Source: an uncultured virus (IMG/VR IMGVR_UViG_3300047295_000025) (taxonomy: Duplodnaviria; Heunggongvirae; Uroviricota; Caudoviricetes; Schitoviridae). Taken from it: a stretch of DNA of 64,000 nucleotides. A model generated the notes under the pieces. That model did not search any database. It saw only the letters and a program-made list of their open reading frames with translations, and was not told where the DNA came from. Numbering within the stretch: position 1 is the first letter of the stretch; every line of letters starts with the position of its first letter. Location of the stretch: the IMG/VR virus record IMGVR_UViG_3300047295_000025; one strand, written 5' to 3'. Made by a program: the position numbers and the translations under genes. Positions 1 through 64,000 of the stretch are shown here, piece by piece.

Positions 1-776
1 GAGCGAATGTGATCGTTGAATTGGATCACACGGTCATTGGTATAGGCCATCACCCGACATTCTGGGTTTTGCTGCATGAAGTGGCTGTGCAGCTGCTGCT
101 CCATCGCTGCGTCGTCCAGATGGTCGATGATCCCGGGGATGATCTGGATGGGCTTGAAGACGCCCGTCTCGACAGTTTCACGGAGCTGGGAGACCAAGTT
201 GATGAGGGCAGGCTGGGCCTTGTTCCTCATTGGCTCGGTGAGTTCGATGGTCTGGTAGCCCTGCTGGAAGACAGGCGAGAGCTTTTCCATCACTGGAGCC
301 AGTTGGTTCTTGTCACCGACATAGAGGATCTTGCAGCGAAGGGTGCCCTCGTTGATGGCTTGGAACAGCGGAGTGTCCACCATCGAGCACTCGTCAATGA
401 CAAGGATCATGTTCTCGTGTACTTTCCAGCTCCGGGTGCGTGTCAGTCTGGTCTTACCAGTGCTGTAGTCTTCCATGACCTTGAGGCCCAAGAAGGTATG
501 CACGGTGTCAGCAGGCCAGCCAGTGAGGCCGCCTAGAACGTCAGCAGCCTTGTTGGTGGTGGCTGTGATATTCACGGAGTCATAGACCGACTCGATGCCC
601 ATCATCTGGCACATGCTTCGGTACTGGTCCATGACCTCATTGATGAGATGCTTCATCAGATGGGTCTTGCCGGTACCCGGTCCACCAGTGAGGATCATGG
701 CCTTATCAGGACCCAGGAGGAACTTAAGGAAGGCATCGGCCCCCAACAGTTGACCTTGGTTCAGTGTGTCAGTCAC
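1..776 (-). CDS. SF1 (Dda/RecD-like) DNA helicase, N4 gp37-like; runs off left window edge
   Basis: Translated by hand from GTG at 776: MTDTLNQGQ..., Walker A GGPGTGKT, TATTNKAA, Walker B LVIDECSM, VGDKNQL; position after rIIB/gp35/gp36 as in N4. Confidence 0.9.
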   Translation of the reverse strand, partial: MTDTLNQGQLLGADAFLKFLLGPDKAMILTGGPGTGKTHLMKHLINEVMDQYRSMCQMMGIESVYDSVNITATTNKAADVLGGLTGWPADTVHTFLGLKVMEDYSTGKTRLTRTRSWKVHENMILVIDECSMVDTPLFQAINEGTLRCKILYVGDKNQLAPVMEKLSPVFQQGYQTIELTEPMRNKAQPALINLVSQLRETVETGVFKPIQIIPGIIDHLDDAAMEQQLHSHFMQQNPECRVMAYTNDRVIQFNDHIR

Positions 777-797
777 GTTTGCGTCCTGAAAGCAGAA

Positions 798-819
798 AGG
801 CCTCCCCGAAGGGAGGCCT
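798..819 (-). terminator. Intercistronic hairpin / probable terminator with UUCG loop
   Basis: Minus strand AGGCCTCCC-TTCG-GGGAGGCCT followed by a short U-run. Confidence 0.55.
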
Positions 820-841
820 ATGATTGGAAATAGGCTGTGTG

Positions 842-1318
842 TTAGCCCGGGATGAACGGAGTGAGGTTGGGTTTCGAGTAATTCGGACCCTTCATCAGCT
901 TCTGAGTTTCGGGGTGGTAGATCGGTTCGCCTTGCTCATCGAACTTGGAGAAGTTTGAGCGGTTGACCTCATGCAAAGCGCCGACAGGATCCATGCCATG
1001 AAAGACGGCACATCCTGTGGCAGTGACCAGTTGGTCAGCGATGCTGTCGAGGTACGCAAGTCTGTTCTCGAAAGGAACATAGACCGTTCCAGACTCAGCT
1101 TGCTTCAAGAAAATAGCAAAGCTGTTCATGGACTGATGGACGGTTTGCAGCATGAGCTGAGCAGCCGAGCTGGTTGCCCTCATCTCAGCGATCATTTCAG
1201 CCACTTCTTCGAAGTGAACGCCCATCTGTGTTTGGGCATTCTTCGGGGTGGGATGAGGGAAAGCCTTGGACATGAAGTCCACGGTACCTTCAAGGGCACC
1301 TACGATCTGGTCGGTCAT
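842..1318 (-). CDS. MazG-like / all-alpha NTP pyrophosphohydrolase (N4 gp36-like)
   Basis: HFEEVAE, LDSIADQLVTATG and EVNRSNFSKFD...KGPNY..P motifs. Confidence 0.8.
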   Translation of the reverse strand: MTDQIVGALEGTVDFMSKAFPHPTPKNAQTQMGVHFEEVAEMIAEMRATSSAAQLMLQTVHQSMNSFAIFLKQAESGTVYVPFENRLAYLDSIADQLVTATGCAVFHGMDPVGALHEVNRSNFSKFDEQGEPIYHPETQKLMKGPNYSKPNLTPFIPG

Positions 1319-1614
1319 GGGTTCAGCAAGTCTTTCAGAATGAGGTTTCGAACGTGGTCTTTGATGGATAGGTGAGGACCCAGCTTGTCAGCGAGAGTTT
1401 CGAGCTGGCTGGGAGTGAAGACCTTGTAGATGTCTTCCATGAAGGTGCGTCTGGTATCGGCAGGCGGGATGCCCAGAGCTTTCAGACGTAGTGTGATGGT
1501 GCTGATGTGACAGTCGTATTCGTCAGCGATGCGAGAGAGAGAATATCCAAGGCTGTTGAGCCGGATGATCTCAGCGTCTTCGACCTTGCGGTTGACTCTA
1601 TAGGCTGTGGACAT
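1315..1614 (-). CDS. HTH DNA-binding protein (N4 gp35-like)
   Basis: GYSLSRIADEYDCHISTITLRL helix-turn-helix pattern; synteny. Confidence 0.7.
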   Translation of the reverse strand: MSTAYRVNRKVEDAEIIRLNSLGYSLSRIADEYDCHISTITLRLKALGIPPADTRRTFMEDIYKVFTPSQLETLADKLGPHLSIKDHVRNLILKDLLNP

Positions 1615-1631
1615 CTGAAGAACTCATCATG

Positions 1632-1667
1632 AAAAAACGCCCCACCCTAAGTTTGGGGTGGGGCGTT
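1632..1667 (-). terminator. Intrinsic terminator after rIIB
   Basis: GC-rich stem CGCCCCACCC/GGGTGGGGCG followed by U6 on the minus strand. Confidence 0.8.
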
Positions 1668-1683
1668 CTTACGGTTTGTTGGT

Positions 1684-3507
1684 CTATCGGTCCAGATGCT
1701 TCTGGATTTGATCACCAACATCACCAGAGAGGCCGAGCGCGAGCCAGCTGACCTTGGCCTTCGACTTGAAGGTCTTCAGGGCTTGGGCAGCTGTTCTTTT
1801 TCCGTCGAGCGACTTGGCGTTGCTCATCAGGTTGTAGAGGCGCTTGGCTTCTTCCTGTCGTCCCGAGGGCCTCGGAGCCGACACTTCCGCAGCAGCTTTC
1901 GGAGCTACGGGCTTGGGAGTAGCCTTGACCGGCTCGATCTTCTTGGGAGAAGGGACCGGGGTGGGCTTCTTCGGAGCCTCGACCAGAGCCAGCGTGGCCT
2001 TGATCTCGCTAGCGACAGCATCGCTGTCGAAGCCGAGTTTGGACCAGCCAACTTTGGCTGTCTTCTTGAAGTCCAGCAGTTGCTGGGCAGCAGTCTGACG
2101 GTGTTCGAGAGTTGTGCCTTTGGACATGACTTCGTAGAGGTCTTGAGCACGCTTCTCACGGGCAGATCCGCCCTGAACCTTGGGCTTGTCAGCCACAGGA
2201 GCAGGTGTCGGAACCTGTTTGGCAGCCACAGCTTGAGCTGCGACAGCCTTCGGATCGGTTCCAGTAGCCTTGAGGTCGTCCAGTGCAACAGCACGGGGCT
2301 GCTCAACGCTACGAGCTTCGGCTTTCGAACGCAGAGGTTCGATGGCAGCCAGTGCCTTGATCTGGATCCCACCACCGTAGGGTTCGGTGACCCTGACCTC
2401 TTCCAGACGACCAACATGGTCGCCTGCAATGGCCTTGCCGAGGAGGATTTGAGCAGCATCGCTGTCCGTCATAGGACGGTTGTTGCGAAGCTTCTGGTGA
2501 TCTTCAGGGCTGATCCTGGCGATGATGTGGTAGGCGCAGACACGAACCTTGTTCGGATCATTGTGGGGCACAGTGATCACGTCTTCAGGCTCGATTTTGC
2601 AGAGGACCAGCACGTCACCGGGGAATTCCCGGATGTAGCCACGACGAGCGATGTGGAGGCCGTTGGAGCATTCGTTCCGACGGTTCTTGTCCACCAGACT
2701 TTCGTCCACCACGAGACGAGATCCGACCCGTTGGGGGATTTTGCCGCTGTGGCAGTCGAAGAAGGTACCCGGAGCCTCAGGGTACAGAGAACCCTTGGAT
2801 CGAGTGCTGAGCACCTTGTAGGCCAGAATGGACCCATCGTCAGCGATAGGCAGGTCGCCTCGTTCGAGGAAGCGAAGCAGGTCTTCCACGGAGTGTCCGC
2901 GTTTTTCCTGCATGGCTGCCATGCGTTCGATCAGGCGTTGGAGACCCTTGTATTGGCCAGTCCGCTGAGCATGGGCAACCTGACCCTTCAGGTTCTCCAT
3001 CCCAGGAACGGCTTTGCCACCGACGACAGCGACAATGGTCTCGCCGTCTTGAAGGGTGCTGTCGTCCTTGGACATAGGACGAGCATGGGTCATGAGACCT
3101 TCGCCCAGCTTCGGAGCTTTACGAGGCTCCTCGACCGGCTTGGCAGCCTGCTTCTGCTCAGCGTTCTGCATGACAGCAGCAGCGGTGGTCTGACTGCCGG
3201 GAATGGTACCAGCAGCCACAGGAGCGACACGATCTTCATCGGTGGAGAAGAGGTGTTTCACCTTGTCCTTGGCGACACGGAAGAACTTCATCAGCCCTCC
3301 GGTCTTCTTTTCGAGATCCACATAGGTGGAAGTCTCGGAGTCATCGACTTCAGCGAAGCCGTAACGGTTGATCAGAGGGATGATCTTGTCCACGATCCCA
3401 CGGATGCGGGTGTCGCCTTGCTTCAGCACAACGGTTTCGCCGTTGGGCTTGTACAAGGTCAGCTCGTCCTCAGTGAGAACTGCTGCGACGACCTTGATTT
3501 TGGCCAT
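1684..3507 (-). CDS. rIIB: rIIB-like protein
   Basis: Start MAKIKV at 3507 after AAGGA; LPIADDGSILAYK, NECSNGLH and KVRVCAY motifs; follows rIIA. Confidence 0.88.
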   Translation of the reverse strand: MAKIKVVAAVLTEDELTLYKPNGETVVLKQGDTRIRGIVDKIIPLINRYGFAEVDDSETSTYVDLEKKTGGLMKFFRVAKDKVKHLFSTDEDRVAPVAAGTIPGSQTTAAAVMQNAEQKQAAKPVEEPRKAPKLGEGLMTHARPMSKDDSTLQDGETIVAVVGGKAVPGMENLKGQVAHAQRTGQYKGLQRLIERMAAMQEKRGHSVEDLLRFLERGDLPIADDGSILAYKVLSTRSKGSLYPEAPGTFFDCHSGKIPQRVGSRLVVDESLVDKNRRNECSNGLHIARRGYIREFPGDVLVLCKIEPEDVITVPHNDPNKVRVCAYHIIARISPEDHQKLRNNRPMTDSDAAQILLGKAIAGDHVGRLEEVRVTEPYGGGIQIKALAAIEPLRSKAEARSVEQPRAVALDDLKATGTDPKAVAAQAVAAKQVPTPAPVADKPKVQGGSAREKRAQDLYEVMSKGTTLEHRQTAAQQLLDFKKTAKVGWSKLGFDSDAVASEIKATLALVEAPKKPTPVPSPKKIEPVKATPKPVAPKAAAEVSAPRPSGRQEEAKRLYNLMSNAKSLDGKRTAAQALKTFKSKAKVSWLALGLSGDVGDQIQKHLDR

Positions 3508-3512
3508 GTGTC

Positions 3513-5975
3513 CTATCCTTTCAGGACGTTGATGAGAAGCTGCCGAGCTTTGAGTTTCAGCAGGTAGTTCGTACCGTTCAGGGCAGAGCCAAGAGCAGAG
3601 GTGCTCAAGAAATCTGTCTGGTCGGACTGTCGGCATTTCTGCTTGAAGTCCTCGATACGCCAGTACGGGGGCATTGAGTTCAGGATGTCTCGGATCTGAG
3701 CAAGCTTGGGACGCTTGCTGTAGTCTGAAGGCTCGTTGACGTACCAACGCTTGTAAGCGAGCCAAAAGTCGAGCCACCCTTTGTGGTCTTCGGTGCGTTC
3801 GTCCCTTAGACCAAACTTTGCGGAGAGTACAGGATCTCCACTGACAAGCCTGAGAAAGCGGTGTGACTCTTCGTAACTGTCGATCTTTGCCACCGTTTTC
3901 AGATGGTGATCTGAGAAGGGAAGGTTCTGGCGGAAAGATACGTTGTTGCAGAGATAGTAGAGGAACTCGGACTCAAAGAAGTCCCTGAAGTTCAGGGAAC
4001 CTTGCTTGATGTATTTGTCCTCTTGTGTGGTCGAGACGGCGACGCCGGTTACTTGACCAAACTTCTTGACGAACCACTTCTTGTTCTCTTGGTTCATGTG
4101 GGTGAAAGTCATGTGGCCATTTCTGGATCCACGGACGATTACCCGAGGGGCTTCGATACGGTTGCCGTGCTCCCAAGGCACAGTCCGAGAAACCATTTCA
4201 CCAGTCCTTCGATTGGTGACTGAGGCGAGAGAAGGCAGGCCTTTGGGCTTCTTGGGTACGGGAGGAAGATCCTCCAGCACGTTGATGGGCACGGTCAGAT
4301 CAACCTTTTCCCACGGCTGCTTCACCGTGAGATCCACGATGTGGTAGCCGAGATCGCTGAAGATCTTGCGAGCAGCGGCGATCTTGTTCTTCGAACGACT
4401 GACAGTGCAGACGAGAAGCCTGTCTGTTTTGCCGAGACGGCGGAAGATGGGGAATGCTCCGGCCCTGTCCTGATAATCGGAGGCTCTGTGAGTCAGAACG
4501 ACGATTTTACGCAGGAATGGCAGACACTCAGTGAGCTTGGTCTGCTTAATGGCAGAGACATCCTTGAGAAGTCTGCCCTCTCCCCAGCCATTGGTGTCCT
4601 TGAAATTGTACACAGAGAGCTTGAGGGAGTTCAGTTCAGGGTCAGCCCTGACCTTCTTCATGATCGGCCAGATGATCTCCTTGTGGAAGAAGGTGTTGTC
4701 TGTTGGAGCGCCATAGGCGTAGTTCCGACGAAGGGCACGAAGGTATTTGTTGACCAGAGGTTTGTCTGCTGCGCCCGACTGAAGGAAAGCCCTCATCCGG
4801 TACATCTGGTCGAACTTGTGGAAGCCCGAGAAGCTGGGGTAATTGGTCTTCAGGTAGAAGGACACAATGTCTGCGACATTGACCAATGGCTTGTCGATCT
4901 GGGGACCGGAACCCCAGTTGTTTTTGACAGTCACTCCTGGGATTGACTTGGTGCTCTCGAAGATGGGGGAGATGTTGTGGGTGAGCCAGAGGTTATCGAC
5001 TGCTGTTTTGAGGGCAACACGACATTCGATCTCCAGCACTTTGTTGAAGTCGAAACAGAAGTCCGACAGGTGCTTCTTGAGGGTATCCACAGTGATGTCG
5101 CTCATGGAGAGTGACTCACGGCTAGGCGTGACAGAGATCGTGTTTGGTTCAGCCATGAAGATCAGACGGACGTTGCCTGAATTGGGCAGAGCCGACATGA
5201 ACTCGGTGATCGACTTGTAGAAGTCGGCATAGGCTTCGTGCTGGGGGACGGGGTAGAGGACGTTGCCATAGCGGACTGCCATAGTGCTGTCATTGTGGCG
5301 GTTGTCCTTCAGGACCATGATCCAGCCGTCTTTGCCCTCAGAGAAGGGCAAGGTTTCGCAGACCTGACCATTCAGCTCGACATTCATCTCACCATTGCGG
5401 GCGATGGTCCTCACAATGTTTGTGAAGATGGCAGCATCACGCTGTTCCTTCAGGGGGATCTTGACCGTGATTCCGCTGTAGTCCGTCGGCACAGAGACGA
5501 TTTCGGTGATGCCCGGACGACCACCAACCTCAGCCGAGGACTTGGAGACCTGATAGATGGTCTTGGTCCCCTCGTGGCACGAGGTGACTTCGAAGCTGTC
5601 GGTGTAGGCGAAGGGGGCCTTCGAGCCGAGACCGAAGCCTCCGGTCTGATTGCCATCGTTCTTCTTCGTGCTGTTGCCATACACGCAGTAGATCGACTGG
5701 ATCAGGCTACGGTGGATCCCCGTGCCGAAGTCCTGAATAGTCAGGAACTTGTCGGTGATCGTGACCAGAACTGGCCTCTTTTGACGACCAGTGACGATAT
5801 GGCTGTCCCATGCGTTGCAGAGGACTTCACGAATGACGGCCAGAGGCTTGTCAGAGTAGAGGGTGTCGGACAGGACGTGGATAAACTCAGCACTGTCGCT
5901 GATGCCGAAACCTTCGGCTGCCTTGGGGGCGATAACCGCATGGGTCACGCGATCATTGGCGTGTGAAACCTGCAT
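3513..5975 (-). CDS. rIIA: rIIA-like protein with N-terminal GHKL ATPase domain
   Basis: LYSDKPLAVIREVLCNAWDSH, IQDFGTG, GGFGLGSKAPFAY. Confidence 0.92.
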   Translation of the reverse strand: MQVSHANDRVTHAVIAPKAAEGFGISDSAEFIHVLSDTLYSDKPLAVIREVLCNAWDSHIVTGRQKRPVLVTITDKFLTIQDFGTGIHRSLIQSIYCVYGNSTKKNDGNQTGGFGLGSKAPFAYTDSFEVTSCHEGTKTIYQVSKSSAEVGGRPGITEIVSVPTDYSGITVKIPLKEQRDAAIFTNIVRTIARNGEMNVELNGQVCETLPFSEGKDGWIMVLKDNRHNDSTMAVRYGNVLYPVPQHEAYADFYKSITEFMSALPNSGNVRLIFMAEPNTISVTPSRESLSMSDITVDTLKKHLSDFCFDFNKVLEIECRVALKTAVDNLWLTHNISPIFESTKSIPGVTVKNNWGSGPQIDKPLVNVADIVSFYLKTNYPSFSGFHKFDQMYRMRAFLQSGAADKPLVNKYLRALRRNYAYGAPTDNTFFHKEIIWPIMKKVRADPELNSLKLSVYNFKDTNGWGEGRLLKDVSAIKQTKLTECLPFLRKIVVLTHRASDYQDRAGAFPIFRRLGKTDRLLVCTVSRSKNKIAAARKIFSDLGYHIVDLTVKQPWEKVDLTVPINVLEDLPPVPKKPKGLPSLASVTNRRTGEMVSRTVPWEHGNRIEAPRVIVRGSRNGHMTFTHMNQENKKWFVKKFGQVTGVAVSTTQEDKYIKQGSLNFRDFFESEFLYYLCNNVSFRQNLPFSDHHLKTVAKIDSYEESHRFLRLVSGDPVLSAKFGLRDERTEDHKGWLDFWLAYKRWYVNEPSDYSKRPKLAQIRDILNSMPPYWRIEDFKQKCRQSDQTDFLSTSALGSALNGTNYLLKLKARQLLINVLKG

Positions 5976-6045
5976 GATGCTCTCTTTGTTGGTTCTGAGG
6001 GCCTAATCCCCGAAGGGGGAAAACACGCTTGCGTGTTGGCCGGGG

Positions 6046-6576
6046 TCAGTATGATCCAAGAATGAAGATGGGGTCTCGTGAGACCAGAGGATCTTCTTTG
6101 AGATCATCGAAGAGGGCGTTCATCCACTCTTCGTAGTCCTGCTTGAACAGGGGGATGAGTTCGCCGTTGTCGTACCAGTGACCATGATAGGTACGGAGGT
6201 ACTCGTGCGAGTAATTGATGATCCTGGATCTGGCATCGACCACAGAAGTGGCCTGTACGATAGCATAGCCAGTTGCGTGCCGAGCCAAGACTTTCATGTC
6301 AGGCCAGCGATACACCTGCTTTCTGCCGTGCTCGTAGAAGACATTCTCTTCTCCGATCCAGCAGCGATCCCAGCCGTTGAATTGGTTAGGGGCAGATCGA
6401 GGGGCCTCGTCGTACCAAGGCTCAAGCTGGCTTTCTCGTAGGCAAAGATTGAACATGGAGAGGATCTCGACAAAGCGAGTATTCCAGCTGTAGTTGTTGC
6501 GGGGCAACGCAACCGCAGCTGTGACAGCATTACGGTAGGCCATCTGACGATTAGCCTGCGTGTCGATGGGGTTCAT
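6046..6576 (-). CDS. Hypothetical protein
   Basis: 176-aa ORF, ATGA overlap with upstream gene. Confidence 0.7.
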   Translation of the reverse strand: MNPIDTQANRQMAYRNAVTAAVALPRNNYSWNTRFVEILSMFNLCLRESQLEPWYDEAPRSAPNQFNGWDRCWIGEENVFYEHGRKQVYRWPDMKVLARHATGYAIVQATSVVDARSRIINYSHEYLRTYHGHWYDNGELIPLFKQDYEEWMNALFDDLKEDPLVSRDPIFILGSY

Positions 6577-7046
6577 CCGAAGTTCTCCAGATAGGCGTCA
6601 GGATGTTTTTGTTTGAGGAGGTGGCTGCCTTTGGCACCTAATTGAGCAATCTCAAGGACATGCTCGACCTCTGTCAGTTTGTTTCTGTAGATGTCTTGTT
6701 GGCTGAGCTTACGACGGACGTAGTGATCAATGGCTCGTTGAATGTCTTTGTGGGCGTATGGTGCCCATGTATCCCTCAGCATGAAGAAGGTTTCCCATTG
6801 TCGAGAGTCACCAATCCGCTGATATCGGAAGCCTTTGGGCGTGATCTTGACGATAGGGTATGCAGTGAGCTGTATAGACAGCGAGTTGGTGCTGCCTTTG
6901 TGGCCTTCTTGTTGTTCCATTAGGCGATAAAGGTAGCCTAGAATGGGCTTTCCGCCTGTGATGAAGGCGTTGTTCTGGGTCTTCTCGTGTGCCTTGAGCA
7001 CCGATCCTTCGATGTCATCGAAGTTCATTTGGACGGAGATCCCCAT
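6573..7046 (-). CDS. Hypothetical protein
   Basis: 157-aa ORF with AAGGAG RBS. Confidence 0.75.
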   Translation of the reverse strand: MGISVQMNFDDIEGSVLKAHEKTQNNAFITGGKPILGYLYRLMEQQEGHKGSTNSLSIQLTAYPIVKITPKGFRYQRIGDSRQWETFFMLRDTWAPYAHKDIQRAIDHYVRRKLSQQDIYRNKLTEVEHVLEIAQLGAKGSHLLKQKHPDAYLENFG

Positions 7047-7067
7047 CGCCTAGCTCCTTGTTGGTTC

Positions 7068-7103
7068 AAAGAAAAAGCCCACTTGGCGGATCCAAGTGGG
7101 CTT
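7068..7103 (-). terminator. Intrinsic terminator after dcd
   Basis: AAGCCCACTTGG/CCAAGTGGGCTT stem plus U-tract. Confidence 0.8.
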
Positions 7104-7108
7104 CTCTG

Positions 7109-7615
7109 TCAGCTGGCGATTGCATCGACTGGTCTGTCTTCTTGATCTTGGTATTTGCCGTCATAGACGGCATCCACTTCTAGTCGGTCGAAGAGAACTT
7201 GTGCGATGCCAGCGCCTGCTGGGATGTGGACTGGTTCGTTTCCGTGGAAGACGAGTTCGAGGGTCAGAAACCCTCGCCAGCCCGGTTCGATGACTGTGTT
7301 AAACACGGATAGGCCACGACGTGCCCATGTGGACTTGTCGCGGACAGTGGCCACGAGACACTGTGGCATCTGAAACTGCTCGATGGCTGAGGCCAGACAG
7401 AAGCGTCCAGTCTTGTATTCCACCTTGCCGGTGAGCGGGTCCTTGATCATGATCATGCAGCCTTCTTCGTTGGTGAAGAAGCGAATGTCCTGCTTAATGC
7501 GGATGTCATAGCCAGCCTCACCGAGACCGTAGGAGGTCCCGTGAGCCTTGAGTTTTGACTGCTCCATGTCCTTGATCGGCTCCCAGTTCAGGAGAGCTGT
7601 ACCGTTACAGATCAT
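7109..7615 (-). CDS. dcd: dCTP deaminase (N4 gp26-like)
   Basis: SYGLGEAGYDIR, DKSTWARRG, IEPGWRGFLTLE, YDGKYQDQ. Confidence 0.9.
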   Translation of the reverse strand: MICNGTALLNWEPIKDMEQSKLKAHGTSYGLGEAGYDIRIKQDIRFFTNEEGCMIMIKDPLTGKVEYKTGRFCLASAIEQFQMPQCLVATVRDKSTWARRGLSVFNTVIEPGWRGFLTLELVFHGNEPVHIPAGAGIAQVLFDRLEVDAVYDGKYQDQEDRPVDAIAS

Positions 7616-7785
7616 CAATCATCTCCAAAATGGTTGGTGATGAAGTCCTCAGCGATGTTGAGGGCTTCTTTCTGGCGATCAGCGATGGGTTGAAGAATCT
7701 CAGGATCTTGGCAGATCTCAGCATTTTCAAGCTGATTTCCACGAGCCAGATCCATGACGATCTGGAATGCCTCTGCTGTATCCAT
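7615..7785 (-). CDS. Small acidic hypothetical protein (56 aa)
   Basis: MDTAEAFQIV...HFGDD read by hand; fills the gap; TGATG coupling to dcd. Confidence 0.65.
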   Translation of the reverse strand: MDTAEAFQIVMDLARGNQLENAEICQDPEILQPIADRQKEALNIAEDFITNHFGDD

Positions 7786-7789
7786 AAAC

Positions 7790-8947
7790 CTATTCCTTGA
7801 TGTGAATCACTTTCCCACAGTTGACGTGGGCCTTGGTGTTGTTGACGGAGACCCAGATCACCGGGATTGGAACGGATTCCATTGGCTCGACCTGAAGGTC
7901 TGAGAAGATGACAGCAGCAGTCGGGTTGTCAGCCATGATGTGCTCCCTAACGGGTACAAGGCTGGTGCCACCACGACCAACGATGACGATCTTTTCGAAG
8001 GCGTCCTCTTCTTTGAACTCATATTCTTTGGTTATACGAGTATCGAACAAGATGAGTTTGAGCTTCTTGGGATTGAAAACTTCCTTGATGTATTTCACTT
8101 CGGAGTTGAAGCGAACAATTTCTCCATCAGAGACAGATCCAGATACATCCAGGTAGTAGTTCAGTTGCTCAAGCCGACCATCTCCAGACTTTGAGGGCAT
8201 GTAGATGTCGGGATATCGACGGCTTGGGCGCTTCCATGTCCAGTCCTGTTTGGACAGGGCAGTGAAGAAGCCATAGAGAGCAGACTTCCAGTCGATCTTG
8301 GGGCTGAGGAATTCGTTGACCATCAGCTCGACTTCACCCGGAATAGATCCGGGCTTGCCTGCAAGCTTGGCAGCTTGGATGGCCTGAACGACGACATTGA
8401 TCTGATTTTGGGTCGAGGTCTTTGAGTTTCCAGATGGATCCTCAACGAGATCACCGTTGCCAGTACCCCAAGACCCCCCTGAGGGGGCCTTGGCGCATTG
8501 CTTCATGAGGATGTTATAGACCTCCTCGACGCCCATGCCTTTGTAGGTCTGGTCCTTCCAGCAGTTCTCGACTCCCTTGAACGAGTAGCCTTCGTCCTCA
8601 AGGCCGTTGTTGATCACGATATCAGCAGCCCAGTTCCAGACTTCTGGGTCTCGGTCTCCACACCGTGGGATGTGGAGCCAAGCGACGTGCCAGAGTTCGT
8701 GCATGAGCACTGTCTCACGAGTCTCAGGGAGCAGACTTGCGAACCACAGAGGGTTCCAGATCAAGTCTGTCCCGCTGGTGGCAGCTGTAGGAAGCTCCAT
8801 CGACCAGCTGAATTTGAGGCCACTGAGGAGAGGCCCCAAGAACGCAGCATTCTTGTCGAGGAATGCACGGCTCTTGGTTTTGTCCAGAGCACGCTGGAGG
8901 TCGTAGGTATCGAGGCCTACCTCCATTGGATCAGCAGCTTTGAACAT
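7790..8947 (-). CDS. Metallopeptidase-VWA domain protein (N4 gp25-like)
   Basis: HELWH (HExxH), WNWAADIVIN, MIDAS DVSGS, GRGGT. Confidence 0.88.
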   Translation of the reverse strand: MFKAADPMEVGLDTYDLQRALDKTKSRAFLDKNAAFLGPLLSGLKFSWSMELPTAATSGTDLIWNPLWFASLLPETRETVLMHELWHVAWLHIPRCGDRDPEVWNWAADIVINNGLEDEGYSFKGVENCWKDQTYKGMGVEEVYNILMKQCAKAPSGGSWGTGNGDLVEDPSGNSKTSTQNQINVVVQAIQAAKLAGKPGSIPGEVELMVNEFLSPKIDWKSALYGFFTALSKQDWTWKRPSRRYPDIYMPSKSGDGRLEQLNYYLDVSGSVSDGEIVRFNSEVKYIKEVFNPKKLKLILFDTRITKEYEFKEEDAFEKIVIVGRGGTSLVPVREHIMADNPTAAVIFSDLQVEPMESVPIPVIWVSVNNTKAHVNCGKVIHIKE

Positions 8948-8956
8948 GGTCTCTCC

Positions 8957-10003
8957 TTAGACGGTGCTGGGACCGTTCAGATAGCGATTGAGGGCGATGA
9001 CCGAACGAGCGAAGACCTCGTGTTCACGAAGATCTGCACGCTGTGCCAGCATGGTTCGCCAGAACAGGATACGGTGCTCCATGCCCATACGGTCCATGAA
9101 CTTGCCGATGTTCTCGATAGTCTTCTCATCGACGTAATCGGTGAGAGTGAGAGTCAGGGCATAGCAGGTAGGGTTGTCGTTGGGGATGCGAACGCCATCC
9201 GGGTCTCGGATGATGTCTGCCGTGCGGGGCAGGTGTTCGAAGACCTTGGAATACTGGATGAAGTTGACAGCGACACCAGAGGTGATCGTGCCTGCCAGCA
9301 AAGCGACGTACTCGTCCATCTCAGGGATGGACATGTCCTTGATCAGGTCCTGCATGAACTCCCATGTCCGAGGGCAGCAGAACGTCTTCTCACCGTGGTC
9401 CGGCTTGAAGTCGTGCAGCATTCCCTTGTTGTCGGACAGGAACGCGAGGATGCGGTGGTCGTAGTTGTTCTTCAGAGCCACATCTTCGAGCCACTCACGG
9501 TGGCTGACTTCCAGTTCGAGGTGGATCACTCGGGACTGCATGGCAGTGGAGAGATCAGCGACGATGGCTCGGTCAGTGAGACGGTTGCCAGCAGCAGCGA
9601 TGACCACGTTCTCGTGGAGATCGTGTTGGCCGACCTGACGGTCGAGGATCAGCTTGTAAGCAGCTGCCTGAACACTGCGATCAGCAGCGTTCATTTCGTC
9701 CATGAAGAGGACCCAGCCTTTCTTGCCTTCGGGCAGAGGATCTCCTTTGATCGGGAAGATGTCGTAGGGCTTGAAGGTAGCCTTGTCGCCACCACGATCA
9801 GGCAGGCCTGACAGGTCGGTGGGATCTGAGGTGGACAGACGGTGGTCGATCACAGCGAGCTGGTGACGAGCAGCGATCTGCTTGACGATAGCGGACTTGC
9901 CCACTCCTGGGGGTCCAGAGATGAAGGGCGTGCGATCAACCCGGAAGCAGCGTTCGACAGACTTCGCCATAAGGCGAGGGGTGAGGGTGTGATAGCCGCT
10001 CAT
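8957..10003 (-). CDS. MoxR-like AAA+ ATPase (N4 gp24-like)
   Basis: GPPGVGKS, LFMDEMN, AAGNR, PRTWE; paired with VWA gene. Confidence 0.9.
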   Translation of the reverse strand: MSGYHTLTPRLMAKSVERCFRVDRTPFISGPPGVGKSAIVKQIAARHQLAVIDHRLSTSDPTDLSGLPDRGGDKATFKPYDIFPIKGDPLPEGKKGWVLFMDEMNAADRSVQAAAYKLILDRQVGQHDLHENVVIAAAGNRLTDRAIVADLSTAMQSRVIHLELEVSHREWLEDVALKNNYDHRILAFLSDNKGMLHDFKPDHGEKTFCCPRTWEFMQDLIKDMSIPEMDEYVALLAGTITSGVAVNFIQYSKVFEHLPRTADIIRDPDGVRIPNDNPTCYALTLTLTDYVDEKTIENIGKFMDRMGMEHRILFWRTMLAQRADLREHEVFARSVIALNRYLNGPSTV

Positions 10004-10197
10004 GGGATTGTGGTCCTTTGTTCAGGGGGAATTTCTTGGTCTTCGACGCTGCACTCACCTTCGCAGCTTTCGCAGAAGGTGTTGTCGAACGTCTGAGACA
10101 GTTCGAATTGTTGGCTCTTTTCATCCCATTCGGCCCACGCATCGAACTTGATGTCGGTGGATCCGCAGGTGGAGCAGCATTTTTTCACTTTGGTCAT
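10000..10197 (-). CDS. Small zinc-ribbon protein
   Basis: CSTCGS...CESCEG; GGAG RBS before MTKVKK. Confidence 0.7.
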   Translation of the reverse strand: MTKVKKCCSTCGSTDIKFDAWAEWDEKSQQFELSQTFDNTFCESCEGECSVEDQEIPPEQRTTIP

Positions 10198-10227
10198 GTT
10201 GTCTCCCGATGGATGAAACCAAACCAA

Positions 10228-10265
10228 AGAAATAAGCCCCGCCCTGATGAACAGAGCGGGGCTTC
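10228..10265 (-). terminator. Intrinsic terminator
   Basis: AAGCCCCGC...GCGGGGCTT stem with U-rich tail on the minus strand. Confidence 0.7.
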
Positions 10266-10396
10266 TCGTGTCATTTTTACAAGAGACCTAACTTGTTAAG
10301 CCGCGTTTCACAGATTAACTCAGCAACTAGCGTAGGCCGAAGCCTAGTGTTACTCCACTGCTGGTAAGGACTTAATACCACCTCTGTCTTTGAATA

Positions 10397-10744
10397 CTAT
10401 TTCATGCGAGCTGTCTTCTTCAGCTGCTCTATGAGTTCATCTTTGTTAGACATGGTGTATTGGGATGGGTAGCCCTCAATGCCTCCATTGGTGATCTCAG
10501 ATGTTGACCCTTTCCGCCTCATGACGGTTCGGGTCTCTGACATCACTGTTCGCATCGTTTCGAAGGATGCGTGACGATCAGGCCAGTTGATGAAGATGGC
10601 CAGTTCGGCTGTGCCTAGTGGCCTATCGGGCTTCACGAGAAAGGCCACGATGGTTCGGGCTACCTGACGGCGGCAGCTGAAGTAGAGACGAGCAGCGGCC
10701 TCAAGACCGAGCTTCTCCAGTGGTGTGAATTCCTTCACAGCCAC
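10397..10744 (-). CDS. Hypothetical protein, possibly winged-helix
   Basis: 115-aa ORF; helix pattern resembling OmpR-type DNA-binding domain (weak). Confidence 0.6.
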   Translation of the reverse strand: MAVKEFTPLEKLGLEAAARLYFSCRRQVARTIVAFLVKPDRPLGTAELAIFINWPDRHASFETMRTVMSETRTVMRRKGSTSEITNGGIEGYPSQYTMSNKDELIEQLKKTARMK

Positions 10745-11034
10745 GGCTCAGCGAGATGCTCATCCACGTCTCCAAGGAAGCGGGTTGGGATCTCGCCCCT
10801 CACTCGATCAGCGAGGTCCTTGAGCAGCTCCTCGCTTTTACGAGCACGGAGCAGGTAGCGGTTGTTGGCTTCCAGAAGCTCAGAAATGCGCTTGATACGT
10901 TCCATAGGGAACAGGCTTTGGATGAACGCCACCAATTTGAGAGCATCGGATCGCTCGATCTTTGCTCCCCACTCACCAGATGATTGGTCTTCGACGAAGG
11001 ACAGGCAGCGTTCGTAAAGGCTGAGTTCGGTCAT
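10735..11034 (-). CDS. Hypothetical protein
   Basis: 99-aa ORF coupled to neighbours. Confidence 0.65.
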   Translation of the reverse strand: MTELSLYERCLSFVEDQSSGEWGAKIERSDALKLVAFIQSLFPMERIKRISELLEANNRYLLRARKSEELLKDLADRVRGEIPTRFLGDVDEHLAEPWL

Positions 11035-11345
11035 GGTTGTACCTTTCCAGTGACGAGATCACTGACTGTTTTTGCGAGATTGAGAGAAAGAAGCCGTAGT
11101 CTTCCATCACTGGTGATCTGGAATTTAACGTCCCCAGTTGCTCGGTTTTTTGAGTTACCGATGGGTTCGCTGAAGCCCATAGATCTGTTGAATGTATTCG
11201 TAGTACGAATACACCCAATTGTAGTGTTCAAAAGAACGGCTAGTTCTGGGTTGGTCTTGGGTCCTTCTGCCAAATAGATACAGAGTATTCTATCTGACAG
11301 GAGCATTGGCCGGGGGTTGTTCCGGGGTACATACTTTTTCGGCAC
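11031..11345 (-). CDS. Putative wHTH protein, AT-rich relative to neighbours
   Basis: GPKTNPELAVLLNTT...FQITSDG pattern. Confidence 0.55.
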   Translation of the reverse strand: MPKKYVPRNNPRPMLLSDRILCIYLAEGPKTNPELAVLLNTTIGCIRTTNTFNRSMGFSEPIGNSKNRATGDVKFQITSDGRLRLLSLNLAKTVSDLVTGKVQP

Positions 11346-11737
11346 TACTTCGTAGCCTTATTGTGGTTGTTCTTTCCACAGAACACGCAGGTGAAAATGG
11401 CTTCTGGGTTCCGAGATCCCATGAATTTGAAGGTTGGTTGGCCTTCTCGGTAAGTGGTGATCACGGTCTCATCACCCCCTTCCTGAGCTAGATCGATGCC
11501 GATCTCGTCGGGGATCATCGTCTCATAGCTGGTGCCTGAGAGCACACTTCTCGGGGGACGAGACATGATGTCTCGGATCTGGGGCAGATATTCGGCAGGC
11601 GGGTTCATCATGTTGAGGAACTCACACAGGCCGTGACTGTCTGTGGGAACGTCGATGGGGCTGAAGGTCAGCTTGGTCGCCTTGGCTTCAAGCTGAGTAC
11701 GGTGGAATTCGCCGTTGGCGTCACGATACATCTTCAT
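11345..11737 (-). CDS. Hypothetical protein
   Basis: Probable start MKMYRD overlapping the glutaredoxin gene end. Confidence 0.6.
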   Translation of the reverse strand: MKMYRDANGEFHRTQLEAKATKLTFSPIDVPTDSHGLCEFLNMMNPPAEYLPQIRDIMSRPPRSVLSGTSYETMIPDEIGIDLAQEGGDETVITTYREGQPTFKFMGSRNPEAIFTCVFCGKNNHNKATK

Positions 11738-12146
11738 GGGGTTTCTCTGGCTCAAGGCGATTATGGAGACAGTCGTAGCCACCAATGTGGTCAGGACCCA
11801 AGAAGATCTGGGGCACGGTCTTCCAGCTTTTGATGCGACCAACCAGCTGATCGAAAGCTTCTTCATCCTCGTCTATGTTTTTGAAGACGTGAGGAATGTT
11901 GTGCTTGTCGAGCAGTTCCTTGGCTTGGTCGCAATAAGGACAGGTTGATGTCCCGAAGATCTCAGCGGTGAAATGAGGGACGGGGGCTTCTTCTCCAGCC
12001 AAGATCTTGGCAGCCAGCTCCATCTTGATCAGGTCTAGCAGAGCCATCTCATGCTGAGCTGTCCAGTCAGGGTTGGCTCGGTAGCCAGCGACCCCAGTCA
12101 TACGTTTGACGAGGCCTTTCAGTTGGATGATCGATAGATCAAGCAT
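11721..12146 (-). CDS. Glutaredoxin with about 55-aa N-terminal extension
   Basis: CPYC active site, TVPQIF, IGGYD; AAGGAGG RBS. Confidence 0.88.
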   Translation of the reverse strand: MLDLSIIQLKGLVKRMTGVAGYRANPDWTAQHEMALLDLIKMELAAKILAGEEAPVPHFTAEIFGTSTCPYCDQAKELLDKHNIPHVFKNIDEDEEAFDQLVGRIKSWKTVPQIFLGPDHIGGYDCLHNRLEPEKPHEDVS

Positions 12147-12288
12147 GTCAGACCTCCTTGGGTCAGAGTTGATAACCACAAAAAGAGATGTCCCGCACCC
12201 GCAGGGGCGGACCAGTTGTCTTGAAACTGAGATTGTTTCTCTGCTATGCGGGAAGACATCTGCTTTTTCATATAGTTAGGTCTATTAT

Positions 12289-13494
12289 ATGCTGACGTTT
12301 ACACCGCCAGAAGGTGAAAAGCTCGTCTTGGATCCGCAGATGTTGCAGTGGGCCACGGAGAACCAGAGGAAAGCTCTGGAAGCTGTGGTCAAAAGCGGGA
12401 AGAGTATTCAGCAAACAGAAAAAGATCTCGGACTATACAAAGATGCTTTGGGAAGACCTATCCGTCGTCTGTATAAACTAGCAGCGAGCAAGGGTTACTC
12501 ACCGCAGAACGACATGATCAGGATCGTACCTGATCCATTTACTCTCTCTGGTATCTCTACATACTATGAGAAGACGCCTACCACCCCGGCTCAGTGGGTG
12601 AAGATCAAGCTGGAAGACAAGCTTCGATACGCTGCGATGCTGGAAGGCATCCAAGAGGCCATGAAGGGCCTACCTGTTCTGCCTCCGGTGCAGCACCCCA
12701 TCTACAGTGTCGCTGAGTTGCTGAACGTCCATGTTTTCACGGACTACCACATCGGCATGAGAGCCTGGGATGAGGAGGGCGGTGCTCACTGGGACATTGA
12801 GACAGCCGAGATCCTGATCATCCGTGCGTTTCAGTATATGCTGGATCACTCTCCTGCTGCCGCTGTCGGGTTCATTGCTCAGCTCGGGGACTTCGCCCAC
12901 TTCGACAGCTTGCGTCCGGTGACGCCCACAAGTGGGCACATCGTTGATGCTTCAGGGCATTACACGGAGATTGTCAGGGCCGTCATTCGGATCATGCTGA
13001 AGATGATCTCTATGGCTCTAGCCAAGTATCCTCGGGTCGTTGTCCTGATGGCTGAAGGCAATCATGATATCGCTTCGTCTGTCTGGATGCGTGAGCTTCT
13101 CAAGGCCATGTTCATAGACGAGCCAAGGGTCGAGATCGTGGACAGTGCCACTCCGTTCTATGCCTTCGAGTGGGGTCAGACGATGATCGCAGTACATCAC
13201 GGACATGCGAAGAAGCTGCCCGATATGCCGAAGATGTTCGCCAATCTGTTTGCTGCTATGTGGGGCAGGACGACCAAGCGATACGGGAAGGCTGGTCACT
13301 ATCACCATGAGATCGTGACAGGCGAGGACAGTGGGATGAAGATCACCCAGTACCCAACGCTGGCTCCGAACGACAGTCACTCAGCTCGTCATGGTTACAG
13401 CTCCAATCGACAGACGAGCGTCGAGACATACAGTGCCCGGTTCGGGAAGATGTCGGAGCTGGTGGTCACACCAGAGATGCTGGAAGGTTGCTGA
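12289..13494 (+). CDS. Calcineurin-like metallophosphoesterase with N-terminal extension
   Basis: All five motifs: DYH, LGDFAHFD, GNHD, HHGH, GHYHH. Confidence 0.85.
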   Translation: MLTFTPPEGEKLVLDPQMLQWATENQRKALEAVVKSGKSIQQTEKDLGLYKDALGRPIRRLYKLAASKGYSPQNDMIRIVPDPFTLSGISTYYEKTPTTPAQWVKIKLEDKLRYAAMLEGIQEAMKGLPVLPPVQHPIYSVAELLNVHVFTDYHIGMRAWDEEGGAHWDIETAEILIIRAFQYMLDHSPAAAVGFIAQLGDFAHFDSLRPVTPTSGHIVDASGHYTEIVRAVIRIMLKMISMALAKYPRVVVLMAEGNHDIASSVWMRELLKAMFIDEPRVEIVDSATPFYAFEWGQTMIAVHHGHAKKLPDMPKMFANLFAAMWGRTTKRYGKAGHYHHEIVTGEDSGMKITQYPTLAPNDSHSARHGYSSNRQTSVETYSARFGKMSELVVTPEMLEGC

Positions 13495-13505
13495 ATCTGA
13501 AGCAC

Positions 13506-13543
13506 AAAAAGAAATGGCCTCTCCTGTGAAGGAGAGGCCAAAA
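13506..13543 (-). terminator. Terminator between convergent genes
   Basis: TGGCCTCTCCT/AGGAGAGGCCA stem, U-rich on the minus strand. Confidence 0.75.
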
Positions 13544-13566
13544 CTTTGTCAGCGATACTGAGACGC

Positions 13567-14076
13567 TTAGACGGTAACCGTCATGGCGTGGGTATCGGTG
13601 AAGCCACCGTCCGTCGAGGTGAAGGTGATGGTAGCCACACCAGCGCCGACAGCAGTGACGAGGCCCGATGCGTTGACCGTAGCACGAGTCGGATGCGAGG
13701 TGGTCCAGACACCAGTGACGTTCGAAGCACCACCGGGAGTGGGCGTGACCGTCAGTTGTTGGGTCTGGCCGACCGTCTTGGCCGAGGTTTCAGGGCCGAC
13801 GCTGACGCCTGTGAGAGCCACATAGACCAGATCTTCAGCGATGGTGACGTTGCCCATGTCGAGCACGTTGATGCCGTACATCACATCTCTGACGTGATGG
13901 TAGAGAACGTGGGTGCCGTTGAAGCCAATGGCATCGTTGTTCTTGTTCGTGTCTCCGGTGGTGTGGTCGTGGTAGAAGTTACCAGCGTTGACCGAACCAA
14001 CCGGCAGAGCGTCACCGAAAGCTTGCACAGTGGCAACTCTGGTGACGCCATTCCAAGCGACTTGATGTCTGGACAT
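13567..14076 (-). CDS. Capsid decoration protein with Ig-like (Big_2) domain (N4 gp17-like)
   Basis: WTTSHPTRATVNASGLVTAVGAGVATITFTSTDGG; GGAGG RBS; follows RNAP2. Confidence 0.85.
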   Translation of the reverse strand: MSRHQVAWNGVTRVATVQAFGDALPVGSVNAGNFYHDHTTGDTNKNNDAIGFNGTHVLYHHVRDVMYGINVLDMGNVTIAEDLVYVALTGVSVGPETSAKTVGQTQQLTVTPTPGGASNVTGVWTTSHPTRATVNASGLVTAVGAGVATITFTSTDGGFTDTHAMTVTV

Positions 14077-14177
14077 GTGTCCAACCTCCGAGGGGTATGA
14101 GAGAGTTTGCCCCACGGATGTGAGACGAGTCTCGATACTGCTTATTTGACTGTCAGTCGAGCTTCTCTCTTGACTGT

Positions 14178-14225
14178 AAAAAAATACGCCCACAGCCGAC
14201 CTGTAAGGGTCAGTTGTGGGCGTAA
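14178..14225 (-). terminator. Terminator after RNAP2
   Basis: TACGCCCACA...TGTGGGCGTA stem plus U7. Confidence 0.8.
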
Positions 14226-14228
14226 GGC

Positions 14229-15431
14229 TTAGGACAGTGCGTAGTTGGTGTCGGTGATCTGCTTGTGCAGCGAGGGAGTCAGTTTCCCGATGGTCACTTT
14301 CTTTCTGACGATCTGGCTGATCATGAAGCTGAGCAGGTTGCTCTTGGCGATCAGAGCCAGTTGGAGGTTATATTGACGGCGGAGGTCGTTGCCATAGTGG
14401 GGCAAGCAGCGGAAGCAGTCATGGATTGAGACGACCTTGAAGGGTCGCTTGGGCATGGACTCGATCAGGTCGATCACTGGAGTACGGTCGATCATATCGA
14501 CGTTCTGGGTAGTGATGTAGTCAAGGATCCGAGCTGAGAGATAGCCCGAGGCCTTGTAGTGGTTCCACAGGTTCATCAGCATAACATCCTTCTCAAGATC
14601 TGAAGGGCCAGCTTCTGCATCCCGAGCTAGGATGTTGAGCACGTCGATGACTTGATCACGATCATAGTCACAGCGACGAGTCATCTCACGGACCACCATT
14701 CCATCGATACTGTGGATGGTGTTGGCTCCGAGAGAACGGCCTTCTGCCATAGGGGCATTGACCTTGGTGTAGATGTCGATGGGTCGGTCGAGGACGTGTA
14801 TGACTTCCTTGGCCCGAGCCATGACTTTGATTTTGACGTGGAAGTTATCAGGCAGCACCCAGTCGTGGCTGAGTGCAGTGGGGTTCCAGAGGCCAAGCAT
14901 GGCCTCGTTGAGTTCCCAAGCTCCGGGAGCGAGGTCGTTCATGGTCTTGTAGAAGATGTCGAGGAGAGCACCTTCGCCGTAGACTTCCTTGGGCACAGCC
15001 GTGGAGCTATAGAGAGCGGTCATGATGGCTTGCTTGTTGCCTTCACGGTCGATCTTGGCAGTGCCACCAGTACGACGGATCATCTCTTGGTAGATGACCT
15101 CGTAGGCGTCTTCACGCTGACCAGTGTCCACGACATTGCAGAGTCGGGCAGCAAGATGGTCGCCCGTCAGGGCGGCCAAGAATTGCAGGCCCGACGATGT
15201 GGCGTCGAGGGAGATCATGTAGCCGATGGGCTTGCCATCTTGCACGTCCCGCCAAGCTTGGACGCCTGCATGGTAGAGAGCAGGCTCCTTGGCTTTGTGG
15301 AGTAGGTTTTCGAGGTTGTTTTCGTTGTTGTTGAACCACTTGAGACGTTCGTCCCAGCGCACTTTGTCGAGGCCGAAGTTCGAAGCGATGTCGATAGCGA
15401 GGTATTCGCGGCCAGTGAATGTCTGGAACAT
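14229..15431 (-). CDS. RNA polymerase II subunit RNAP2 (N4 gp16-like)
   Basis: T7-type motif A LDATSSGLQ, motif B RxxxKQAIMTALY, motif C SIHDCF. Confidence 0.95.
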   Translation of the reverse strand: MFQTFTGREYLAIDIASNFGLDKVRWDERLKWFNNNENNLENLLHKAKEPALYHAGVQAWRDVQDGKPIGYMISLDATSSGLQFLAALTGDHLAARLCNVVDTGQREDAYEVIYQEMIRRTGGTAKIDREGNKQAIMTALYSSTAVPKEVYGEGALLDIFYKTMNDLAPGAWELNEAMLGLWNPTALSHDWVLPDNFHVKIKVMARAKEVIHVLDRPIDIYTKVNAPMAEGRSLGANTIHSIDGMVVREMTRRCDYDRDQVIDVLNILARDAEAGPSDLEKDVMLMNLWNHYKASGYLSARILDYITTQNVDMIDRTPVIDLIESMPKRPFKVVSIHDCFRCLPHYGNDLRRQYNLQLALIAKSNLLSFMISQIVRKKVTIGKLTPSLHKQITDTNYALS

Positions 15432-15446
15432 GGTTTGTCCTTTGGG

Positions 15447-15677
15447 TCAGTGGAGGTTGATGTTGATCTGGTTGTCCGAGAGGACGTACATTGTCGCCTC
15501 TAGGAACGCTTCACGAGATGTTCCGGTATAAATACCGAGGAGAGTCATGCGGTAGGGATTGATGTTCTGGTTGATCAGATACATCTCACGCTCATTGGTC
15601 ACAGAGATGAACACTCCAGTGGCAATAGCCGTGGAGAATTCAAACTCTGTGGTGGTTTCTTTGACTTCGACTGCCAT
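15447..15677 (-). CDS. Hypothetical protein between RNAP subunit genes
   Basis: 76-aa ORF, TAATG coupling. Confidence 0.6.
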   Translation of the reverse strand: MAVEVKETTTEFEFSTAIATGVFISVTNEREMYLINQNINPYRMTLLGIYTGTSREAFLEATMYVLSDNQININLH

Positions 15678-15844
15678 TAACGACGCCTTCTTAATGATCG
15701 AGAGAACTTGGGAGCAGAAGACATTCTACTCAAGTTCGGTCGATGACTGGCGATCTTCGGGAGTGAGCGGAACTGATGTTCCAGCACCCTCGGAAGGATC
15801 TCGAAGAGGATGATGTACAGTGCTTCAAGCAGGATCTTCTGCAT
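15677..15844 (-). CDS. Small basic hypothetical protein (55 aa)
   Basis: MQKILLEALYIILFEIL...LRRRR read by hand; fills the gap after RNAP1. Confidence 0.5.
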   Translation of the reverse strand: MQKILLEALYIILFEILPRVLEHQFRSLPKIASHRPNLSRMSSAPKFSRSLRRRR

Positions 15845-15848
15845 GGCA

Positions 15849-16679
15849 CTAATTCACCAGCTCTCGATCAGCCAACTCGATCACTGCCTTGTTCCACGGC
15901 GTCCCTTGAGGGTTGACGTGATAGCCTTGGCTGTATGTGCGACCGCGTTTGTCGTATCGGTGGGTGATGTAGAACTCATTGCCAAGGCTGAGCAGCTTGG
16001 CCATTACGTCCTTGACGCTCCGACTGTATTTGTCGAACGCCTTGACCCGCTTGTTGAAGTCAGTGCGGGACTCGCCTTCCTTCACCTTGTCAAGGTTCTT
16101 CCAGCGCAGACGTACCATCATGGCCGTGCTCTGGTTGATACAGAACTTGATGCGGTTCAGCCGGTTGAGGTGATCCAGACAGACATCATCATCGTGATGA
16201 TTGTCCTTGAGGATCACTGAGCTGTCGTTCAGCAGGTAGCCCGATTGGTTGTTGGATCGGATCTCCTTGGGGGTGACGACCATAGGCAGAGGGAACTGGA
16301 AGCGATCCAGTTCCTCTTGGGTCTCGGGGCTGATGTCGTAGATGACGACGAACTGGTCGAGGACATCGTTGTAGTCCACGAGATCCAGCTCAGCTGCTTT
16401 CAGCAGGGCGTTGGCGCAGTCCTGAGCTGAGTTGAAGTGGTGATGCAGGATGCCCACGAGTGTGGCCATGTTGGTCCGCTTATGCAGTACCATCTGGATG
16501 AGCAGGCCGAAGCCGAAAGCTTCAGGCAGCTCGTGCTCCTTGAAGAACTTGGCGAAGTCCAGCCCGAACTGGGCTTTGGCTTCGATGAAGGACTCCCTGA
16601 TCCGTGGGATCAGTTGGTTCTTGGAGTAGAGGTGCTCTAGCTCGTACTGGAGGACGAGCTTGGGATCTACCTGTGCCAT
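15849..16679 (-). CDS. RNA polymerase II subunit RNAP1 (N4 gp15-like)
   Basis: YDKRGRTY (DxRGRxY), GYHVNPQG, FPLPMVV; start MAQVD after AAGGA. Confidence 0.93.
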   Translation of the reverse strand: MAQVDPKLVLQYELEHLYSKNQLIPRIRESFIEAKAQFGLDFAKFFKEHELPEAFGFGLLIQMVLHKRTNMATLVGILHHHFNSAQDCANALLKAAELDLVDYNDVLDQFVVIYDISPETQEELDRFQFPLPMVVTPKEIRSNNQSGYLLNDSSVILKDNHHDDDVCLDHLNRLNRIKFCINQSTAMMVRLRWKNLDKVKEGESRTDFNKRVKAFDKYSRSVKDVMAKLLSLGNEFYITHRYDKRGRTYSQGYHVNPQGTPWNKAVIELADRELVN

Positions 16680-16716
16680 GAGCACGGTTCCTTGTTCTTG
16701 GGTTGCTGGGGATATG

Positions 16717-16743
16717 AAAAGACCACCCCGAAGGGTGGTCTTT
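16717..16743 (-). terminator. Terminator with UUCG loop
   Basis: AAAGACCACCC-TTCG-GGGTGGTCTTTT. Confidence 0.75.
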
Positions 16744-16749
16744 GTGGTC

Positions 16750-17205
16750 TCAGGGGAATGTGCCCCAGTAGCGGTAATCCTCACCTTTCCGTTCGGGCAG
16801 GTGAGGTCGCCATGCGAGATCGAAGGAGCAGTTCTCAGGGGCCTTCATGAACATCGGAGCGATGTGTTCAGGCTTGAGACCAGCTAGTCCGCATCCAAGC
16901 TGAGTGACTTGGAACCTGAGGTGAGAGTTGGCTCGGGCGTAGCGGATGAAGTTCTCGACGTAGTGGTTGATGGTGAGGATGGGCAGGGTCTTAAGGAACT
17001 GGTCTTTGGTGGGTATAGCGAAGCTGTCCCCTTCATGACCGAATCCAACTCCCCAGACAGCCCCGTGTTGCAGTAGGGCGGCTCGCGCCGCCCCTGCCCC
17101 GTGGATGCCTGCCTCGTTGGATCCGAAGACGAAGATCATGTCTCGCCGGGTGGGTTTGACAGCAGGCCTGAGCTTGCTGGATGCTGATCGTTGGAAGACG
17201 TTCAT
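16750..17205 (-). CDS. Macro-like phage non-structural protein (A1S_2505-type family)
   Basis: IFVFGSNEAGIHGAGAA, FAIPTK, LGCGLAG. Confidence 0.75.
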   Translation of the reverse strand: MNVFQRSASSKLRPAVKPTRRDMIFVFGSNEAGIHGAGAARAALLQHGAVWGVGFGHEGDSFAIPTKDQFLKTLPILTINHYVENFIRYARANSHLRFQVTQLGCGLAGLKPEHIAPMFMKAPENCSFDLAWRPHLPERKGEDYRYWGTFP

Positions 17206-17441
17206 GGCTTGCTCTTTTCAAAGTGAGCTTGAAGCGATGCGTTGCTCTCATCGAAGTCGAATAGCTGAGCTTTGGGGAAGGTGAGCATCTCGGGTCCGTA
17301 GGCCCCGTTCATAGCCATCACCCAGTAGAAGCCTGCGTGTTCAGCGATGAGCTGGAACTTTCGCAGGACTGGCTTCTGGTTTGTGCTTGAGTTGCCCTTG
17401 TCGATCAGGGTGCGGTTGGTGAGGTAACGGGGTCCGGCCAT
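17202..17441 (-). CDS. Hypothetical protein
   Basis: Start MAGPRY after AGGA; ATGA coupling downstream. Confidence 0.6.
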   Translation of the reverse strand: MAGPRYLTNRTLIDKGNSSTNQKPVLRKFQLIAEHAGFYWVMAMNGAYGPEMLTFPKAQLFDFDESNASLQAHFEKSKP

Positions 17442-17515
17442 AGTAGGCGTCCTGTTCTGCGATGATCTGGTCGAGGCCAGACCAGTCTGGGTTAGGCAGG
17501 AGCTGGATGATCCCA

Positions 17516-17902
17516 CTAGAAGGGGATGTCGTCGTTGAGATCATAGCCCCTGTCGTAGTCTGGTTCATGGGTCTCCCCTGGTTTGAGGTTGACGTTGTAC
17601 TCGGTCCATCCACGCTGGCCTGCGAGCCAGCTGTTGATGACGATGTAGGTGCGTTCTTGAGCGAGTAGCTGAGAGCGAGGTAGCCAGACCTCTTCTCCGT
17701 TTAGACGGATCCAGAGGATGGCTTTTTCGGTTTCAGCAGGACCTTGGGCATTGGTTGCCTGTCGTCCTTCGACTCTCAGTCCAGTATCAAAGTGCCTTGG
17801 GCTGCGATGATAGGTGCCTGAGCTGTCGCTCATATCGTAGAGGTCATCGTCCAAAGAATCTAATAGGTACTGATCATAGAAGTCGTCTGCCATCTCACCC
17901 AT
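17516..17902 (-). CDS. Acidic protein with SSB-like C-terminal DDIPF
   Basis: MGEMADDF..., ETEKAILW...EVWLPRSQ core, ends DLNDDIPF. Confidence 0.7.
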   Translation of the reverse strand: MGEMADDFYDQYLLDSLDDDLYDMSDSSGTYHRSPRHFDTGLRVEGRQATNAQGPAETEKAILWIRLNGEEVWLPRSQLLAQERTYIVINSWLAGQRGWTEYNVNLKPGETHEPDYDRGYDLNDDIPF

Positions 17903-18332
17903 AATATTTGACCCTTGTTTCCTGTGACTTGACGAGGTTCTCTCGTCGCACACGGGGTTCATGGATCTTGGGCTTAGGGGACCTGATACTCTCTACACTC
18001 CAGCCCTTGTAACCAGTGGGTCTGAGAGCCGGATCTGGACTGAGGGTGAGATAGTCGTGGGCATCTGCCTTGGATGAGAACTCCAGAGGATAGATGACGT
18101 GGGGCCAGACATCTCGGCCCTCTTGTGATGTCGGAGGACCAGCGAGGTTGATCCTGATGACGTAGTGAATGTTCACTCTCTTCACGATTTCACGGAAGAG
18201 TTTGGCGCATTTGGCTTGGTTGTCGGTGGTTCGGTCGTCCCAGGGGACAGATGAAGAGCTGTCGTGTGGGTCTCGTATCAGTTCAGGATCGTTCGATAGA
18301 TCATCGAACATCCCTCGTGACCGTGTAGTCAT
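17895..18332 (-). CDS. Hypothetical protein
   Basis: Start MTTRSR after AAGGA. Confidence 0.6.
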   Translation of the reverse strand: MTTRSRGMFDDLSNDPELIRDPHDSSSSVPWDDRTTDNQAKCAKLFREIVKRVNIHYVIRINLAGPPTSQEGRDVWPHVIYPLEFSSKADAHDYLTLSPDPALRPTGYKGWSVESIRSPKPKIHEPRVRRENLVKSQETRVKYYG

Positions 18333-18612
18333 GGCCGAAGTCCTTCTCTGAAGGCCAGCGGTGTGCTGGCCCTTCATTTGGAAGGGGCACATGCTTGCCG
18401 GTTGGTTTGGAGGGTGAGAACATCATCTCGGGATACCTCACTCCGTTGGAGCGAGCTTTTCCTTCGTGCAGAGGTGGCTCGAAAGCCACAATGCCGTTTT
18501 CCAGTCGCCTTGGGTCTTGGGCCATGCCACGACCCTTATCCAGTGAACTGGCTTTTTGAACAGCGATGTCCTTGGCTTGACGTGTGGTGAAGTCGATGCG
18601 TTTCCAAGACAT
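18301..18612 (-). CDS. Hypothetical protein
   Basis: 103-aa ORF in the early cluster. Confidence 0.55.
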   Translation of the reverse strand: MSWKRIDFTTRQAKDIAVQKASSLDKGRGMAQDPRRLENGIVAFEPPLHEGKARSNGVRYPEMMFSPSKPTGKHVPLPNEGPAHRWPSEKDFGHDYTVTRDVR

Positions 18613-18624
18613 TGTACTGTTCTC

Positions 18625-18873
18625 TCAGGGGACCAGAGTGGCGTCTTGCAAGCTATAGCTTTGGCCAGAGATTTCCAGTGCCTCACTGAGTGTGAGGACT
18701 TTCTTCTCGACCATGACAGCAAGCATTGAGCCGACGATTTCGAGGCCCTTGGATGCCTGTGCCTGAGTGGCTTCCAGACGACCTTGGTCGTAGGTGTCCA
18801 CGCTGGGAGTGAGGGCGTCAGCTAGGGAGGTGGTGATCTTCCTTCCTGCGTAGTCGGTGTATGAGACTTTCAT
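18625..18873 (-). CDS. Hypothetical protein
   Basis: 82-aa ORF, ATGA coupling, GGAG RBS. Confidence 0.65.
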   Translation of the reverse strand: MKVSYTDYAGRKITTSLADALTPSVDTYDQGRLEATQAQASKGLEIVGSMLAVMVEKKVLTLSEALEISGQSYSLQDATLVP

Positions 18874-19400
18874 GCGAGCGTCTCCCCGAACTTCATCAGC
18901 CTGTCGAGGTCACCTGCCTTGGCGAGGTTGAAGACAGGTATGTTGTAGCGAGCAGCGATTTTGGTCGTGTGCTCGGTTCCGCCGGAGCCGGTGGAGTAGC
19001 AGATCCCGAACTCGACAGGCGTGGAGAGATCTTCGCCCATGATGATGGGCACATTGCGGGTCAGCAGCTGCTTGGCAGCAGGATTACAGACACCCCAGTT
19101 GCCGTGATGGCGTTCAGCGATGATGGCGTAGTTCTTCTCTTGGGGGTGGCCCAGTGCGATCTTGTAGGGTTCGCCCTTGGGAGCATTGTTGAAGCCCAGC
19201 CAAGGTACCCAGATCTCCATGAGAGCATCAGGGACCAGCTTGGCTCCATCTTCGAAGGCTTGGTCTGCTCCACCTGAGTGCCCAGAGCGGAGGGTGAAGC
19301 CCACCTGAGCGAGAACCTTGGCAAAGTTCCGCATGGTCTGGATGGTCTCAGATGGAGTCTCTCTTGACCCGAAGCCTGCATAGTAGCGAGGGGTGGTCAT
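18870..19400 (-). CDS. SLOG/DprA-like nucleotide-binding protein
   Basis: YAGFGSRETP, LRSGHSGGADQAFE, GGTEHT...IPVFNL. Confidence 0.8.
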   Translation of the reverse strand: MTTPRYYAGFGSRETPSETIQTMRNFAKVLAQVGFTLRSGHSGGADQAFEDGAKLVPDALMEIWVPWLGFNNAPKGEPYKIALGHPQEKNYAIIAERHHGNWGVCNPAAKQLLTRNVPIIMGEDLSTPVEFGICYSTGSGGTEHTTKIAARYNIPVFNLAKAGDLDRLMKFGETLA

Positions 19401-19492
19401 AGTTTAGGTCCTCTTAGCCAGAATGGCCCTGAAAGTTGAACTTAGCTTATAGATAGTTGGATTGTGGTCCGACTACCTTATTAGAGGTAACT

Positions 19493-19600
19493 CTAATTAA
19501 CTGTGGGTGTGGGTTCGACGTGTCGTTCCTGTTGCGATGCTCCGTTGAGAGCTATCACGAACAGTAGAGCGAGTGCGATATTGTTGATGATCTTGGTCAT
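19493..19600 (-). CDS. Small membrane/secreted peptide (35 aa)
   Basis: MTKIINNIALALLFVIALNG... read by hand; ATGA coupling. Confidence 0.5.
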   Translation of the reverse strand: MTKIINNIALALLFVIALNGASQQERHVEPTPTVN

Positions 19601-19818
19601 CCGCTTTGTCCTTTGGTTTGGTGTCCGTGGAAGCGGAACACGAGCACCTCTTCGGTGCATCCTGGGTTACGACAGGGCAGGTAGCCTCGATAATGAGTGC
19701 GACCGCATCCGTCTTTGGAGCCGCCTACGACTTTGCCGTAGAGGCCGTCTCCCCACCAACCACGGTAGGTCGTGTTGTGGCCGAAGACCCTGCACAGCAG
19801 TGGAGTTCGTTTAGCCAT
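19597..19818 (-). CDS. Small Cys/His-containing phage protein
   Basis: LLCRVFGH...CRNPGC; GGAGGA RBS. Confidence 0.7.
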   Translation of the reverse strand: MAKRTPLLCRVFGHNTTYRGWWGDGLYGKVVGGSKDGCGRTHYRGYLPCRNPGCTEEVLVFRFHGHQTKGQSG

Positions 19819-19858
19819 GTGATCCTCCCGGATCTGAGGGGTTGATGAGGGCCAGAAG

Positions 19859-19878
19859 CCCAGAGCTGCGTCAGCAGC
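19859..19878 (-). promoter_or_regulatory. Putative virion-RNAP early promoter (template hairpin) 3
   Basis: Plus strand CC-CAGA-GCTGC-GTCA-GCAGC. Confidence 0.65.
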
Positions 19879-20086
19879 GACGGAGCTTGAAGCTATCGTG
19901 TCCACGCTTACGCATGAGACGCTTAGCGATACGCTTGGCACCTTCGTCCGTGTGAGCACGGATGGGAGTGCTGTCGTATTCGCCCGGGAAACGGGCTGAA
20001 TAGTCCTTCTTCATGTGATTGGTGATCATGAAGCAGACGACAGCAGTGGGCGTGAAGCAGGCGATAGCGATGAGGATGTCGTTCAT
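19871..20086 (-). CDS. Small membrane-anchored protein
   Basis: N-terminal hydrophobic helix, basic tail. Confidence 0.6.
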   Translation of the reverse strand: MNDILIAIACFTPTAVVCFMITNHMKKDYSARFPGEYDSTPIRAHTDEGAKRIAKRLMRKRGHDSFKLRRC

Positions 20087-20112
20087 AGTGCCTATCTATC
20101 CAGTTAAACTGA

Positions 20113-20138
20113 GCGAGGCTCCCCGAAGGGAGCCTCGC
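20113..20138 (-). other. UUCG-capped intercistronic hairpin
   Basis: GCGAGGCTCCC-TTCG-GGGAGCCTCGC; no immediate U-tract. Confidence 0.6.
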
Positions 20139-20143
20139 GTTGG

Positions 20144-20380
20144 TTAGGTGGCCTTGCTGATGACCTTGAGGTACGCAGCACGGACACGGGGTGACATAGC
20201 GTTGAAGGATGAGATCATCCGTTCAAGCTGCTGCTGTTCGAAGGGGAACAGCTTCTGTTTGGCTCGTGGGCTGGGTGCCTTGAGAGCTGACAGAGATGGG
20301 ACGCCATAGGCCGATAGAGGCCGTGGCTTCTCCTTAACCACCGTGGTGGTCGCAGTAGGTTGCGAGCCTTGCTCAGTCAC
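20144..20380 (-). CDS. Hypothetical early protein
   Basis: 78-aa ORF, GTGA coupling. Confidence 0.6.
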   Translation of the reverse strand: MTEQGSQPTATTTVVKEKPRPLSAYGVPSLSALKAPSPRAKQKLFPFEQQQLERMISSFNAMSPRVRAAYLKVISKAT

Positions 20381-20568
20381 TGAGTGGTCTTCGCAGCTTT
20401 GTCGAACTTGTACGGGTTCTTCGAGCGAGTGCCCGGACCCGACAGACGACGGTTGTGGATGATGAGATCCTCAGCCTTTAGCTCGGTGGGATCGGTGACA
20501 CCACGACGAGTCATGATGGTCTGGTAGGCAGCAGGGCCTTTCGGCTTCTCGTGTTTGGCAGATGCCAT
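20377..20568 (-). CDS. Small basic early protein
   Basis: 63-aa ORF with AGGA RBS. Confidence 0.65.
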   Translation of the reverse strand: MASAKHEKPKGPAAYQTIMTRRGVTDPTELKAEDLIIHNRRLSGPGTRSKNPYKFDKAAKTTQ

Positions 20569-20615
20569 GTTCAGTGTCCTGTGAATGAAGGGTTGTTGGT
20601 GGTTGGTTCAGTGAC

Positions 20616-20855
20616 TCAGGCGTGGCCGAGCTTGCGAGCACGCTTGGTGGCACGGCGACGATAGGCCTTGCGAGCATTGGCCTTGACGGATTGACCGTGA
20701 CGGCCACCGTTCATTGCCTTCTTCAGGGCACTGATGCCCTCTCTGGGGTTGATCAGAGAGAGACCAGCATTGGATGTGGTCGCTTCATTGTGGTTGGCAA
20801 TGAAAGCGAATGCAGCAGCGACTGCGGTGAGGTGATAGACTCCACGGCTACGCAT
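20616..20855 (-). CDS. Small basic early protein with hydrophobic N-terminus
   Basis: GGAGGA RBS; Arg/Lys-rich tail. Confidence 0.65.
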   Translation of the reverse strand: MRSRGVYHLTAVAAAFAFIANHNEATTSNAGLSLINPREGISALKKAMNGGRHGQSVKANARKAYRRRATKRARKLGHA

Positions 20856-20884
20856 GGTGGTCCTCCATTGATGATGGGTGAGAT

Positions 20885-20923
20885 GAAAAGAAGAACCCTT
20901 AACCTACGCGGGTCAAGGGTTCT
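20885..20923 (-). terminator. Terminator downstream of gp2
   Basis: AGAACCCTTGACC/GGTTAAGGGTTCT followed by TCTTTT. Confidence 0.75.
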
Positions 20924-21071
20924 GGTTCGTAGTGATGGTGCAGAGCAGAGCTACTAGGGAGTGCTCGTGCCGTCCATGCAAGCATGGTGGGTCAATGAGC
21001 ACTCCCGTTCACTAGGGTGGGACTTACAGCTGTGCGTAGGACGTGTCCTAGTCAGCCAACCCACGGGTTGG

Positions 21072-21482
21072 TCAGCCAGCAGCCGGAGCGGACAGCAGGT
21101 TGACGATGGAGTAGGCGTTGTCGCCCGAGGCCACGACTTCGTTGTCGTCGTTGACCCGACGGACCTGCACTTGCAGGTTGACGAGCGTGTCTTCGCCCGG
21201 GTTCAGCTGGAGGCCAGCTGCGATCAGGGCTTCCAGCAGCTCGTTCCGAGCCTGTTGGAACGACACATAGTCGGCGTTCTGGCCACGGGTGGAGACAGGC
21301 TCCTGGGTGTCCAGCGGGATGCCGGTCGGAAGCGAGACGAACTTGGCAGTGTCGCCTTCACCAGCCCACATGCCGACGTTCAGCCACAGTTGGGCCTTGG
21401 GACGGTCAGCAGCGGGAGTGTTGGAGCGAGCACCCGAGCGAGGAGCAGCGGTGCCAGCGGCGCGCGAAGCGATGTTGAGCAT
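21072..21482 (-). CDS. ssDNA-binding RNAPII coactivator (N4 gp2 / Drc-like)
   Basis: RPKAQLWLNVG, FVSLPTGIPLDT, ARNELLEAL...LNPGE; directly after an early promoter. Confidence 0.82.
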   Translation of the reverse strand: MLNIASRAAGTAAPRSGARSNTPAADRPKAQLWLNVGMWAGEGDTAKFVSLPTGIPLDTQEPVSTRGQNADYVSFQQARNELLEALIAAGLQLNPGEDTLVNLQVQVRRVNDDNEVVASGDNAYSIVNLLSAPAAG

Positions 21483-21535
21483 GGGAATAGTCCTTTGGTT
21501 TTGGAGTTGCAGTGGTCCTCACAAGCGAGAACTCA

Positions 21536-21555
21536 CCAAAAGGCGCGTCAGCGCC
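21536..21555 (-). promoter_or_regulatory. Putative virion-RNAP early promoter 2
   Basis: Plus strand CC-AAAA-GGCGC-GTCA-GCGCC; same layout as N4 P2 (CC-AAAA-5-bp stem). Confidence 0.8.
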
Positions 21556-21572
21556 CGGAATGAGCAGAATGC

Positions 21573-21962
21573 TCAGTAGTCGTAGTCGTAATCCCAGGGA
21601 TCGTAGTCATCCCAAGGATCTTCGTAGTCGTCGATTGGTCCAGTGTAGTCGTCATACTCTTCTGCCCAGTGGGCATCGAGCATGTCCCAGTCGTCATCGC
21701 AGTCGAAGTCTTCGTCATCATTGAAGTCGAAGGCGATGTAAGACCCCTTGATGTACCAAGAGGTCTTGTTGAGGTAGGGATAGATCAGCTCAGGACAGCG
21801 AGTGTCTGGCTTGTTGTTGCGACGGTCGAGCCGTCTATTGTGACGCTTGGCGAAGCGTTTGAAGCCTGTGGTCCAGCCACTAGCCCATCTGCGACCGCCC
21901 TTGTTCAAGGGTTGGTCGCGTCGAGAGTGGCCGCCACGTCCGTCCTTGTAGGACCGGGACAT
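21573..21962 (-). CDS. Early protein: basic N-half, Asp/Tyr/Trp-rich acidic C-half
   Basis: 129-aa ORF with bipartite charge. Confidence 0.65.
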   Translation of the reverse strand: MSRSYKDGRGGHSRRDQPLNKGGRRWASGWTTGFKRFAKRHNRRLDRRNNKPDTRCPELIYPYLNKTSWYIKGSYIAFDFNDDEDFDCDDDWDMLDAHWAEEYDDYTGPIDDYEDPWDDYDPWDYDYDY

Positions 21963-21965
21963 GGC

Positions 21966-22049
21966 TCAGGTGGCCAGATGGAGGATGGCCTGAGGACGGG
22001 TCATGCCGTGAAGCATGAGGAAGGAGATCATTCGTTCGTTACGACGCAT
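21966..22049 (-). CDS. Small peptide (27 aa)
   Basis: MRRNERMISFLMLHGMTRPQAILHLAT; AAGGA RBS. Confidence 0.45.
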   Translation of the reverse strand: MRRNERMISFLMLHGMTRPQAILHLAT

Positions 22050-22101
22050 AGTGGTTGGTCCTTCTGGTTCAGGGTTGATGGTTGAGGATGGATCGAGGCT
22101 G

Positions 22102-22311
22102 TTACCAGCCTGCGATGTAGAAGCCTGTGAGGATACAGGCGAGGCCAGTGCCGAGCAGGACAGCGTAGGTTCCTGCGATCTCGATGTTCATGGTGCTGGC
22201 TGTGAGTGTCCCCAAGAAGGGACGGATGAAGAGGATGCAGCCTGTGATGACTAGGCTGAGGCCTGTGATGAGCTTGGCCCATTCGATGATGGAGATGATG
22301 GTGATGAGCAC
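22102..22311 (-). CDS. Two-TM small membrane protein (paralog B)
   Basis: Two hydrophobic helices; similar to 22318-22527. Confidence 0.7.
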   Translation of the reverse strand: MLITIISIIEWAKLITGLSLVITGCILFIRPFLGTLTASTMNIEIAGTYAVLLGTGLACILTGFYIAGW

Positions 22312-22317
22312 GTTGGT

Positions 22318-22527
22318 TCAGTCTTTCACGTTTGCGATGTGGACGCCTGCAACGATGGTGAGCAGGCCAGTGGTGAGGAGGAGAGCGTAGATCTGGGCCA
22401 GTTCCAAGGACATGGTGGTCGCTCGGATGAGGCCTTCGCAGGGACGATAGAAGAGAGCTGCACCTGCGATGGTGACGGTTAGGCCAACGATAAGTCTGGC
22501 CCACTTAACGATGGTGGAGATGGGCAT
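22318..22527 (-). CDS. Two-TM small membrane protein (paralog A)
   Basis: Two hydrophobic helices; similar to 22102-22311. Confidence 0.7.
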   Translation of the reverse strand: MPISTIVKWARLIVGLTVTIAGAALFYRPCEGLIRATTMSLELAQIYALLLTTGLLTIVAGVHIANVKD

Positions 22528-22533
22528 TGTGGT

Positions 22534-22869
22534 TCAGACCTTGATGTCGAGACGAGCAGCACGCTTGGCATCGTCAGGGTGGATGAGGTGAGGATCAGGA
22601 GTGTTGAGTTCACGGTGAGACGTGAAGTCATCCTGGAATGGTTCATAGACGCTTTCGAGAAGCGTCTCTGGCTCATCCGTGAGGATGGAGACAGCGTGGA
22701 TTGCTGTGTCGTAGATGATGATGAACATCACGACAGCAGGGAGTGCGAGGAAGAGCACGCCTCCGAGGATAGGTCCGAAGGTATCAGATCTGATGCCAGA
22801 GTTGATGGACAGGACTCCCCAAGCCATGAGGGAGAGGCATACGATGATGCCAAGGATTCTGCTGAGCAT
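22534..22869 (-). CDS. Two-TM membrane protein
   Basis: AGGAG RBS; two hydrophobic helices and an acidic tail. Confidence 0.72.
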   Translation of the reverse strand: MLSRILGIIVCLSLMAWGVLSINSGIRSDTFGPILGGVLFLALPAVVMFIIIYDTAIHAVSILTDEPETLLESVYEPFQDDFTSHRELNTPDPHLIHPDDAKRAARLDIKV

Positions 22870-22893
22870 TATTAGTCTCCTGATGTTGGGTTT

Positions 22894-23078
22894 GAGGGAT
22901 TTGTCCTGAGATTTCCTCCAGAGGATTTCTCTGGAGGGATTTGTTTCTGGGGATTTTCCCAGAGGAATTTGTTTTAGGAGATTTGTTCTGAAGATATTCT
23001 TCTGAAAGAACTATCTTAGAACTATCTTTTGTTAACTCTGTAGGGGATTTCTCCCCTACAGAATTTAGGATGAATTTA
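22894..23078. repeat. Degenerate ~14-bp-period GATTT (AAATC) repeat/hairpin array
   Basis: GATTT/AATTT at 22898, 22910, 22924, 22938, 22952, 22966, 22980; AGAACTATCTT twice; nested inverted repeats. Confidence 0.75.
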
Positions 23079-23399
23079 GGTCTTGGGTTCGAACAGTTTC
23101 GAGAGACGTTCGAAGTGTTCGGTGTAGAGATCTTTGCGTTGTTGATTGTCTTTCATCCAGGTGAGAAGCTCTTCTTGACGTTGAGCATTCTCTTGGGATT
23201 TTTCCTCGATGAGGTGCAGACGATAGTCTGCGAGGTCAACAAGTATACGATCTTGTTGTTTGGTACGGTGGGATTGAACGAAGTCGTTCATCATGTGAGC
23301 ACCAGAGGTGATGGTGTTCACGGTGGAGCTGAGTGCCTCAGCGGTTTCGGTAATCATACCGAGTACAGAGCCGGTGGCCTGACGGATGGTGGTGGTCAT
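23076..23399 (-). CDS. N4 gp1-like first early protein
   Basis: 107-aa helical protein directly after the first early promoter. Confidence 0.7.
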   Translation of the reverse strand: MTTTIRQATGSVLGMITETAEALSSTVNTITSGAHMMNDFVQSHRTKQQDRILVDLADYRLHLIEEKSQENAQRQEELLTWMKDNQQRKDLYTEHFERLSKLFEPKT

Positions 23400-23444
23400 G
23401 GTGATGCCCTTGGTTAGTGGTTGGTGATGAGCTTAGTGCTCAGT

Positions 23445-23464
23445 CTGTAAGCCGCGTCAGCGGC
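23445..23464 (-). promoter_or_regulatory. Putative virion-RNAP early promoter 1
   Basis: Plus strand CT-GTAA-GCCGC-GTCA-GCGGC upstream of gp1. Confidence 0.75.
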
Positions 23465-23617
23465 GTAGGTAGGCACAGGTAGCTGAACAAGGGGGTACCC
23501 ATAGGTGTCATCAGTAAGATGACCGGGGGGGTAGCTTGTGTTCCCGGGTGTCCCCGGGTGTAAACCACTGCTCACACAGATATCAAAATCAGGGCAAAAC
23601 CCCTAAATATCAGCGCA

Positions 23618-24031
23618 CTAGCTGGTATATAGAGATTTCTTTGAGGTAACTGGGGCATCCCATGCGAGATGGTCTCCCACAGTGTTCAGTCTGTCGAGAC
23701 TGTCTGCATCTCTGTGGATGATGTACCGGCCCATCTCTGGAGGGATCTGACCGTTGAGACGGTCAATCATGGAGTATCGGCAAGCTTTGATGGCTTCCCT
23801 GAACACCTCTTCCTCTTGCCTGTCGGTCATAGGCATCAGAAGATTGAGGGCTTCATAGACCATCAGCAGCTCTGTGGCTGGCATGAGGTCTGGTGTTCTG
23901 TGCATTTCGAAGAAGGCGAAGACTGTCTTCACAGACATGAAGGCATGATCTCTGCCTTCGAAGTATCGCCTCCCCCTGAACTCACGCTCTATTCTGTCGT
24001 ACCAGCGTTCGGTATCGATGTACCAGCGCAT
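23618..24031 (-). CDS. Hypothetical protein
   Basis: 137-aa ORF, AAGGAG RBS. Confidence 0.7.
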   Translation of the reverse strand: MRWYIDTERWYDRIEREFRGRRYFEGRDHAFMSVKTVFAFFEMHRTPDLMPATELLMVYEALNLLMPMTDRQEEEVFREAIKACRYSMIDRLNGQIPPEMGRYIIHRDADSLDRLNTVGDHLAWDAPVTSKKSLYTS

Positions 24032-24300
24032 GGCTGATCTCCTTGGTTCACCTCGAAGAGGTCGAGTTGTTCTGGGCCATCAGGCCATGAAGGATCGTCT
24101 TCTTTTGCCCACAGCAAGATTGAGGATGCTTGGATAAGGATCTTATTGAGGCGCTGCTCAGCCGTAGGCTCTTCAGGTATGCGGATGGTGCCTGTGCCTT
24201 CGCAGTGGATGCACCGGGGGCGTCTCTGATCTGCATCTAGGAGACCGGGCTTCTTGCCTGTCCCTGAGCAGCGAAGGCAGGTGTGATAGGTATGGGTCAT
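23989..24300 (-). CDS. DnaJ-type zinc-finger-containing protein
   Basis: CLRCSGTG and CIHCEGTG (CxxCxGxG twice); AGGA RBS. Confidence 0.65.
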   Translation of the reverse strand: MTHTYHTCLRCSGTGKKPGLLDADQRRPRCIHCEGTGTIRIPEEPTAEQRLNKILIQASSILLWAKEDDPSWPDGPEQLDLFEVNQGDQPCAGTSIPNAGTTE

Positions 24301-24321
24301 GGTGATCCTATGGGTGAAATC

Positions 24322-24349
24322 AAAAAACCCCGACCCTTTCGGGCCGGGG
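24322..24349 (-). terminator. Terminator of the tRNA cluster
   Basis: CCCCGGCCC-GAAA-GGGTCGGGG-TTTTTT. Confidence 0.85.
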
Positions 24350-24424
24350 CTTCGAAGGATGGAGGTATCAAGCTCCCGGCACCTTCCTGCCGCATCGAAC
24401 TCCATGCAAGCATGGTGTCGAAGA

Positions 24425-24501
24425 TGGCGACCACATCAGGATTCGAACCTGAGACCCTCTGCTTAGAAGGCAGATGCTCTATCCAGCTGAGCTATGTGAT
24501 C
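24425..24501 (-). tRNA. tRNA-Arg(UCU)
   Basis: Canonical cloverleaf GATCACA...TGTGGTC-G-CCA, anticodon arm TCTGC-CTTCTAA-GCAGA, GTTCGAATC T-loop. Confidence 0.95.
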
Positions 24502-24510
24502 TGAAAGAGA

Positions 24511-24646
24511 TGGTGTCGGGGAGCGGCTGGGATTTGAACCCGCGACCTTCAGGGGAGACTTTCCTGACGCTCTATCTGATCACATCGGGATTGGCGTCCC
24601 GAGGGAGGGTGATCAGAAGTCTAGCTGAGCTACGCTTCTACCCGAC
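24511..24646 (-). ncRNA. Atypical tRNA-like RNA (136 nt), CCA-ended, with D-loop hairpin insertion
   Basis: TAGCTCAG...TAGAGC D-arm, TCAGG/CCTGA arm, AGGTC variable loop, GGTTCAAATCC T-arm, GTCGGG/CCCGAC-ACCA end. Confidence 0.75.
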
Positions 24647-24794
24647 GTGTGAGGCGATCCAAGGAAAGGAGCTAAACTCGGACTTCTCACTGAGGCTGTT
24701 CTTAAAGACACCTGCCTCTGGTCTCCCTCCTATCAGCATGATCAGGAGGCTCCGTCCACCCGCGTGGCGTTGTCACCATTGCCATGCGGGTTCG

Positions 24795-24834
24795 TCATCC
24801 GCAAGCACTGCTGTTGCACAGGGCCTGTGGATAA
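24795..24834. promoter_or_regulatory. DnaA-box-like cluster
   Basis: Perfect TTATCCACA (minus, 24826-24834), TGTTGCACA (24812), TCATCCGCA (24795). Confidence 0.4.
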
Positions 24835-25010
24835 TCTGTATGTGATTGTTTTTGTAGGGGTTTTCTCTGTGGGATAGGGCGTAGCCCTATCTCCAGACAT
24901 GGGGGGTCCGTTTCTCTTCTCTACTATTTAGAGAGAGTCCCCTAGACGATTATCTATAAATGACCTAAACCCTAAATCCTCACCACGCAGTGAATGGACC
25001 CGGAGATCGC

Positions 25011-25859
25011 ATGACCCCCTTACTCCCCCCGCACCCTGAAACGCAATACCTCGACATCTTGGAGGAGCTGGCGTCCAAGCACTCGACCCGGGAAACAAGG
25101 AATGACGGGGACACCCGTTCGTCCTTCGGGAAGCAGATCCGCTTCGACATGAGCGATGGCTTTCCTCTCCTCACCACGAAGCGTGTGTTCTGGACTGGGG
25201 TGGTCGCGGAGCTTCTCTGGATGCTCAGGGGCGAGACCAACGTGAAGGCCCTTCAGGAAGAGGGGGTCCACATCTGGGACAAGTGGGCCGACGAGAATGG
25301 CGAATTGGGGCCTGTTTACGGGGCACAATGGCGCAAACGCAGGCACCACACCCACGAAGTTATCTCTGAAATCGACCAAATGGCGAGCGTTATCAAGAGC
25401 TTGCGCGAGGATCCTTACAGCCGACGCCACATAGTGGACAGTTGGAATGTAGGGGAACTGAGTCAGATGGCACTGCCACCGTGTCACTGTCTGTTCCAGT
25501 TCTATGTGGGTGAAGACGAACGTCTGTCCCTACAGCTGTACCAGAGAAGCGCAGACATCTTCCTTGGAGTACCGTTCAACATCGCTTCATACTCTCTTCT
25601 CCTGCACATCGTTGCAGCTATGATCGGGAGAGAGCCAGGTGAGTTCATCCATACCTTCGGTGACGTTCACCTGTACGGGAACCACTACGACCAAGCATGG
25701 GAACAGCTGGCCAATCGGCCCCTGCGTGCTCCCCAACTGATCATTCACCCTAACTTGAGTGGCCGTGGAGTGGAGGTATTCAATGAACTGAAGGTCGCTG
25801 ACTTCGAACTAATCGGTTACAACCCACACAAAACAATCAAAGCGGAAGCTTCCAAATGA
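25011..25859 (+). CDS. thyA: Thymidylate synthase ThyA
   Basis: FPLLTTK, LGPVYGAQWR, ALPPCH, YQRSADIFLGVPFNIASY, GDVHLY; GGAG RBS. Confidence 0.96.
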   Translation: MTPLLPPHPETQYLDILEELASKHSTRETRNDGDTRSSFGKQIRFDMSDGFPLLTTKRVFWTGVVAELLWMLRGETNVKALQEEGVHIWDKWADENGELGPVYGAQWRKRRHHTHEVISEIDQMASVIKSLREDPYSRRHIVDSWNVGELSQMALPPCHCLFQFYVGEDERLSLQLYQRSADIFLGVPFNIASYSLLLHIVAAMIGREPGEFIHTFGDVHLYGNHYDQAWEQLANRPLRAPQLIIHPNLSGRGVEVFNELKVADFELIGYNPHKTIKAEASK

Positions 25860-26164
25860 CTAAGAAACACGATGGCCTGCCCGTATCGGGCTACAGACCG
25901 CAGAGTGCTGAGAACGTCGCACTCGTGAACGAGATGAAGCAGTTGGAAGAGCGAGTTCTTCGCAAGCTGGACGAGATGAAAGGCATGGGCGTTGACCAAC
26001 GCTGGCTGGCTACTGGACGTACTCAGCTGGAAAAGGCCTTCATGTCCATCAACCGCTCGGTCTTCCAACCCAGTCGTGTGATGCTGGATGAAGAGATCAG
26101 GGAGCGTCTTTCTCCTCAGCCCCTCGAAGACCCGGGCTGCGCCAGCAGCCCAAGGGATCGATAG
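25856..26164 (+). CDS. acb2: Acb2-like anti-CBASS cyclic-nucleotide sponge
   Basis: GYR...N.MK...RWLATGRTQL...M...R.VFQP pattern as recalled for Acb2. Confidence 0.75.
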   Translation: MTKKHDGLPVSGYRPQSAENVALVNEMKQLEERVLRKLDEMKGMGVDQRWLATGRTQLEKAFMSINRSVFQPSRVMLDEEIRERLSPQPLEDPGCASSPRDR

Positions 26165-26378
26165 AGGGGCGACAGGTAATGGTGGTCAGGGCTGCCGAGC
26201 AAAGCTCAAGACATTTGGAGTGACCAATTCCAAACCCTGACCACCACCCTTGGCCACCGGGATCAACCCAATAAACACCCGGACGGTCGCAGTCTAAGGC
26301 ATCTCAACTCCTCGGACTTGTCAGCTATATGAGACAAGTTCTTGCATCAGCAACCAAAATCATCTCAGGTACTCGTCC

Positions 26379-27068
26379 ATGTTGTCTCTCGAACTCGTAC
26401 AGAAGGCTTTGCCTGCAAACCTGAAGAACTCCGCAACCCAGCAGCTGGTTGATCGGATCAACAGTGCTGTCGCAGATCCTCTCATTGCTGAGCAGATCCG
26501 AGAGAACTTCATCAGCTATACTGGGGTGCTGAAAGAGGGGAAGTTCAAGACCGAGGACTACCTGTCGGCTGTGATGTACGTCAGCTTCAAGCTGATGGGG
26601 GACACCAATCAGGACGCCTACTTCAAGACGTTCCCGATCAGGTACCAAGATCTCTTGGCTCGCGGAGCATCTCCGAAGGACATCTCTGCCTACGTTGTCG
26701 CCTACAACAAAGGCAAGCTGGTCAACCTGATCCTTGAGCAGACACTGGTCCCTTCTTGGGTCCTGAACCAACACAACTACCAGATGGCGATCAACACGCA
26801 GGTCGAGCTGATGACCGATCCTGACGTGTCTCCCAAGGTGAGATCGGACGCAGCGAACTCGATCCTGACCCACTTGAAGAAGCCCGAGACGAACAAGGCT
26901 TCTCTCGACATCAACATCAATGAGAACTCCGGCATGAACGAGCTGCGTGAGACGCTGCGTCGTGTTGGACAGGCCCAGCTCGACAGCATTGCTGGCGGTC
27001 ACCAGACTGCCCGGGAAATTGCAGCCATGCCTCTGATCGAAGGCACGGCTACGGAAGTGAGAGACTAA
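26379..27068 (+). CDS. N4 gp69-like conserved protein (candidate terminase small subunit)
   Basis: Directly upstream of TerL; RENFISY..VL.EGKF, VRSDAANSILTHLK. Confidence 0.7.
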   Translation: MLSLELVQKALPANLKNSATQQLVDRINSAVADPLIAEQIRENFISYTGVLKEGKFKTEDYLSAVMYVSFKLMGDTNQDAYFKTFPIRYQDLLARGASPKDISAYVVAYNKGKLVNLILEQTLVPSWVLNQHNYQMAINTQVELMTDPDVSPKVRSDAANSILTHLKKPETNKASLDININENSGMNELRETLRRVGQAQLDSIAGGHQTAREIAAMPLIEGTATEVRD

Positions 27069-28661
27069 GTGGCACGCCAGCTTATCAAGCAGTCACTCGA
27101 TGAGTGGCTAGACAGCGTTGACTACACGGAGCTGAACAGCCCGTCGTACACACCGTCTGACTTTGCGCTGGAGTTCATGAACTTCATCAAGCTCGTCAAC
27201 GGCGACGCTGGTGAGTCGAACGTCACGCCTCCTGTTCACCTGAAGATGTTGGACAAGGTGACAGAGGCATCGCCCTATGTGGCGAACCTCTGCTTCCGTG
27301 GTGCTGCCAAGACCACGCTCTTCATGGAATACATGACGCTGTACATCGCAGTGTTCGGAGAGCTGCCCGGGTTCGGTGATGTTACCGGCATGATCTACGT
27401 CTCCGACTCGATGGAGAACGGGGTCAAGTCTGCCCGGAAGAACATCGAGTTCAGATGGAAGAACAGCGAGTTCCTACAGGAATGGCTGCCTGAGGCCCAC
27501 TTCACCGACAACTACATGGAGTTCAAGAACAAGGAGGGTCACCTCCTTGGTGTGAAGATGTTCGGTGCGAAGACGGGTCTTCGCGGTACCAAGATCTTCG
27601 GCAAACGTCCTGTGCTCGCCATCCTCGACGACCTTGTGTCGGATGATGACGCTCGCTCGCGTACTTCCATGAACGCGATCAAGGACACGGTTTACAAGGG
27701 CGTGAACCACGCTCTCGATCCTACCCGTCGCAAGGTCATATTCAACGGCACGCCGTTCAACTCGGAAGACATCCTGATCGAGGCGGTCGAGTCTGGGGCT
27801 TGGGACGTGAACGTCTGGCCCGTGTGCGAACAGTTCCCCTGTGAGGAAGCTGATTTCGTCGGGGCTTGGCCTGACCGCTTTACCTTCGAGTATGTGCAGG
27901 AGCAGTACGAGCTGGCTATGAAGAACGGCAAGGTTGCTGGCTTCATGCAGGAGCTGATGCTTCGGATTACCTCTGAAGAGGAGCGTCTGGTTCAGGACGA
28001 CGAGATCCGTTGGTATAAGCGTGCTCCCCTGCTGGCGAAGAAAGAAGCGTTCAACTTCTACATCACCACCGACTACGCCACGTCGTCCAAGCAGACGGCT
28101 GACTTCAGCGTGACCTCAGTCTGGGCCTACAACGCCAACGGCGATTGGTTCTGGGTGGATGGTTACTGCGAACGTCAGGGCATGGACAAGAACATCGACG
28201 CCCTGTTCAAGTTCGTGAGCGAATACAAGCCTATGCAAGTGGGCATCGAAGTCACTGGACAACAAGGCGGCTTCATCCAGTGGTGCCAGAATGAGATGCT
28301 GAACCGGAACATCTGGTTCAACTTCGCCTCGTCTGAGAAGTCTGGTGCCCCTGGGATCCGCCCAATCACGGACAAGCTGTCACGCTTCAACCTCGTGGTT
28401 CCGTGGTTCAAGATGGGCAAGATCTACTTCCCTGAAGAGATGAAGCTGAGCACGACTATGGCTCACTTCATCGGTCAGATCAGGCTGGCAACAGTCAACG
28501 GACTGAAGGGCAAAGACGACTGCCTCGACACTATTTCGATGCTGGGTTACCTCAAGCCGTGGAAACCTTCTGACACGCCTACTGTTCCCACAGAAGCTGG
28601 TGGTATATGGGAACATGAGGTAGAAGCTGAGGCTCATGCCGCCGCGTCATACATCGTCTAA
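27069..28661 (+). CDS. terL: Terminase large subunit (N4 gp68-like)
   Basis: CFRGAAKTT, ILDDL, NGTPF, nuclease TDYA...DDCLDT. Confidence 0.95.
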   Translation: MARQLIKQSLDEWLDSVDYTELNSPSYTPSDFALEFMNFIKLVNGDAGESNVTPPVHLKMLDKVTEASPYVANLCFRGAAKTTLFMEYMTLYIAVFGELPGFGDVTGMIYVSDSMENGVKSARKNIEFRWKNSEFLQEWLPEAHFTDNYMEFKNKEGHLLGVKMFGAKTGLRGTKIFGKRPVLAILDDLVSDDDARSRTSMNAIKDTVYKGVNHALDPTRRKVIFNGTPFNSEDILIEAVESGAWDVNVWPVCEQFPCEEADFVGAWPDRFTFEYVQEQYELAMKNGKVAGFMQELMLRITSEEERLVQDDEIRWYKRAPLLAKKEAFNFYITTDYATSSKQTADFSVTSVWAYNANGDWFWVDGYCERQGMDKNIDALFKFVSEYKPMQVGIEVTGQQGGFIQWCQNEMLNRNIWFNFASSEKSGAPGIRPITDKLSRFNLVVPWFKMGKIYFPEEMKLSTTMAHFIGQIRLATVNGLKGKDDCLDTISMLGYLKPWKPSDTPTVPTEAGGIWEHEVEAEAHAAASYIV

Positions 28662-28673
28662 TCGGACAAGATC

Positions 28674-29390
28674 ATGATCCTCGCTGAACTGTTCAAACAG
28701 CTGTCCTATGGCCAACTGTCGAACCTCTCCCTGTCGGGTAATGGATCGGGTGTCATCGTCGGGGAACAGAAGCCCAAGATCATCAGCATGGCGAACGAAG
28801 CCCTGCTGAAGATCTATTCGCGGTTCATTCTCAACGAGAAGACACTGGTGCTGGCGCTGACCAACGGTACGCTGAGATACAGCCTGACGAGAGCCAACGC
28901 GATCTACGGCGCTGATGTGAGCAACCCGAACGGCTACATCATCGACACGGAAGAGAACCCCTTCCTCGGTGACGTGGTTCGGGTCCTCGCTGCCCATGAC
29001 AGCTTCGGCGTCGATGTTGCGCTGAACGACGACCAAGCGAACATCTCTGTGTTCACTCCCGCTCCTGAGGCGGTTCAGATCCGCCAGTCGGCAAACAATA
29101 TCAGAGCAATCAGCGGGCTGATGCTGACTTATCAAGCCAAGCATCCTGAGCTGGATGTGGACGGCGACGACGAGCAACTCATTGAACTGCCGGACGTTCT
29201 CGAACCTGCACTGAAAGCCTATGTCTCGTATATGGTCTTCAGTGGGATGAACGGCCCTGAGAATTCGGCCAAAGCCGCCGAACATATGTCACAGTACGAA
29301 GCTACCTGCTTGGAGATCATCGACAAAGATCTCGTCAGCTCCAGCTATTCGAGAACAAACACCCGGTTCAACCGTAACGGCTGGGCCTAG
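28674..29390 (+). CDS. Virion neck/adaptor protein (N4 gp67-like)
   Basis: LSYGQLSNL start, IELP..L..AL..YV, NTRF..NGW end; synteny. Confidence 0.78.
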   Translation: MILAELFKQLSYGQLSNLSLSGNGSGVIVGEQKPKIISMANEALLKIYSRFILNEKTLVLALTNGTLRYSLTRANAIYGADVSNPNGYIIDTEENPFLGDVVRVLAAHDSFGVDVALNDDQANISVFTPAPEAVQIRQSANNIRAISGLMLTYQAKHPELDVDGDDEQLIELPDVLEPALKAYVSYMVFSGMNGPENSAKAAEHMSQYEATCLEIIDKDLVSSSYSRTNTRFNRNGWA

Positions 29391-29485
29391 TTTTTTCATA
29401 GAATGTTTCACTAATTAAGGTAGAAACACCTTAGTTGTTCTACCAAAGGGTTAGGACAATGTACCATGCGAGATCGAGTAAACTC

Positions 29486-30157
29486 ATGAGCACTGAGCCT
29501 GAAAACGTCTCGTTGCTGAAGCAACTGTCAGAACTCTGGCCATTTGCTTCAACAGCTATAGCTGGCGTAGGCGCATGGTTTACCGCTCAATGGCACGTCA
29601 AGCGTACAGAAGCTGCGAAGACTTCTGAGCTGGTGAACCAGCTGCGTGAGCGAGCACACCAGACAGAAATTGAGTTGGCCCAGATCAGAGCGGTGCTCTC
29701 TGCGGCTACGGGCCTGAGGTTCGAGCAGATCACGCTTGAGATGGTCCAAGACATGGTTCACCGGAAGACCTTGACTCTGGAAGAGCTGGAGACCTTCGTC
29801 CTCACGATGCCCCGTCTCATGTGGTTCAAGAAGCGTGAGGGACCCGGCGTTTACCGGATGATGCAGGTCAGTCAGGTCTATGCTGACAAGTATCTCGGCG
29901 GCGATGCTTCGAAGTACAGAGACAAGCTGGATAGCGACATCTGGCCGAAGGACATCGCTAATTTCTTCGCAAAACATGACGAGGAAGCCTACATCAGCGG
30001 TCTTGTGAGCGAGGTCGTTGAGCCAGTCAGATCACCCTACACCGGCGTCAGGGGACACTTCGCTGGTGTGAAGTGGTGTTTCCAGCTTGGACAAGACAGC
30101 TACATTTGTGGTCTAGGGGTCCACAACAATGAGCCTCTGGAAAAGACTGATGCTTAA
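29486..30157 (+). CDS. Membrane-anchored coiled-coil plus PAS-like domain protein
   Basis: Hydrophobic LWPFASTAIAGVGAWF; C-terminal MPRLMWFKK...YRMM...DKLDSDIWPKDIANFFAKHD PAS_4-like pattern. Confidence 0.7.
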   Translation: MSTEPENVSLLKQLSELWPFASTAIAGVGAWFTAQWHVKRTEAAKTSELVNQLRERAHQTEIELAQIRAVLSAATGLRFEQITLEMVQDMVHRKTLTLEELETFVLTMPRLMWFKKREGPGVYRMMQVSQVYADKYLGGDASKYRDKLDSDIWPKDIANFFAKHDEEAYISGLVSEVVEPVRSPYTGVRGHFAGVKWCFQLGQDSYICGLGVHNNEPLEKTDA

Positions 30158-30542
30158 ATTCGAGCCACCGAGGGTCACTATTGCCCTCAACATCAAGCCC
30201 CTTGAGGAGCGACACTTCGTAACTCTGGCCATCATCTGCATCATCGTGGGTATGCTTATGATGGCTAGAGAGGATCCGAAGCTGTGGGAAGTTGAGCTGT
30301 TCAAGACGCTCCTGACTGCGTTCGCCCTCACTGGCTTCCTGAACATGGTGGTGTCTTTCCACTTCTCAGCCAACAAAGGCGACGAGAAGAAGAGCGAGAA
30401 CACTGCTGCTGCATTCGAGGCCATTCGTGAAACGGCTCGGACTGCTGCTGGCTCCGTTGACCAAGCTGCTGCCGATGCTGCTGAGAGAACGGCTGACGCC
30501 GCTGTTGAACAAGCACGCCATGAAGGGGATGCTGCACGATGA
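30150..30542 (+). CDS. Putative holin (2 TM)
   Basis: Two TM helices, charged tail, ATGA-coupled to endolysin; alternative start at 30129. Confidence 0.68.
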   Translation: MLKFEPPRVTIALNIKPLEERHFVTLAIICIIVGMLMMAREDPKLWEVELFKTLLTAFALTGFLNMVVSFHFSANKGDEKKSENTAAAFEAIRETARTAAGSVDQAAADAAERTADAAVEQARHEGDAAR

Positions 30543-31258
30543 CCATACCCTCGTATCAACTGGTGGATGCTGGCGTATTTGCTGCCGTTCGCCAGATCCT
30601 CCAAGAGCGGACGGGCAAAGGCCTCACTGAGGCTGATGTCCGTCTGATCAACGCTGCCCTGTCCCTGGATGATCCCAAGGTCTCGGTTCCGGCTCTGGCT
30701 GTTCTGGACAAGTTGAACGTCAAGGTCGTCACTGAGCTGATGCACCATGAGGCGATCATTCAGGAGCTGTACAAGGACAGCGTTGGCGTCGAAACGTGGT
30801 CTGCTGGTCTGACTGCCAAGTCAGGCATCAACGTCAGGCAGTACAAGGACAAGCCTGCCAGTATGCAGGTCTGCGTCACTGCTGTGGTCGAGAGACTGAA
30901 GGCCGTCTATGTGCCTGACGTTCTAGCTGCGTTTGCAGGCAAGACGCTCACTGACGCTGAGTTCGCAGCAGCCCTAAGTTTCCACTACAACACGGGTGCG
31001 ATCAGGCGTGCTGATTGGGTGAAGCACTGGATGAGTGGCAACGTCTCTGCTGCTCGGGCCAGCATTATGAACTGGAAGTCTCCTCCCGAGATCGAGGATC
31101 GACGTGAGAAAGAGCGAGACCTGTTCTTTGACGGCAAGTGGTCACAGGACGGAAAGACCACCGTGTATCTGGTGAACAAGCCCTCCTATTCTCCGAGATG
31201 GTCCAGTGCTAAGCGTGTGGATGTGTCCGCTGAGATACGGGCAGCACTGGGAGTTTGA
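30539..31258 (+). CDS. Endolysin, GH24-like muramidase
   Basis: E-x8-D-x5-T (HEAIIQELYKDSVGVET), AALSFHYNTG, RREKERDLF. Confidence 0.88.
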   Translation: MTIPSYQLVDAGVFAAVRQILQERTGKGLTEADVRLINAALSLDDPKVSVPALAVLDKLNVKVVTELMHHEAIIQELYKDSVGVETWSAGLTAKSGINVRQYKDKPASMQVCVTAVVERLKAVYVPDVLAAFAGKTLTDAEFAAALSFHYNTGAIRRADWVKHWMSGNVSAARASIMNWKSPPEIEDRREKERDLFFDGKWSQDGKTTVYLVNKPSYSPRWSSAKRVDVSAEIRAALGV

Positions 31259-31259
31259 G

Positions 31260-31625
31260 ATGAAGATCAACATCCAAGAGATCGCACGGTCTCTGTCAGC
31301 AGCCAAATGGCTCATGATCCTTGCAGCCGTGCTGGTGGTTCTCCTGATGGGAACCTGTACTGTGAACAAGGTCACCGACATGGTGACTCACAGCAAGCAG
31401 GTGAAGGCTCAGAACCGAGACATCGCAGCCCGAGACAAGTCGGATGCACAACGGGTGGAGGACCTCATGGAGATCCGCACCAACACGGAGAAGCTGAATG
31501 AAATCGTTGAGAGCGTTCCCCCGACTGTTCCTTCTGCTCAGCGTTACGCCCTTGCTTGTGCAAGGATGCGCGCCGACAGTCGAGTCAAGCAACTTCCCGC
31601 CCGTTGCGGATCTGAAGCGAACTGA
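31260..31625 (+). CDS. Rz-like inner-membrane spanin
   Basis: N-terminal TM, helical periplasmic domain, after endolysin. Confidence 0.72.
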   Translation: MKINIQEIARSLSAAKWLMILAAVLVVLLMGTCTVNKVTDMVTHSKQVKAQNRDIAARDKSDAQRVEDLMEIRTNTEKLNEIVESVPPTVPSAQRYALACARMRADSRVKQLPARCGSEAN

Positions 31626-31809
31626 GGCACCTCAGTTCGACGGGAGCCGGATCGATGACGAGACCTACCACTCTCAGTTTGAGATCAGGATGCAGAACTG
31701 GGGCGAAACCAGTGATGCTGCTCTTGGCAGGCTCTGCACCTTCTTCAAGGACAAGGGCATGAAGGTGGATTGTACTCCACAACCGGATACTGAAAACCCG
31801 GTTGAGTGA
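31498..31809 (+). CDS. Rz1-like outer-membrane spanin lipoprotein
   Basis: Signal peptide with lipobox-like VQGC; Pro-rich; overlaps Rz in another frame. Confidence 0.75.
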   Translation: MKSLRAFPRLFLLLSVTPLLVQGCAPTVESSNFPPVADLKRTEAPQFDGSRIDDETYHSQFEIRMQNWGETSDAALGRLCTFFKDKGMKVDCTPQPDTENPVE

Positions 31810-31829
31810 GTAGATCTTCTGGACAATTG

Positions 31830-31870
31830 AGGTCGTTAGGGGCACAGACCCCTGACGACCTTCTTCATTT
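31830..31870 (+). terminator. Hairpin/terminator after the lysis cassette
   Basis: AGGTCGTTAGGGG/CCCCTGACGACCT followed by TCTTCATTT. Confidence 0.55.
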
Positions 31871-31881
31871 AGGTAACAAAG

Positions 31882-34161
31882 ATGCAGCTTCGTGAGAGTG
31901 ATGAGCTTGGGACCAAGCTCACAACTTGGGCCAATGAGCCTTCAATGCTGGATCTGAAGGCAGACTTCGATGCTGCCAAGCCGATGCACGACCTGCAAGT
32001 TGGCAAGATCAACGGCTGGAATGACCTGCTCAAAGTCACTGGCAAAGCCAAGCCTGAGACCCGTAAGGGTCGTTCTGCTGTTCAGCCCAAGCTGATTCGT
32101 CGTCAGGCTGAGTGGAGATACTCGGCCCTGTCTGAGCCGTTCCTTGGCTCCTCGAAGCTGTACGAGGTGAAGCCCGCCACTTTCGAGGATGGTCCTGCTG
32201 CTCAACAGAACGAACTGGTTCTGAACCACCAATTCCGCACCCAGTTCAACCGGGTGAAGTTCATTGATGATCTGGTGCGATGCACTGTGGACGAGGGTAC
32301 CTCGGTCATCAAGCTGGGCTGGAAGCGTCTGACGAAGATGGTGGAAGAAGAAGTTCCTGTCTTCACCCACTACAACGTCACGACCGAAGAAGAGATGACT
32401 GCTCTTCAGGAAGCCATCCAAGCGAAGGAGGCTGACTTCCGTTCGTATGAGGCTGCTGTGACCCCTGAGATCAGGGCTGCCGTGGACTACTACGAAGAAA
32501 CGAACACCCCGACTACGGCGAAGATCACTGGGCAAGAGAAGATCAAGGTCGAGAAGATCCTTGAGAACAGACCCACTGCTCAGGTCCTTAACCCGGCAAA
32601 CGTCTATATCGATCCGTCTTGCGAGGGTGACCTCGACAAGGCCATGTTCGCTATTGTCTCGTTCGAGACATCGAAGTCGGACCTGAAGAAGGACACGGCT
32701 CGATACAAGAACCTCGACGATATCGACTGGGACAACCTCGGGACCATCGTGGACACGGACCACGCTACGAAGACCCCTGTTGACTTCCAGCTGCATGACA
32801 AGGCTCGCAAGAAGGTCATCGCCTACGAATACTGGGGCTTCTACGACATCGACAACTCGGGCATCCTGACGCCCATCGTTGCCACTTGGATCGGTGGTGT
32901 GCTGATCCGAATGGAGAAGAACCCGTTCCCGGATGAGAAGATCCCTCTGATCCTGATCCCGTATCTTCCGATCAAGCGTGAGCTGTTCGGTGAGCCGGAT
33001 GCTGAGCTGCTGGAAGATAACCAGAAGATCCTGGGAGCTGTGACTCGTGGCATGATCGACCTTCTGGGTCGCTCGGCCAATGCACAGCAGGGCTTCGCCA
33101 AAGGGATGCTCGATCCCCTGAACCGTCGGAAATACGACAACGGTCAGGACTACGAGTACAACCCGAACACCAACCCCAACATAGGGCTGGTGGAGCACAA
33201 ATATCCTGAGATCCCTCAGTCTGCTCTGACCATGCTCACCCTCATGAACAATGAGGCTGAAGCCCTGACTGGCGTAAAGTCCTTCAGCGGTGGTGTGTCT
33301 GGTGACGCATACGGGGATGTGGCTGCTGGTATCCGTGGGGTACTGGACGCTGCGTCCAAGAGAGAGATGGCGATCCTTCGCCGCATCTCCTCTGGCGTGA
33401 CCCAAATGGGGAACAAGATCATCGCCATGAACGCCGTCTTCCTGTCGGAAGAAGAGGTGATCAGAAAGACGAACGAAGAGTTTGTCACCGTCAAGCGTGA
33501 GGATCTGAAGGGCAACTTTGACTTGGTGGTCGATATCTCGACTGCTGAGATCGATGACGCTCAGGCCAAGGATCTGGGCTTCCTGCTCCAGACCATCGGG
33601 AACAACATGGATCCCGAGATGAGAGGCATGATCCTCTCTGAGATCGCACGCCTGAAGCGGATGCCCGAGCTGGCCAAGAAGATCGAGAACTACCAGCCTC
33701 AGCCCGATCCTGTTCAGGAGAAGCTGAAGGAACTGTCGATCAAGAAGATCGAGCTGGAGATCTCTCAGATCGAGTCTGAGATCGCTCTCAATCAGGCCAA
33801 GGCTGCCAAGGCTACTGCTGAAGCTCAAGCCACTGCACAGGAAACTGGAGATCAAGCGTCTGGTGTGTCTCACGCCAGAGAACTTGAGCAGAGCCGTGCT
33901 CAGTCTGAAGGAAACCAGAACCTTGTTGTCACCAAAGCCCTTGCTACCCCACGGAAAGAAGGGGAGGGAACCCCGGATATCGAAGCAGCTGTTGGCTTCA
34001 ATCAACTCAGCAAGGCTCAACAACAGGAACAAATGACTCCCGCTCTTGACAGTACACTGGAGAGAGATGCACTAGCTGAGCAAGATCCAAGGTTTAGTAT
34101 TGGATCTCGCTTCTTCGAACCCGCCCTTGACCCGGCATCAAACCCAAACCTGAGTATCTGA
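31882..34161 (+). CDS. Portal protein (N4 gp59-like)
   Basis: KLTTWANEP, VQPKLIRRQAEWRYSALSEPF; synteny. Confidence 0.93.
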   Translation: MQLRESDELGTKLTTWANEPSMLDLKADFDAAKPMHDLQVGKINGWNDLLKVTGKAKPETRKGRSAVQPKLIRRQAEWRYSALSEPFLGSSKLYEVKPATFEDGPAAQQNELVLNHQFRTQFNRVKFIDDLVRCTVDEGTSVIKLGWKRLTKMVEEEVPVFTHYNVTTEEEMTALQEAIQAKEADFRSYEAAVTPEIRAAVDYYEETNTPTTAKITGQEKIKVEKILENRPTAQVLNPANVYIDPSCEGDLDKAMFAIVSFETSKSDLKKDTARYKNLDDIDWDNLGTIVDTDHATKTPVDFQLHDKARKKVIAYEYWGFYDIDNSGILTPIVATWIGGVLIRMEKNPFPDEKIPLILIPYLPIKRELFGEPDAELLEDNQKILGAVTRGMIDLLGRSANAQQGFAKGMLDPLNRRKYDNGQDYEYNPNTNPNIGLVEHKYPEIPQSALTMLTLMNNEAEALTGVKSFSGGVSGDAYGDVAAGIRGVLDAASKREMAILRRISSGVTQMGNKIIAMNAVFLSEEEVIRKTNEEFVTVKREDLKGNFDLVVDISTAEIDDAQAKDLGFLLQTIGNNMDPEMRGMILSEIARLKRMPELAKKIENYQPQPDPVQEKLKELSIKKIELEISQIESEIALNQAKAAKATAEAQATAQETGDQASGVSHARELEQSRAQSEGNQNLVVTKALATPRKEGEGTPDIEAAVGFNQLSKAQQQEQMTPALDSTLERDALAEQDPRFSIGSRFFEPALDPASNPNLSI

Positions 34162-34165
34162 GAAC

Positions 34166-34522
34166 ATGGAACAGACCATTACCCAACAGATCATCAACAC
34201 CGAAGCTCGGATCAAGGAGCTTGAGAAGCAAGTTCTCTTCGGTGCTGAAGTTCAGAAGCTGCGTATCCTGCCGGAATTCCGCAAGGTGATCGTGGAAGAC
34301 TTCATGCAGAAGGAAGTCGTGAGGAACATGGCTCTGGCCGGTGATCCCTCGGCCTCTGCTGACATCCGTTCGGATTGCCTTGCGATGGCATACGCCGGTG
34401 GGCACCTGCATCGCTACATGGATGCACAGCTCGCTATGGCTCGCCAAGCAGAGCATGACCTGAAGGAACACAAGGACCTTCTGGACGAACTCCGTGAGGC
34501 TGACGCTGCGGAGGGCCAGTAA
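34166..34522 (+). CDS. N4 gp58-like protein
   Basis: 118-aa coiled-coil protein after portal. Confidence 0.7.
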   Translation: MEQTITQQIINTEARIKELEKQVLFGAEVQKLRILPEFRKVIVEDFMQKEVVRNMALAGDPSASADIRSDCLAMAYAGGHLHRYMDAQLAMARQAEHDLKEHKDLLDELREADAAEGQ

Positions 34523-34524
34523 TC

Positions 34525-35745
34525 ATGAAGGATCTGGAAACCCTCTCCGATGAAGAGCTGATGAACACGCCTCCTCCTGTGGTTGACCCAGAGGATGCGG
34601 CCAATGCTCTGGCTGCTGCAAACGAAGCCCAGACCCCGCAAGGCGGGGAAGAGGACAGTGCTGGTGAAGAAGCCAACACTCCCCTTGAGCAGGATGAGCA
34701 AGTCGGTGACGCCGAAGACAAGAAGCCTGAGGACGATGCGACTGCGGGAGGAGGCGAAGCCGACGACCAAGCAGGGAAAGCAGCGGATGACAAGGCTTCG
34801 GTCGAAGGTGACGCCGATGCAGCGAAGCCTGCGTCTGAAGCACCCGACAAGAATACCCCTCCTGTTGAAGGAGCGAATACTCCTGTCGTAGACCCCAAGA
34901 CTGAGTACGAGAAGATCCTCGCCCCGTTCAATGCGAACGGAAAGCCCATGCAAGTGAAGAATGCTGATGAAGCTATTCGCTTGATGCAGATGGGAGCGAA
35001 CTATTCTCGCAAAATGCAGGATATCCAACCGCATCGTAAGGTGCTAAGGATGCTTCAAGACAATCAGTTGCTTGATGAGAACCGACTCTCCTTCCTCATT
35101 GACTTGGAGAAGAAGAACCCCGAGGCCATCAAGAAGCTGATCGCTGACAGTGGTATCGATCCTCTTGAGATCGACATGACTGTGGCACCCGCATACAGAG
35201 AAGGCACTCACCGAGTAAGCGACGAGGAAGAGAGTTTCCGCTCTGTGCTGGATGAAGTTACTTCGTCCGTCACAGGCAAAGAGACTGTTCAACTGGTTCA
35301 CACCACTTGGGATCAGCTTTCAAAAGATGCGCTCTGGGCTAATCCTGAGATCCTGAAGACGATCCAGCAACAGAGAGAGAACGGTATCTACGACCGCATC
35401 GTCTCTGAACTGGACCGCCAACGGGCACTCGGAGATATCCCGGTTTCGACACCGTTCCTCAAGGCCTACGAACAGGTTGGAAAACAGCTGGTTGCTTCCG
35501 GTGGGTTCCAAGACTTGGCGCAGACCCCGGGCAACGCCGCTAATCAGCAGCAGGGGCAGGGCCAGCCTCAGCCGCAGAAGCAGGTCGTTGATACCCGTGT
35601 GGCTCAGCCCAAGCCCGTGACGAGTAACAGTGAGCAAGCCCGTGCTGCCTCTCCGACGAGAAGCACTCCGGGAACCGCCAAGCCTCTGATCAACCCGCTC
35701 GCAATGAGCGACGCAGAGTTTCTGGCTCTTTCTCCTCCGTCCTGA
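34525..35745 (+). CDS. N4 gp57-like protein (scaffold-like)
   Basis: Acidic N-terminus, PFNANGK, LMQMGANY, NPLAMSD.EF; directly before MCP. Confidence 0.8.
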   Translation: MKDLETLSDEELMNTPPPVVDPEDAANALAAANEAQTPQGGEEDSAGEEANTPLEQDEQVGDAEDKKPEDDATAGGGEADDQAGKAADDKASVEGDADAAKPASEAPDKNTPPVEGANTPVVDPKTEYEKILAPFNANGKPMQVKNADEAIRLMQMGANYSRKMQDIQPHRKVLRMLQDNQLLDENRLSFLIDLEKKNPEAIKKLIADSGIDPLEIDMTVAPAYREGTHRVSDEEESFRSVLDEVTSSVTGKETVQLVHTTWDQLSKDALWANPEILKTIQQQRENGIYDRIVSELDRQRALGDIPVSTPFLKAYEQVGKQLVASGGFQDLAQTPGNAANQQQGQGQPQPQKQVVDTRVAQPKPVTSNSEQARAASPTRSTPGTAKPLINPLAMSDAEFLALSPPS

Positions 35746-35762
35746 ATAGGAATTCATAAGCT

Positions 35763-36974
35763 ATGCTGAACTACAACGCTCCCATCGACGGCCAAAAGTC
35801 TTCGATCGACAGCGCCTCTTCGGATCAGATGAACACGTTCTACTGGATCAAGAAGGCCCTGATCACGGCCCGGAAGGAACAATTCTTCCTGCCGCTCGCC
35901 TCTGTCGTGAACATTCCGAAGAACTTCGGGAAGACCGTCAAGGTCTACGAGTACGTCCCGCTGCTGGACGACCGGAACATCAACGACCAAGGCATCGACG
36001 CCAACGGTGTCACCATCGCCAACGGCAACCTGTACGGTTCGTCGAAGGACGTGGGCACCATCACCGGCAAACTGCCTCTCCTGACGGAGAACGGTGGTCG
36101 AGTGAACCGCGTCGGCTTCACCCGTCTGGCTCGTGAAGGCAGCCTGCACAAGTTCGGTTTCTTCACCGAATTCACGCAGGAGTCGCTGGACTTCGACTCG
36201 GACGACATGCTGAAGGAACACCTGAGCCGTGAACTGCTCGATGGTGCGACCCAGCTGACCGAAGCTGTCCTGCAAAAGGACCTGCTGGCCAACGCTGGCG
36301 TGGTTCTCTACGCCGGTGCTGCGACGGACACGGACGAGATCATCGGTGAAGTTGTTGGTGGTGCTCCGGCCTCCATCATCAGCTACCGGAACCTGATGCG
36401 ACTGGATGCGATCCTCACGGACAACCGCACCCCGAAGCAGACGAAGGTGATCGTCGGTTCGCGTCTGACCGACACCAAGGTCATCCCGGCTGGCCGTGTC
36501 ATGTTCGTGGGTTCGGAAGTCGTTCCGATCCTGAAGGGCATGAGAGATCTGTTCGACAACGCAGCGTTCATCGCTGTGCAGCACTACGGTGATGCGGGCA
36601 CTCTCCTGAACGGCGAGATCGGCTCGGTCGATGCGTTCCGCATCGTCCAAGTCCCGGAAATGCTGCACTGGGCGGGTGCTGGTGCCGAGGTCATCACGAA
36701 CCCCGGTTACCGTACCTCGATGGTTGGTGGCGACGAACGCTACGACGTGTTCCCGCTGCTGGTCGTTGGTGACGACTCGTTCGCCACCATCGGCTTCCAA
36801 TCGGATGGCAAGACTGTGAAGTTCTCCATCCTGACGAAGATGCCGGGTGCTGATACGGCTGATCGGAACGATCCTTACGGTGAGTCCGGCTTCAGCTCGA
36901 TCAAGTGGTACTACGGCTTCCTGGCCAAGCGCCCGGAACGTATCGCTCTGGCGAAGACCGTCGCTCCGATCTAA
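35763..36974 (+). CDS. Major capsid protein (N4 gp56-like)
   Basis: [49 protein letters not shown]. Confidence 0.95.
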
Positions 36975-36992
36975 TCGAAGCGAACTGAGTGG

Positions 36993-37020
36993 AGGGGGAG
37001 GCTTCCGGGCCTCCCCTTTT
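36993..37020 (+). terminator. Terminator after MCP
   Basis: GGGGAGGC/GCCTCCCC-TTTT. Confidence 0.8.
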
Positions 37021-37062
37021 CACTATAAGAACCCTGTATCAACTGACCCCCGGGATGACCCA

Positions 37063-37815
37063 ATGGATACCTCGCCCTTCAAACCCAGTGCTGAAGAGAC
37101 TGCTGCCGAACCGGCTGCTGAAACTGCTCCGGTCGAAGCTTCTGCTGAAGCCAACATCAGCGATGTCGATGACATGACGCCTGAACAACGTGAGAAAGCA
37201 GAGCTGGAAAGCCTGCGTGCCCGTGCCCGTGCAATGGGCATGAACATCTCGGGCAACATCAGCCTTGGCACTCTGAAGGCCAAGATCGCTGAGCGACAGG
37301 CCCAAGACGAGAAGAACGCTGAGCTGGCTACCGCCCAAGCTCCGAACCCGTTCGGTGACGAACCCAAGGCTCAAGCTGCTGTTGCAGCTGCCGAGGAAGA
37401 TGCCCCTGAAGTCATGGTTCAAGGCCGTGACGAGACCAAGCAGGAGCTTCGTGCTCGCCTGATCGCTGAGAACATGCGTCTGATTCGAGTTCGGATTACG
37501 AACATGGACCCGAAAAAGGCCAACCTGCCGGGTGAAGTCCTGACCGTCGCCAATGAGTTCCTCGGCTCGGTCAAGAAGTTCATCCCCTACGGTGAGCAAA
37601 CGGACGAGGGCTTCCACATTCCCTACGTCCTGTTCAAGCTGCTGGACAAGCGTCGCTTCCTGAACATCCGCACCCGCAAGGACAAGCGGACTGGTGGTGA
37701 GATCGTTGAGAGCACTTGGGTCAGGGAGTTCTCTATCGAAGTCCTGCCGCCCCTGACTGCTGACGAGATCAAGAAGCTCGCCACTGCTCAAATCGCTGCT
37801 GGCAGCATCAACTAA
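37063..37815 (+). CDS. N4 gp55-like protein
   Basis: LIRVRITNMDPKK, EVLPPLT; synteny. Confidence 0.78.
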   Translation: MDTSPFKPSAEETAAEPAAETAPVEASAEANISDVDDMTPEQREKAELESLRARARAMGMNISGNISLGTLKAKIAERQAQDEKNAELATAQAPNPFGDEPKAQAAVAAAEEDAPEVMVQGRDETKQELRARLIAENMRLIRVRITNMDPKKANLPGEVLTVANEFLGSVKKFIPYGEQTDEGFHIPYVLFKLLDKRRFLNIRTRKDKRTGGEIVESTWVREFSIEVLPPLTADEIKKLATAQIAAGSIN

Positions 37816-37838
37816 GCGTCTTCTGAGGAACCGTTCCC

Positions 37839-38912
37839 ATGCCTGATTGCGGTGCTGGCACTCTAGCCAACGATCTCAAAACCGAACTTCTCACTGGAGA
37901 AGTCATCACTCTTCCTGTGATTGATATCACTGGACCGGAGTATGAGATTGCGACTGAGGGTACAGGCCCGATCTTCTCCGACATTGTGCGTCTGGCGAAC
38001 CCAGACCTCACTGAACGAAGGATCGATGGGAACGGAACCTTTGATGCCCTGATGCAGGGCTTCAATGTTCACCTCACTCGTGAGTATGAGGCGAACCGGA
38101 TTACGGGTGAGCAATACACCAAGGCCTACACGGCACTGGTGGAAGGAGCCATGTCGAACGCTGTGTCCTTCCTTCTGGGGAAGGATCAGGCATTCTGGCA
38201 GGCAGTCACTGCTCAACAGCAAGCTCGACTGACTGAGATCCAAGCGGTGATCGCTCGGGTCGGTCTGCAAAAGGCCAAGGTCGAGCTGGCTATGGTCCAG
38301 ATCCAAGCTCGGAATGAGGAAGCGAACTACGCCCTCACGAAGATGCGTCTGGCCACTGAGAGCGTCCAATACTGCACGGCGAAGTATCAGCTCGAAGAGC
38401 TGCTGCCTCAGCAGAAGCTGCTGGCTGCCCAGCAAATCCGTGTGACCACGGAAGCTGCTGACCTCGCTGTGCTGAACAGAACCGATATGTTCCCTCAACA
38501 GGTGGAACTGCTCGGCAAGCAGATCACCCAGCTTGAGAAGCAGACCCTCATGGTCGAGGCTCAGACTGAGACCGTGAACTACACGAACACGAACATGCTG
38601 CCTCAGCAGGTGACCCAACTCGAAGCCCAGACCGATATGGTCCGGGAACAGATTGAAGCTGCTCGTGCCCAGACCTCGAACAACAGGACTGATGGTGTCC
38701 CGGTCGCTGGTCTTCTGGGAATGCAGAAGAGCCTGTTCGCTCAGCAGATCACCTCGTATCAGAGAGATGCGGAGATCAAGGCTGCTCGTCCGTTCATCGA
38801 CGCATGGATCACCATGAAGACGATTGACGAAGGCGTTGAACCGCCTACTGGTTTCACCAACGCAAACCTGGATCAAGTCCTGGCGACGATCAAAGCCAAC
38901 AACGATCTGTAA
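37839..38912 (+). CDS. Virion structural protein (N4 gp54-like)
   Basis: GNGTFDALM, RITGEQY; long coiled-coil; synteny. Confidence 0.78.
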   Translation: MPDCGAGTLANDLKTELLTGEVITLPVIDITGPEYEIATEGTGPIFSDIVRLANPDLTERRIDGNGTFDALMQGFNVHLTREYEANRITGEQYTKAYTALVEGAMSNAVSFLLGKDQAFWQAVTAQQQARLTEIQAVIARVGLQKAKVELAMVQIQARNEEANYALTKMRLATESVQYCTAKYQLEELLPQQKLLAAQQIRVTTEAADLAVLNRTDMFPQQVELLGKQITQLEKQTLMVEAQTETVNYTNTNMLPQQVTQLEAQTDMVREQIEAARAQTSNNRTDGVPVAGLLGMQKSLFAQQITSYQRDAEIKAARPFIDAWITMKTIDEGVEPPTGFTNANLDQVLATIKANNDL

Positions 38913-38948
38913 ATGGGATGGGGGGGCTTCGGCCCCCTCTTGTTGGTC

Positions 38949-41606
38949 ATGGGCCTGTTCTCCTCTCGGAAGAAAACCTACGTCTCCTCAGTCGTCTACA
39001 ACATGGCTGGGCCAGAGGAAGATCGACCTCAGTTCCTGAAGTCGCTCATCCTTGGCAACATGGTGGGCAACAGGAACTTCAACGTCGTTGACACGATCCA
39101 GAGAGGCTACTTCAACGGTGGTGGAGCAAAGCTTCGTCGGTTCTATAACTGGGCTGAGAACAACTTCCCTGAAGCCGACATCCCGAACGACACCATTCGC
39201 TCGATCAGAGAACTGAGCATCTCAGAGGTTGAGGCTGCCATTTCGAGTGTGGTGGGCACGCCCGTAGAGGTCTCTTGGGTCGAAGCTGGATCCGTTGACC
39301 CAACGTACTGGGCCATGAAGTGGATGTACGAGAACCTGCCCGGTCGGGTCCACGACGACTGGAGTGCAGACTTTGACTACGAATACGGTGAGAACCCCAA
39401 CGAGAAGCAGATCATCATCAGCTTTGCTGACGGTGAGACGCTTCCAATTCTGGTGAACATCAACGACTACTACAAAGGCTCCTACTACATCTACGCCCTG
39501 TACAGACAGGACACTGGTGCAGTGGTTCACCCTCTTGTCGTTGGAGCTACGATTGATCTGGGATCCACGGGAGAGTTTCCTTCCCTGACGGGTTGGAGAT
39601 CTGCTGGGGATCAGGAGACCCCACGAACTGCTCGTCTGGTGAGGAAGGTTTCAACCACGGTTGGAGGCGTGACCACGGTCGTGGAGACGGCTGAGACTGA
39701 GACCTTCAGCGAATATGTGTCGATGAACGTCAAGACCACATACATGGGTCTGGTGGATGGCCGTCGCTACGACAAGACGGAATATCTCAGGCTCCACCAG
39801 ACTTATGTGATCGAGACGGAAACCACGACTGTGGGATCTGTCACGACTGAACAGGATGTGCTGGTCAGATCCCGGGATTACCGTATCGACACACAGGAAA
39901 GAACCCTGACAAACTTCGGGGAACCGAAGATCTTCATCTATCAGACTGGCATTGGTGGTGCCCTTGACCACCTTCTCAGCAAGTATGAAGTCGGTGATGG
40001 CTATTTCCCGCTCATCCCTGTGAGGCTCAACAACGAGTTCTTGAGTGACAGCAGTCACCCTGAACTCTATGAGAAGAGCAAGAAGGCTTACAAGAAAGCC
40101 TTCGGTGCCTCTATGGACGATCTAGTAGAGAAGATCGCTGACAGTCCTTCTGTCGGTGACATCGACTTCGCTTACATTGTGTTTGGTGTGTCGCTGAACA
40201 CAAAAGAAAACGCCTGCAAGAAGTACATCTACAACTACTTCCACAAGCTTGCTCGTATCGGGGTGGTGTATCCCCCGGATACAGCTGGCTGGGAGACCCG
40301 CTACGATCAGTACACCACAGCTCGGAATGCGTGGGACACTTGGGTCGCTGAGCAAGAGCTGGTGGTTGATGAGGGTGGCTCCGTTGGAACGGGTGGAGGA
40401 ACCTATCCAAGGATACCGGGCTTCTCGACGCCTCCGGCGTCGAACGCCCGGATCAAGACCTCCGACAAGATCCTGAACTTCGATATGGAAATCGACTGGG
40501 AGACGGTGGTGGAAACCACTGGGTCTGGTCTTGGCCAACCCGGCATGAAGCCGGGCGAGGTGTCCATCGTTCCTATGGGTCACACTACGGCTACGTTCTT
40601 CCAGCTGTTCGGGGATGACAGAGAAGACCTGAAGCGCAACGAACTGAAAATCTGGTGGCAGCTGACTGAGGACAGCTGGAAGTGCCTGACCATCACTGGT
40701 CTGGTTCATAAGAACCACATCTGGAACGGCAAGAGCGTTGAGATCACCTCGGGTGAGGCGTTCGAAGATCCAGAGGAGGAGAATGGGGAAACGGGCTTCC
40801 TGATCCCGCTCCATGCTCAGATCTTCAAAGAGATGTCTCTCGTTGATGCAACGCAGATGGCAACTGCCTGCACCTACTTGGTCTTCAACTGCTACCAGAT
40901 CGTGAAGCAGAAATGGTATCAGCGAGGCTGGTTCCAAGTGGTCATCTTCATCGTGGCTGTAGTGATCACCGTGGTTACTGGTGGTGCTGGTATTGGTGCT
41001 TCTGTCGGTCTGCTGGGGGCCAATGCTGCCATAGGCATCGCTATTGGACTGACAGGTCTGGCTGCTGTGATTGCTGGGGTGGTGGCCAACATGGTCGCTG
41101 CCATGATCCTTACCCGCCTGATCACCTATGTGGCAGTGGAGGCGCTGGGCGAGAAGATCGGAATGCTCGTGGCTATGATTGCCTCGTTCGTTGCCATCAA
41201 CATCGGAACTGCCATGCAAGCCGGACAATCACTGTCCAGCATGTGGGGTAACATGATGAGTGCTCAGAACCTGTTCTACCTCACTAACTCGGTGGGGAGT
41301 GGGGTTGCTGGGTACATTCAAGCAGGGGCTGCTGAGTACGGTCAGCAAGCTCAAGACCTGATGGAAGATTACGAAAGACAGTCGAAGGAGCTTCAGCAAC
41401 GCTATGCAGATAATGTAGGCTATGCTAACTCCATCATCGACCCGTTCCGCCTCACTCAGGCTGGACAGGAGCAGCTTCAGTTGGAAAGCCCCGGCGCATT
41501 CCTTGGCAGAACACTAATGACGGGAAGTGACATCGCTGAATTGTCTTTCGACATGCTGGCGAACTTCGCTAATTTGACTCTGCGCCTCGATCTCCCCACT
41601 AACTAG
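38949..41606 (+). CDS. N4 gp53-like structural protein with C-terminal hydrophobic helices
   Basis: MGLFSSRKKTYVSS start, KQKWYQRGWF then TM-like segments. Confidence 0.8.
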   Translation: MGLFSSRKKTYVSSVVYNMAGPEEDRPQFLKSLILGNMVGNRNFNVVDTIQRGYFNGGGAKLRRFYNWAENNFPEADIPNDTIRSIRELSISEVEAAISSVVGTPVEVSWVEAGSVDPTYWAMKWMYENLPGRVHDDWSADFDYEYGENPNEKQIIISFADGETLPILVNINDYYKGSYYIYALYRQDTGAVVHPLVVGATIDLGSTGEFPSLTGWRSAGDQETPRTARLVRKVSTTVGGVTTVVETAETETFSEYVSMNVKTTYMGLVDGRRYDKTEYLRLHQTYVIETETTTVGSVTTEQDVLVRSRDYRIDTQERTLTNFGEPKIFIYQTGIGGALDHLLSKYEVGDGYFPLIPVRLNNEFLSDSSHPELYEKSKKAYKKAFGASMDDLVEKIADSPSVGDIDFAYIVFGVSLNTKENACKKYIYNYFHKLARIGVVYPPDTAGWETRYDQYTTARNAWDTWVAEQELVVDEGGSVGTGGGTYPRIPGFSTPPASNARIKTSDKILNFDMEIDWETVVETTGSGLGQPGMKPGEVSIVPMGHTTATFFQLFGDDREDLKRNELKIWWQLTEDSWKCLTITGLVHKNHIWNGKSVEITSGEAFEDPEEENGETGFLIPLHAQIFKEMSLVDATQMATACTYLVFNCYQIVKQKWYQRGWFQVVIFIVAVVITVVTGGAGIGASVGLLGANAAIGIAIGLTGLAAVIAGVVANMVAAMILTRLITYVAVEALGEKIGMLVAMIASFVAINIGTAMQAGQSLSSMWGNMMSAQNLFYLTNSVGSGVAGYIQAGAAEYGQQAQDLMEDYERQSKELQQRYADNVGYANSIIDPFRLTQAGQEQLQLESPGAFLGRTLMTGSDIAELSFDMLANFANLTLRLDLPTN

Positions 41607-41617
41607 CGGTCACTCCT

Positions 41618-42100
41618 ATGCAACCTGCTTTCGCTCTCCCGTCTTTCGCTCCCTTCGCTGCTGGTATGGCTGGTGGCCTTGGCAGTGGTATCGAGATGTT
41701 CGCGCCTCAAGCGCCGACGAACCTCAATCCGCTGAGCATGGTCCCTGGAGTGCAGCCTGCTGGCTCCAATCTACCGAAGGTGGGTGGTGCTGGGGTAGGT
41801 GGTGCTACTCCGGGCTTCCTCGGTATCGAGGGTCTGGGTGCCAACCTCGGTACCCTGAACATGGGCCTGTCTGGTCTTGAGACCATCGGCAAGCTGTGGG
41901 CTGCTTTCGAGTCCCAGAAACTGGCCAAGCAGCAGTTCGGGTTCCAGAAAGAGTTCGCCAACACGAACCTGAACAACCAGATCAGATCGTACAACACGGC
42001 TCTAACTGATCGGGCCAATACCCGGGCAATCGTCAACGGCCAATCTGCTGCTGACCGTGACGCCTACATCCAACAGAACCGCGCCACTCGTGGGGGCTAA
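41618..42100 (+). CDS. Ejection protein (N4 gp52-like)
   Basis: Gly-rich N-terminus, NTNLNNQIRSYNT; synteny. Confidence 0.78.
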   Translation: MQPAFALPSFAPFAAGMAGGLGSGIEMFAPQAPTNLNPLSMVPGVQPAGSNLPKVGGAGVGGATPGFLGIEGLGANLGTLNMGLSGLETIGKLWAAFESQKLAKQQFGFQKEFANTNLNNQIRSYNTALTDRANTRAIVNGQSAADRDAYIQQNRATRGG

Positions 42101-42110
42101 GGAATAGAAC

Positions 42111-44255
42111 ATGGCTCAACTTCAGTGGCGTGATGTGAATGCCCCAGACTTCTCAGGAAGTGCTGAGGGCTTTCGCACGTTCAGCAATCTGCTGGACAGT
42201 GCGTTTGGTGGACTGAAACAGTCTGTCAATCAGTTCGATGCGATCCAAACCAATCGGGTGAACCAAGAGCTGATGCGTACTGCGATGGGCATCACAGACG
42301 CAGCTGCGTTTGATGAAGCCCTGCCGGGAATGCTGCAAGATCCGAGAGCTGCTCGACTGACTGCTGAGAACCTCGCGTTCCTCGGTGGTAGAACGAATGC
42401 TCTGCTTCAGACTGAGGGCAACCGTCTCCGCAATGTGGACACGGCTCAGGACATGAACTTCGAGCAAGAAACCCGTGGTCGGACGCAAGATCAGTGGAAA
42501 GCTGAAGACGCTGTTCAGCCCTACGCCTCCGAAGCTCTTCGTCTGGCTGCTTCTGGAGATGACGCGGGTGCTCGTGCTGTATGGGCGAGGCCTGAAGCTC
42601 AGGCTGCTCTGGGCCAAATGGCTCCTGACAAAGCTGCTGCCATCATCTCTGGTGAGTTCAGAATTGGTTCCGACAGGCGTGGCCTGCGTGACTCTGATCT
42701 GAGGTACGACACAAACCTGTTCGAATTCAACGAGACAAAGACCAGTGCTGCTGAGCGTACTCAGGCTGAGAGTGTCGTTGCTGCTCTGCTTCCCAGAGCC
42801 ACGACCCTCGAAGAAGCTGAAGGTCTGATCTATGGCTCTCAGGCTTACAAGGACCTGCCTGCTGGTGCTCAGCTTGCTGCTGACACTATGATCAGGGCAA
42901 GGTTCCCCAATGCTGCTCCTGCAATCGCAGGAGCTGCTGGTGCTCCTGTTGGGGGTGGTGGAGCGCCAATTAGCGCAGCTGACGCCCTGAATATCGTCAA
43001 CTATGAGGCCAGAGGTCGTGGGTTTACGACTGTTCCTGCGGGCATCCAGACCTACGATCAGCTCCAGAACTATGGTCGCCAAATGGTTCAAGGAACCAAT
43101 GGCGAAGGATCAAGTGCTACTGGACCATTCCAGATCACCTATACTACTCGGGACGAGTTTGCTCCTCGCGTTCTTGGAGCAAACTGGAGAACTCTGCCGC
43201 GTACTGTTGAGAGTGAAGACAAGATTGCAGAGGCAATCTTCAACGATTCCAATGGTAGTGCTGAGGCGCTTCGCGGTAGATGGGTATCTCTTAGTCCTTC
43301 TGAAGCTGAAAGAGTTCGTCGTCTTCCTTGGTCACAGGCCAGACAGATCATTGCCAATGGCGAAAGCAACGTGGACCTGTCCACCCTGAACGCCTCAGCA
43401 AACGCTGCTCAGGCTCAGATTGCTGACCAGCGGGCACAGTCGCCTGTTGAAGATCTTTTGGCTGGGTATGCTGCTGCCAATCGCCAAAATCTGGCACCGG
43501 CTGCTGCTGCTGCAACGCTGACTGCTGATGGTGGTGCTTTGGCTGGTGCAAACCGTGCTGATGCCATTGAAGCAGTGAACTCTGTGGCCGCAAGGTACGG
43601 CGTTACAAACTCTGTGGCTGCTGCGCTGATCTCGAACAACGTACAGAGACCGGGACTTATCGACTTCCGTCGTCGTATGGGGGGCATTGTCCTCGACCAC
43701 GACGGCATCAAGAACGATGCTGCACTTCTGGAAAATGGAGGCCTTCAGCGCGGCACTGTGGCTCTTCAGACCCGTGAGGGTGTGAGTGCTGGTATTGAGA
43801 CTGCCAGAGCTGCTGCTACCACTGCTGCTGCTGAGCTTGCTGCTGCGATCAGGCGTCAGGCTGTACGTCCTGATCTTGACATTTCTGCTTACGTTCAGAG
43901 AGACCGTCAGGCCAGACAAGCGTTCCAGATGGCTCAAGCTGCTTCTCAAGCTCCCGGAGTTGGGTATCAACCGCCTGTTGCTCCTCAAGCTCCGGTGAGA
44001 GCAGCGCCTGCTGCCCGTCCTGCTCCTGCGAGAACCCCAGCCAATACCTTGGCTCGGAGACCGGGAGAAAATGCTGAGGATCACCGTGCTCGGGTGAACC
44101 AGATCATTGCGGAAACACCTGTTGCTCCGGTACGGAGAGCGGCACCTCGTCCTGCTCCCGCTGCTCCCACCAGAGGCGTCAACGATTACGCACGCCGACC
44201 GGGTGAAAGCGTTGCTGCTCACCGGATCCGGGTTAGAGCGATGATGGGTCTGTAA
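42111..44255 (+). CDS. Ejection protein (N4 gp51-like) with lysozyme-like motif
   Basis: MAQLQWRDV.APDFSG start; SSATGPFQI.YTT; precedes vRNAP. Confidence 0.78.
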   Translation: MAQLQWRDVNAPDFSGSAEGFRTFSNLLDSAFGGLKQSVNQFDAIQTNRVNQELMRTAMGITDAAAFDEALPGMLQDPRAARLTAENLAFLGGRTNALLQTEGNRLRNVDTAQDMNFEQETRGRTQDQWKAEDAVQPYASEALRLAASGDDAGARAVWARPEAQAALGQMAPDKAAAIISGEFRIGSDRRGLRDSDLRYDTNLFEFNETKTSAAERTQAESVVAALLPRATTLEEAEGLIYGSQAYKDLPAGAQLAADTMIRARFPNAAPAIAGAAGAPVGGGGAPISAADALNIVNYEARGRGFTTVPAGIQTYDQLQNYGRQMVQGTNGEGSSATGPFQITYTTRDEFAPRVLGANWRTLPRTVESEDKIAEAIFNDSNGSAEALRGRWVSLSPSEAERVRRLPWSQARQIIANGESNVDLSTLNASANAAQAQIADQRAQSPVEDLLAGYAAANRQNLAPAAAAATLTADGGALAGANRADAIEAVNSVAARYGVTNSVAAALISNNVQRPGLIDFRRRMGGIVLDHDGIKNDAALLENGGLQRGTVALQTREGVSAGIETARAAATTAAAELAAAIRRQAVRPDLDISAYVQRDRQARQAFQMAQAASQAPGVGYQPPVAPQAPVRAAPAARPAPARTPANTLARRPGENAEDHRARVNQIIAETPVAPVRRAAPRPAPAAPTRGVNDYARRPGESVAAHRIRVRAMMGL

Positions 44256-44292
44256 AATAAAAAGGCCACCTGAAAAGGTGGCCTTTTTTATT
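44256..44292. terminator. Bidirectional terminator
   Basis: AAAAAGGCCACCT-GAAA-AGGTGGCCTTTTTT. Confidence 0.85.
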
Positions 44293-44336
44293 GAGGGTGG
44301 TAGAGCTGGCTTGTTCATCCCAGCACAGGCCGACCA

Positions 44337-47300
44337 ATGCCCGATCCGTTCGAAATCCTGAGAAGCTACGCTGAAGCTCCGGCTGTCACGCCGCAGGATT
44401 ATTACAGAGCAGGAGCTGCTCAGGTAACGGGTGCTGGCCAAGACGTTGAAGACCAACGCACCCGCGATATGCGGACGATGAACCCTTACGACCTCATCAT
44501 GAAGTACGGGGCACAAGGCGTTCAGATGAACTCGGGCATCGCTGACGGTGCCCAAGATTACATGATCGACAGGGATCGTGTTCGCTCGAACTGGGAAGCG
44601 ACGAACGACACTGTGGTTGATGTGGCTCGTGGTCTTGTCAACGGTGTCGGTGGTCTTGCTGCACTGGGAACTTCGGTCGTAAGCCCTGAGGGTGGTGCTT
44701 ATCTCTCTGGCAAGCTGGACGAATTCAACAGGTTCTCTGACGAAGAGCAGTCTGCTGGACTGAACAGCCGCCGTGAGGCTTCTGGCGTTGTTCGGGAGCT
44801 GAACGCTTCGGACACTCGTCGGCAGTATGACCGTGAGATCGGGGAGGGTGCAGATCCGACCATCGCTCGGTTCCGAGAGATCGGGCGTAACGTCCTGAAC
44901 GAAGGTGCCTCGGCAATCTCTGATCCAATGCAATTTGGGTCCGGCGTCTCTCAGGGCGTTGGCTCCCTGTTTGCTGGTGGTCTGATTTCCAAGGCACTGA
45001 CTGGTGGCTCAGCTCTTCTGGGTGCCACTGGTCGTACTGCTGCTCTCATCGAGAAAGCAGCAATGCCTGCTGCCATCGGTGGTCTTGAAGGCGGTGGTGC
45101 CTACACCGGAACCGTCAATGAGATCATGGGCATGACCCATGCTCAACTGATGGAGAACTCTCCGGCATATCGCAGACAGATCGTTGAGGGTGTGTCTCAG
45201 GACGATGCTCGTCTGGCTGTTGCCAATGAAGCTGGTCAGATGGCTGCTGCAATCCAAGCTCCTGTTGGCGTGGCTACGGGTGCTCTGGTCTCGAAGTTTG
45301 AGGGTGCTCCCTTCAGAGTTGGCTCTCTCAGGGGTGCTGCTGGCAACATCGGTCGTGAGACTGTTGAAGAAAGCGTCCAGTCTGGTTCGGGTCAACTGGC
45401 TCAGAACTTTGCCATTCAACAACGTGCTGACGACACTCGTGAGCTGACCCAAGATCTAGGTGAGGGTATCGCTCAGGGTGGCCTGTACGGGATGGGCACG
45501 GCAGGTGTCCTGCAAACTCCGGGAGTTGCTGCGAGAACTGCGGTTGAGACTACGAAGCTTGCTGGCATGGCCGTCATGTACGGCGTGAACCGTGCTGTCG
45601 GTGCGTTTAATGCCCGGGTTGAGGGCAAGCTGGCTGAAGTGGAAGCTGAGTCTCCTGTGTCGGCTGAAGCCATGACGGCTGTTCAGGAAGAACAAGCTGC
45701 TCAGGCTCCTGCCACAGCTGAAGCTGTGAAAGCGGCCCTGTCAGAGACTGATCTTGCTGGCCCTGAACTGGGCAGTGCGAATGAGTATGTGGACCGTCTC
45801 ATGTCTGCTGCTCAGTTCGATCCTGCTGAGATCCAGACCCAAAGAAGCCCTCTGATTGCTGGTGCTCTGGAAGGTGCGACGAACCGCTTTGATGCTCTGC
45901 GTCGAGTGGCTGCGGTGGCTGCTGACACGAATGTCCCTGGAATGGGTCGTATCAGTGCTGGTCTGTACTTGATCGATCAGCTCAGGACGTATGACAACCT
46001 GCTGGGAAGCCAGCTTCGTGAGACCCTCGACAACACGCTCGACACCCATCCTTCGATGGACAAGCTGCGTGAGTTTGAGGCAGTGGTTGCCACGATCCAA
46101 AGTCACCCTGAGATCAAGACTGCGATCATCAGTGCTCTCGATGTCGAAGCACAAATCAACGCTGAACAGGTTTCCGATGAAGCGATCAACACCCCTGACG
46201 GCCAAGAAGCAGCTCAGGCAGTGGCTGGCATTGCCGAAGCTGCTGTTACTCAACTGGACGATCCGAAGCTGAGCAAAGTCGATCTGCTCGACAAGGTGGA
46301 CCCTGCTGTCAACGACATCGTGCTGTCTCACGCCTACCTCGGCAAGATCATTCTCACGCCCTCTCAGGTTCAGGCTCTTGAGCTGACCTCTATGATGGCT
46401 CGTGAGCGCCAGAAGGCCAAGGAGCAGGCAGAGAGCTGGGGTCTGTCCAAGATCCAGTACGTTTCCAATCAGATCCGTTCGGATCGTGATGACGAGAAAA
46501 TGCCGTCTGCTGTGAAGCACACGATGACGGTCCTCCGTGCTCTGCGTGCTGGTAACAGGACTGAAGCTGTCGAGCACATGAGGAACTTCCTCGACTTCGC
46601 TCAGTCGATGCAGAACAAACTCACCGCCATCAATGAGGCTCTGGCAAACGGCAACACGTCGAAATCCAACCCGTCGAAGTACATGGCTCTGGACCCTTCG
46701 ACTGGTGACTTCTTCGAGGCTGAGGGTGTCTGGGTCGATCCGAAGAACCCGGCTACGATCAAGTTCGCCCAAGAGGTGAGCCTTGATGCCCAGACTGTTG
46801 TGGTTCTGGCGAATAACCTGAACCTCCAGACCAAGATGAGCCTGCCTCAGGTGGAGATGGTTCAGTTGGATCCGGTGCTTCAGGAGATGGCTGATGTCAT
46901 CACCAAGCAGGCACGCAAGGCGAAGACCACCCCCGAGCAACGTGCTCAGGCTCGTGCTGCCGAGTTGGATGCTGCTGTCGCTGAGAAGAAGGCTCAAGAG
47001 CCTGCTCAGGAAGTTGCTCCTGCACAGGCGAAGCCTGTGGAAAAAGTAGAAGCAGAGCCTGATAGCTACCGGGATGGCGACTATACGTCTGAAATGTCAG
47101 ATGAGGATCTCGGTGTTGAAAAGCCCAAGACCCGTACTGATCTTGAAGCTGACCCCAGAACGCCTGCTTTCCTGCGTATCAGCCGGAGTGTGTCTGAAAA
47201 AGAAAAGGTGTCTGATCCAAAGGATTGGACGCCCGCTATGCGTAAAGCATATGACTCTGGGAACACCGCTGAGTTTTCTCGTCTTCGTGGCTACACTCAA

Positions 47301-50300
47301 CAAGAGATTGCTGAATACACTGAATACCTGAAGCAAGCAGACGCTTTGATCGAGGATTACGGGGTTGATTTGGTTCAAGCCCTTTCGATTGACGATTTGA
47401 TCGAAAACCCTCTTCCGGCCAAGGAAGCGGTTTCTGCCGATAGGCAGGAAACCGCTGACGAGCCGGTAAAGGAAAAAGCTCCTGAGCCTGATCAACAAGG
47501 TGTCGTGCCGAACACGGATGCTCCTGTGTTCGAGGGTCGCTTCGAGAAGCTGGCCACGGTGCGCGGTCTGAACTGGATGCAGAGAGCCTTCACCGACAAG
47601 AAGGAAGCTTCGACTCGACTGGTCGGAGTCGCTTCTCCTATGGCTGCCATCAGGGCTGCTCTGAAGAGCCAGACGGCCCTCTCAGGCTTTGTTGATGGGA
47701 AAGTCACCCACGACTACACTGGTGCCCTCAGCAAGGCTTACAGCGCCTTCCTGAGCCTTGGAGACAAGGTGAGCCAGACTGTTCGTGATCGGGTCAGTGC
47801 TGAGCTGCGTAAGCCTATAGGCAAGGGCGGGGAGATGGTCGGCAAGGTCATCATGGACGAGACCACCAAGGGTGAGTCGTCGCTGACTGACACGGCTGGT
47901 GCTCCGAACCGCTGGGTTCGTGGGAAGATCTTCAACCTTCTCAACGTGGTGGACAACAAGCTGGTGCTGAATGACGAACTGCTGGAAGCTGCTACTCTGG
48001 CTGCTCTTCAGTGGGCACTGGCTGGCAACACCAGAAGCAGCGAGCTGACTGACGAAGAAATCGGTGAGATTGTTGGTATGGATCCGGCTCTGGTCAGTGA
48101 CGCAGAGCGTGGGTTCTTCAACAACGGTATGGCTGCAAACGATGCCATTCTCGCTCTGTCGAACAAGATCATCCAGTTCTGGGGTGTCGAGAAGAACAAC
48201 AAGACCCCGATGGGTTACACGGACGGCATTCCTCAGGCAGTGGCTGCCGAGATGCTGTATGGCCTGAAGGAAGCTGGTCTGATCATCATTGACGATGCGA
48301 CCATCGCCAACCCGAATGCAGGTCAGTTGGATGCTGAAGGCAATGTCATCCCTCCGGTGAAGACCTTCAACCGTATCCAGTTCGCTGAGTTCGACGGCAG
48401 GGAAGCTCTGGAAGAGTTCCCAAATGCCATTGAGACCGCAGTAATGCTGGTCCCCGATCAAGTGAGCTTTATTGGCTCTCCGCCTACTTCCGTGTCTCCG
48501 ACCCAGATGCGTAACAAGATGGTGAAGAACACGCCTCAGCAGCTGAAGATGATCGAGAAGGCTCAGAAGACGCCATATCTACCCGACATGCAGATGGTGG
48601 ATATCTACCTTGGTCTGGGCAAAGAGGGTGTTCTGGAGCTGTTCGGTGCTGGTGCAGATCTCGCTGCTCAGCTTCTGAACAAGAACCACAGGCGTTCTCT
48701 GGAAGGCAAGAACCGCACTATCGCTGCTGCCTACGACCGTATCCAAGCGGTCATGAAGGAAGTGACGAACCGTGCTGGTGTTGACGGCAAAGAGCCGGGC
48801 GACATGGAGATCTTCTATGAGCACAACGTCTCGCGTGTGGGCCGTCTCCATATGGAAGGTCTGCACAACCCGCAGGCTAATAAACTCACTCGGGAAGCGT
48901 TCCTGCCTACTTGGTCAACTCTCGATCTGACTGATCGGAAGAACAAAGATCTCTTCTATCTGGCTGTTGGTCAGGCATGGGGGGTGAAGGTTCACAAGCA
49001 GTCGCTGGCTGAGACCCGCAAGGATGTCCAGAAAATGATGGGCAAGCCTGAGGTGGCTGCTGCCTTGAAGCTGCTGCGTGAATGGCTCGAAGGTGGCTTT
49101 GATTTCAGCGAAGATGATCTGGCGATCCTGAAAGCTGGTCTGCCTAGCCTATCGCCTCACTCGCTGCACGCTGGCGTCGAGATGGCCAAGTACCAGATGG
49201 CAGATGCGGGCCAACGAGCCGAATTCAGAACCTCGCTGTATGTCGAGGCTGACGGCGTGACCGATGGCCCGATCAACGCTCTAGTTCACATGGCTCCTGG
49301 ATCCTTCAGCCCTGATTGGTTGAAGGCTGTCGGCAAGGGTGGCCTGTTCTTCGGTCAGTCTGGAATGACCATGGACGAGTACACCGACAAAGTGGACCTG
49401 TATGGATCGACCCAGACTAACCTGAACGCCCATCTGGAAAGACAGAAGAAGGAGTTCAACAAGCCGAACCTGAAGGCTCAGTCGGATGCGATGTTCCGGG
49501 TCATGGAACACCTACTGGGTTCCAAAGCCGTCATGTTCGATGAGTCCACTGGTGAGATCACCATTGACCGTGGCGTGGTGAAGAACCCACTGACGGTGAC
49601 CATCTATGGCTCCGGCAAGAAGGGCATCGCCTCAAAGGTTACCGAGAGCCTGCTAGGTGCGTTCTATGCTGAGCAGTCGAGACTGGCACAACTCACGACC
49701 ACCATGCCGGGTGAAGCAGCAGCTCTGGAGATCTTTGGATCCAAGGCTACGGAGAACCCTACCCAAGCCAAGGCGATGTACGAGCAATACGTCAGTGATC
49801 TTCAGACCCTCACGAACATCGTCCTGATCAAAGGCAAGTCTGGCCCGTACACGGAAGACCGCACGAGCAAGACGAAGAAGTGGGACAACGACTACGTTGA
49901 GTTCACCTTCAGCCCTGATCAACTGGAAAACCTCCAGCAGAACGTGGAGTCGATCTTCGTTGACCCTCTGGATAGAGCCATCAAAAATGTGATCGGTGAG
50001 ATCAACAACACGACTGTTACGCTCCGTAGAGCCATTCAAGCACAGTCGATTGTGATGAAGTACGCTTTCCAGCGTGAGATCGAACGGCGACTGGAAAAGA
50101 AAAAGGAAACCGACCCTGACTACCGTCAAGGCGATTTCCTGTCTCAGGCTGAGCTGAACGAAGTTTACGCTTCGCTCAAGCACCTCAGTCCGCTGATCCA
50201 TACTGCGAACCAAAGCTTCCTGATTGGCAGCTCCGAGCGGGCTACGATCCCGGGAGCTGTGTGGGCACGTTCGGTCGATGGAACGCTGTCCTCCGAGGTC

Positions 50301-53300
50301 TCGGTCTATGGACCCACCAATGCTGGTGTGTCCGGCATTCCGGTCATGATCATCGGCCCAGGAGATGGTCAGATGATCCAGAATGGTTCGGTGGACCCTG
50401 AGATGCCCGACGAGAAGATGTTCGTCTTCGATGGGGTGAACTTCTCGCTGAGCACCATCGAGAAGGGCAGTGAGCTGATGAATAAGGCTGTCCACAGCGG
50501 ATGGCTGGAAAACCCTCTGGGTGATGTGGCCCGGACGTTTGACGCCTTCATGGAAGACGCTGATCTCACCAACATGAGCGAGCGTCAGATGAAAGAGTTG
50601 GCTAACGCTCTGTTCTCTCGAAAAGAGGCTGAAGCCTTCTTCAAGGGCGGCATTGCTCCCAACGCTGTGATCGGCATGTTGGCCGATGAGATGGGTTATG
50701 TTCGGAATGACCTGAATAGACTGAGCCAACAGACCAAGGCGAGAGCCGAGGTTCTGGCTGAAGTGCAGGTGACGGTTGATCACATGGCTTCAGCTGCCAA
50801 GGCTTACGTCAGCGAGGGCAGGGTTCTTGACGGGATGTCCGAAGAAGCAATCCTCGAATATCTGAACGCTCGCTTCAATGAAAAGCTGAGCGTGATCCGT
50901 AAGGAAGAGAACATCCAAGAGAACATCTTCTCTGATCTGGAAAGCGTGGGCGTAACGCACACGAGATCCAAGACCAGAGTGATCAGCACTGACCAATTGA
51001 CTGGTCTGGTGGATCAGATGAAGATTCCTGCTGACCAGAAGTCGATGATGATCCCGACGCTGCGTGCCCTGAAGAGCAAAGGCTACACGGTGGTCTTCGG
51101 ATCTCCGGCTGGAGCATCATCCTATGCGGTCCAAAACAACCTTCGTCGTATTGATAGTCGTCAGTCTGCCGAGCAGCAGACGCAAGGCTTTATCGTGTTC
51201 GGGGACAAGACGATCTACCTGCATACGCCGTCGTCTGAAACCCTGCTGCACGAGCTGATCCACGCTGCCACGCTGGAGAAGGTTGCTGCCTTCTACACCC
51301 AGCCTGAAACGCTGTCGGCTGCTGATCGTGATGCTGTGGCTCGGATCGAGGGACTGATGCAGGAGTGGCTCCTGTCTGAAGACAACCTGATTGAGTTGGC
51401 TCCTCAAGTTCGGAGATCGTTCGATAGTGCCAAGCAAGCTGTGGAAGGTCACCTGAACAACATCACTGGTCTGTCGGCCATGAACAAGGCTGCTGCCTTG
51501 AACGAGTTCATGGCTTGGAACTTGTCGAACAGTGATCTGATCCGTATCAACAAGCGGACCAACGTGAAGAGCCAGCTCTTCCGTGTGATAGGTGATGCTT
51601 TGGTTGCGCTGAAGAAGCTGATCTGGGGTGAGAGCAAGGCACCTTTCGTTGACAAGTCGATCTATTCGAACCTGGCTTTCAACACTGCCATTCTCATGAG
51701 CAGCACAAGGACTGTTCGTGCAGAGCTGTCCGACACTGTGCTCTATCAGAGCAACGCTTTTGGTCGTGATGATCGTCTGACCAAGCTGCGTGCTCAGTTC
51801 GACAATAAGGTGGCTGTGCTGATCAACGAGGTGGCTGACCCAATCCAGAAGGATACGGCCAAGAACGCTGTGAGTGCGGCTGTGCAGAAGGCGGCTGATG
51901 TTACCGCCTCCTTCCAGTCTCACGGTTTCCCGATGACGATGCAGGAAGCTTCGACTTTCCAGTCGATGGTGGCTGCGTTCATGGCTGATGCCGAGCTGAA
52001 CCCCGTCACGCTGAACAGCCTTCAGAAGATCTACACGAACGTGATGGAGCAGCTGTCGGTTGAGACCTTCATGAAGGATCCTCAGGGCACCGACCCGGCT
52101 GACCGTTTCCAAGCCCAAGAGAAGTTCAACTCTCTGGCTGGTGACTTCGGTCTGGAATACGACAGTGCTGGTCGTTCGACCCTGCTGCCTGCTTTCTTGG
52201 CTCTGGCCAACACAAACAACACGTTCCGTGCTGTGCTCGCTGACATCAAGATGCCGAAGACTGGCCTTGAGAAGTGGAACACGGTGGACAACGTGCTGAC
52301 CAACGTGGGTGTACTGACGATGGATCGTCTGGCCAGCACGATGGCTGGTGCTGATCGCAAGGCTACCAGAGTCACGGCTGCGATTGATGCCCTGACGAAT
52401 GTGCTCGCCCAGTCTGCCGAGGACCAGAAGAGCTTCGTGGTTCAGAAGGGTCTGTACAAGATCTCGGGAGCTGTAAACGCTGCCAACGACTACCTCGTAA
52501 AGAACGTGCAGGACTTCTCCAGCAAGGCGATTGACGTGCTGACGGATGTCCAGAACACCTCTTCGAACAAGGTCGTGAAAGACGCTGCTGCTGTGGGCAA
52601 GGTCATCGCTTCGGTGGTAAATATCGAGCGTTCTGACAGTGTGGCTGCTGGCCTCATGTCTATGCTGAACCAAGGTCGGATCTGGAAGCCTCTTCACGAT
52701 CTGGTGAATGAGTTTGTTGGCTCCACTGACGAGAATTGGGACATCACCAGCATGGTGAAGTCGGTGAAGACTGTGGTTCAGCAAGCTCGCCAACAGTTCC
52801 GTGAGCAGCTGCCTGAGATCATTGCTGAGAAGTTCAGCCGTGAGCTGGCTGACAACGAATGGACGGAGATGTTCATTTCCTTCGGTCGCACTGATCTGGC
52901 TTCTCTGAAGTCCAGCCTATCTACTCAGGAGATCTTGCGTCTGGTGAGCGACAACAACGCACTACTGGCTGAGATCAGCAGGATTGAGGGCCGGATCCAA
53001 GGATCTGATCCCAAGCGTTGGGCTACGCTCCAGCGGAAGTCGGACGAGCTGGCTCAGTTCATGATGCACGGCAAGGTGTCGGGGAACCTCCTCCGTAACG
53101 CCTACGCTGTGGCTCGCCTGTTCGGTGAAGCTGGTGTGATCAAGACGGGCGATCCTGATCCCCGTCTGGTCTCGGACATCGATCAACTGGTTTCCCTGTA
53201 TGCCCTGAACCTGACGGAACAGAGCACCAAGGATGCTATGGCAAAGCTGGTTGAGAATGAGGCTGAAGGCCTTGACTTCACCCTGTCTTATCTCGTCGGT

Positions 53301-55115
53301 CAGAGACTGGATGAGCAAGTGAAGATCAGCACGCTCGAAGCCAAGCTGAACCACTACAAGGGTTACATTCCTACGGACAATGCTCAGGGTCTGAGCCTTA
53401 TCGTGGCTGATGACGCAGAGTTCTCCGGTCTGAGGCTGAAAGGGTTCAAACGTGTTGGTGATTATGCTGGTTCGGTCGCAGAAGGTCCCCTTCACAAGAA
53501 GGGATACTACTTCGCACCAGTCTCAGGCCTCTCAACCTACAACCAAGGTATCGTACAGAATGTGCGTCCCACGGCCTCAGGAGTGGATCCTGTAACTGGT
53601 TTCACCTACGGAACGAAGATGGTTGCTGGTCGGATAGTGGATCCGATCCATGTGAAGAAGATCACTCTGCGTCGCTCACTAAATGAAAAAGCCACCGAGC
53701 CTCTGATGCCGATCTTTGGATCGAACGGTGAGGTGGTGGCTTATGAACGCAGCATCGACGCCAAGCAGGAAATCCGCTTGGAGAAGAACACTCACCTTGG
53801 TGAGATGATCGGTGCATGGCGTGGTCGTCAGGCTGAAGAGGCTATGGCTGGTGCCTTCAATCAGGTGCTGATCGAGCGTCTGAAGAAGATGTACGACATC
53901 GACGTGAAGGCTGGTCGTGGTGGCGAATACATCGACCTGTACGACAAGAAGAGCCTGAAGGATCCAGTCCTTGAGGAGGCTGTCACTCTGATGACGAGAG
54001 AGACCCGCCAATTCATCAAGCAGACCTTCGGTGGTTCAACCTTCATGGTTCGCAAGGACATGTTGAACGATGTGGTGGGTTATCGTCAGGCCTCCATTGG
54101 AGACATGTGGACGGGGAATAGCAGGATCTCTGAGGAAGCTCAGAAGTCAATTCGTCGTGCTGCTATCGGTGTCTTCGGTGCTGACGCCTATCAGAAGATG
54201 GTCAATGCTGAGAAATTCCATCAGAACGTCATCTCGGCTGCCCGTATTCTGATCGTCGTGAAGTCGGTGGTGGTTCCGGTCTCGAACGTGATCTCGAACA
54301 TCTACCAGCTGACTGCTCGGGGTGTGCCTCTGATCGACACGCTGAAGAAGCTGCCTGCCAAGACGGCAGAAGTGGACCAGTATGTGAAGAACCGCCTTCG
54401 TCAGATTGAGGTCGAAGCTGAGCTTCGTGCTGCGACTGGTGATCTGGTCAAGACCCGCAAGCTCAGCACTGAGCTTCAGGGGATCAACGATGCGAACCGC
54501 CGTATGTCGATCTGGCCTCTTATTGAGGCTGGCGAGTTCAGCTCCATCTCTGAGGGTGGCATCACCCATGATGAGCTGGCTTTGGCTGAGGGTCGTCTGA
54601 CGGACTACATCGAGGGTCTGACTGAGAAGCTGCCTGAAGCCATCAAGACGGCTGGCAAGTATGCTCTGATCACCAAGGACACTGCTCTATTCAAGGGGCT
54701 TGCCCGTGCGATCGAATACGGCGACTTCCTTGCCAAGGCGGTGCTGTATGATGACCTGACCATTCGTCAGAAGCTCACTCATGATCAGGCTATTCGTGGC
54801 GTGACTGAGGAGTTCATCAACTATGATCGTCTCCCAGGCAGAGGCCGGGGTTATCTGGAGAGCATGGGGATCCTGTGGTTCTGGAACTTCAAGATCCGTG
54901 CGACCAAGGTTGCAATCTCGATGGTTCGCCATAATCCCCTCCAGACGCTGCTGGCTACGGTGGCTCCGACGCCCCCGATGTTCGGTAGTGTGGGTCTGCC
55001 CGTGTCGGACAACATCTTCTCCATCACGGCAGAAGGTGCTCTGGGTAACTCTGTGGGCCTCGGGCAGGCCTTCAGGGCACCCTTCCTGAACCCTTGGGTG
55101 CAGATCACTACCTGA
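44337..55115 (+). CDS. Virion-encapsidated RNA polymerase (N4 gp50-like)
   Basis: 3592 aa; SRVGRLHM, EADGVTDG (motif A), RGVVKNPLTVTIYG (motif B), GPGDG (motif C); no Cys noticed, as in N4 vRNAP. Confidence 0.97.
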   Translation: MPDPFEILRSYAEAPAVTPQDYYRAGAAQVTGAGQDVEDQRTRDMRTMNPYDLIMKYGAQGVQMNSGIADGAQDYMIDRDRVRSNWEATNDTVVDVARGLVNGVGGLAALGTSVVSPEGGAYLSGKLDEFNRFSDEEQSAGLNSRREASGVVRELNASDTRRQYDREIGEGADPTIARFREIGRNVLNEGASAISDPMQFGSGVSQGVGSLFAGGLISKALTGGSALLGATGRTAALIEKAAMPAAIGGLEGGGAYTGTVNEIMGMTHAQLMENSPAYRRQIVEGVSQDDARLAVANEAGQMAAAIQAPVGVATGALVSKFEGAPFRVGSLRGAAGNIGRETVEESVQSGSGQLAQNFAIQQRADDTRELTQDLGEGIAQGGLYGMGTAGVLQTPGVAARTAVETTKLAGMAVMYGVNRAVGAFNARVEGKLAEVEAESPVSAEAMTAVQEEQAAQAPATAEAVKAALSETDLAGPELGSANEYVDRLMSAAQFDPAEIQTQRSPLIAGALEGATNRFDALRRVAAVAADTNVPGMGRISAGLYLIDQLRTYDNLLGSQLRETLDNTLDTHPSMDKLREFEAVVATIQSHPEIKTAIISALDVEAQINAEQVSDEAINTPDGQEAAQAVAGIAEAAVTQLDDPKLSKVDLLDKVDPAVNDIVLSHAYLGKIILTPSQVQALELTSMMARERQKAKEQAESWGLSKIQYVSNQIRSDRDDEKMPSAVKHTMTVLRALRAGNRTEAVEHMRNFLDFAQSMQNKLTAINEALANGNTSKSNPSKYMALDPSTGDFFEAEGVWVDPKNPATIKFAQEVSLDAQTVVVLANNLNLQTKMSLPQVEMVQLDPVLQEMADVITKQARKAKTTPEQRAQARAAELDAAVAEKKAQEPAQEVAPAQAKPVEKVEAEPDSYRDGDYTSEMSDEDLGVEKPKTRTDLEADPRTPAFLRISRSVSEKEKVSDPKDWTPAMRKAYDSGNTAEFSRLRGYTQQEIAEYTEYLKQADALIEDYGVDLVQALSIDDLIENPLPAKEAVSADRQETADEPVKEKAPEPDQQGVVPNTDAPVFEGRFEKLATVRGLNWMQRAFTDKKEASTRLVGVASPMAAIRAALKSQTALSGFVDGKVTHDYTGALSKAYSAFLSLGDKVSQTVRDRVSAELRKPIGKGGEMVGKVIMDETTKGESSLTDTAGAPNRWVRGKIFNLLNVVDNKLVLNDELLEAATLAALQWALAGNTRSSELTDEEIGEIVGMDPALVSDAERGFFNNGMAANDAILALSNKIIQFWGVEKNNKTPMGYTDGIPQAVAAEMLYGLKEAGLIIIDDATIANPNAGQLDAEGNVIPPVKTFNRIQFAEFDGREALEEFPNAIETAVMLVPDQVSFIGSPPTSVSPTQMRNKMVKNTPQQLKMIEKAQKTPYLPDMQMVDIYLGLGKEGVLELFGAGADLAAQLLNKNHRRSLEGKNRTIAAAYDRIQAVMKEVTNRAGVDGKEPGDMEIFYEHNVSRVGRLHMEGLHNPQANKLTREAFLPTWSTLDLTDRKNKDLFYLAVGQAWGVKVHKQSLAETRKDVQKMMGKPEVAAALKLLREWLEGGFDFSEDDLAILKAGLPSLSPHSLHAGVEMAKYQMADAGQRAEFRTSLYVEADGVTDGPINALVHMAPGSFSPDWLKAVGKGGLFFGQSGMTMDEYTDKVDLYGSTQTNLNAHLERQKKEFNKPNLKAQSDAMFRVMEHLLGSKAVMFDESTGEITIDRGVVKNPLTVTIYGSGKKGIASKVTESLLGAFYAEQSRLAQLTTTMPGEAAALEIFGSKATENPTQAKAMYEQYVSDLQTLTNIVLIKGKSGPYTEDRTSKTKKWDNDYVEFTFSPDQLENLQQNVESIFVDPLDRAIKNVIGEINNTTVTLRRAIQAQSIVMKYAFQREIERRLEKKKETDPDYRQGDFLSQAELNEVYASLKHLSPLIHTANQSFLIGSSERATIPGAVWARSVDGTLSSEVSVYGPTNAGVSGIPVMIIGPGDGQMIQNGSVDPEMPDEKMFVFDGVNFSLSTIEKGSELMNKAVHSGWLENPLGDVARTFDAFMEDADLTNMSERQMKELANALFSRKEAEAFFKGGIAPNAVIGMLADEMGYVRNDLNRLSQQTKARAEVLAEVQVTVDHMASAAKAYVSEGRVLDGMSEEAILEYLNARFNEKLSVIRKEENIQENIFSDLESVGVTHTRSKTRVISTDQLTGLVDQMKIPADQKSMMIPTLRALKSKGYTVVFGSPAGASSYAVQNNLRRIDSRQSAEQQTQGFIVFGDKTIYLHTPSSETLLHELIHAATLEKVAAFYTQPETLSAADRDAVARIEGLMQEWLLSEDNLIELAPQVRRSFDSAKQAVEGHLNNITGLSAMNKAAALNEFMAWNLSNSDLIRINKRTNVKSQLFRVIGDALVALKKLIWGESKAPFVDKSIYSNLAFNTAILMSSTRTVRAELSDTVLYQSNAFGRDDRLTKLRAQFDNKVAVLINEVADPIQKDTAKNAVSAAVQKAADVTASFQSHGFPMTMQEASTFQSMVAAFMADAELNPVTLNSLQKIYTNVMEQLSVETFMKDPQGTDPADRFQAQEKFNSLAGDFGLEYDSAGRSTLLPAFLALANTNNTFRAVLADIKMPKTGLEKWNTVDNVLTNVGVLTMDRLASTMAGADRKATRVTAAIDALTNVLAQSAEDQKSFVVQKGLYKISGAVNAANDYLVKNVQDFSSKAIDVLTDVQNTSSNKVVKDAAAVGKVIASVVNIERSDSVAAGLMSMLNQGRIWKPLHDLVNEFVGSTDENWDITSMVKSVKTVVQQARQQFREQLPEIIAEKFSRELADNEWTEMFISFGRTDLASLKSSLSTQEILRLVSDNNALLAEISRIEGRIQGSDPKRWATLQRKSDELAQFMMHGKVSGNLLRNAYAVARLFGEAGVIKTGDPDPRLVSDIDQLVSLYALNLTEQSTKDAMAKLVENEAEGLDFTLSYLVGQRLDEQVKISTLEAKLNHYKGYIPTDNAQGLSLIVADDAEFSGLRLKGFKRVGDYAGSVAEGPLHKKGYYFAPVSGLSTYNQGIVQNVRPTASGVDPVTGFTYGTKMVAGRIVDPIHVKKITLRRSLNEKATEPLMPIFGSNGEVVAYERSIDAKQEIRLEKNTHLGEMIGAWRGRQAEEAMAGAFNQVLIERLKKMYDIDVKAGRGGEYIDLYDKKSLKDPVLEEAVTLMTRETRQFIKQTFGGSTFMVRKDMLNDVVGYRQASIGDMWTGNSRISEEAQKSIRRAAIGVFGADAYQKMVNAEKFHQNVISAARILIVVKSVVVPVSNVISNIYQLTARGVPLIDTLKKLPAKTAEVDQYVKNRLRQIEVEAELRAATGDLVKTRKLSTELQGINDANRRMSIWPLIEAGEFSSISEGGITHDELALAEGRLTDYIEGLTEKLPEAIKTAGKYALITKDTALFKGLARAIEYGDFLAKAVLYDDLTIRQKLTHDQAIRGVTEEFINYDRLPGRGRGYLESMGILWFWNFKIRATKVAISMVRHNPLQTLLATVAPTPPMFGSVGLPVSDNIFSITAEGALGNSVGLGQAFRAPFLNPWVQITT

Positions 55116-55119
55116 TCAA

Positions 55120-55155
55120 GAAAAAGCCCCCAGAGCGAACTCTGGGGGCTTCCTT
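55120..55155. terminator. Terminator at convergence of late and middle transcription
   Basis: AAAAAGCCCCCAGAG-CGAA-CTCTGGGGGCTT. Confidence 0.85.
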
Positions 55156-55157
55156 GC

Positions 55158-55334
55158 CTATTCGGCTTTTCGGTTGGGTAGGATGGAAGCGAGGAGAACC
55201 AACAACCCCGCTACACATCCGATCCCGAACAGAACTGCCAAGAGTGGCAACAGAAAGATGATGATGCTGCCGATGAGGTAGATCACAGCTGCGATCACGA
55301 ACAGGCCTAGCATCACAAGGATGAGCTTGTTCAT
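55158..55334 (-). CDS. Small two-TM membrane protein (58 aa)
   Basis: MNKLILVMLGLFVIAAV... read by hand; GGAGG RBS. Confidence 0.7.
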   Translation of the reverse strand: MNKLILVMLGLFVIAAVIYLIGSIIIFLLPLLAVLFGIGCVAGLLVLLASILPNRKAE

Positions 55335-55343
55335 CCCTCCGTC

Positions 55344-56162
55344 TTACGCAGCGCCGGCGAACAGCGACTTGCGGGCTTCAGCCGGAGCTTCAGCAGCCTC
55401 AGCCGTTTCCGACTGGACTTCATCAGCGACGGCTTCGGCAGCAGCCGTGGTATCGACAGCAGCAGCAACGTCAGCTGCAACAGTTCCCGTCATGGGAGCT
55501 GCTTCAGGACGAGCAGCAACCGGACCACGGGTCTGGGCGACAGGAGCCGCCTTGGTTTCCGTGGCAGCCGGAGTGCCGTTGGTGATCTCGATGTCAGCCA
55601 TGAAGCCTTCGGCTCCACGAGTGGCACGCAGATCGATGGTGATCTCAGAGCCTTCCTTGACGGAGATCTGGCTCAGGATGTGAGCTTTGATCGCGTCATG
55701 GATTTCAGACTCGACGATGGTAATCCGCATGGGATCATCCTCTTCAGATTGGGTTTGGGTCAGGTCGAATTCTCCCGGTTGATCGAGAGTGAGAGTCACC
55801 TCAGCCCTTGGATTAACGGGATCCACATGCCCATACTCGAACTTGATCGTTAGAACAATCTTGTGATTGTCATCAGAGAGAACTTTCTCAGCGACAAGAC
55901 AGTCGCAGAAAAACTTATCGATGATGCACAGCACGTTAGCTGTGTCCAACTCCGCCTTCGTTCTGGGAAATAGGGTGTAGGTGAGGTGGACAGGTCCCAG
56001 ATTACGCGGGATTCTGGCCAGAAGCGGCTTTACTAGAGCCGCGTAGTTCACCTTAGCTTTGGAAAGCGTCTGGTGATGTGTGTTTCGATAGACGTTCAGG
56101 TTCAACATGAACCTTTTGTTTTTCGAAACTTGCACGAACAGCGGAAGCGAAATGGTCCACAT
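55344..56162 (-). CDS. RusA-like Holliday junction resolvase (gp46-like) in frame with a gp47-like domain
   Basis: LNLNVYRN, LDTANV..IIDKFFCD...DDN; internal MRITIV at 55730 with GAGGA RBS. Confidence 0.75.
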   Translation of the reverse strand: MWTISLPLFVQVSKNKRFMLNLNVYRNTHHQTLSKAKVNYAALVKPLLARIPRNLGPVHLTYTLFPRTKAELDTANVLCIIDKFFCDCLVAEKVLSDDNHKIVLTIKFEYGHVDPVNPRAEVTLTLDQPGEFDLTQTQSEEDDPMRITIVESEIHDAIKAHILSQISVKEGSEITIDLRATRGAEGFMADIEITNGTPAATETKAAPVAQTRGPVAARPEAAPMTGTVAADVAAAVDTTAAAEAVADEVQSETAEAAEAPAEARKSLFAGAA

Positions 56163-56236
56163 ACAGTGATGACCCCTAGAGTTAACTAGGGGCCATCCTG
56201 TAGTCAGTAGAACAGATCAGAGCAATCGTATTCTGC

Positions 56237-56995
56237 TCAGTTCTTCGCACCGAAGAGGCTCTGACGGGGAGCACCGCCACCGCCCGATTGGGGAGCACCA
56301 CCCAGCTTGGCCGAGGAGCCAGCTTGGCCGTCCTTGATCGTCCGCTTGTCGCGGGTCTGACCACGGTTCTTCTCGACCCACGCAGGGTGGAAGACAGCGG
56401 TTGCCGTGGTGTTGTTCTCGGCAGCCGTCTGGGCTTCAACCACAGTCAGCTTGGTGGCCGTGTCGAACACCTTGTCGATACTGACTTCCTCACGGGTGTC
56501 AGCGACAGGAACGTACTCGTCGCCCTGCTTCTGGGTCTTGTTGACCAGCGTTTTGACGAGGCCGAGGGTGACCTTGGCATCCGTCAGCTCGGTGAGAACG
56601 TGGACAGACTTCGGCACTTCGCGCTTGGCGTCGTAGTCGTAGATCTTGACCATCTTCTCTTCGGTCGCTTGGGCATGGAGTTCCTTGCCCGTAGCGATCA
56701 GGCAGAGGTCGTTGATCGTGGTGAAGCCCGGGAGCGGGATACGCTTGGTGGCGTCCTGCTTGTTCGGGAACCAGTTCTCACCCTGCTTGTTGGTGATCCA
56801 GATGGTCTCACGGTATTCCTGGCCACCGATGTCAGCGACGACAGCGATGCCCTTGGCTCCAGAGTTCGCAGCGTCAACCGCGTACATGACCTTGATCTGG
56901 GCGTCGTAGCTGTCCGTGTTGGGTTGTGAGAACCCGCCCAGACGGTCTTCGGTCTTTTCGAGACCTTCAGTTTTCAGATTGCCGAAAAGCGACAT
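56237..56995 (-). CDS. N4-type single-stranded DNA-binding protein (gp45-like)
   Basis: DRLGG, YRETIWIT, LPGF, C-terminal SLF; synteny. Confidence 0.85.
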   Translation of the reverse strand: MSLFGNLKTEGLEKTEDRLGGFSQPNTDSYDAQIKVMYAVDAANSGAKGIAVVADIGGQEYRETIWITNKQGENWFPNKQDATKRIPLPGFTTINDLCLIATGKELHAQATEEKMVKIYDYDAKREVPKSVHVLTELTDAKVTLGLVKTLVNKTQKQGDEYVPVADTREEVSIDKVFDTATKLTVVEAQTAAENNTTATAVFHPAWVEKNRGQTRDKRTIKDGQAGSSAKLGGAPQSGGGGAPRQSLFGAKN

Positions 56996-57051
56996 GATCT
57001 GTTCCTTCGATGGTTGATGTGATTGTCGGGATCGTCCCTCCGACAGAGGGT

Positions 57052-57804
57052 TTAGTGGCTGTAGAACTTGTCGAGGTGGTCCAACAGCAACTGTGCATCG
57101 TTGTCCATGAAGGTCTGTTCCCGAGAGAACATCCCCATAGGAGAGCGAATGCGTTCGCCAACCGTCTTGGCGGTGGGACGAGTCTGGAAGACGTGCTTGT
57201 AGCCCAGTTCCTTGTCTTCGTCCGTGATGGTCAGGAGGTCAGAACCGTAGGCCTCAAGGGTCTTCAGGTCCATTCGTTTGGCAGATACCACAGTCGAGAA
57301 GTAGGCTTCGATGCCGTTATTCTTGAGGGCACCCTTGATCGGGACGGTAGTCTTGATCTCCATCGCCTTCTCGTCCAGCTCATCTTTGACGTGAGCCAAG
57401 AAAAGAACTGGGATCGGTAGAACAGAGACCATCTCTTGCATCATGGTCTTGAAGAACTGCTGGTATTGCTGCCAGCCGTCCATCGTATTCGCAGACCTGA
57501 TTACATACTGGGTCTCGAACATTTCCATGAGGAACGTGAGAGTGTCTACGATGACTCCTTCCCGCTTCATGGTGCCATCGACCAGTGCTCGCATACCCTC
57601 GTGGACTTGGTACGGATCAGAGATCGTATAGCTGTCGAACTTGTTTCTGAACGGGAGGCGCTTGCCTGCTTCGCAGTTCAGGTACATCCAGTCTTGCTGG
57701 TTTCGGATGTTCCGCAGAGATGCGGATTTGCCCCCTGTGGAGGCACCTACGATCAGAGCGAGCTGATCGTTGGTGTTTACTGGGATAGTTTCAGCTTCAC
57801 TCAT
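57052..57804 (-). CDS. Sak4-like AAA ATPase (gp44-like)
   Basis: GASTGGKS, NCEAGKRLPF, ERIRSPMGMF. Confidence 0.85.
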   Translation of the reverse strand: MSEAETIPVNTNDQLALIVGASTGGKSASLRNIRNQQDWMYLNCEAGKRLPFRNKFDSYTISDPYQVHEGMRALVDGTMKREGVIVDTLTFLMEMFETQYVIRSANTMDGWQQYQQFFKTMMQEMVSVLPIPVLFLAHVKDELDEKAMEIKTTVPIKGALKNNGIEAYFSTVVSAKRMDLKTLEAYGSDLLTITDEDKELGYKHVFQTRPTAKTVGERIRSPMGMFSREQTFMDNDAQLLLDHLDKFYSH

Positions 57805-57874
57805 GATGAGTTCCTGTTCGGGGGTGGTGTCATGATCCCCAACCAAACAAAAGAATGGCTGGGGACCGAGACAG

Positions 57875-60034
57875 TTAACGGCTTGCGTCTTGGAACCGCT
57901 TCGCCACGGTTTGAAGAACCGTAGCGTTGATCTCATCCTCAGAGAGAGGATTGTTCAGCGCCTTGTTGAAGGAGTGAACGCGATCATTGACCTGACGCAG
58001 ATCCATCTGGCCGGAGTCCACAAGAGCCAAGGCGTACTTGATCATGTGGTTGTTCCGGTTGCCCGAAGCGATTCGTTGAGCGAACCACCGTTCCAGATTA
58101 TCGAGGCTGTCGAGCTTCTGGATCTGAGTTCTGTGGGTCTCATTCCTTGAGGTCTTCGGAATGAAGTCCAAGATGTCGAGCAGCTCACCTTCCATGTTGT
58201 AGTGATACTGACCACCGTGGAATGTTTCCCACTTCTTGGCTCTCTGGTTCGCACTCTCATCCGTATTGAACGGCAGCCAGTTCATGATCTGGTTCATGAA
58301 CTCCTTGTACTCTTCGGTGTCGAGATACAGGGTGTGCGTCATCGGGATGATCAGTCGGAAGCGGTTCTCCTCAGGAGAGTGACGCTTCGTCGTGTAGGTC
58401 ATGAACTTGAACTCCTTCATGAGTTCGTGTGCCGTGTTGAGGTTTACACCTCCGTCCACGTCAATCACGATCATGTTGAAGCCAGCGATCACCTTGTCCT
58501 CGGACCTGTGCTGGTCCTTGAACTGGTGATTACACCAGTGCATTCCCTGAGCTTGGGTCAGGAGATGGAGCTTGTCGAACGGGACCTCCTCGCCTGCGTA
58601 GTGGTAGGCCCAGTGGTCCGAGTACGACAGACGCATCTTGTTCAGATCCGTCTCCTCAAGGGTTTCACCCTTGAAGAACTCGATGGTGTCCACGAACGTC
58701 TTCTTGATGACGATGTGGTGCTTGTAGCCCCACGCCGTAGCGAGAGCCATTTGCTCCTGACGAGCAGCGTTGCCGCTCTTGTAGAAGGGCAGAGCTTCGA
58801 GAAGGTCAGTGTGAGTGACCTCTTTGCCGACCGCAGCGATGTAGCGAGCCAGTTTAACGTAGGTCTTCTCTCTGTTCAGAATCGTCTGGAAAGCTGCTCC
58901 AGACTCCTCAACCAGCTTGATAGCTGACATGAGATGACCCATCTCGACTTCTGAGGATGCGTCCACGAACGCGAAGGCACCCGCAAGCTTAAGTGCCTTG
59001 AAGTAGCGGTGAGAGAGTTCAGCTTTCTTGATCTCTTCGTGTTCAGGAAGTGCATCAGCAGCCCTCTCGCATTGGATCTTGTAGGTAAGCAGTCGGATGG
59101 CCACTGCGTCTTCAACGATCATCTTCCAGCCGTGCATGGAAGGATCTGCCAGCGAATGGAAGTGGGCAGACCACTTCTGGATCGTCTGGAGGTTCACAGG
59201 CTGGATGAGGCGATCATAGATCTCCTCAGGGGTGTCCGTGTCGTAGGGACGATGACGGTGCTGTCCGAAGCCGAAGATGCAGCGACGAGCATAGCCCGTG
59301 TCCAGCATGGAGTAGAACTGGTCTTCCGTCATGCTGCCGTCGAGAAGCTTGGAGGGCGTTCCGAAGAGCAGCATGTTGGTCGGCGTCTTGCCATCCAGCT
59401 CATCACCACGTTGGTTCTCAGCTGTGTTCTTGGTCAGCTTCTGCTTGACCATGCCCTGATCGTACAGCTCCAGGAACAGAGTGAGCACGTCTTGAGCACC
59501 GATCAGATTGGATCCGATCTCATCGATCTGAAGGTTGATCGAGCCACAGCCTGACATCAGCAGCTTGTGTCTCAGCTGCTTCACGGCTGGTGGAGTACCG
59601 GAGTCGAAGGTGAACGGGAATGCACCTGCTGCCTTGAACTCTTTCTCCAGCTTGGTGAACTCTTCTTGCTGGTCGGTGCCGTTACGAGCTGCTCGCTCGT
59701 TGGCCATGTTCCACAGCTGCTGTTCAGCCAGCACGTCGAAGGTGTTCTCCATGAACCGTCGCTTGAACGGTGCCATGAATTCGGTCTCGATGATGTTGAC
59801 CGAGTGGCCCTTGCCGAAGCCAGAGGTGGCCAGAGCCAGAGCGTAGATGTTGACCGGGATTTCACCTCGGTCTTTGGTGACGATGACGGCTCGCATGGTG
59901 GATGCCATCTTCGCAAGGAAATAGGCGACCTCAGCTCTGAAGAAGCCTTGGTCTGTGTTCTGGGTCTTGGCACACAGCACATCCACCATGTCTTGGAGTG
60001 CTGGATGGTGCTCGACGTTTGACAGGTCAATCAC
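57875..60034 (-). CDS. DNA primase/helicase-like protein (gp43-like)
   Basis: SGFGKG, IDEIG, VIDVDG, TTKRH, GNRNN (PriCT-like); GTG start coupled to gp42. Confidence 0.88.
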   Translation of the reverse strand: MIDLSNVEHHPALQDMVDVLCAKTQNTDQGFFRAEVAYFLAKMASTMRAVIVTKDRGEIPVNIYALALATSGFGKGHSVNIIETEFMAPFKRRFMENTFDVLAEQQLWNMANERAARNGTDQQEEFTKLEKEFKAAGAFPFTFDSGTPPAVKQLRHKLLMSGCGSINLQIDEIGSNLIGAQDVLTLFLELYDQGMVKQKLTKNTAENQRGDELDGKTPTNMLLFGTPSKLLDGSMTEDQFYSMLDTGYARRCIFGFGQHRHRPYDTDTPEEIYDRLIQPVNLQTIQKWSAHFHSLADPSMHGWKMIVEDAVAIRLLTYKIQCERAADALPEHEEIKKAELSHRYFKALKLAGAFAFVDASSEVEMGHLMSAIKLVEESGAAFQTILNREKTYVKLARYIAAVGKEVTHTDLLEALPFYKSGNAARQEQMALATAWGYKHHIVIKKTFVDTIEFFKGETLEETDLNKMRLSYSDHWAYHYAGEEVPFDKLHLLTQAQGMHWCNHQFKDQHRSEDKVIAGFNMIVIDVDGGVNLNTAHELMKEFKFMTYTTKRHSPEENRFRLIIPMTHTLYLDTEEYKEFMNQIMNWLPFNTDESANQRAKKWETFHGGQYHYNMEGELLDILDFIPKTSRNETHRTQIQKLDSLDNLERWFAQRIASGNRNNHMIKYALALVDSGQMDLRQVNDRVHSFNKALNNPLSEDEINATVLQTVAKRFQDASR

Positions 60035-61014
60035 TGAACGTACTGGTCCTTCTGTTTGCAGCCGAGGAAGGCAGGGCAATAGCCACAGGCCTTCACTTCA
60101 CCGGGAATGGTCTTGACGATGCCGACACCCTTTTCAGCTCGGAAGGCGTTGGCCTCCTGAAGAGTGTCGAAGTTCTTGGTGGATCGGCCACCAGCTTTCG
60201 CTGTCTCCGGGTCCTTGTAGTATTTGAAGGATGGGGACGAGCGCCAAAGCTCTTCATCCGTGCAGTCGGGGAGTTGATCTTCAGGAGCATCCCAGTATTT
60301 GACCAGCAGAGCGAGCTTGGCTCTGATGAACTGCTCGGTAACTTCAGAAGACCACAGAGGAATCGACTTGGTTTCGACTCGCTTCTGCGGATAGTTGGGG
60401 TTGGTTTTGGCCTGCATCTTCTGCCAGTCGGTGAAGATGTAGTTGATGTGGATCTGATCCCCAGTGATGACTGTCGGGTTCAGCCACTTGTAGCAGGAAC
60501 CCTGCTTGCAGTGATCTTCGTCTCTGGTTCCAAAGAGCCACGAGTATGCGGAGGTGGATTTGTTGTCGTATACCTCACCATCAGCCACCATGTCGTATTT
60601 GCCACCGATGACGAAGGTTCGACCTTCGACGGTGATCTCACGATGGGACCGCTGTTCCAGATAGACTGGTATGATGTCCTTGATGGACGCCAGCTGCTGG
60701 GGAGTGGGATTGACGATGATGCGTTCGATGACCTCCTGAGGGTACCCCAGGAGCTTCAGAGACCGATCTGAGCCATGGACCCAAGCCTTCTCGATGCTGT
60801 CGTGCAGAGCGTTCCCTAGCGCCCGGGAGATATAATCCTGAACGTCGGACTTCTGCTCGGAGGGTGGGATCCTTTTGGCAAGAAGGATCTGCTTGAGAGG
60901 ACGCATCAGCGTCGTCACAGAGATGTAGTTCGGGGTGTTGTTGTAGTCGTATTCGTCGTGGAGGAGCCAGACTGCCAAAGGCAGGCTGATCCCCGAGGTG
61001 TTGGTTACCCTCAT
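60031..61014 (-). CDS. PD-(D/E)XK exonuclease (gp42-like)
   Basis: ISVTTL, GNALH, GKYD...DNKST, CGYC...C. Confidence 0.85.
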   Translation of the reverse strand: MRVTNTSGISLPLAVWLLHDEYDYNNTPNYISVTTLMRPLKQILLAKRIPPSEQKSDVQDYISRALGNALHDSIEKAWVHGSDRSLKLLGYPQEVIERIIVNPTPQQLASIKDIIPVYLEQRSHREITVEGRTFVIGGKYDMVADGEVYDNKSTSAYSWLFGTRDEDHCKQGSCYKWLNPTVITGDQIHINYIFTDWQKMQAKTNPNYPQKRVETKSIPLWSSEVTEQFIRAKLALLVKYWDAPEDQLPDCTDEELWRSSPSFKYYKDPETAKAGGRSTKNFDTLQEANAFRAEKGVGIVKTIPGEVKACGYCPAFLGCKQKDQYVQ

Positions 61015-61026
61015 GTGGGTCCTCCG

Positions 61027-61299
61027 CTAGGGTTGGGTTGCTCGATGCTCGCCCATCAGAGCTGCGTAGGCAGCCATGTCTGTGTAGTCGTCTAGTCGGA
61101 ACGACCCCTGAGAGGCGCGAGCCATCTTCAGGAAAAGCATGAAGCCCCAGCCTTGGGCTTCAGTGATGGGATTGTCAGGGAAAGCTGCGTTGAACATGGC
61201 CACAGTCTTGGCCATAGCACGCTCTTTCTCTTGATCTCGTTCGGCGGAACGCTGCTCCATAACATCGGCAGCGTTCCGCAGGATATCGGGTGCGTGCAT
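61027..61299 (-). CDS. DUF6378-like small helical protein
   Basis: FMLFLKMAR...DDYTDMAAYAAL. Confidence 0.7.
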   Translation of the reverse strand: MHAPDILRNAADVMEQRSAERDQEKERAMAKTVAMFNAAFPDNPITEAQGWGFMLFLKMARASQGSFRLDDYTDMAAYAALMGEHRATQP

Positions 61300-61301
61300 G
61301 A

Positions 61302-61616
61302 TCAGTTGGCCGTTTGCTCGCCAGCATCGACACCTTCGAGGAACTCGGAGTTCCTCATGTGGCCGAGATAGCTGATGGAATAGACCATAGCGTCCATCAT
61401 CTGGGTCTCAGGGTTGCCGACCTTCTGGGCCAACGTGAGCTGAAGGGTCTGGTTGGCCCGACCGATATCCTTGGCTCGGATGTCGATGGTCTTGGTTCGG
61501 AGAACCGCATTGAGATCGACACTGGTGATGTTGCCGTCGATCATGGCAATCACCTTGCCAGCGATCAGATGGAAATGCTGCTTGGGTTCCAGAGCAGCGA
61601 CGGTGGATTTGGTCAT
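61302..61616 (-). CDS. N4 gp40-like hypothetical protein
   Basis: SISYLGHM..EF motif; synteny. Confidence 0.62.
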   Translation of the reverse strand: MTKSTVAALEPKQHFHLIAGKVIAMIDGNITSVDLNAVLRTKTIDIRAKDIGRANQTLQLTLAQKVGNPETQMMDAMVYSISYLGHMRNSEFLEGVDAGEQTAN

Positions 61617-61720
61617 GGGGTTCTCGCACGAAAATAGGGGCCAGACCGGATGTCTGACCCCCAAGAAAAGCTGGATTGGGTCTCCCGTGATGAACCACAA
61701 GAGACGTGTTGTAGCAAGCC

Positions 61721-62053
61721 TTACTCTGCGACGGGCGGGTCGATGAGTTCCGGCACGGGGATCAGAGCCGAAGCTTCCTGAGCGTTGACCATCTGGTCGA
61801 TATTGTTGGCTTCCTGAAGCAGGAAAGTCGGGGAGTGCGACAGGACCGTCACGATGTTCAGGGCCTGCTGCTTGCGCTCAGCAGTGAGAAACTCGGCATT
61901 GGTGTTGATGGTGCTCATCAGATCCGAGAAGTCTATTTTGGCCAGCTCAAAGTTGATGGCTTTAAGCGGTTCGAGTTCGAGTTTGGCGATGGCGAGATTG
62001 GCTTCAGCGATCTGAAGTTGCAGCTCTTGGAGGGTCTTGTTTTGCACGTTCAT
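61721..62053 (-). CDS. Hypothetical protein (possible fibre assembly chaperone)
   Basis: 110-aa helical ORF downstream of fibre gene; AGGA RBS. Confidence 0.55.
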   Translation of the reverse strand: MNVQNKTLQELQLQIAEANLAIAKLELEPLKAINFELAKIDFSDLMSTINTNAEFLTAERKQQALNIVTVLSHSPTFLLQEANNIDQMVNAQEASALIPVPELIDPPVAE

Positions 62054-62123
62054 TTCCTGTGTTCAGGGATGGAATTCAGTGAGACCGTATGATCGGTCCC
62101 TTGGGAGAATGCAATAGTGGGTC

Positions 62124-64000
62124 TTAGGCGTTACCGATCAAGCCCACACCGACAGTGCCGGTTTGAACTTTGCCCGCTCCGTCTGTCGCAGTCCAAGAGA
62201 ACATAGCTTGTTTTTCTTCACCAGAGGCGACTGTTGCAGTGAAGGCTGTTGCTGCTGATGTCCCAGCTGTAGCGGTGATGGCGCTGTCTCCGTAGATACG
62301 GGTCCAAACATATGTGACAGATCCAGAAGCATTTGTAGGCGTCAGGGTGACTGTACCTGAGGTCACAGAACCTGCACCAACTCTGGTTCCAACCCGTGAA
62401 GTATGGCTGGAAGTCACGGTGAAGCCAGATGCAAGAGCGGAACCACCCACATACGGAGCCACGTTGGCTCTGTAGAAGTAGGCGTTTGCTCTGCTGTGGT
62501 TGCCCCAAGTGACGCTAGACGGACCTTCCCACTCGGTGAGCTGTCCATCAGTACCAAATGCAGCACCCCAAGCGATGATCCGTGAGTTAGATCCGGTGGT
62601 TGTAACCAGAACATCGACTGCGTTGTCGAAGGTCGTGTTGTCACCGAACTTGATGTAGTCGGCGTCCAGAAGGATCCGGGTTCCGTAGGTCGAGGACACA
62701 AGGCGAAGACGAGCAGTCCCGCCACCAGTGTCAGCTACGACCTCGTAGCGAGCCAGAGTGTTCTGGGCGGAAAGGCCTGCAACTGTTGTCTGAGTAACAG
62801 AAACACTGGCTGAGAGGGCAGGCAGAGCAACACCTGCTGCTATTTCTTGCTCGGTTGCGGGCCGGAAGAAGCAAGAATGCCACTCGATGCTGTTTGCAGC
62901 AGCTATTGAGCCGTGACCTTCCCAGTGGGACATGGCGTAAAGAATACCGCGCGTAACTGCCGTGTTGCTGCTCGATTGAACCAGTTTTGAAAACTTGTAG
63001 CGCCGCCCCACAGTACCGACACCTTGAACAACCGAACCAGAAGGCTCGGTTGCAAAGGAGAGGTAGTGTCCATGAATGCCGTTCGCGTCAGCCTGAGCGT
63101 CAACATAATAAACACCCGCCCCGGTGAATGCTCCAGAGTAGAGAGTTACTTCCGCTTCGATTACCAAATAACCACTGGGCCGCACGGAATTGAGCGGCGT
63201 CAGTTGATATACGCCAGCGTTCGATCCTGGGGGACCAGCCAACCGCATCCCATAACCCGCTGGAACACCAGCAGTGCGAACTGCTGAGCCTCCGTTAATC
63301 CAGTCATACCAGTCGTTAGGTACTGCTGGAGACGAAGTGTAGTTAGTGAACCTTGGGTTCATAGTAACTGACTGCGTTGCAACAGTGGCGGCAATGGTTG
63401 CTGACGAAGAAGCACTTGCAGCTGAGGCCGAAGCGTTGGACGCCTGTGTGGATGCGGTTGAGGCCGACGATGAGGCGTTACCTGCCGAGACCCCAGCGTT
63501 GGTGGCTTGAGTAGCAGCCGAGGTGGCAGACACACCAGCAGCACCAGCTGACGTAGAGGCGCTAGATGCAGACGTGGCGGCAGCAGTAGCCGATGACAGA
63601 GCTGCTTGCGTTTCAGTAATGTCTTCCCAGTAAAGATAGTTGACCGCTGAAACACAGGGACCGTTGTTGTAGTTTTGAAGGACTAGTAGTTCGATAGATC
63701 TGGTGCCGACCGGGAATATTGACCAAGTACCTGTGCCTTCACCCGTGATTGGAGCACCCGCTCCGTTCACTAAGCTGTCCCGCTTAACCCAGCCAGTGTT
63801 GGCAGGCCAAGCATCTCCGATAATCGCGGAGTAGGCATACGAGCCGGGGTTGTGAGAGAGAGCGTTTCCGTTGGCATCGAAGGCTGCAAAGCCGACGTAA
63901 AATTGGCTCGAACCAGAACCAGCACCAACGTAAACTTCAGTGCTGACTTTATATTTGCGGGTGGTGTCTACTGGAAAGCGTTTTGTAGAACGCCACTGTC
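62124..64000 (-). CDS. Tail fibre / receptor-binding-like protein, 5' end beyond window
   Basis: Frame open to the window end; Ala/Ser/Thr-rich linker alternating with aromatic beta-rich CBM-like modules; Ig/PKD-like C-terminus. Confidence 0.75.
   Translation of the reverse strand, partial: QWRSTKRFPVDTTRKYKVSTEVYVGAGSGSSQFYVGFAAFDANGNALSHNPGSYAYSAIIGDAWPANTGWVKRDSLVNGAGAPITGEGTGTWSIFPVGTRSIELLVLQNYNNGPCVSAVNYLYWEDITETQAALSSATAAATSASSASTSAGAAGVSATSAATQATNAGVSAGNASSSASTASTQASNASASAASASSSATIAATVATQSVTMNPRFTNYTSSPAVPNDWYDWINGGSAVRTAGVPAGYGMRLAGPPGSNAGVYQLTPLNSVRPSGYLVIEAEVTLYSGAFTGAGVYYVDAQADANGIHGHYLSFATEPSGSVVQGVGTVGRRYKFSKLVQSSSNTAVTRGILYAMSHWEGHGSIAAANSIEWHSCFFRPATEQEIAAGVALPALSASVSVTQTTVAGLSAQNTLARYEVVADTGGGTARLRLVSSTYGTRILLDADYIKFGDNTTFDNAVDVLVTTTGSNSRIIAWGAAFGTDGQLTEWEGPSSVTWGNHSRANAYFYRANVAPYVGGSALASGFTVTSSHTSRVGTRVGAGSVTSGTVTLTPTNASGSVTYVWTRIYGDSAITATAGTSAATAFTATVASGEEKQAMFSWTATDGAGKVQTGTVGVGLIGNA

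Follow-up and report, generated by a model that had tools for sequence, protein, structure and literature searches.

Unexplained stable RNAs have been known from phage tRNA clusters since the T4 era, and the short inserts carried by some tRNA genes are still called enigmatic. In T4, the species 1 RNA (rnaC, 139 nt) and species 2 RNA (rnaD, 119 nt) are non-coding members of the tRNA cluster whose genes are annotated in the T4 record directly after tRNA-Arg and do not encode a CCA end; rnaC has, close to the 3' end, a T arm of canonical form, its fold is far better than that of its shuffles (z = -4.57), and both RNAs fall below the gathering score of every Rfam family. To our knowledge, no function has been assigned to either. 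A tRNA-like T arm and acceptor can also serve as a handle on a non-decoding RNA, as in tmRNA and the bacterial Y RNA YrlA. An engineered E. coli 'tRNA scaffold' has been outlined in which the tRNA machinery processes and stabilises a foreign hairpin grafted into a tRNA body (PMC3753655). The tRNA genes of Lak megaphages are described as carrying 'enigmatic introns' that are present in some relatives and absent from others (PMC6784885), and another N4-like phage (L040) has a tRNA-shaped gene of 101 nt whose 7-bp acceptor is perfect and which also contains a T arm, CCA and a 29-nt loop insert. In L040, and in the Lak genes as outlined in that account, the insert occupies the anticodon loop of an otherwise canonical tRNA with a readable anticodon.

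The locus described here lies in a window of 64,000 nt (the whole stretch of DNA analysed) from an N4-like phage (Schitoviridae) related to coliphage N4, and it contains a 136-nt element that is close to T4 rnaC and rnaD and to the insert-bearing phage tRNA genes. The T4 precedent had been raised in an earlier reading made from the letters alone (the sequence-only reading), and the T4 annotation and Rfam scores bear it out. With rnaC and rnaD the element shares its approximate size, its non-coding nature, its place in a phage tRNA cluster and its sub-gathering Rfam scores; it differs in preceding tRNA-Arg, in encoding CCA and in belonging to another phage family. Homology in sequence or structure was not detectable between them: at E <= 10, tRNA-Pro was the sole match in the T4 locus (L133) to a covariance model built on the element, and gap-permissive global alignments gave 64/85 aligned bases for rnaC and 46/61 for rnaD, both at low scores. 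The Lak tRNA genes, the L040 gene and the element all combine a tRNA shape with an insert far below the size of a self-splicing intron, and presence or absence of the insert among close relatives is common to the element and the Lak tRNAs as these are portrayed. Unlike the Lak and L040 genes, the element has its insert in the D-loop, a replaced anticodon arm and a re-registered terminal helix. Its resemblance to tmRNA and YrlA lies in the idea of a handle, the Rfam scores being far under threshold, and the engineered scaffold of PMC3753655, as outlined there, is synthetic and alike in idea only.

The element stands at the start of the early region and upstream of the genes for the N4-like RNAPII subunits, around the border between the early block and the end of the late block. 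A spacer of 9 nt (24502-24510) separates it from the tRNA-Arg that lies downstream, and a terminator-like hairpin closes the unit formed by the two (Table 1); the two proteins encoded downstream have no PHROG match. The minus-strand sequence, the ACCA end and the distance to tRNA-Arg are exactly as the sequence-only reading had written them. Before 42 crude ORF starts in the window, whose choice is rough, the Shine-Dalgarno-type words GGAGG, GGAG, GAGG and AGGA occur 1, 6, 3 and 10 times, respectively.

Table 1. Coordinates of the tRNA-shaped element, its parts and its neighbours in the window
Feature	Position	Strand	Description
136-nt tRNA-shaped element	24511..24646	-	Sequence, fold and helix probabilities; uncalled by ARAGORN/Rfam
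Outer terminal helix, 6 bp	GUCGGG 24641..24646 + CCCGAC 24515-24520, then ACCA	-	Mean pair probability 0.997
Internal loop UAGA + inner acceptor strand AGCG	24633..24640	-	AGCG pairs with CGCU 24522-24525
Two-tier D-loop hairpin, 43 nt	24575..24617	-	Single occurrence in the window
Anticodon-type arm, 5-bp stem UCAGG/CCUGA	24549..24567	-	Stem probability 0.92
T arm, canonical UUCAAAU loop	24526..24543	-	T stem probability 0.70
tRNA-Arg(UCU), encoded CCA	24425..24501	-	ARAGORN; Rfam tRNA 68.2 bits
Intrinsic-terminator-like hairpin + T run	24324..24353	-	13 pairs (8 G-C), then TTTTTT
Hairpin A, 80 nt upstream of element	24726..24749	-	10 pairs, one bulge, 3-nt loop
Hairpin B, perfect 8-bp stem, 3-nt loop (GTA on + strand)	24873..24891		Same intergenic region as hairpin A

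The anatomy agrees with that given in the sequence-only reading. The minimum free energy of the predicted fold, -51.0 kcal/mol, compares with -38.1 +/- 3.7 kcal/mol for dinucleotide shuffles (n = 200; z = -3.46), one of the 200 shuffles folding as well, and the cloverleaf of the sequence-only reading has -47.7 kcal/mol. The ACCA end (24511-24514) is encoded, and a 6-mer complementary to the six bases before it and located at most 34 nt upstream arose by chance in 260 of 20,000 shuffles (1.3%). The inner acceptor has a mean pair probability of 0.38 and the D stem one of 0.005, a weak prediction. The D-loop hairpin consists of a 9-bp lower helix (mean pair probability 0.92), a CCUCCC bulge (24603-24608), a 6-bp upper helix (0.97) and a 6-nt loop. 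The anticodon-type loop, 9 nt at 24554-24562 (AAAGUCUCC), is non-canonical. The claim that the D and T arms are tRNA-like holds for the canonical T loop and the D stem; the T arm contains a bulged A, or else a G.A mismatch with an 8-nt loop, and the D-loop of the window allele is without the canonical GG. The helices that are new relative to an ordinary tRNA (6-bp outer helix, 9-bp and 6-bp helices of the insert, 5-bp anticodon-type stem) are all perfect, about 30 bp of newly formed helices holding zero broken pairs.

The tRNA ancestry of the element can be traced. All 13 non-self matches among the 14 returned by its covariance model at E <= 10 are called ordinary tRNAs, the best being the tRNA-Ile of a related phage (L042; 33.7 bits), which is identical to the element at 62 of 73 aligned bases. 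The stretch AGAAGCG (24633-24639) aligns with the 5' acceptor strand of this tRNA-Ile, and at the 3' side the last 3 acceptor bases are replaced by 7 that pair with the leader 4 nt farther out, the ACCA end being retained. In this alignment the element looks like a remodelled tRNA that has acquired a new anticodon arm and a D-loop hairpin, had its terminal helix shifted 7 nt outward and kept its ACCA. A recent duplication of the neighbouring tRNA-Arg was considered and rejected, as that gene is absent from the 14 model matches (E <= 10) whereas tRNA-Ile, tRNA-His and tRNA-Pro of other phages are present.

The sequence-only reading had predicted that tRNA and RNA-family searches would fail on the element, and they did. 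ARAGORN at default settings called tRNA-Arg as the sole tRNA of the region, the one Rfam match at gathering scores was again tRNA-Arg, and no tRNA match at E <= 10 over 24300-25000 covered the element; neighbouring phage tRNAs score 50-75 bits in Rfam. With the insert deleted in silico, the element was still uncalled by ARAGORN (default) and Rfam, and it took a relaxation of ARAGORN to -ps90 to obtain a 79-nt tRNA-Asp(GTC) in the inner acceptor register from the insert-free sequence. On the native sequence, the sole call of relaxed ARAGORN was an intron-containing tRNA-Trp at -ps80, which is spurious. That insert-free tRNA-Asp(GTC) call, the encoded CCA and the bases of the core tertiary contacts, which on our assumed numbering are retained (U8, A14, G15 with C48, A21, G26 and the T-loop), would suit a genuine if unusual tRNA whose insert is removed or tolerated and whose product is charged and used in translation. 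We consider such a tRNA highly improbable: default ARAGORN fails on it, and the 7-nt loop with U33 and a purine at 37 that frames a canonical anticodon is replaced by 9 nt here and by 14 nt in a close variant (X3, below). Neither register gives the canonical 7-bp acceptor with discriminator and CCA, the inner one having 5 of 7 pairs, two A.C mismatches and no CCA in place, and the outer one having 6 bp and ACCA that lie 7 nt too far out, beyond a 4x1 internal loop. The D-loop, canonically of 7-11 nt and containing GG, is 54 nt long here and lacks GG where it is normally found; the T stem, canonically of 5 bp with a 7-nt loop, is bulged or mismatched. A D stem and a T loop do exist. Of the 13 matches that Rfam gave at E <= 10, none was to an intron family over the insert, and we know of no bacterial or phage activity that removes a 43-nt insert from a D-loop.

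Other known classes were compared and set aside. Group I introns of tRNA genes reside in the anticodon loop, and their catalytic core takes up at least some 200 nt; at 43 nt, sited in the D-loop and matching no intron family, the insert was rejected as a self-splicing group I intron. The 8/4 and 9/3 cloverleaf tRNAs, as outlined in PMC5389517, do not fit either because the helix of the element is interrupted and too long. The match to the tmRNA family (RF00023) extends over just 13 nt and scores 9.4 bits, where the gathering score is 47; the tmRNA mode of ARAGORN returned 0 genes, and the element is without a tmRNA-type tag reading frame. The Y RNA-like YrlA family (RF02553) reached 15.5 bits against 69 in a match that straddles the T arm and tRNA-Arg, and sub-threshold YrlA-like matches were also found over tandem tRNAs in other loci.

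With tRNA homology detectable and canonical features lost, the element belongs with tRNA pseudogenes and tRNA-derived genes, and it may be either an expressed non-decoding RNA or a scrambled dead tRNA. There is a substantial, if minority, chance that it is inert: a tRNA-Ile-like gene in a fast-turnover hot spot would have been scrambled by recombination and palindrome-forming template switches, any RNA made from it having no role, and would be carried along only because it sits between a promoter and a functional tRNA-Arg. Several independent lesions (the odd loop, the D-loop insert, the T-arm defect and the two A.C mismatches in the original acceptor) agree with such a history, as does the fact that tRNA finders and Rfam miss the element. 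Pseudogenes and fragments in phage tRNA clusters likewise combine tRNA ancestry with lost decoding features; unlike them, the element has intact helices, has gained new perfect ones and shows listed variation that spares the helices outside the insert. The roughly 30 bp of new helices without a broken pair, and a terminal helix rebuilt so as to keep a paired stem and the ACCA end, argue against an inert remnant. Intact pairing had already been advanced against a decaying pseudogene in the sequence-only reading: the helices are indeed intact and the listed variants change loops and insert only, but this is weak evidence, given a young lineage and the capacity of mutation by itself to create palindromes.

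Homologue searches elsewhere were negative, which is also what an inert remnant would lead one to expect. The nearest record (G001, a 42 kb fragment) contains no match to 24400-24950. With a 701-nt query against GenBank phages, the best 20 of 1237 records cover only positions 453-585, that is, the 3' end of the element and tRNA-Arg; with a 156-nt query at E <= 10, 98 records were returned, and none of the 40 listed covers more than 24%. A megablast search with a 10-kb query retrieved terminase-region relatives only. Exact-pattern scans of IMG/VR (two stretches of the element, and the hairpin with free loops) found nothing, nor did a hairpin-pattern scan of GTDB genomes. Anchoring on terminase yielded 51 related loci, with the element in none; anchoring on thyA yielded 80 loci, none of them close since the best is only 59% identical; and a scan of metagenome contigs with the zinc-finger protein as anchor returned a single irrelevant locus, L132. 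GenBank phages, IMG/VR, GTDB genomes and the 51 related loci yielded no homologue; covarying counterparts of the element's helices, to which the sequence-only reading had looked for confirmation, were not found. The tRNA content of this region is itself variable, a further point in favour of a remnant: a tRNA is present in 9 of the 51 related loci, in differing sets, and the five loci that have both flanking marker genes (L003, L004, L014, L016 and L019) contain neither the element nor any tRNA between them. Our search of one collection of papers returned none on a tRNA mimic with a D-loop insert or on tRNA-like RNAs of N4-like phages.

Close variants were obtained as contigs of four public metagenome runs (X3, X4, X5 and X9) from four studies; X9 is without contig cover in parts of the stretch, including 24300-24419, and gaps there carry no meaning. 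Among the differences listed, natural variation is confined to loops and the insert. Within the element, the changes listed for the four runs are limited to the anticodon-type loop, position 28 in the D-loop, position 40 in the bulge, and the insert (RNA position p corresponding to window coordinate 24647 - p). None of them touches the D stem, either terminal helix, the stem of the anticodon-type arm, the T arm or the CCA, and the T arm has no listed change in X3, X4 or X5. The 43-nt D-loop hairpin, present and well paired in the window as the sequence-only reading had it, is not a fixed part of the element: at least 11 of its letters are missing in X4, X5 and X9 among the differences listed (about 25 going by the record lengths), the listed gaps falling in the 3' arm and upper part, with the 3' arm removed. 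In X3 the insert is unchanged. This allele is identical to the window over 24563-24729, yet its anticodon-type loop has been replaced by 14 nt between the same stem strands, which fold so as to lengthen the stem to 7 bp and leave a 10-nt loop containing CCUCC. Neither indel length (5 nt and about 25 nt) is divisible by three, indicating that no protein is encoded on either strand.

The anticodon-type loop is the hot spot of variation, the same 9-nt loop being altered in two lineages among the differences listed, and the adjacent 83-nt leader (24647-24729) has no listed change, which makes the loops more variable than the non-coding DNA beside them. Repeated hits on one loop, the sparing of helices outside the insert and the unchanged leader are not what an inert remnant would predict; the unchanged helices weigh little, because the run relatives are so close, and no compensatory change was seen within the element itself in the run variants. 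Large indels between near-identical strains are, by contrast, in keeping with a remnant, and so is the finding that X4 and X5 have another sequence in place of the 3' half of tRNA-Arg, a sign of recombination at this spot. The 9-nt spacer to tRNA-Arg carries 3 changes in X4 and X5. On the strand of the element CCTCC has a base rate of 0.00084 per nt; the CCUCC observation was made post hoc and has as its basis the window and one reconstructed allele (X3). Short repeats common to the element and tRNA-Arg or hairpin A (D1-D3, word matches) are at chance level for 7-nt seeds, and the complementarity of the insert 3' arm to the leader and 5' acceptor of tRNA-Arg (I1, 14/16) is marginal and is lost in X4 and X5.

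Compensatory changes are seen in the upstream hairpin A, which has 8 substitutions in X3, all inside the hairpin, with every pair retained and an identical dot-bracket structure; hairpin B shows no change among the differences listed in any run. In N4-like phages, extruded DNA hairpins serve as promoters (PMC4496689, PMC9163698), outlined in the latter as a short stem with a 3-nt loop and a start some 13-15 nt from the hairpin centre, G being preferred, with loops of 3-4 nt in early and middle promoter hairpins. Hairpin A has a 3-nt loop, 10 pairs and G residues 12 and 14 nt to the left of its centre (24737), and is a candidate either for a hairpin promoter of the N4 type or for a structure in the leader RNA. 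Given such promoters in N4-like phages, as those papers outline them, the compensatory changes nearby and the location of the element at the junction of the early block with the end of the late block, the element might itself act as DNA, either as a hairpin promoter or as a replication or packaging site near the genome end, its tRNA-like flanks being incidental. This seems very improbable to us, as the top loop of the insert is 6 nt against the 3-4 nt given in PMC9163698, an inner module of 25 nt lies within its lower helix, and three of the four runs lack part of the insert. Hairpins of the window also show no recurring motif or loop-type enrichment; G-N-A loops occur in 11 of 134, with about 8 expected.

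A decoy function and a ribosome-binding function, both put forward in the sequence-only reading, are conjecture. Phage tRNAs that counter tRNA-directed defences have been published, and the element could by analogy be a decoy for a host defence that cuts or senses tRNAs, its tRNA-like body luring the nuclease and the altered loop blocking or absorbing it. Its site at the head of the early region suggests that it would be made first, and its anticodon-type loop is the part most variable between strains, as an arms-race surface would be. That loop, of 9 nt (14 in X3) and with no U33, is nevertheless unlike any natural anticodon loop and mimics no known nuclease target, a 'GTC' anticodon is read by ARAGORN only at a relaxed threshold, and no defence or counter-defence gene was identified beside the element, the two downstream proteins having no PHROG match. 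We regard a decoy as improbable.

The reading we tentatively prefer, at a little under an even chance, is that the element is a tRNA-derived gene rebuilt into an expressed, non-decoding tRNA-scaffold RNA. Its sequence, fold statistics, tRNA ancestry and place in the gene order are matters of observation. The fold beyond chance, the perfect new helices, the re-registered 3' end and listed variants that spare helices speak for a functional RNA, together with a defined unit running from hairpin A to the terminator, its position at the head of the early block and the phage precedents. Weighing against it are the single young lineage, an insert hairpin that is not conserved, the imperfect T arm, the weak D stem and missing GG, and the need for relaxed ARAGORN (-ps90) before even the insert-free element is called. 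Given the observed gene order, the element and tRNA-Arg(UCU) may be co-transcribed as the first early unit, bounded by the conserved hairpin upstream and by the terminator. The host enzymes of tRNA processing would, in freeing tRNA-Arg, also release the element RNA, RNase P cutting 5' of tRNA-Arg and exonucleases trimming back to the encoded CCA, and the product would probably persist because its terminal helix, T arm and CCA mimic those of a tRNA. An anticodon-type loop of 9 nt (14 in a relative) without the frame of U33 and purine 37 would exclude it from decoding.

In such an RNA the tRNA body would act as a stable scaffold and the two add-on loops as the working surface. The first would be the D-loop hairpin, whose CCUCCC bulge lies beside GAUCAC, a combination that we take to resemble the 3' tail of 16S rRNA; the second would be the enlarged anticodon-type loop, which varies among close strains and contains CCUCC in one. 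The likeliest action, early in infection, would be either pairing of the C-rich loops with G-rich, Shine-Dalgarno-like RNA or capture of a tRNA- or rRNA-binding factor. Taken separately, each such role is unlikely: Shine-Dalgarno-type pairing or a sponge claims the largest share of the preferred reading, other roles together scarcely less, and a decoy against tRNA-directed defence clearly the smallest. More broadly, and as a doubtful extension, N4-like phages might turn spare tRNA genes into tRNA-scaffold regulators, the present one being the first RNA made from the entering genome, matured by host tRNA enzymes and bearing exchangeable, anti-Shine-Dalgarno-like C-rich loops that bind ribosome-binding sites or an rRNA- or tRNA-directed host factor, with strains swapping loops in an arms race.

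The element provides a compact test system for the unexplained RNAs and inserts of phage tRNA clusters, having a clear ancestry, defined remodelling steps and alleles that, as listed, differ only in the two add-on loops, and loop swaps or deletions in one phage would tell regulators, decoys and debris apart. Should it prove inert, it would be a record of fast tRNA-gene scrambling at an N4-like hot spot; if it is functional, phages would be shown to recycle tRNA genes as self-processing carriers of small RNA modules.

The 136-nt tRNA-shaped gene (the element) is derived from a tRNA, is highly structured and is unable to decode. Its minus-strand sequence, ending in ACCA, is identical to that set out in the sequence-only reading, which also placed it correctly 9 nt upstream of tRNA-Arg(TCT). 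The minimum free energy is −51.0 kcal/mol compared with −38.1 ± 3.7 kcal/mol for 200 dinucleotide shuffles, one of which folds as well (z = −3.46), and the cloverleaf originally drawn for it reaches −47.7 kcal/mol. The tRNA-like D and T arms of that drawing stood only in part: the T arm is present but imperfect (it can be drawn with a bulged A, or else with an 8-nt loop and a G.A mismatch), and the usual GG is absent from the D-loop. ARAGORN and Rfam, both expected to fail on the element, made no call over it. ARAGORN called tRNA-Arg alone in the window, and this was also the one Rfam match at gathering scores; at E ≤ 10, none of the 13 matches in 24300–25000 was a tRNA-family match over the element. 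The only matches there were to tmRNA, over 13 nt at the T loop (9.4 bits vs 47), and to YrlA, spanning the element T arm and tRNA-Arg (15.5 bits vs 69). When the insert, the 43-nt two-tier hairpin in the D-loop, was removed in silico, ARAGORN at default settings still made no call, and a 79-nt 'tRNA-Asp(GTC)' in the inner register appeared only at -ps90; that the element is a true tRNA is very improbable.

Features of the element and its surroundings, with the L040 gene in coordinates of its own locus
Feature	Coordinates	Strand	Description
Element	24511-24646	-	136 nt
tRNA-Arg(TCT)	24425-24501		
Outer terminal helix of element			mean pair probability 0.997
Lower insert helix			mean pair probability 0.92
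Upper insert helix			mean pair probability 0.97
Anticodon-type stem of element			mean pair probability 0.92
T stem of element			mean pair probability 0.70
Inner acceptor of element			mean pair probability 0.38
D stem of element			mean pair probability 0.005
Hairpin A	24726-24749	-	80 nt upstream of element; 10 pairs, one bulge, 3-nt loop
Second hairpin	24873-24891		perfect 8-bp stem, 3-nt loop (GTA on + strand); intergenic spacer shared with hairpin A
Intrinsic-terminator-like hairpin and T run	24353-24324		after tRNA-Arg
First early ORF	23989-24300	-	103 aa, two CxxC pairs
Second early ORF	23618-24031	-	137 aa
Two N4-like RNAPII subunits	15849-16784 and 14229-15431	-	rIIA, rIIB come next
L040 tRNA-shaped gene	1846-1946	-	101 nt; perfect 7-bp acceptor, T arm, discriminator A, CCA; N4-like phage

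A covariance model built on the element (R1) was searched against 589,854 bases, made up of the window, 51 terminase-anchored N4-like loci, locus L132 and the T4 tRNA region. At E ≤ 10 there were 14 matches: the element itself scored 176.6 bits, and the other 13 were ordinary tRNAs, led by tRNA-Ile(GAT) of phage locus L042 (33.7 bits), tRNA-His of L024 (32.7) and tRNA-Ile of L037 (31.8). The window's tRNA-Arg was absent from these matches, and origin of the element as a recent copy of its neighbour was therefore rejected. In a gap-permissive alignment, 62 of 73 aligned bases are identical to the L042 tRNA-Ile, the correspondence taking in the 5' acceptor strand, D stem, variable loop, T arm and first four 3' acceptor bases. 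Relative to this tRNA, the anticodon arm is entirely different yet has a perfect 5-bp stem, the D-loop contains the insert, the T loop or stem has one extra base, and seven bases stand in place of the last three acceptor bases. These seven pair with six leader bases, four bases further out, producing a 4x1 internal loop and then a new paired end with ACCA; so perfect a complement was found in 260 of 20,000 shuffles of the upstream sequence. Every helix of the element is intact, all newly made helices are perfect, and the rebuilt end keeps a paired stem and ACCA, all of which argues for a working RNA. The several lesions point instead to an inert tRNA remnant, and template switching can create palindromes without selection. 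The insert hairpin is unique within the window. A role of the element at the DNA level is quite improbable.

Part of 24300–25000 occurs in 20 of 23 listed public runs (15 studies), two of which may be the source sample. Four metagenome runs from four studies (X3, X4, X5, and X9) were compared, all of them contigs and hence uninformative on transcripts; differences in X3 are fully listed, those in X4, X5, and X9 are known in part, and alleles were seen as difference tables. X3 (record 8, 24458–25000) differs by 30 substitutions and 13 gap letters. Within the element, it differs in the anticodon-type loop alone (three substitutions and five inserted letters, 24553–24562), and it is identical to the window over 24563–24729; in the reconstructed allele the same stem strands enclose 14 nt, giving a 7-bp stem and a 10-nt loop containing CCUCC. 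X4 (record 9), X5 (record 19), and X9 (record 29) have common changes at D-loop position 28 and bulge position 40, and their listed differences include deletions of at least 4 + 4 + 3 letters in 24577–24590. By record lengths, X9 has 25 letters fewer over 24563–24768; X4 and X5 each contain 30 gap letters and are shorter by a net 20. Since the insert 5' arm (24608–24617) is unchanged in all three, the 9-bp lower helix cannot form as in the window, and their insert is probably about 18 nt long. In X4 and X5 the anticodon-type loop is altered too (three substitutions, at least one insertion), as are 3 of the 9 spacer bases before tRNA-Arg, and 61 nt (24392–24454; the tRNA-Arg 3' half and 32 nt after it) are replaced by 68 unrelated letters between identical flanks, which, judged from the sequence, is a mosaic exchange inside the tRNA gene. 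A further complementarity (14/16) links the insert 3' arm and D-stem strand (24570–24585) to the spacer and tRNA-Arg 5' acceptor strand (24494–24509); this alternative pairing, of marginal significance and lost in X4 and X5, could mask the RNase P site.

The element's strains differ in two add-on loops. Indels of 5 and ~25 nt mean that neither strand is under coding constraint. The terminal helices, D stem, anticodon-type stem, T arm, and CCA are free of listed differences in all four runs, although unchanged helices weigh little among relatives so close. The model search, suggested as a check for covariation, did not reveal any: at E ≤ 10, R1 matched, besides the element itself, ordinary tRNAs only, and no compensatory pair change was seen inside the element in the four runs. 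In favor of a working RNA, listed changes avoid the non-insert helices and recur, in two lineages, in one and the same small loop, and the adjacent 83-nt leader is free of them while the loop varies. Also in its favor, though as a post hoc observation, CCUCC-type motifs (base rate 0.00084 per nt) are exposed in both the window insert bulge and the X3 loop, and we take the C-rich motif to resemble the 16S 3' tail. We tentatively prefer, at somewhat less than even confidence, an expressed, non-decoding RNA on a tRNA scaffold. Within that reading, action by the C-rich loops, whether they pair with or sponge up a target, would be unlikely taken singly, other roles marginally more so, and a decoy, which we also list as a rival in its own right, improbable. 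An inert remnant is a substantial possibility, if a lesser one: near-identical strains are separated by large indels, three of the four runs have lost the insert hairpin, the locus is a turnover hot spot, and distant homologues were not found in the searches described next. The remaining probability falls to chance or other explanations.

Searches for homologues of the element were all negative. In GenBank phages, a 701-nt query drew 1237 records, the best 20 spanning only query 453–585 (the element 3' end and tRNA-Arg) and none covering 80%, and a 156-nt query (E ≤ 10) drew 98, with coverage of at most 24% among the 40 listed. Exact patterns gave 0 matches in IMG/VR for two element stretches and 0 for the hairpin with free loops, the hairpin pattern gave 0 in GTDB genomes, and blastn matches in 51 loci around terminase relatives were all ≤28 nt. 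In the five loci with homologues of both flanking markers, a 107-aa phrog_5020 protein and a phrog_2109 protein (L003, L004, L014, L016, and L019), the interval between the markers lacks the element and is devoid of tRNAs. tRNAs occur in 9 of the 51 loci, in 7 on the same strand and side as in the window; the sets differ at this equivalent position, which is thus a tRNA turnover hot spot. The element is confined to one young lineage.

The precedent of stable RNAs in the T4 tRNA cluster holds, since in the T4 record tRNA-Arg is immediately followed by two annotated RNAs, rnaC (species 1 RNA, 139 nt) and rnaD (species 2 RNA, 119 nt). The T arm of rnaC is canonical; fold z is −4.57 for rnaC and −0.83 for rnaD, against −3.46 for the element. 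Both fall below the gathering score of every Rfam family, so an Rfam blank does not make the element new in kind; homology to either was undetectable in the R1 search of the T4 tRNA region and by alignment. Lak megaphage tRNA genes are described as having 'enigmatic introns' whose presence varies among relatives (PMC6784885). A pattern scan for acceptor, T arm, and CCA over 132 loci and the window gave 27 hits, 26 inside called tRNAs, the 27th being the L040 gene, which has a 29-nt two-hairpin insert in its anticodon loop and is called by ARAGORN only with introns allowed, as 'tRNA-Tyr(ATA)'. The element is unlike all of these in its D-loop insert, replaced anticodon arm, and re-registered terminal helix. 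The motif GTGTCGAGGG occurs after AT-rich sequence at L037 ~72, L039 ~93, and L040 ~1953 and ~1807, all on the minus strand. Each copy stands immediately before a short structured region with a G-rich 5' end, in one case the L040 gene. In this clade the motif may mark phage promoters or start sites of small RNAs.

The window belongs to an N4-like (Schitoviridae) phage, its terminase region having ~74–75% DNA identity to Pseudomonas phage Zuri and Achromobacter phage JWAlpha. Right of 24990, rightward genes encode thymidylate synthase, the phrog_2109 protein, and terminase, on to a 3592-aa ORF (44337–55115, plus strand) that has the size of a virion RNA polymerase. Left of 24300, leftward genes comprise small orphan ORFs and then RNAPII, a succession that matches N4 early/middle order. 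As listed, the first early ORF overruns the terminator, and it probably begins instead at the ATG at 24300; the 103-aa and 137-aa early proteins had no PHROG match and no relative in 131 fetched loci, and a metagenome scan anchored on the nearer downstream protein gave one irrelevant locus only.

Hairpin A carries 8 substitutions in X3, all within the hairpin and all pairs retained, with identical dot-bracket structures for the two alleles (−13.0 against −16.4 kcal/mol). The X3 leader patch at 24767–24822 is heavily altered (~16 substitutions and several small indels); between it and the anticodon-type loop, 167 nt are identical save hairpin A. The N4-like phage LUZ7 is described as using hairpins for its early promoters, with a 3-nt loop on a stem of 4 bp or more and a start site, mostly G, 13–14 bp from the hairpin center; middle promoters are described as GC-rich hairpins ~15 bp upstream of the start (PMC9163698); N4 hairpin promoters lie on the template strand (PMC4496689). 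G occurs 12 and 14 nt leftward of the hairpin A center, so hairpin A is a plausible candidate for an N4-type promoter, or it may be a leader RNA structure. No recurring motif was found in the window, where G-N-A loops (11 of 134 hairpins) are not enriched. The second hairpin is unchanged in all four runs, with G 14–15 nt from its center on both sides. Given the gene directions on either side, the element and tRNA-Arg open a leftward, early-type block, in which the element, alongside a good tRNA-Arg, is flanked by a hairpin of conserved structure on one side and a terminator on the other.
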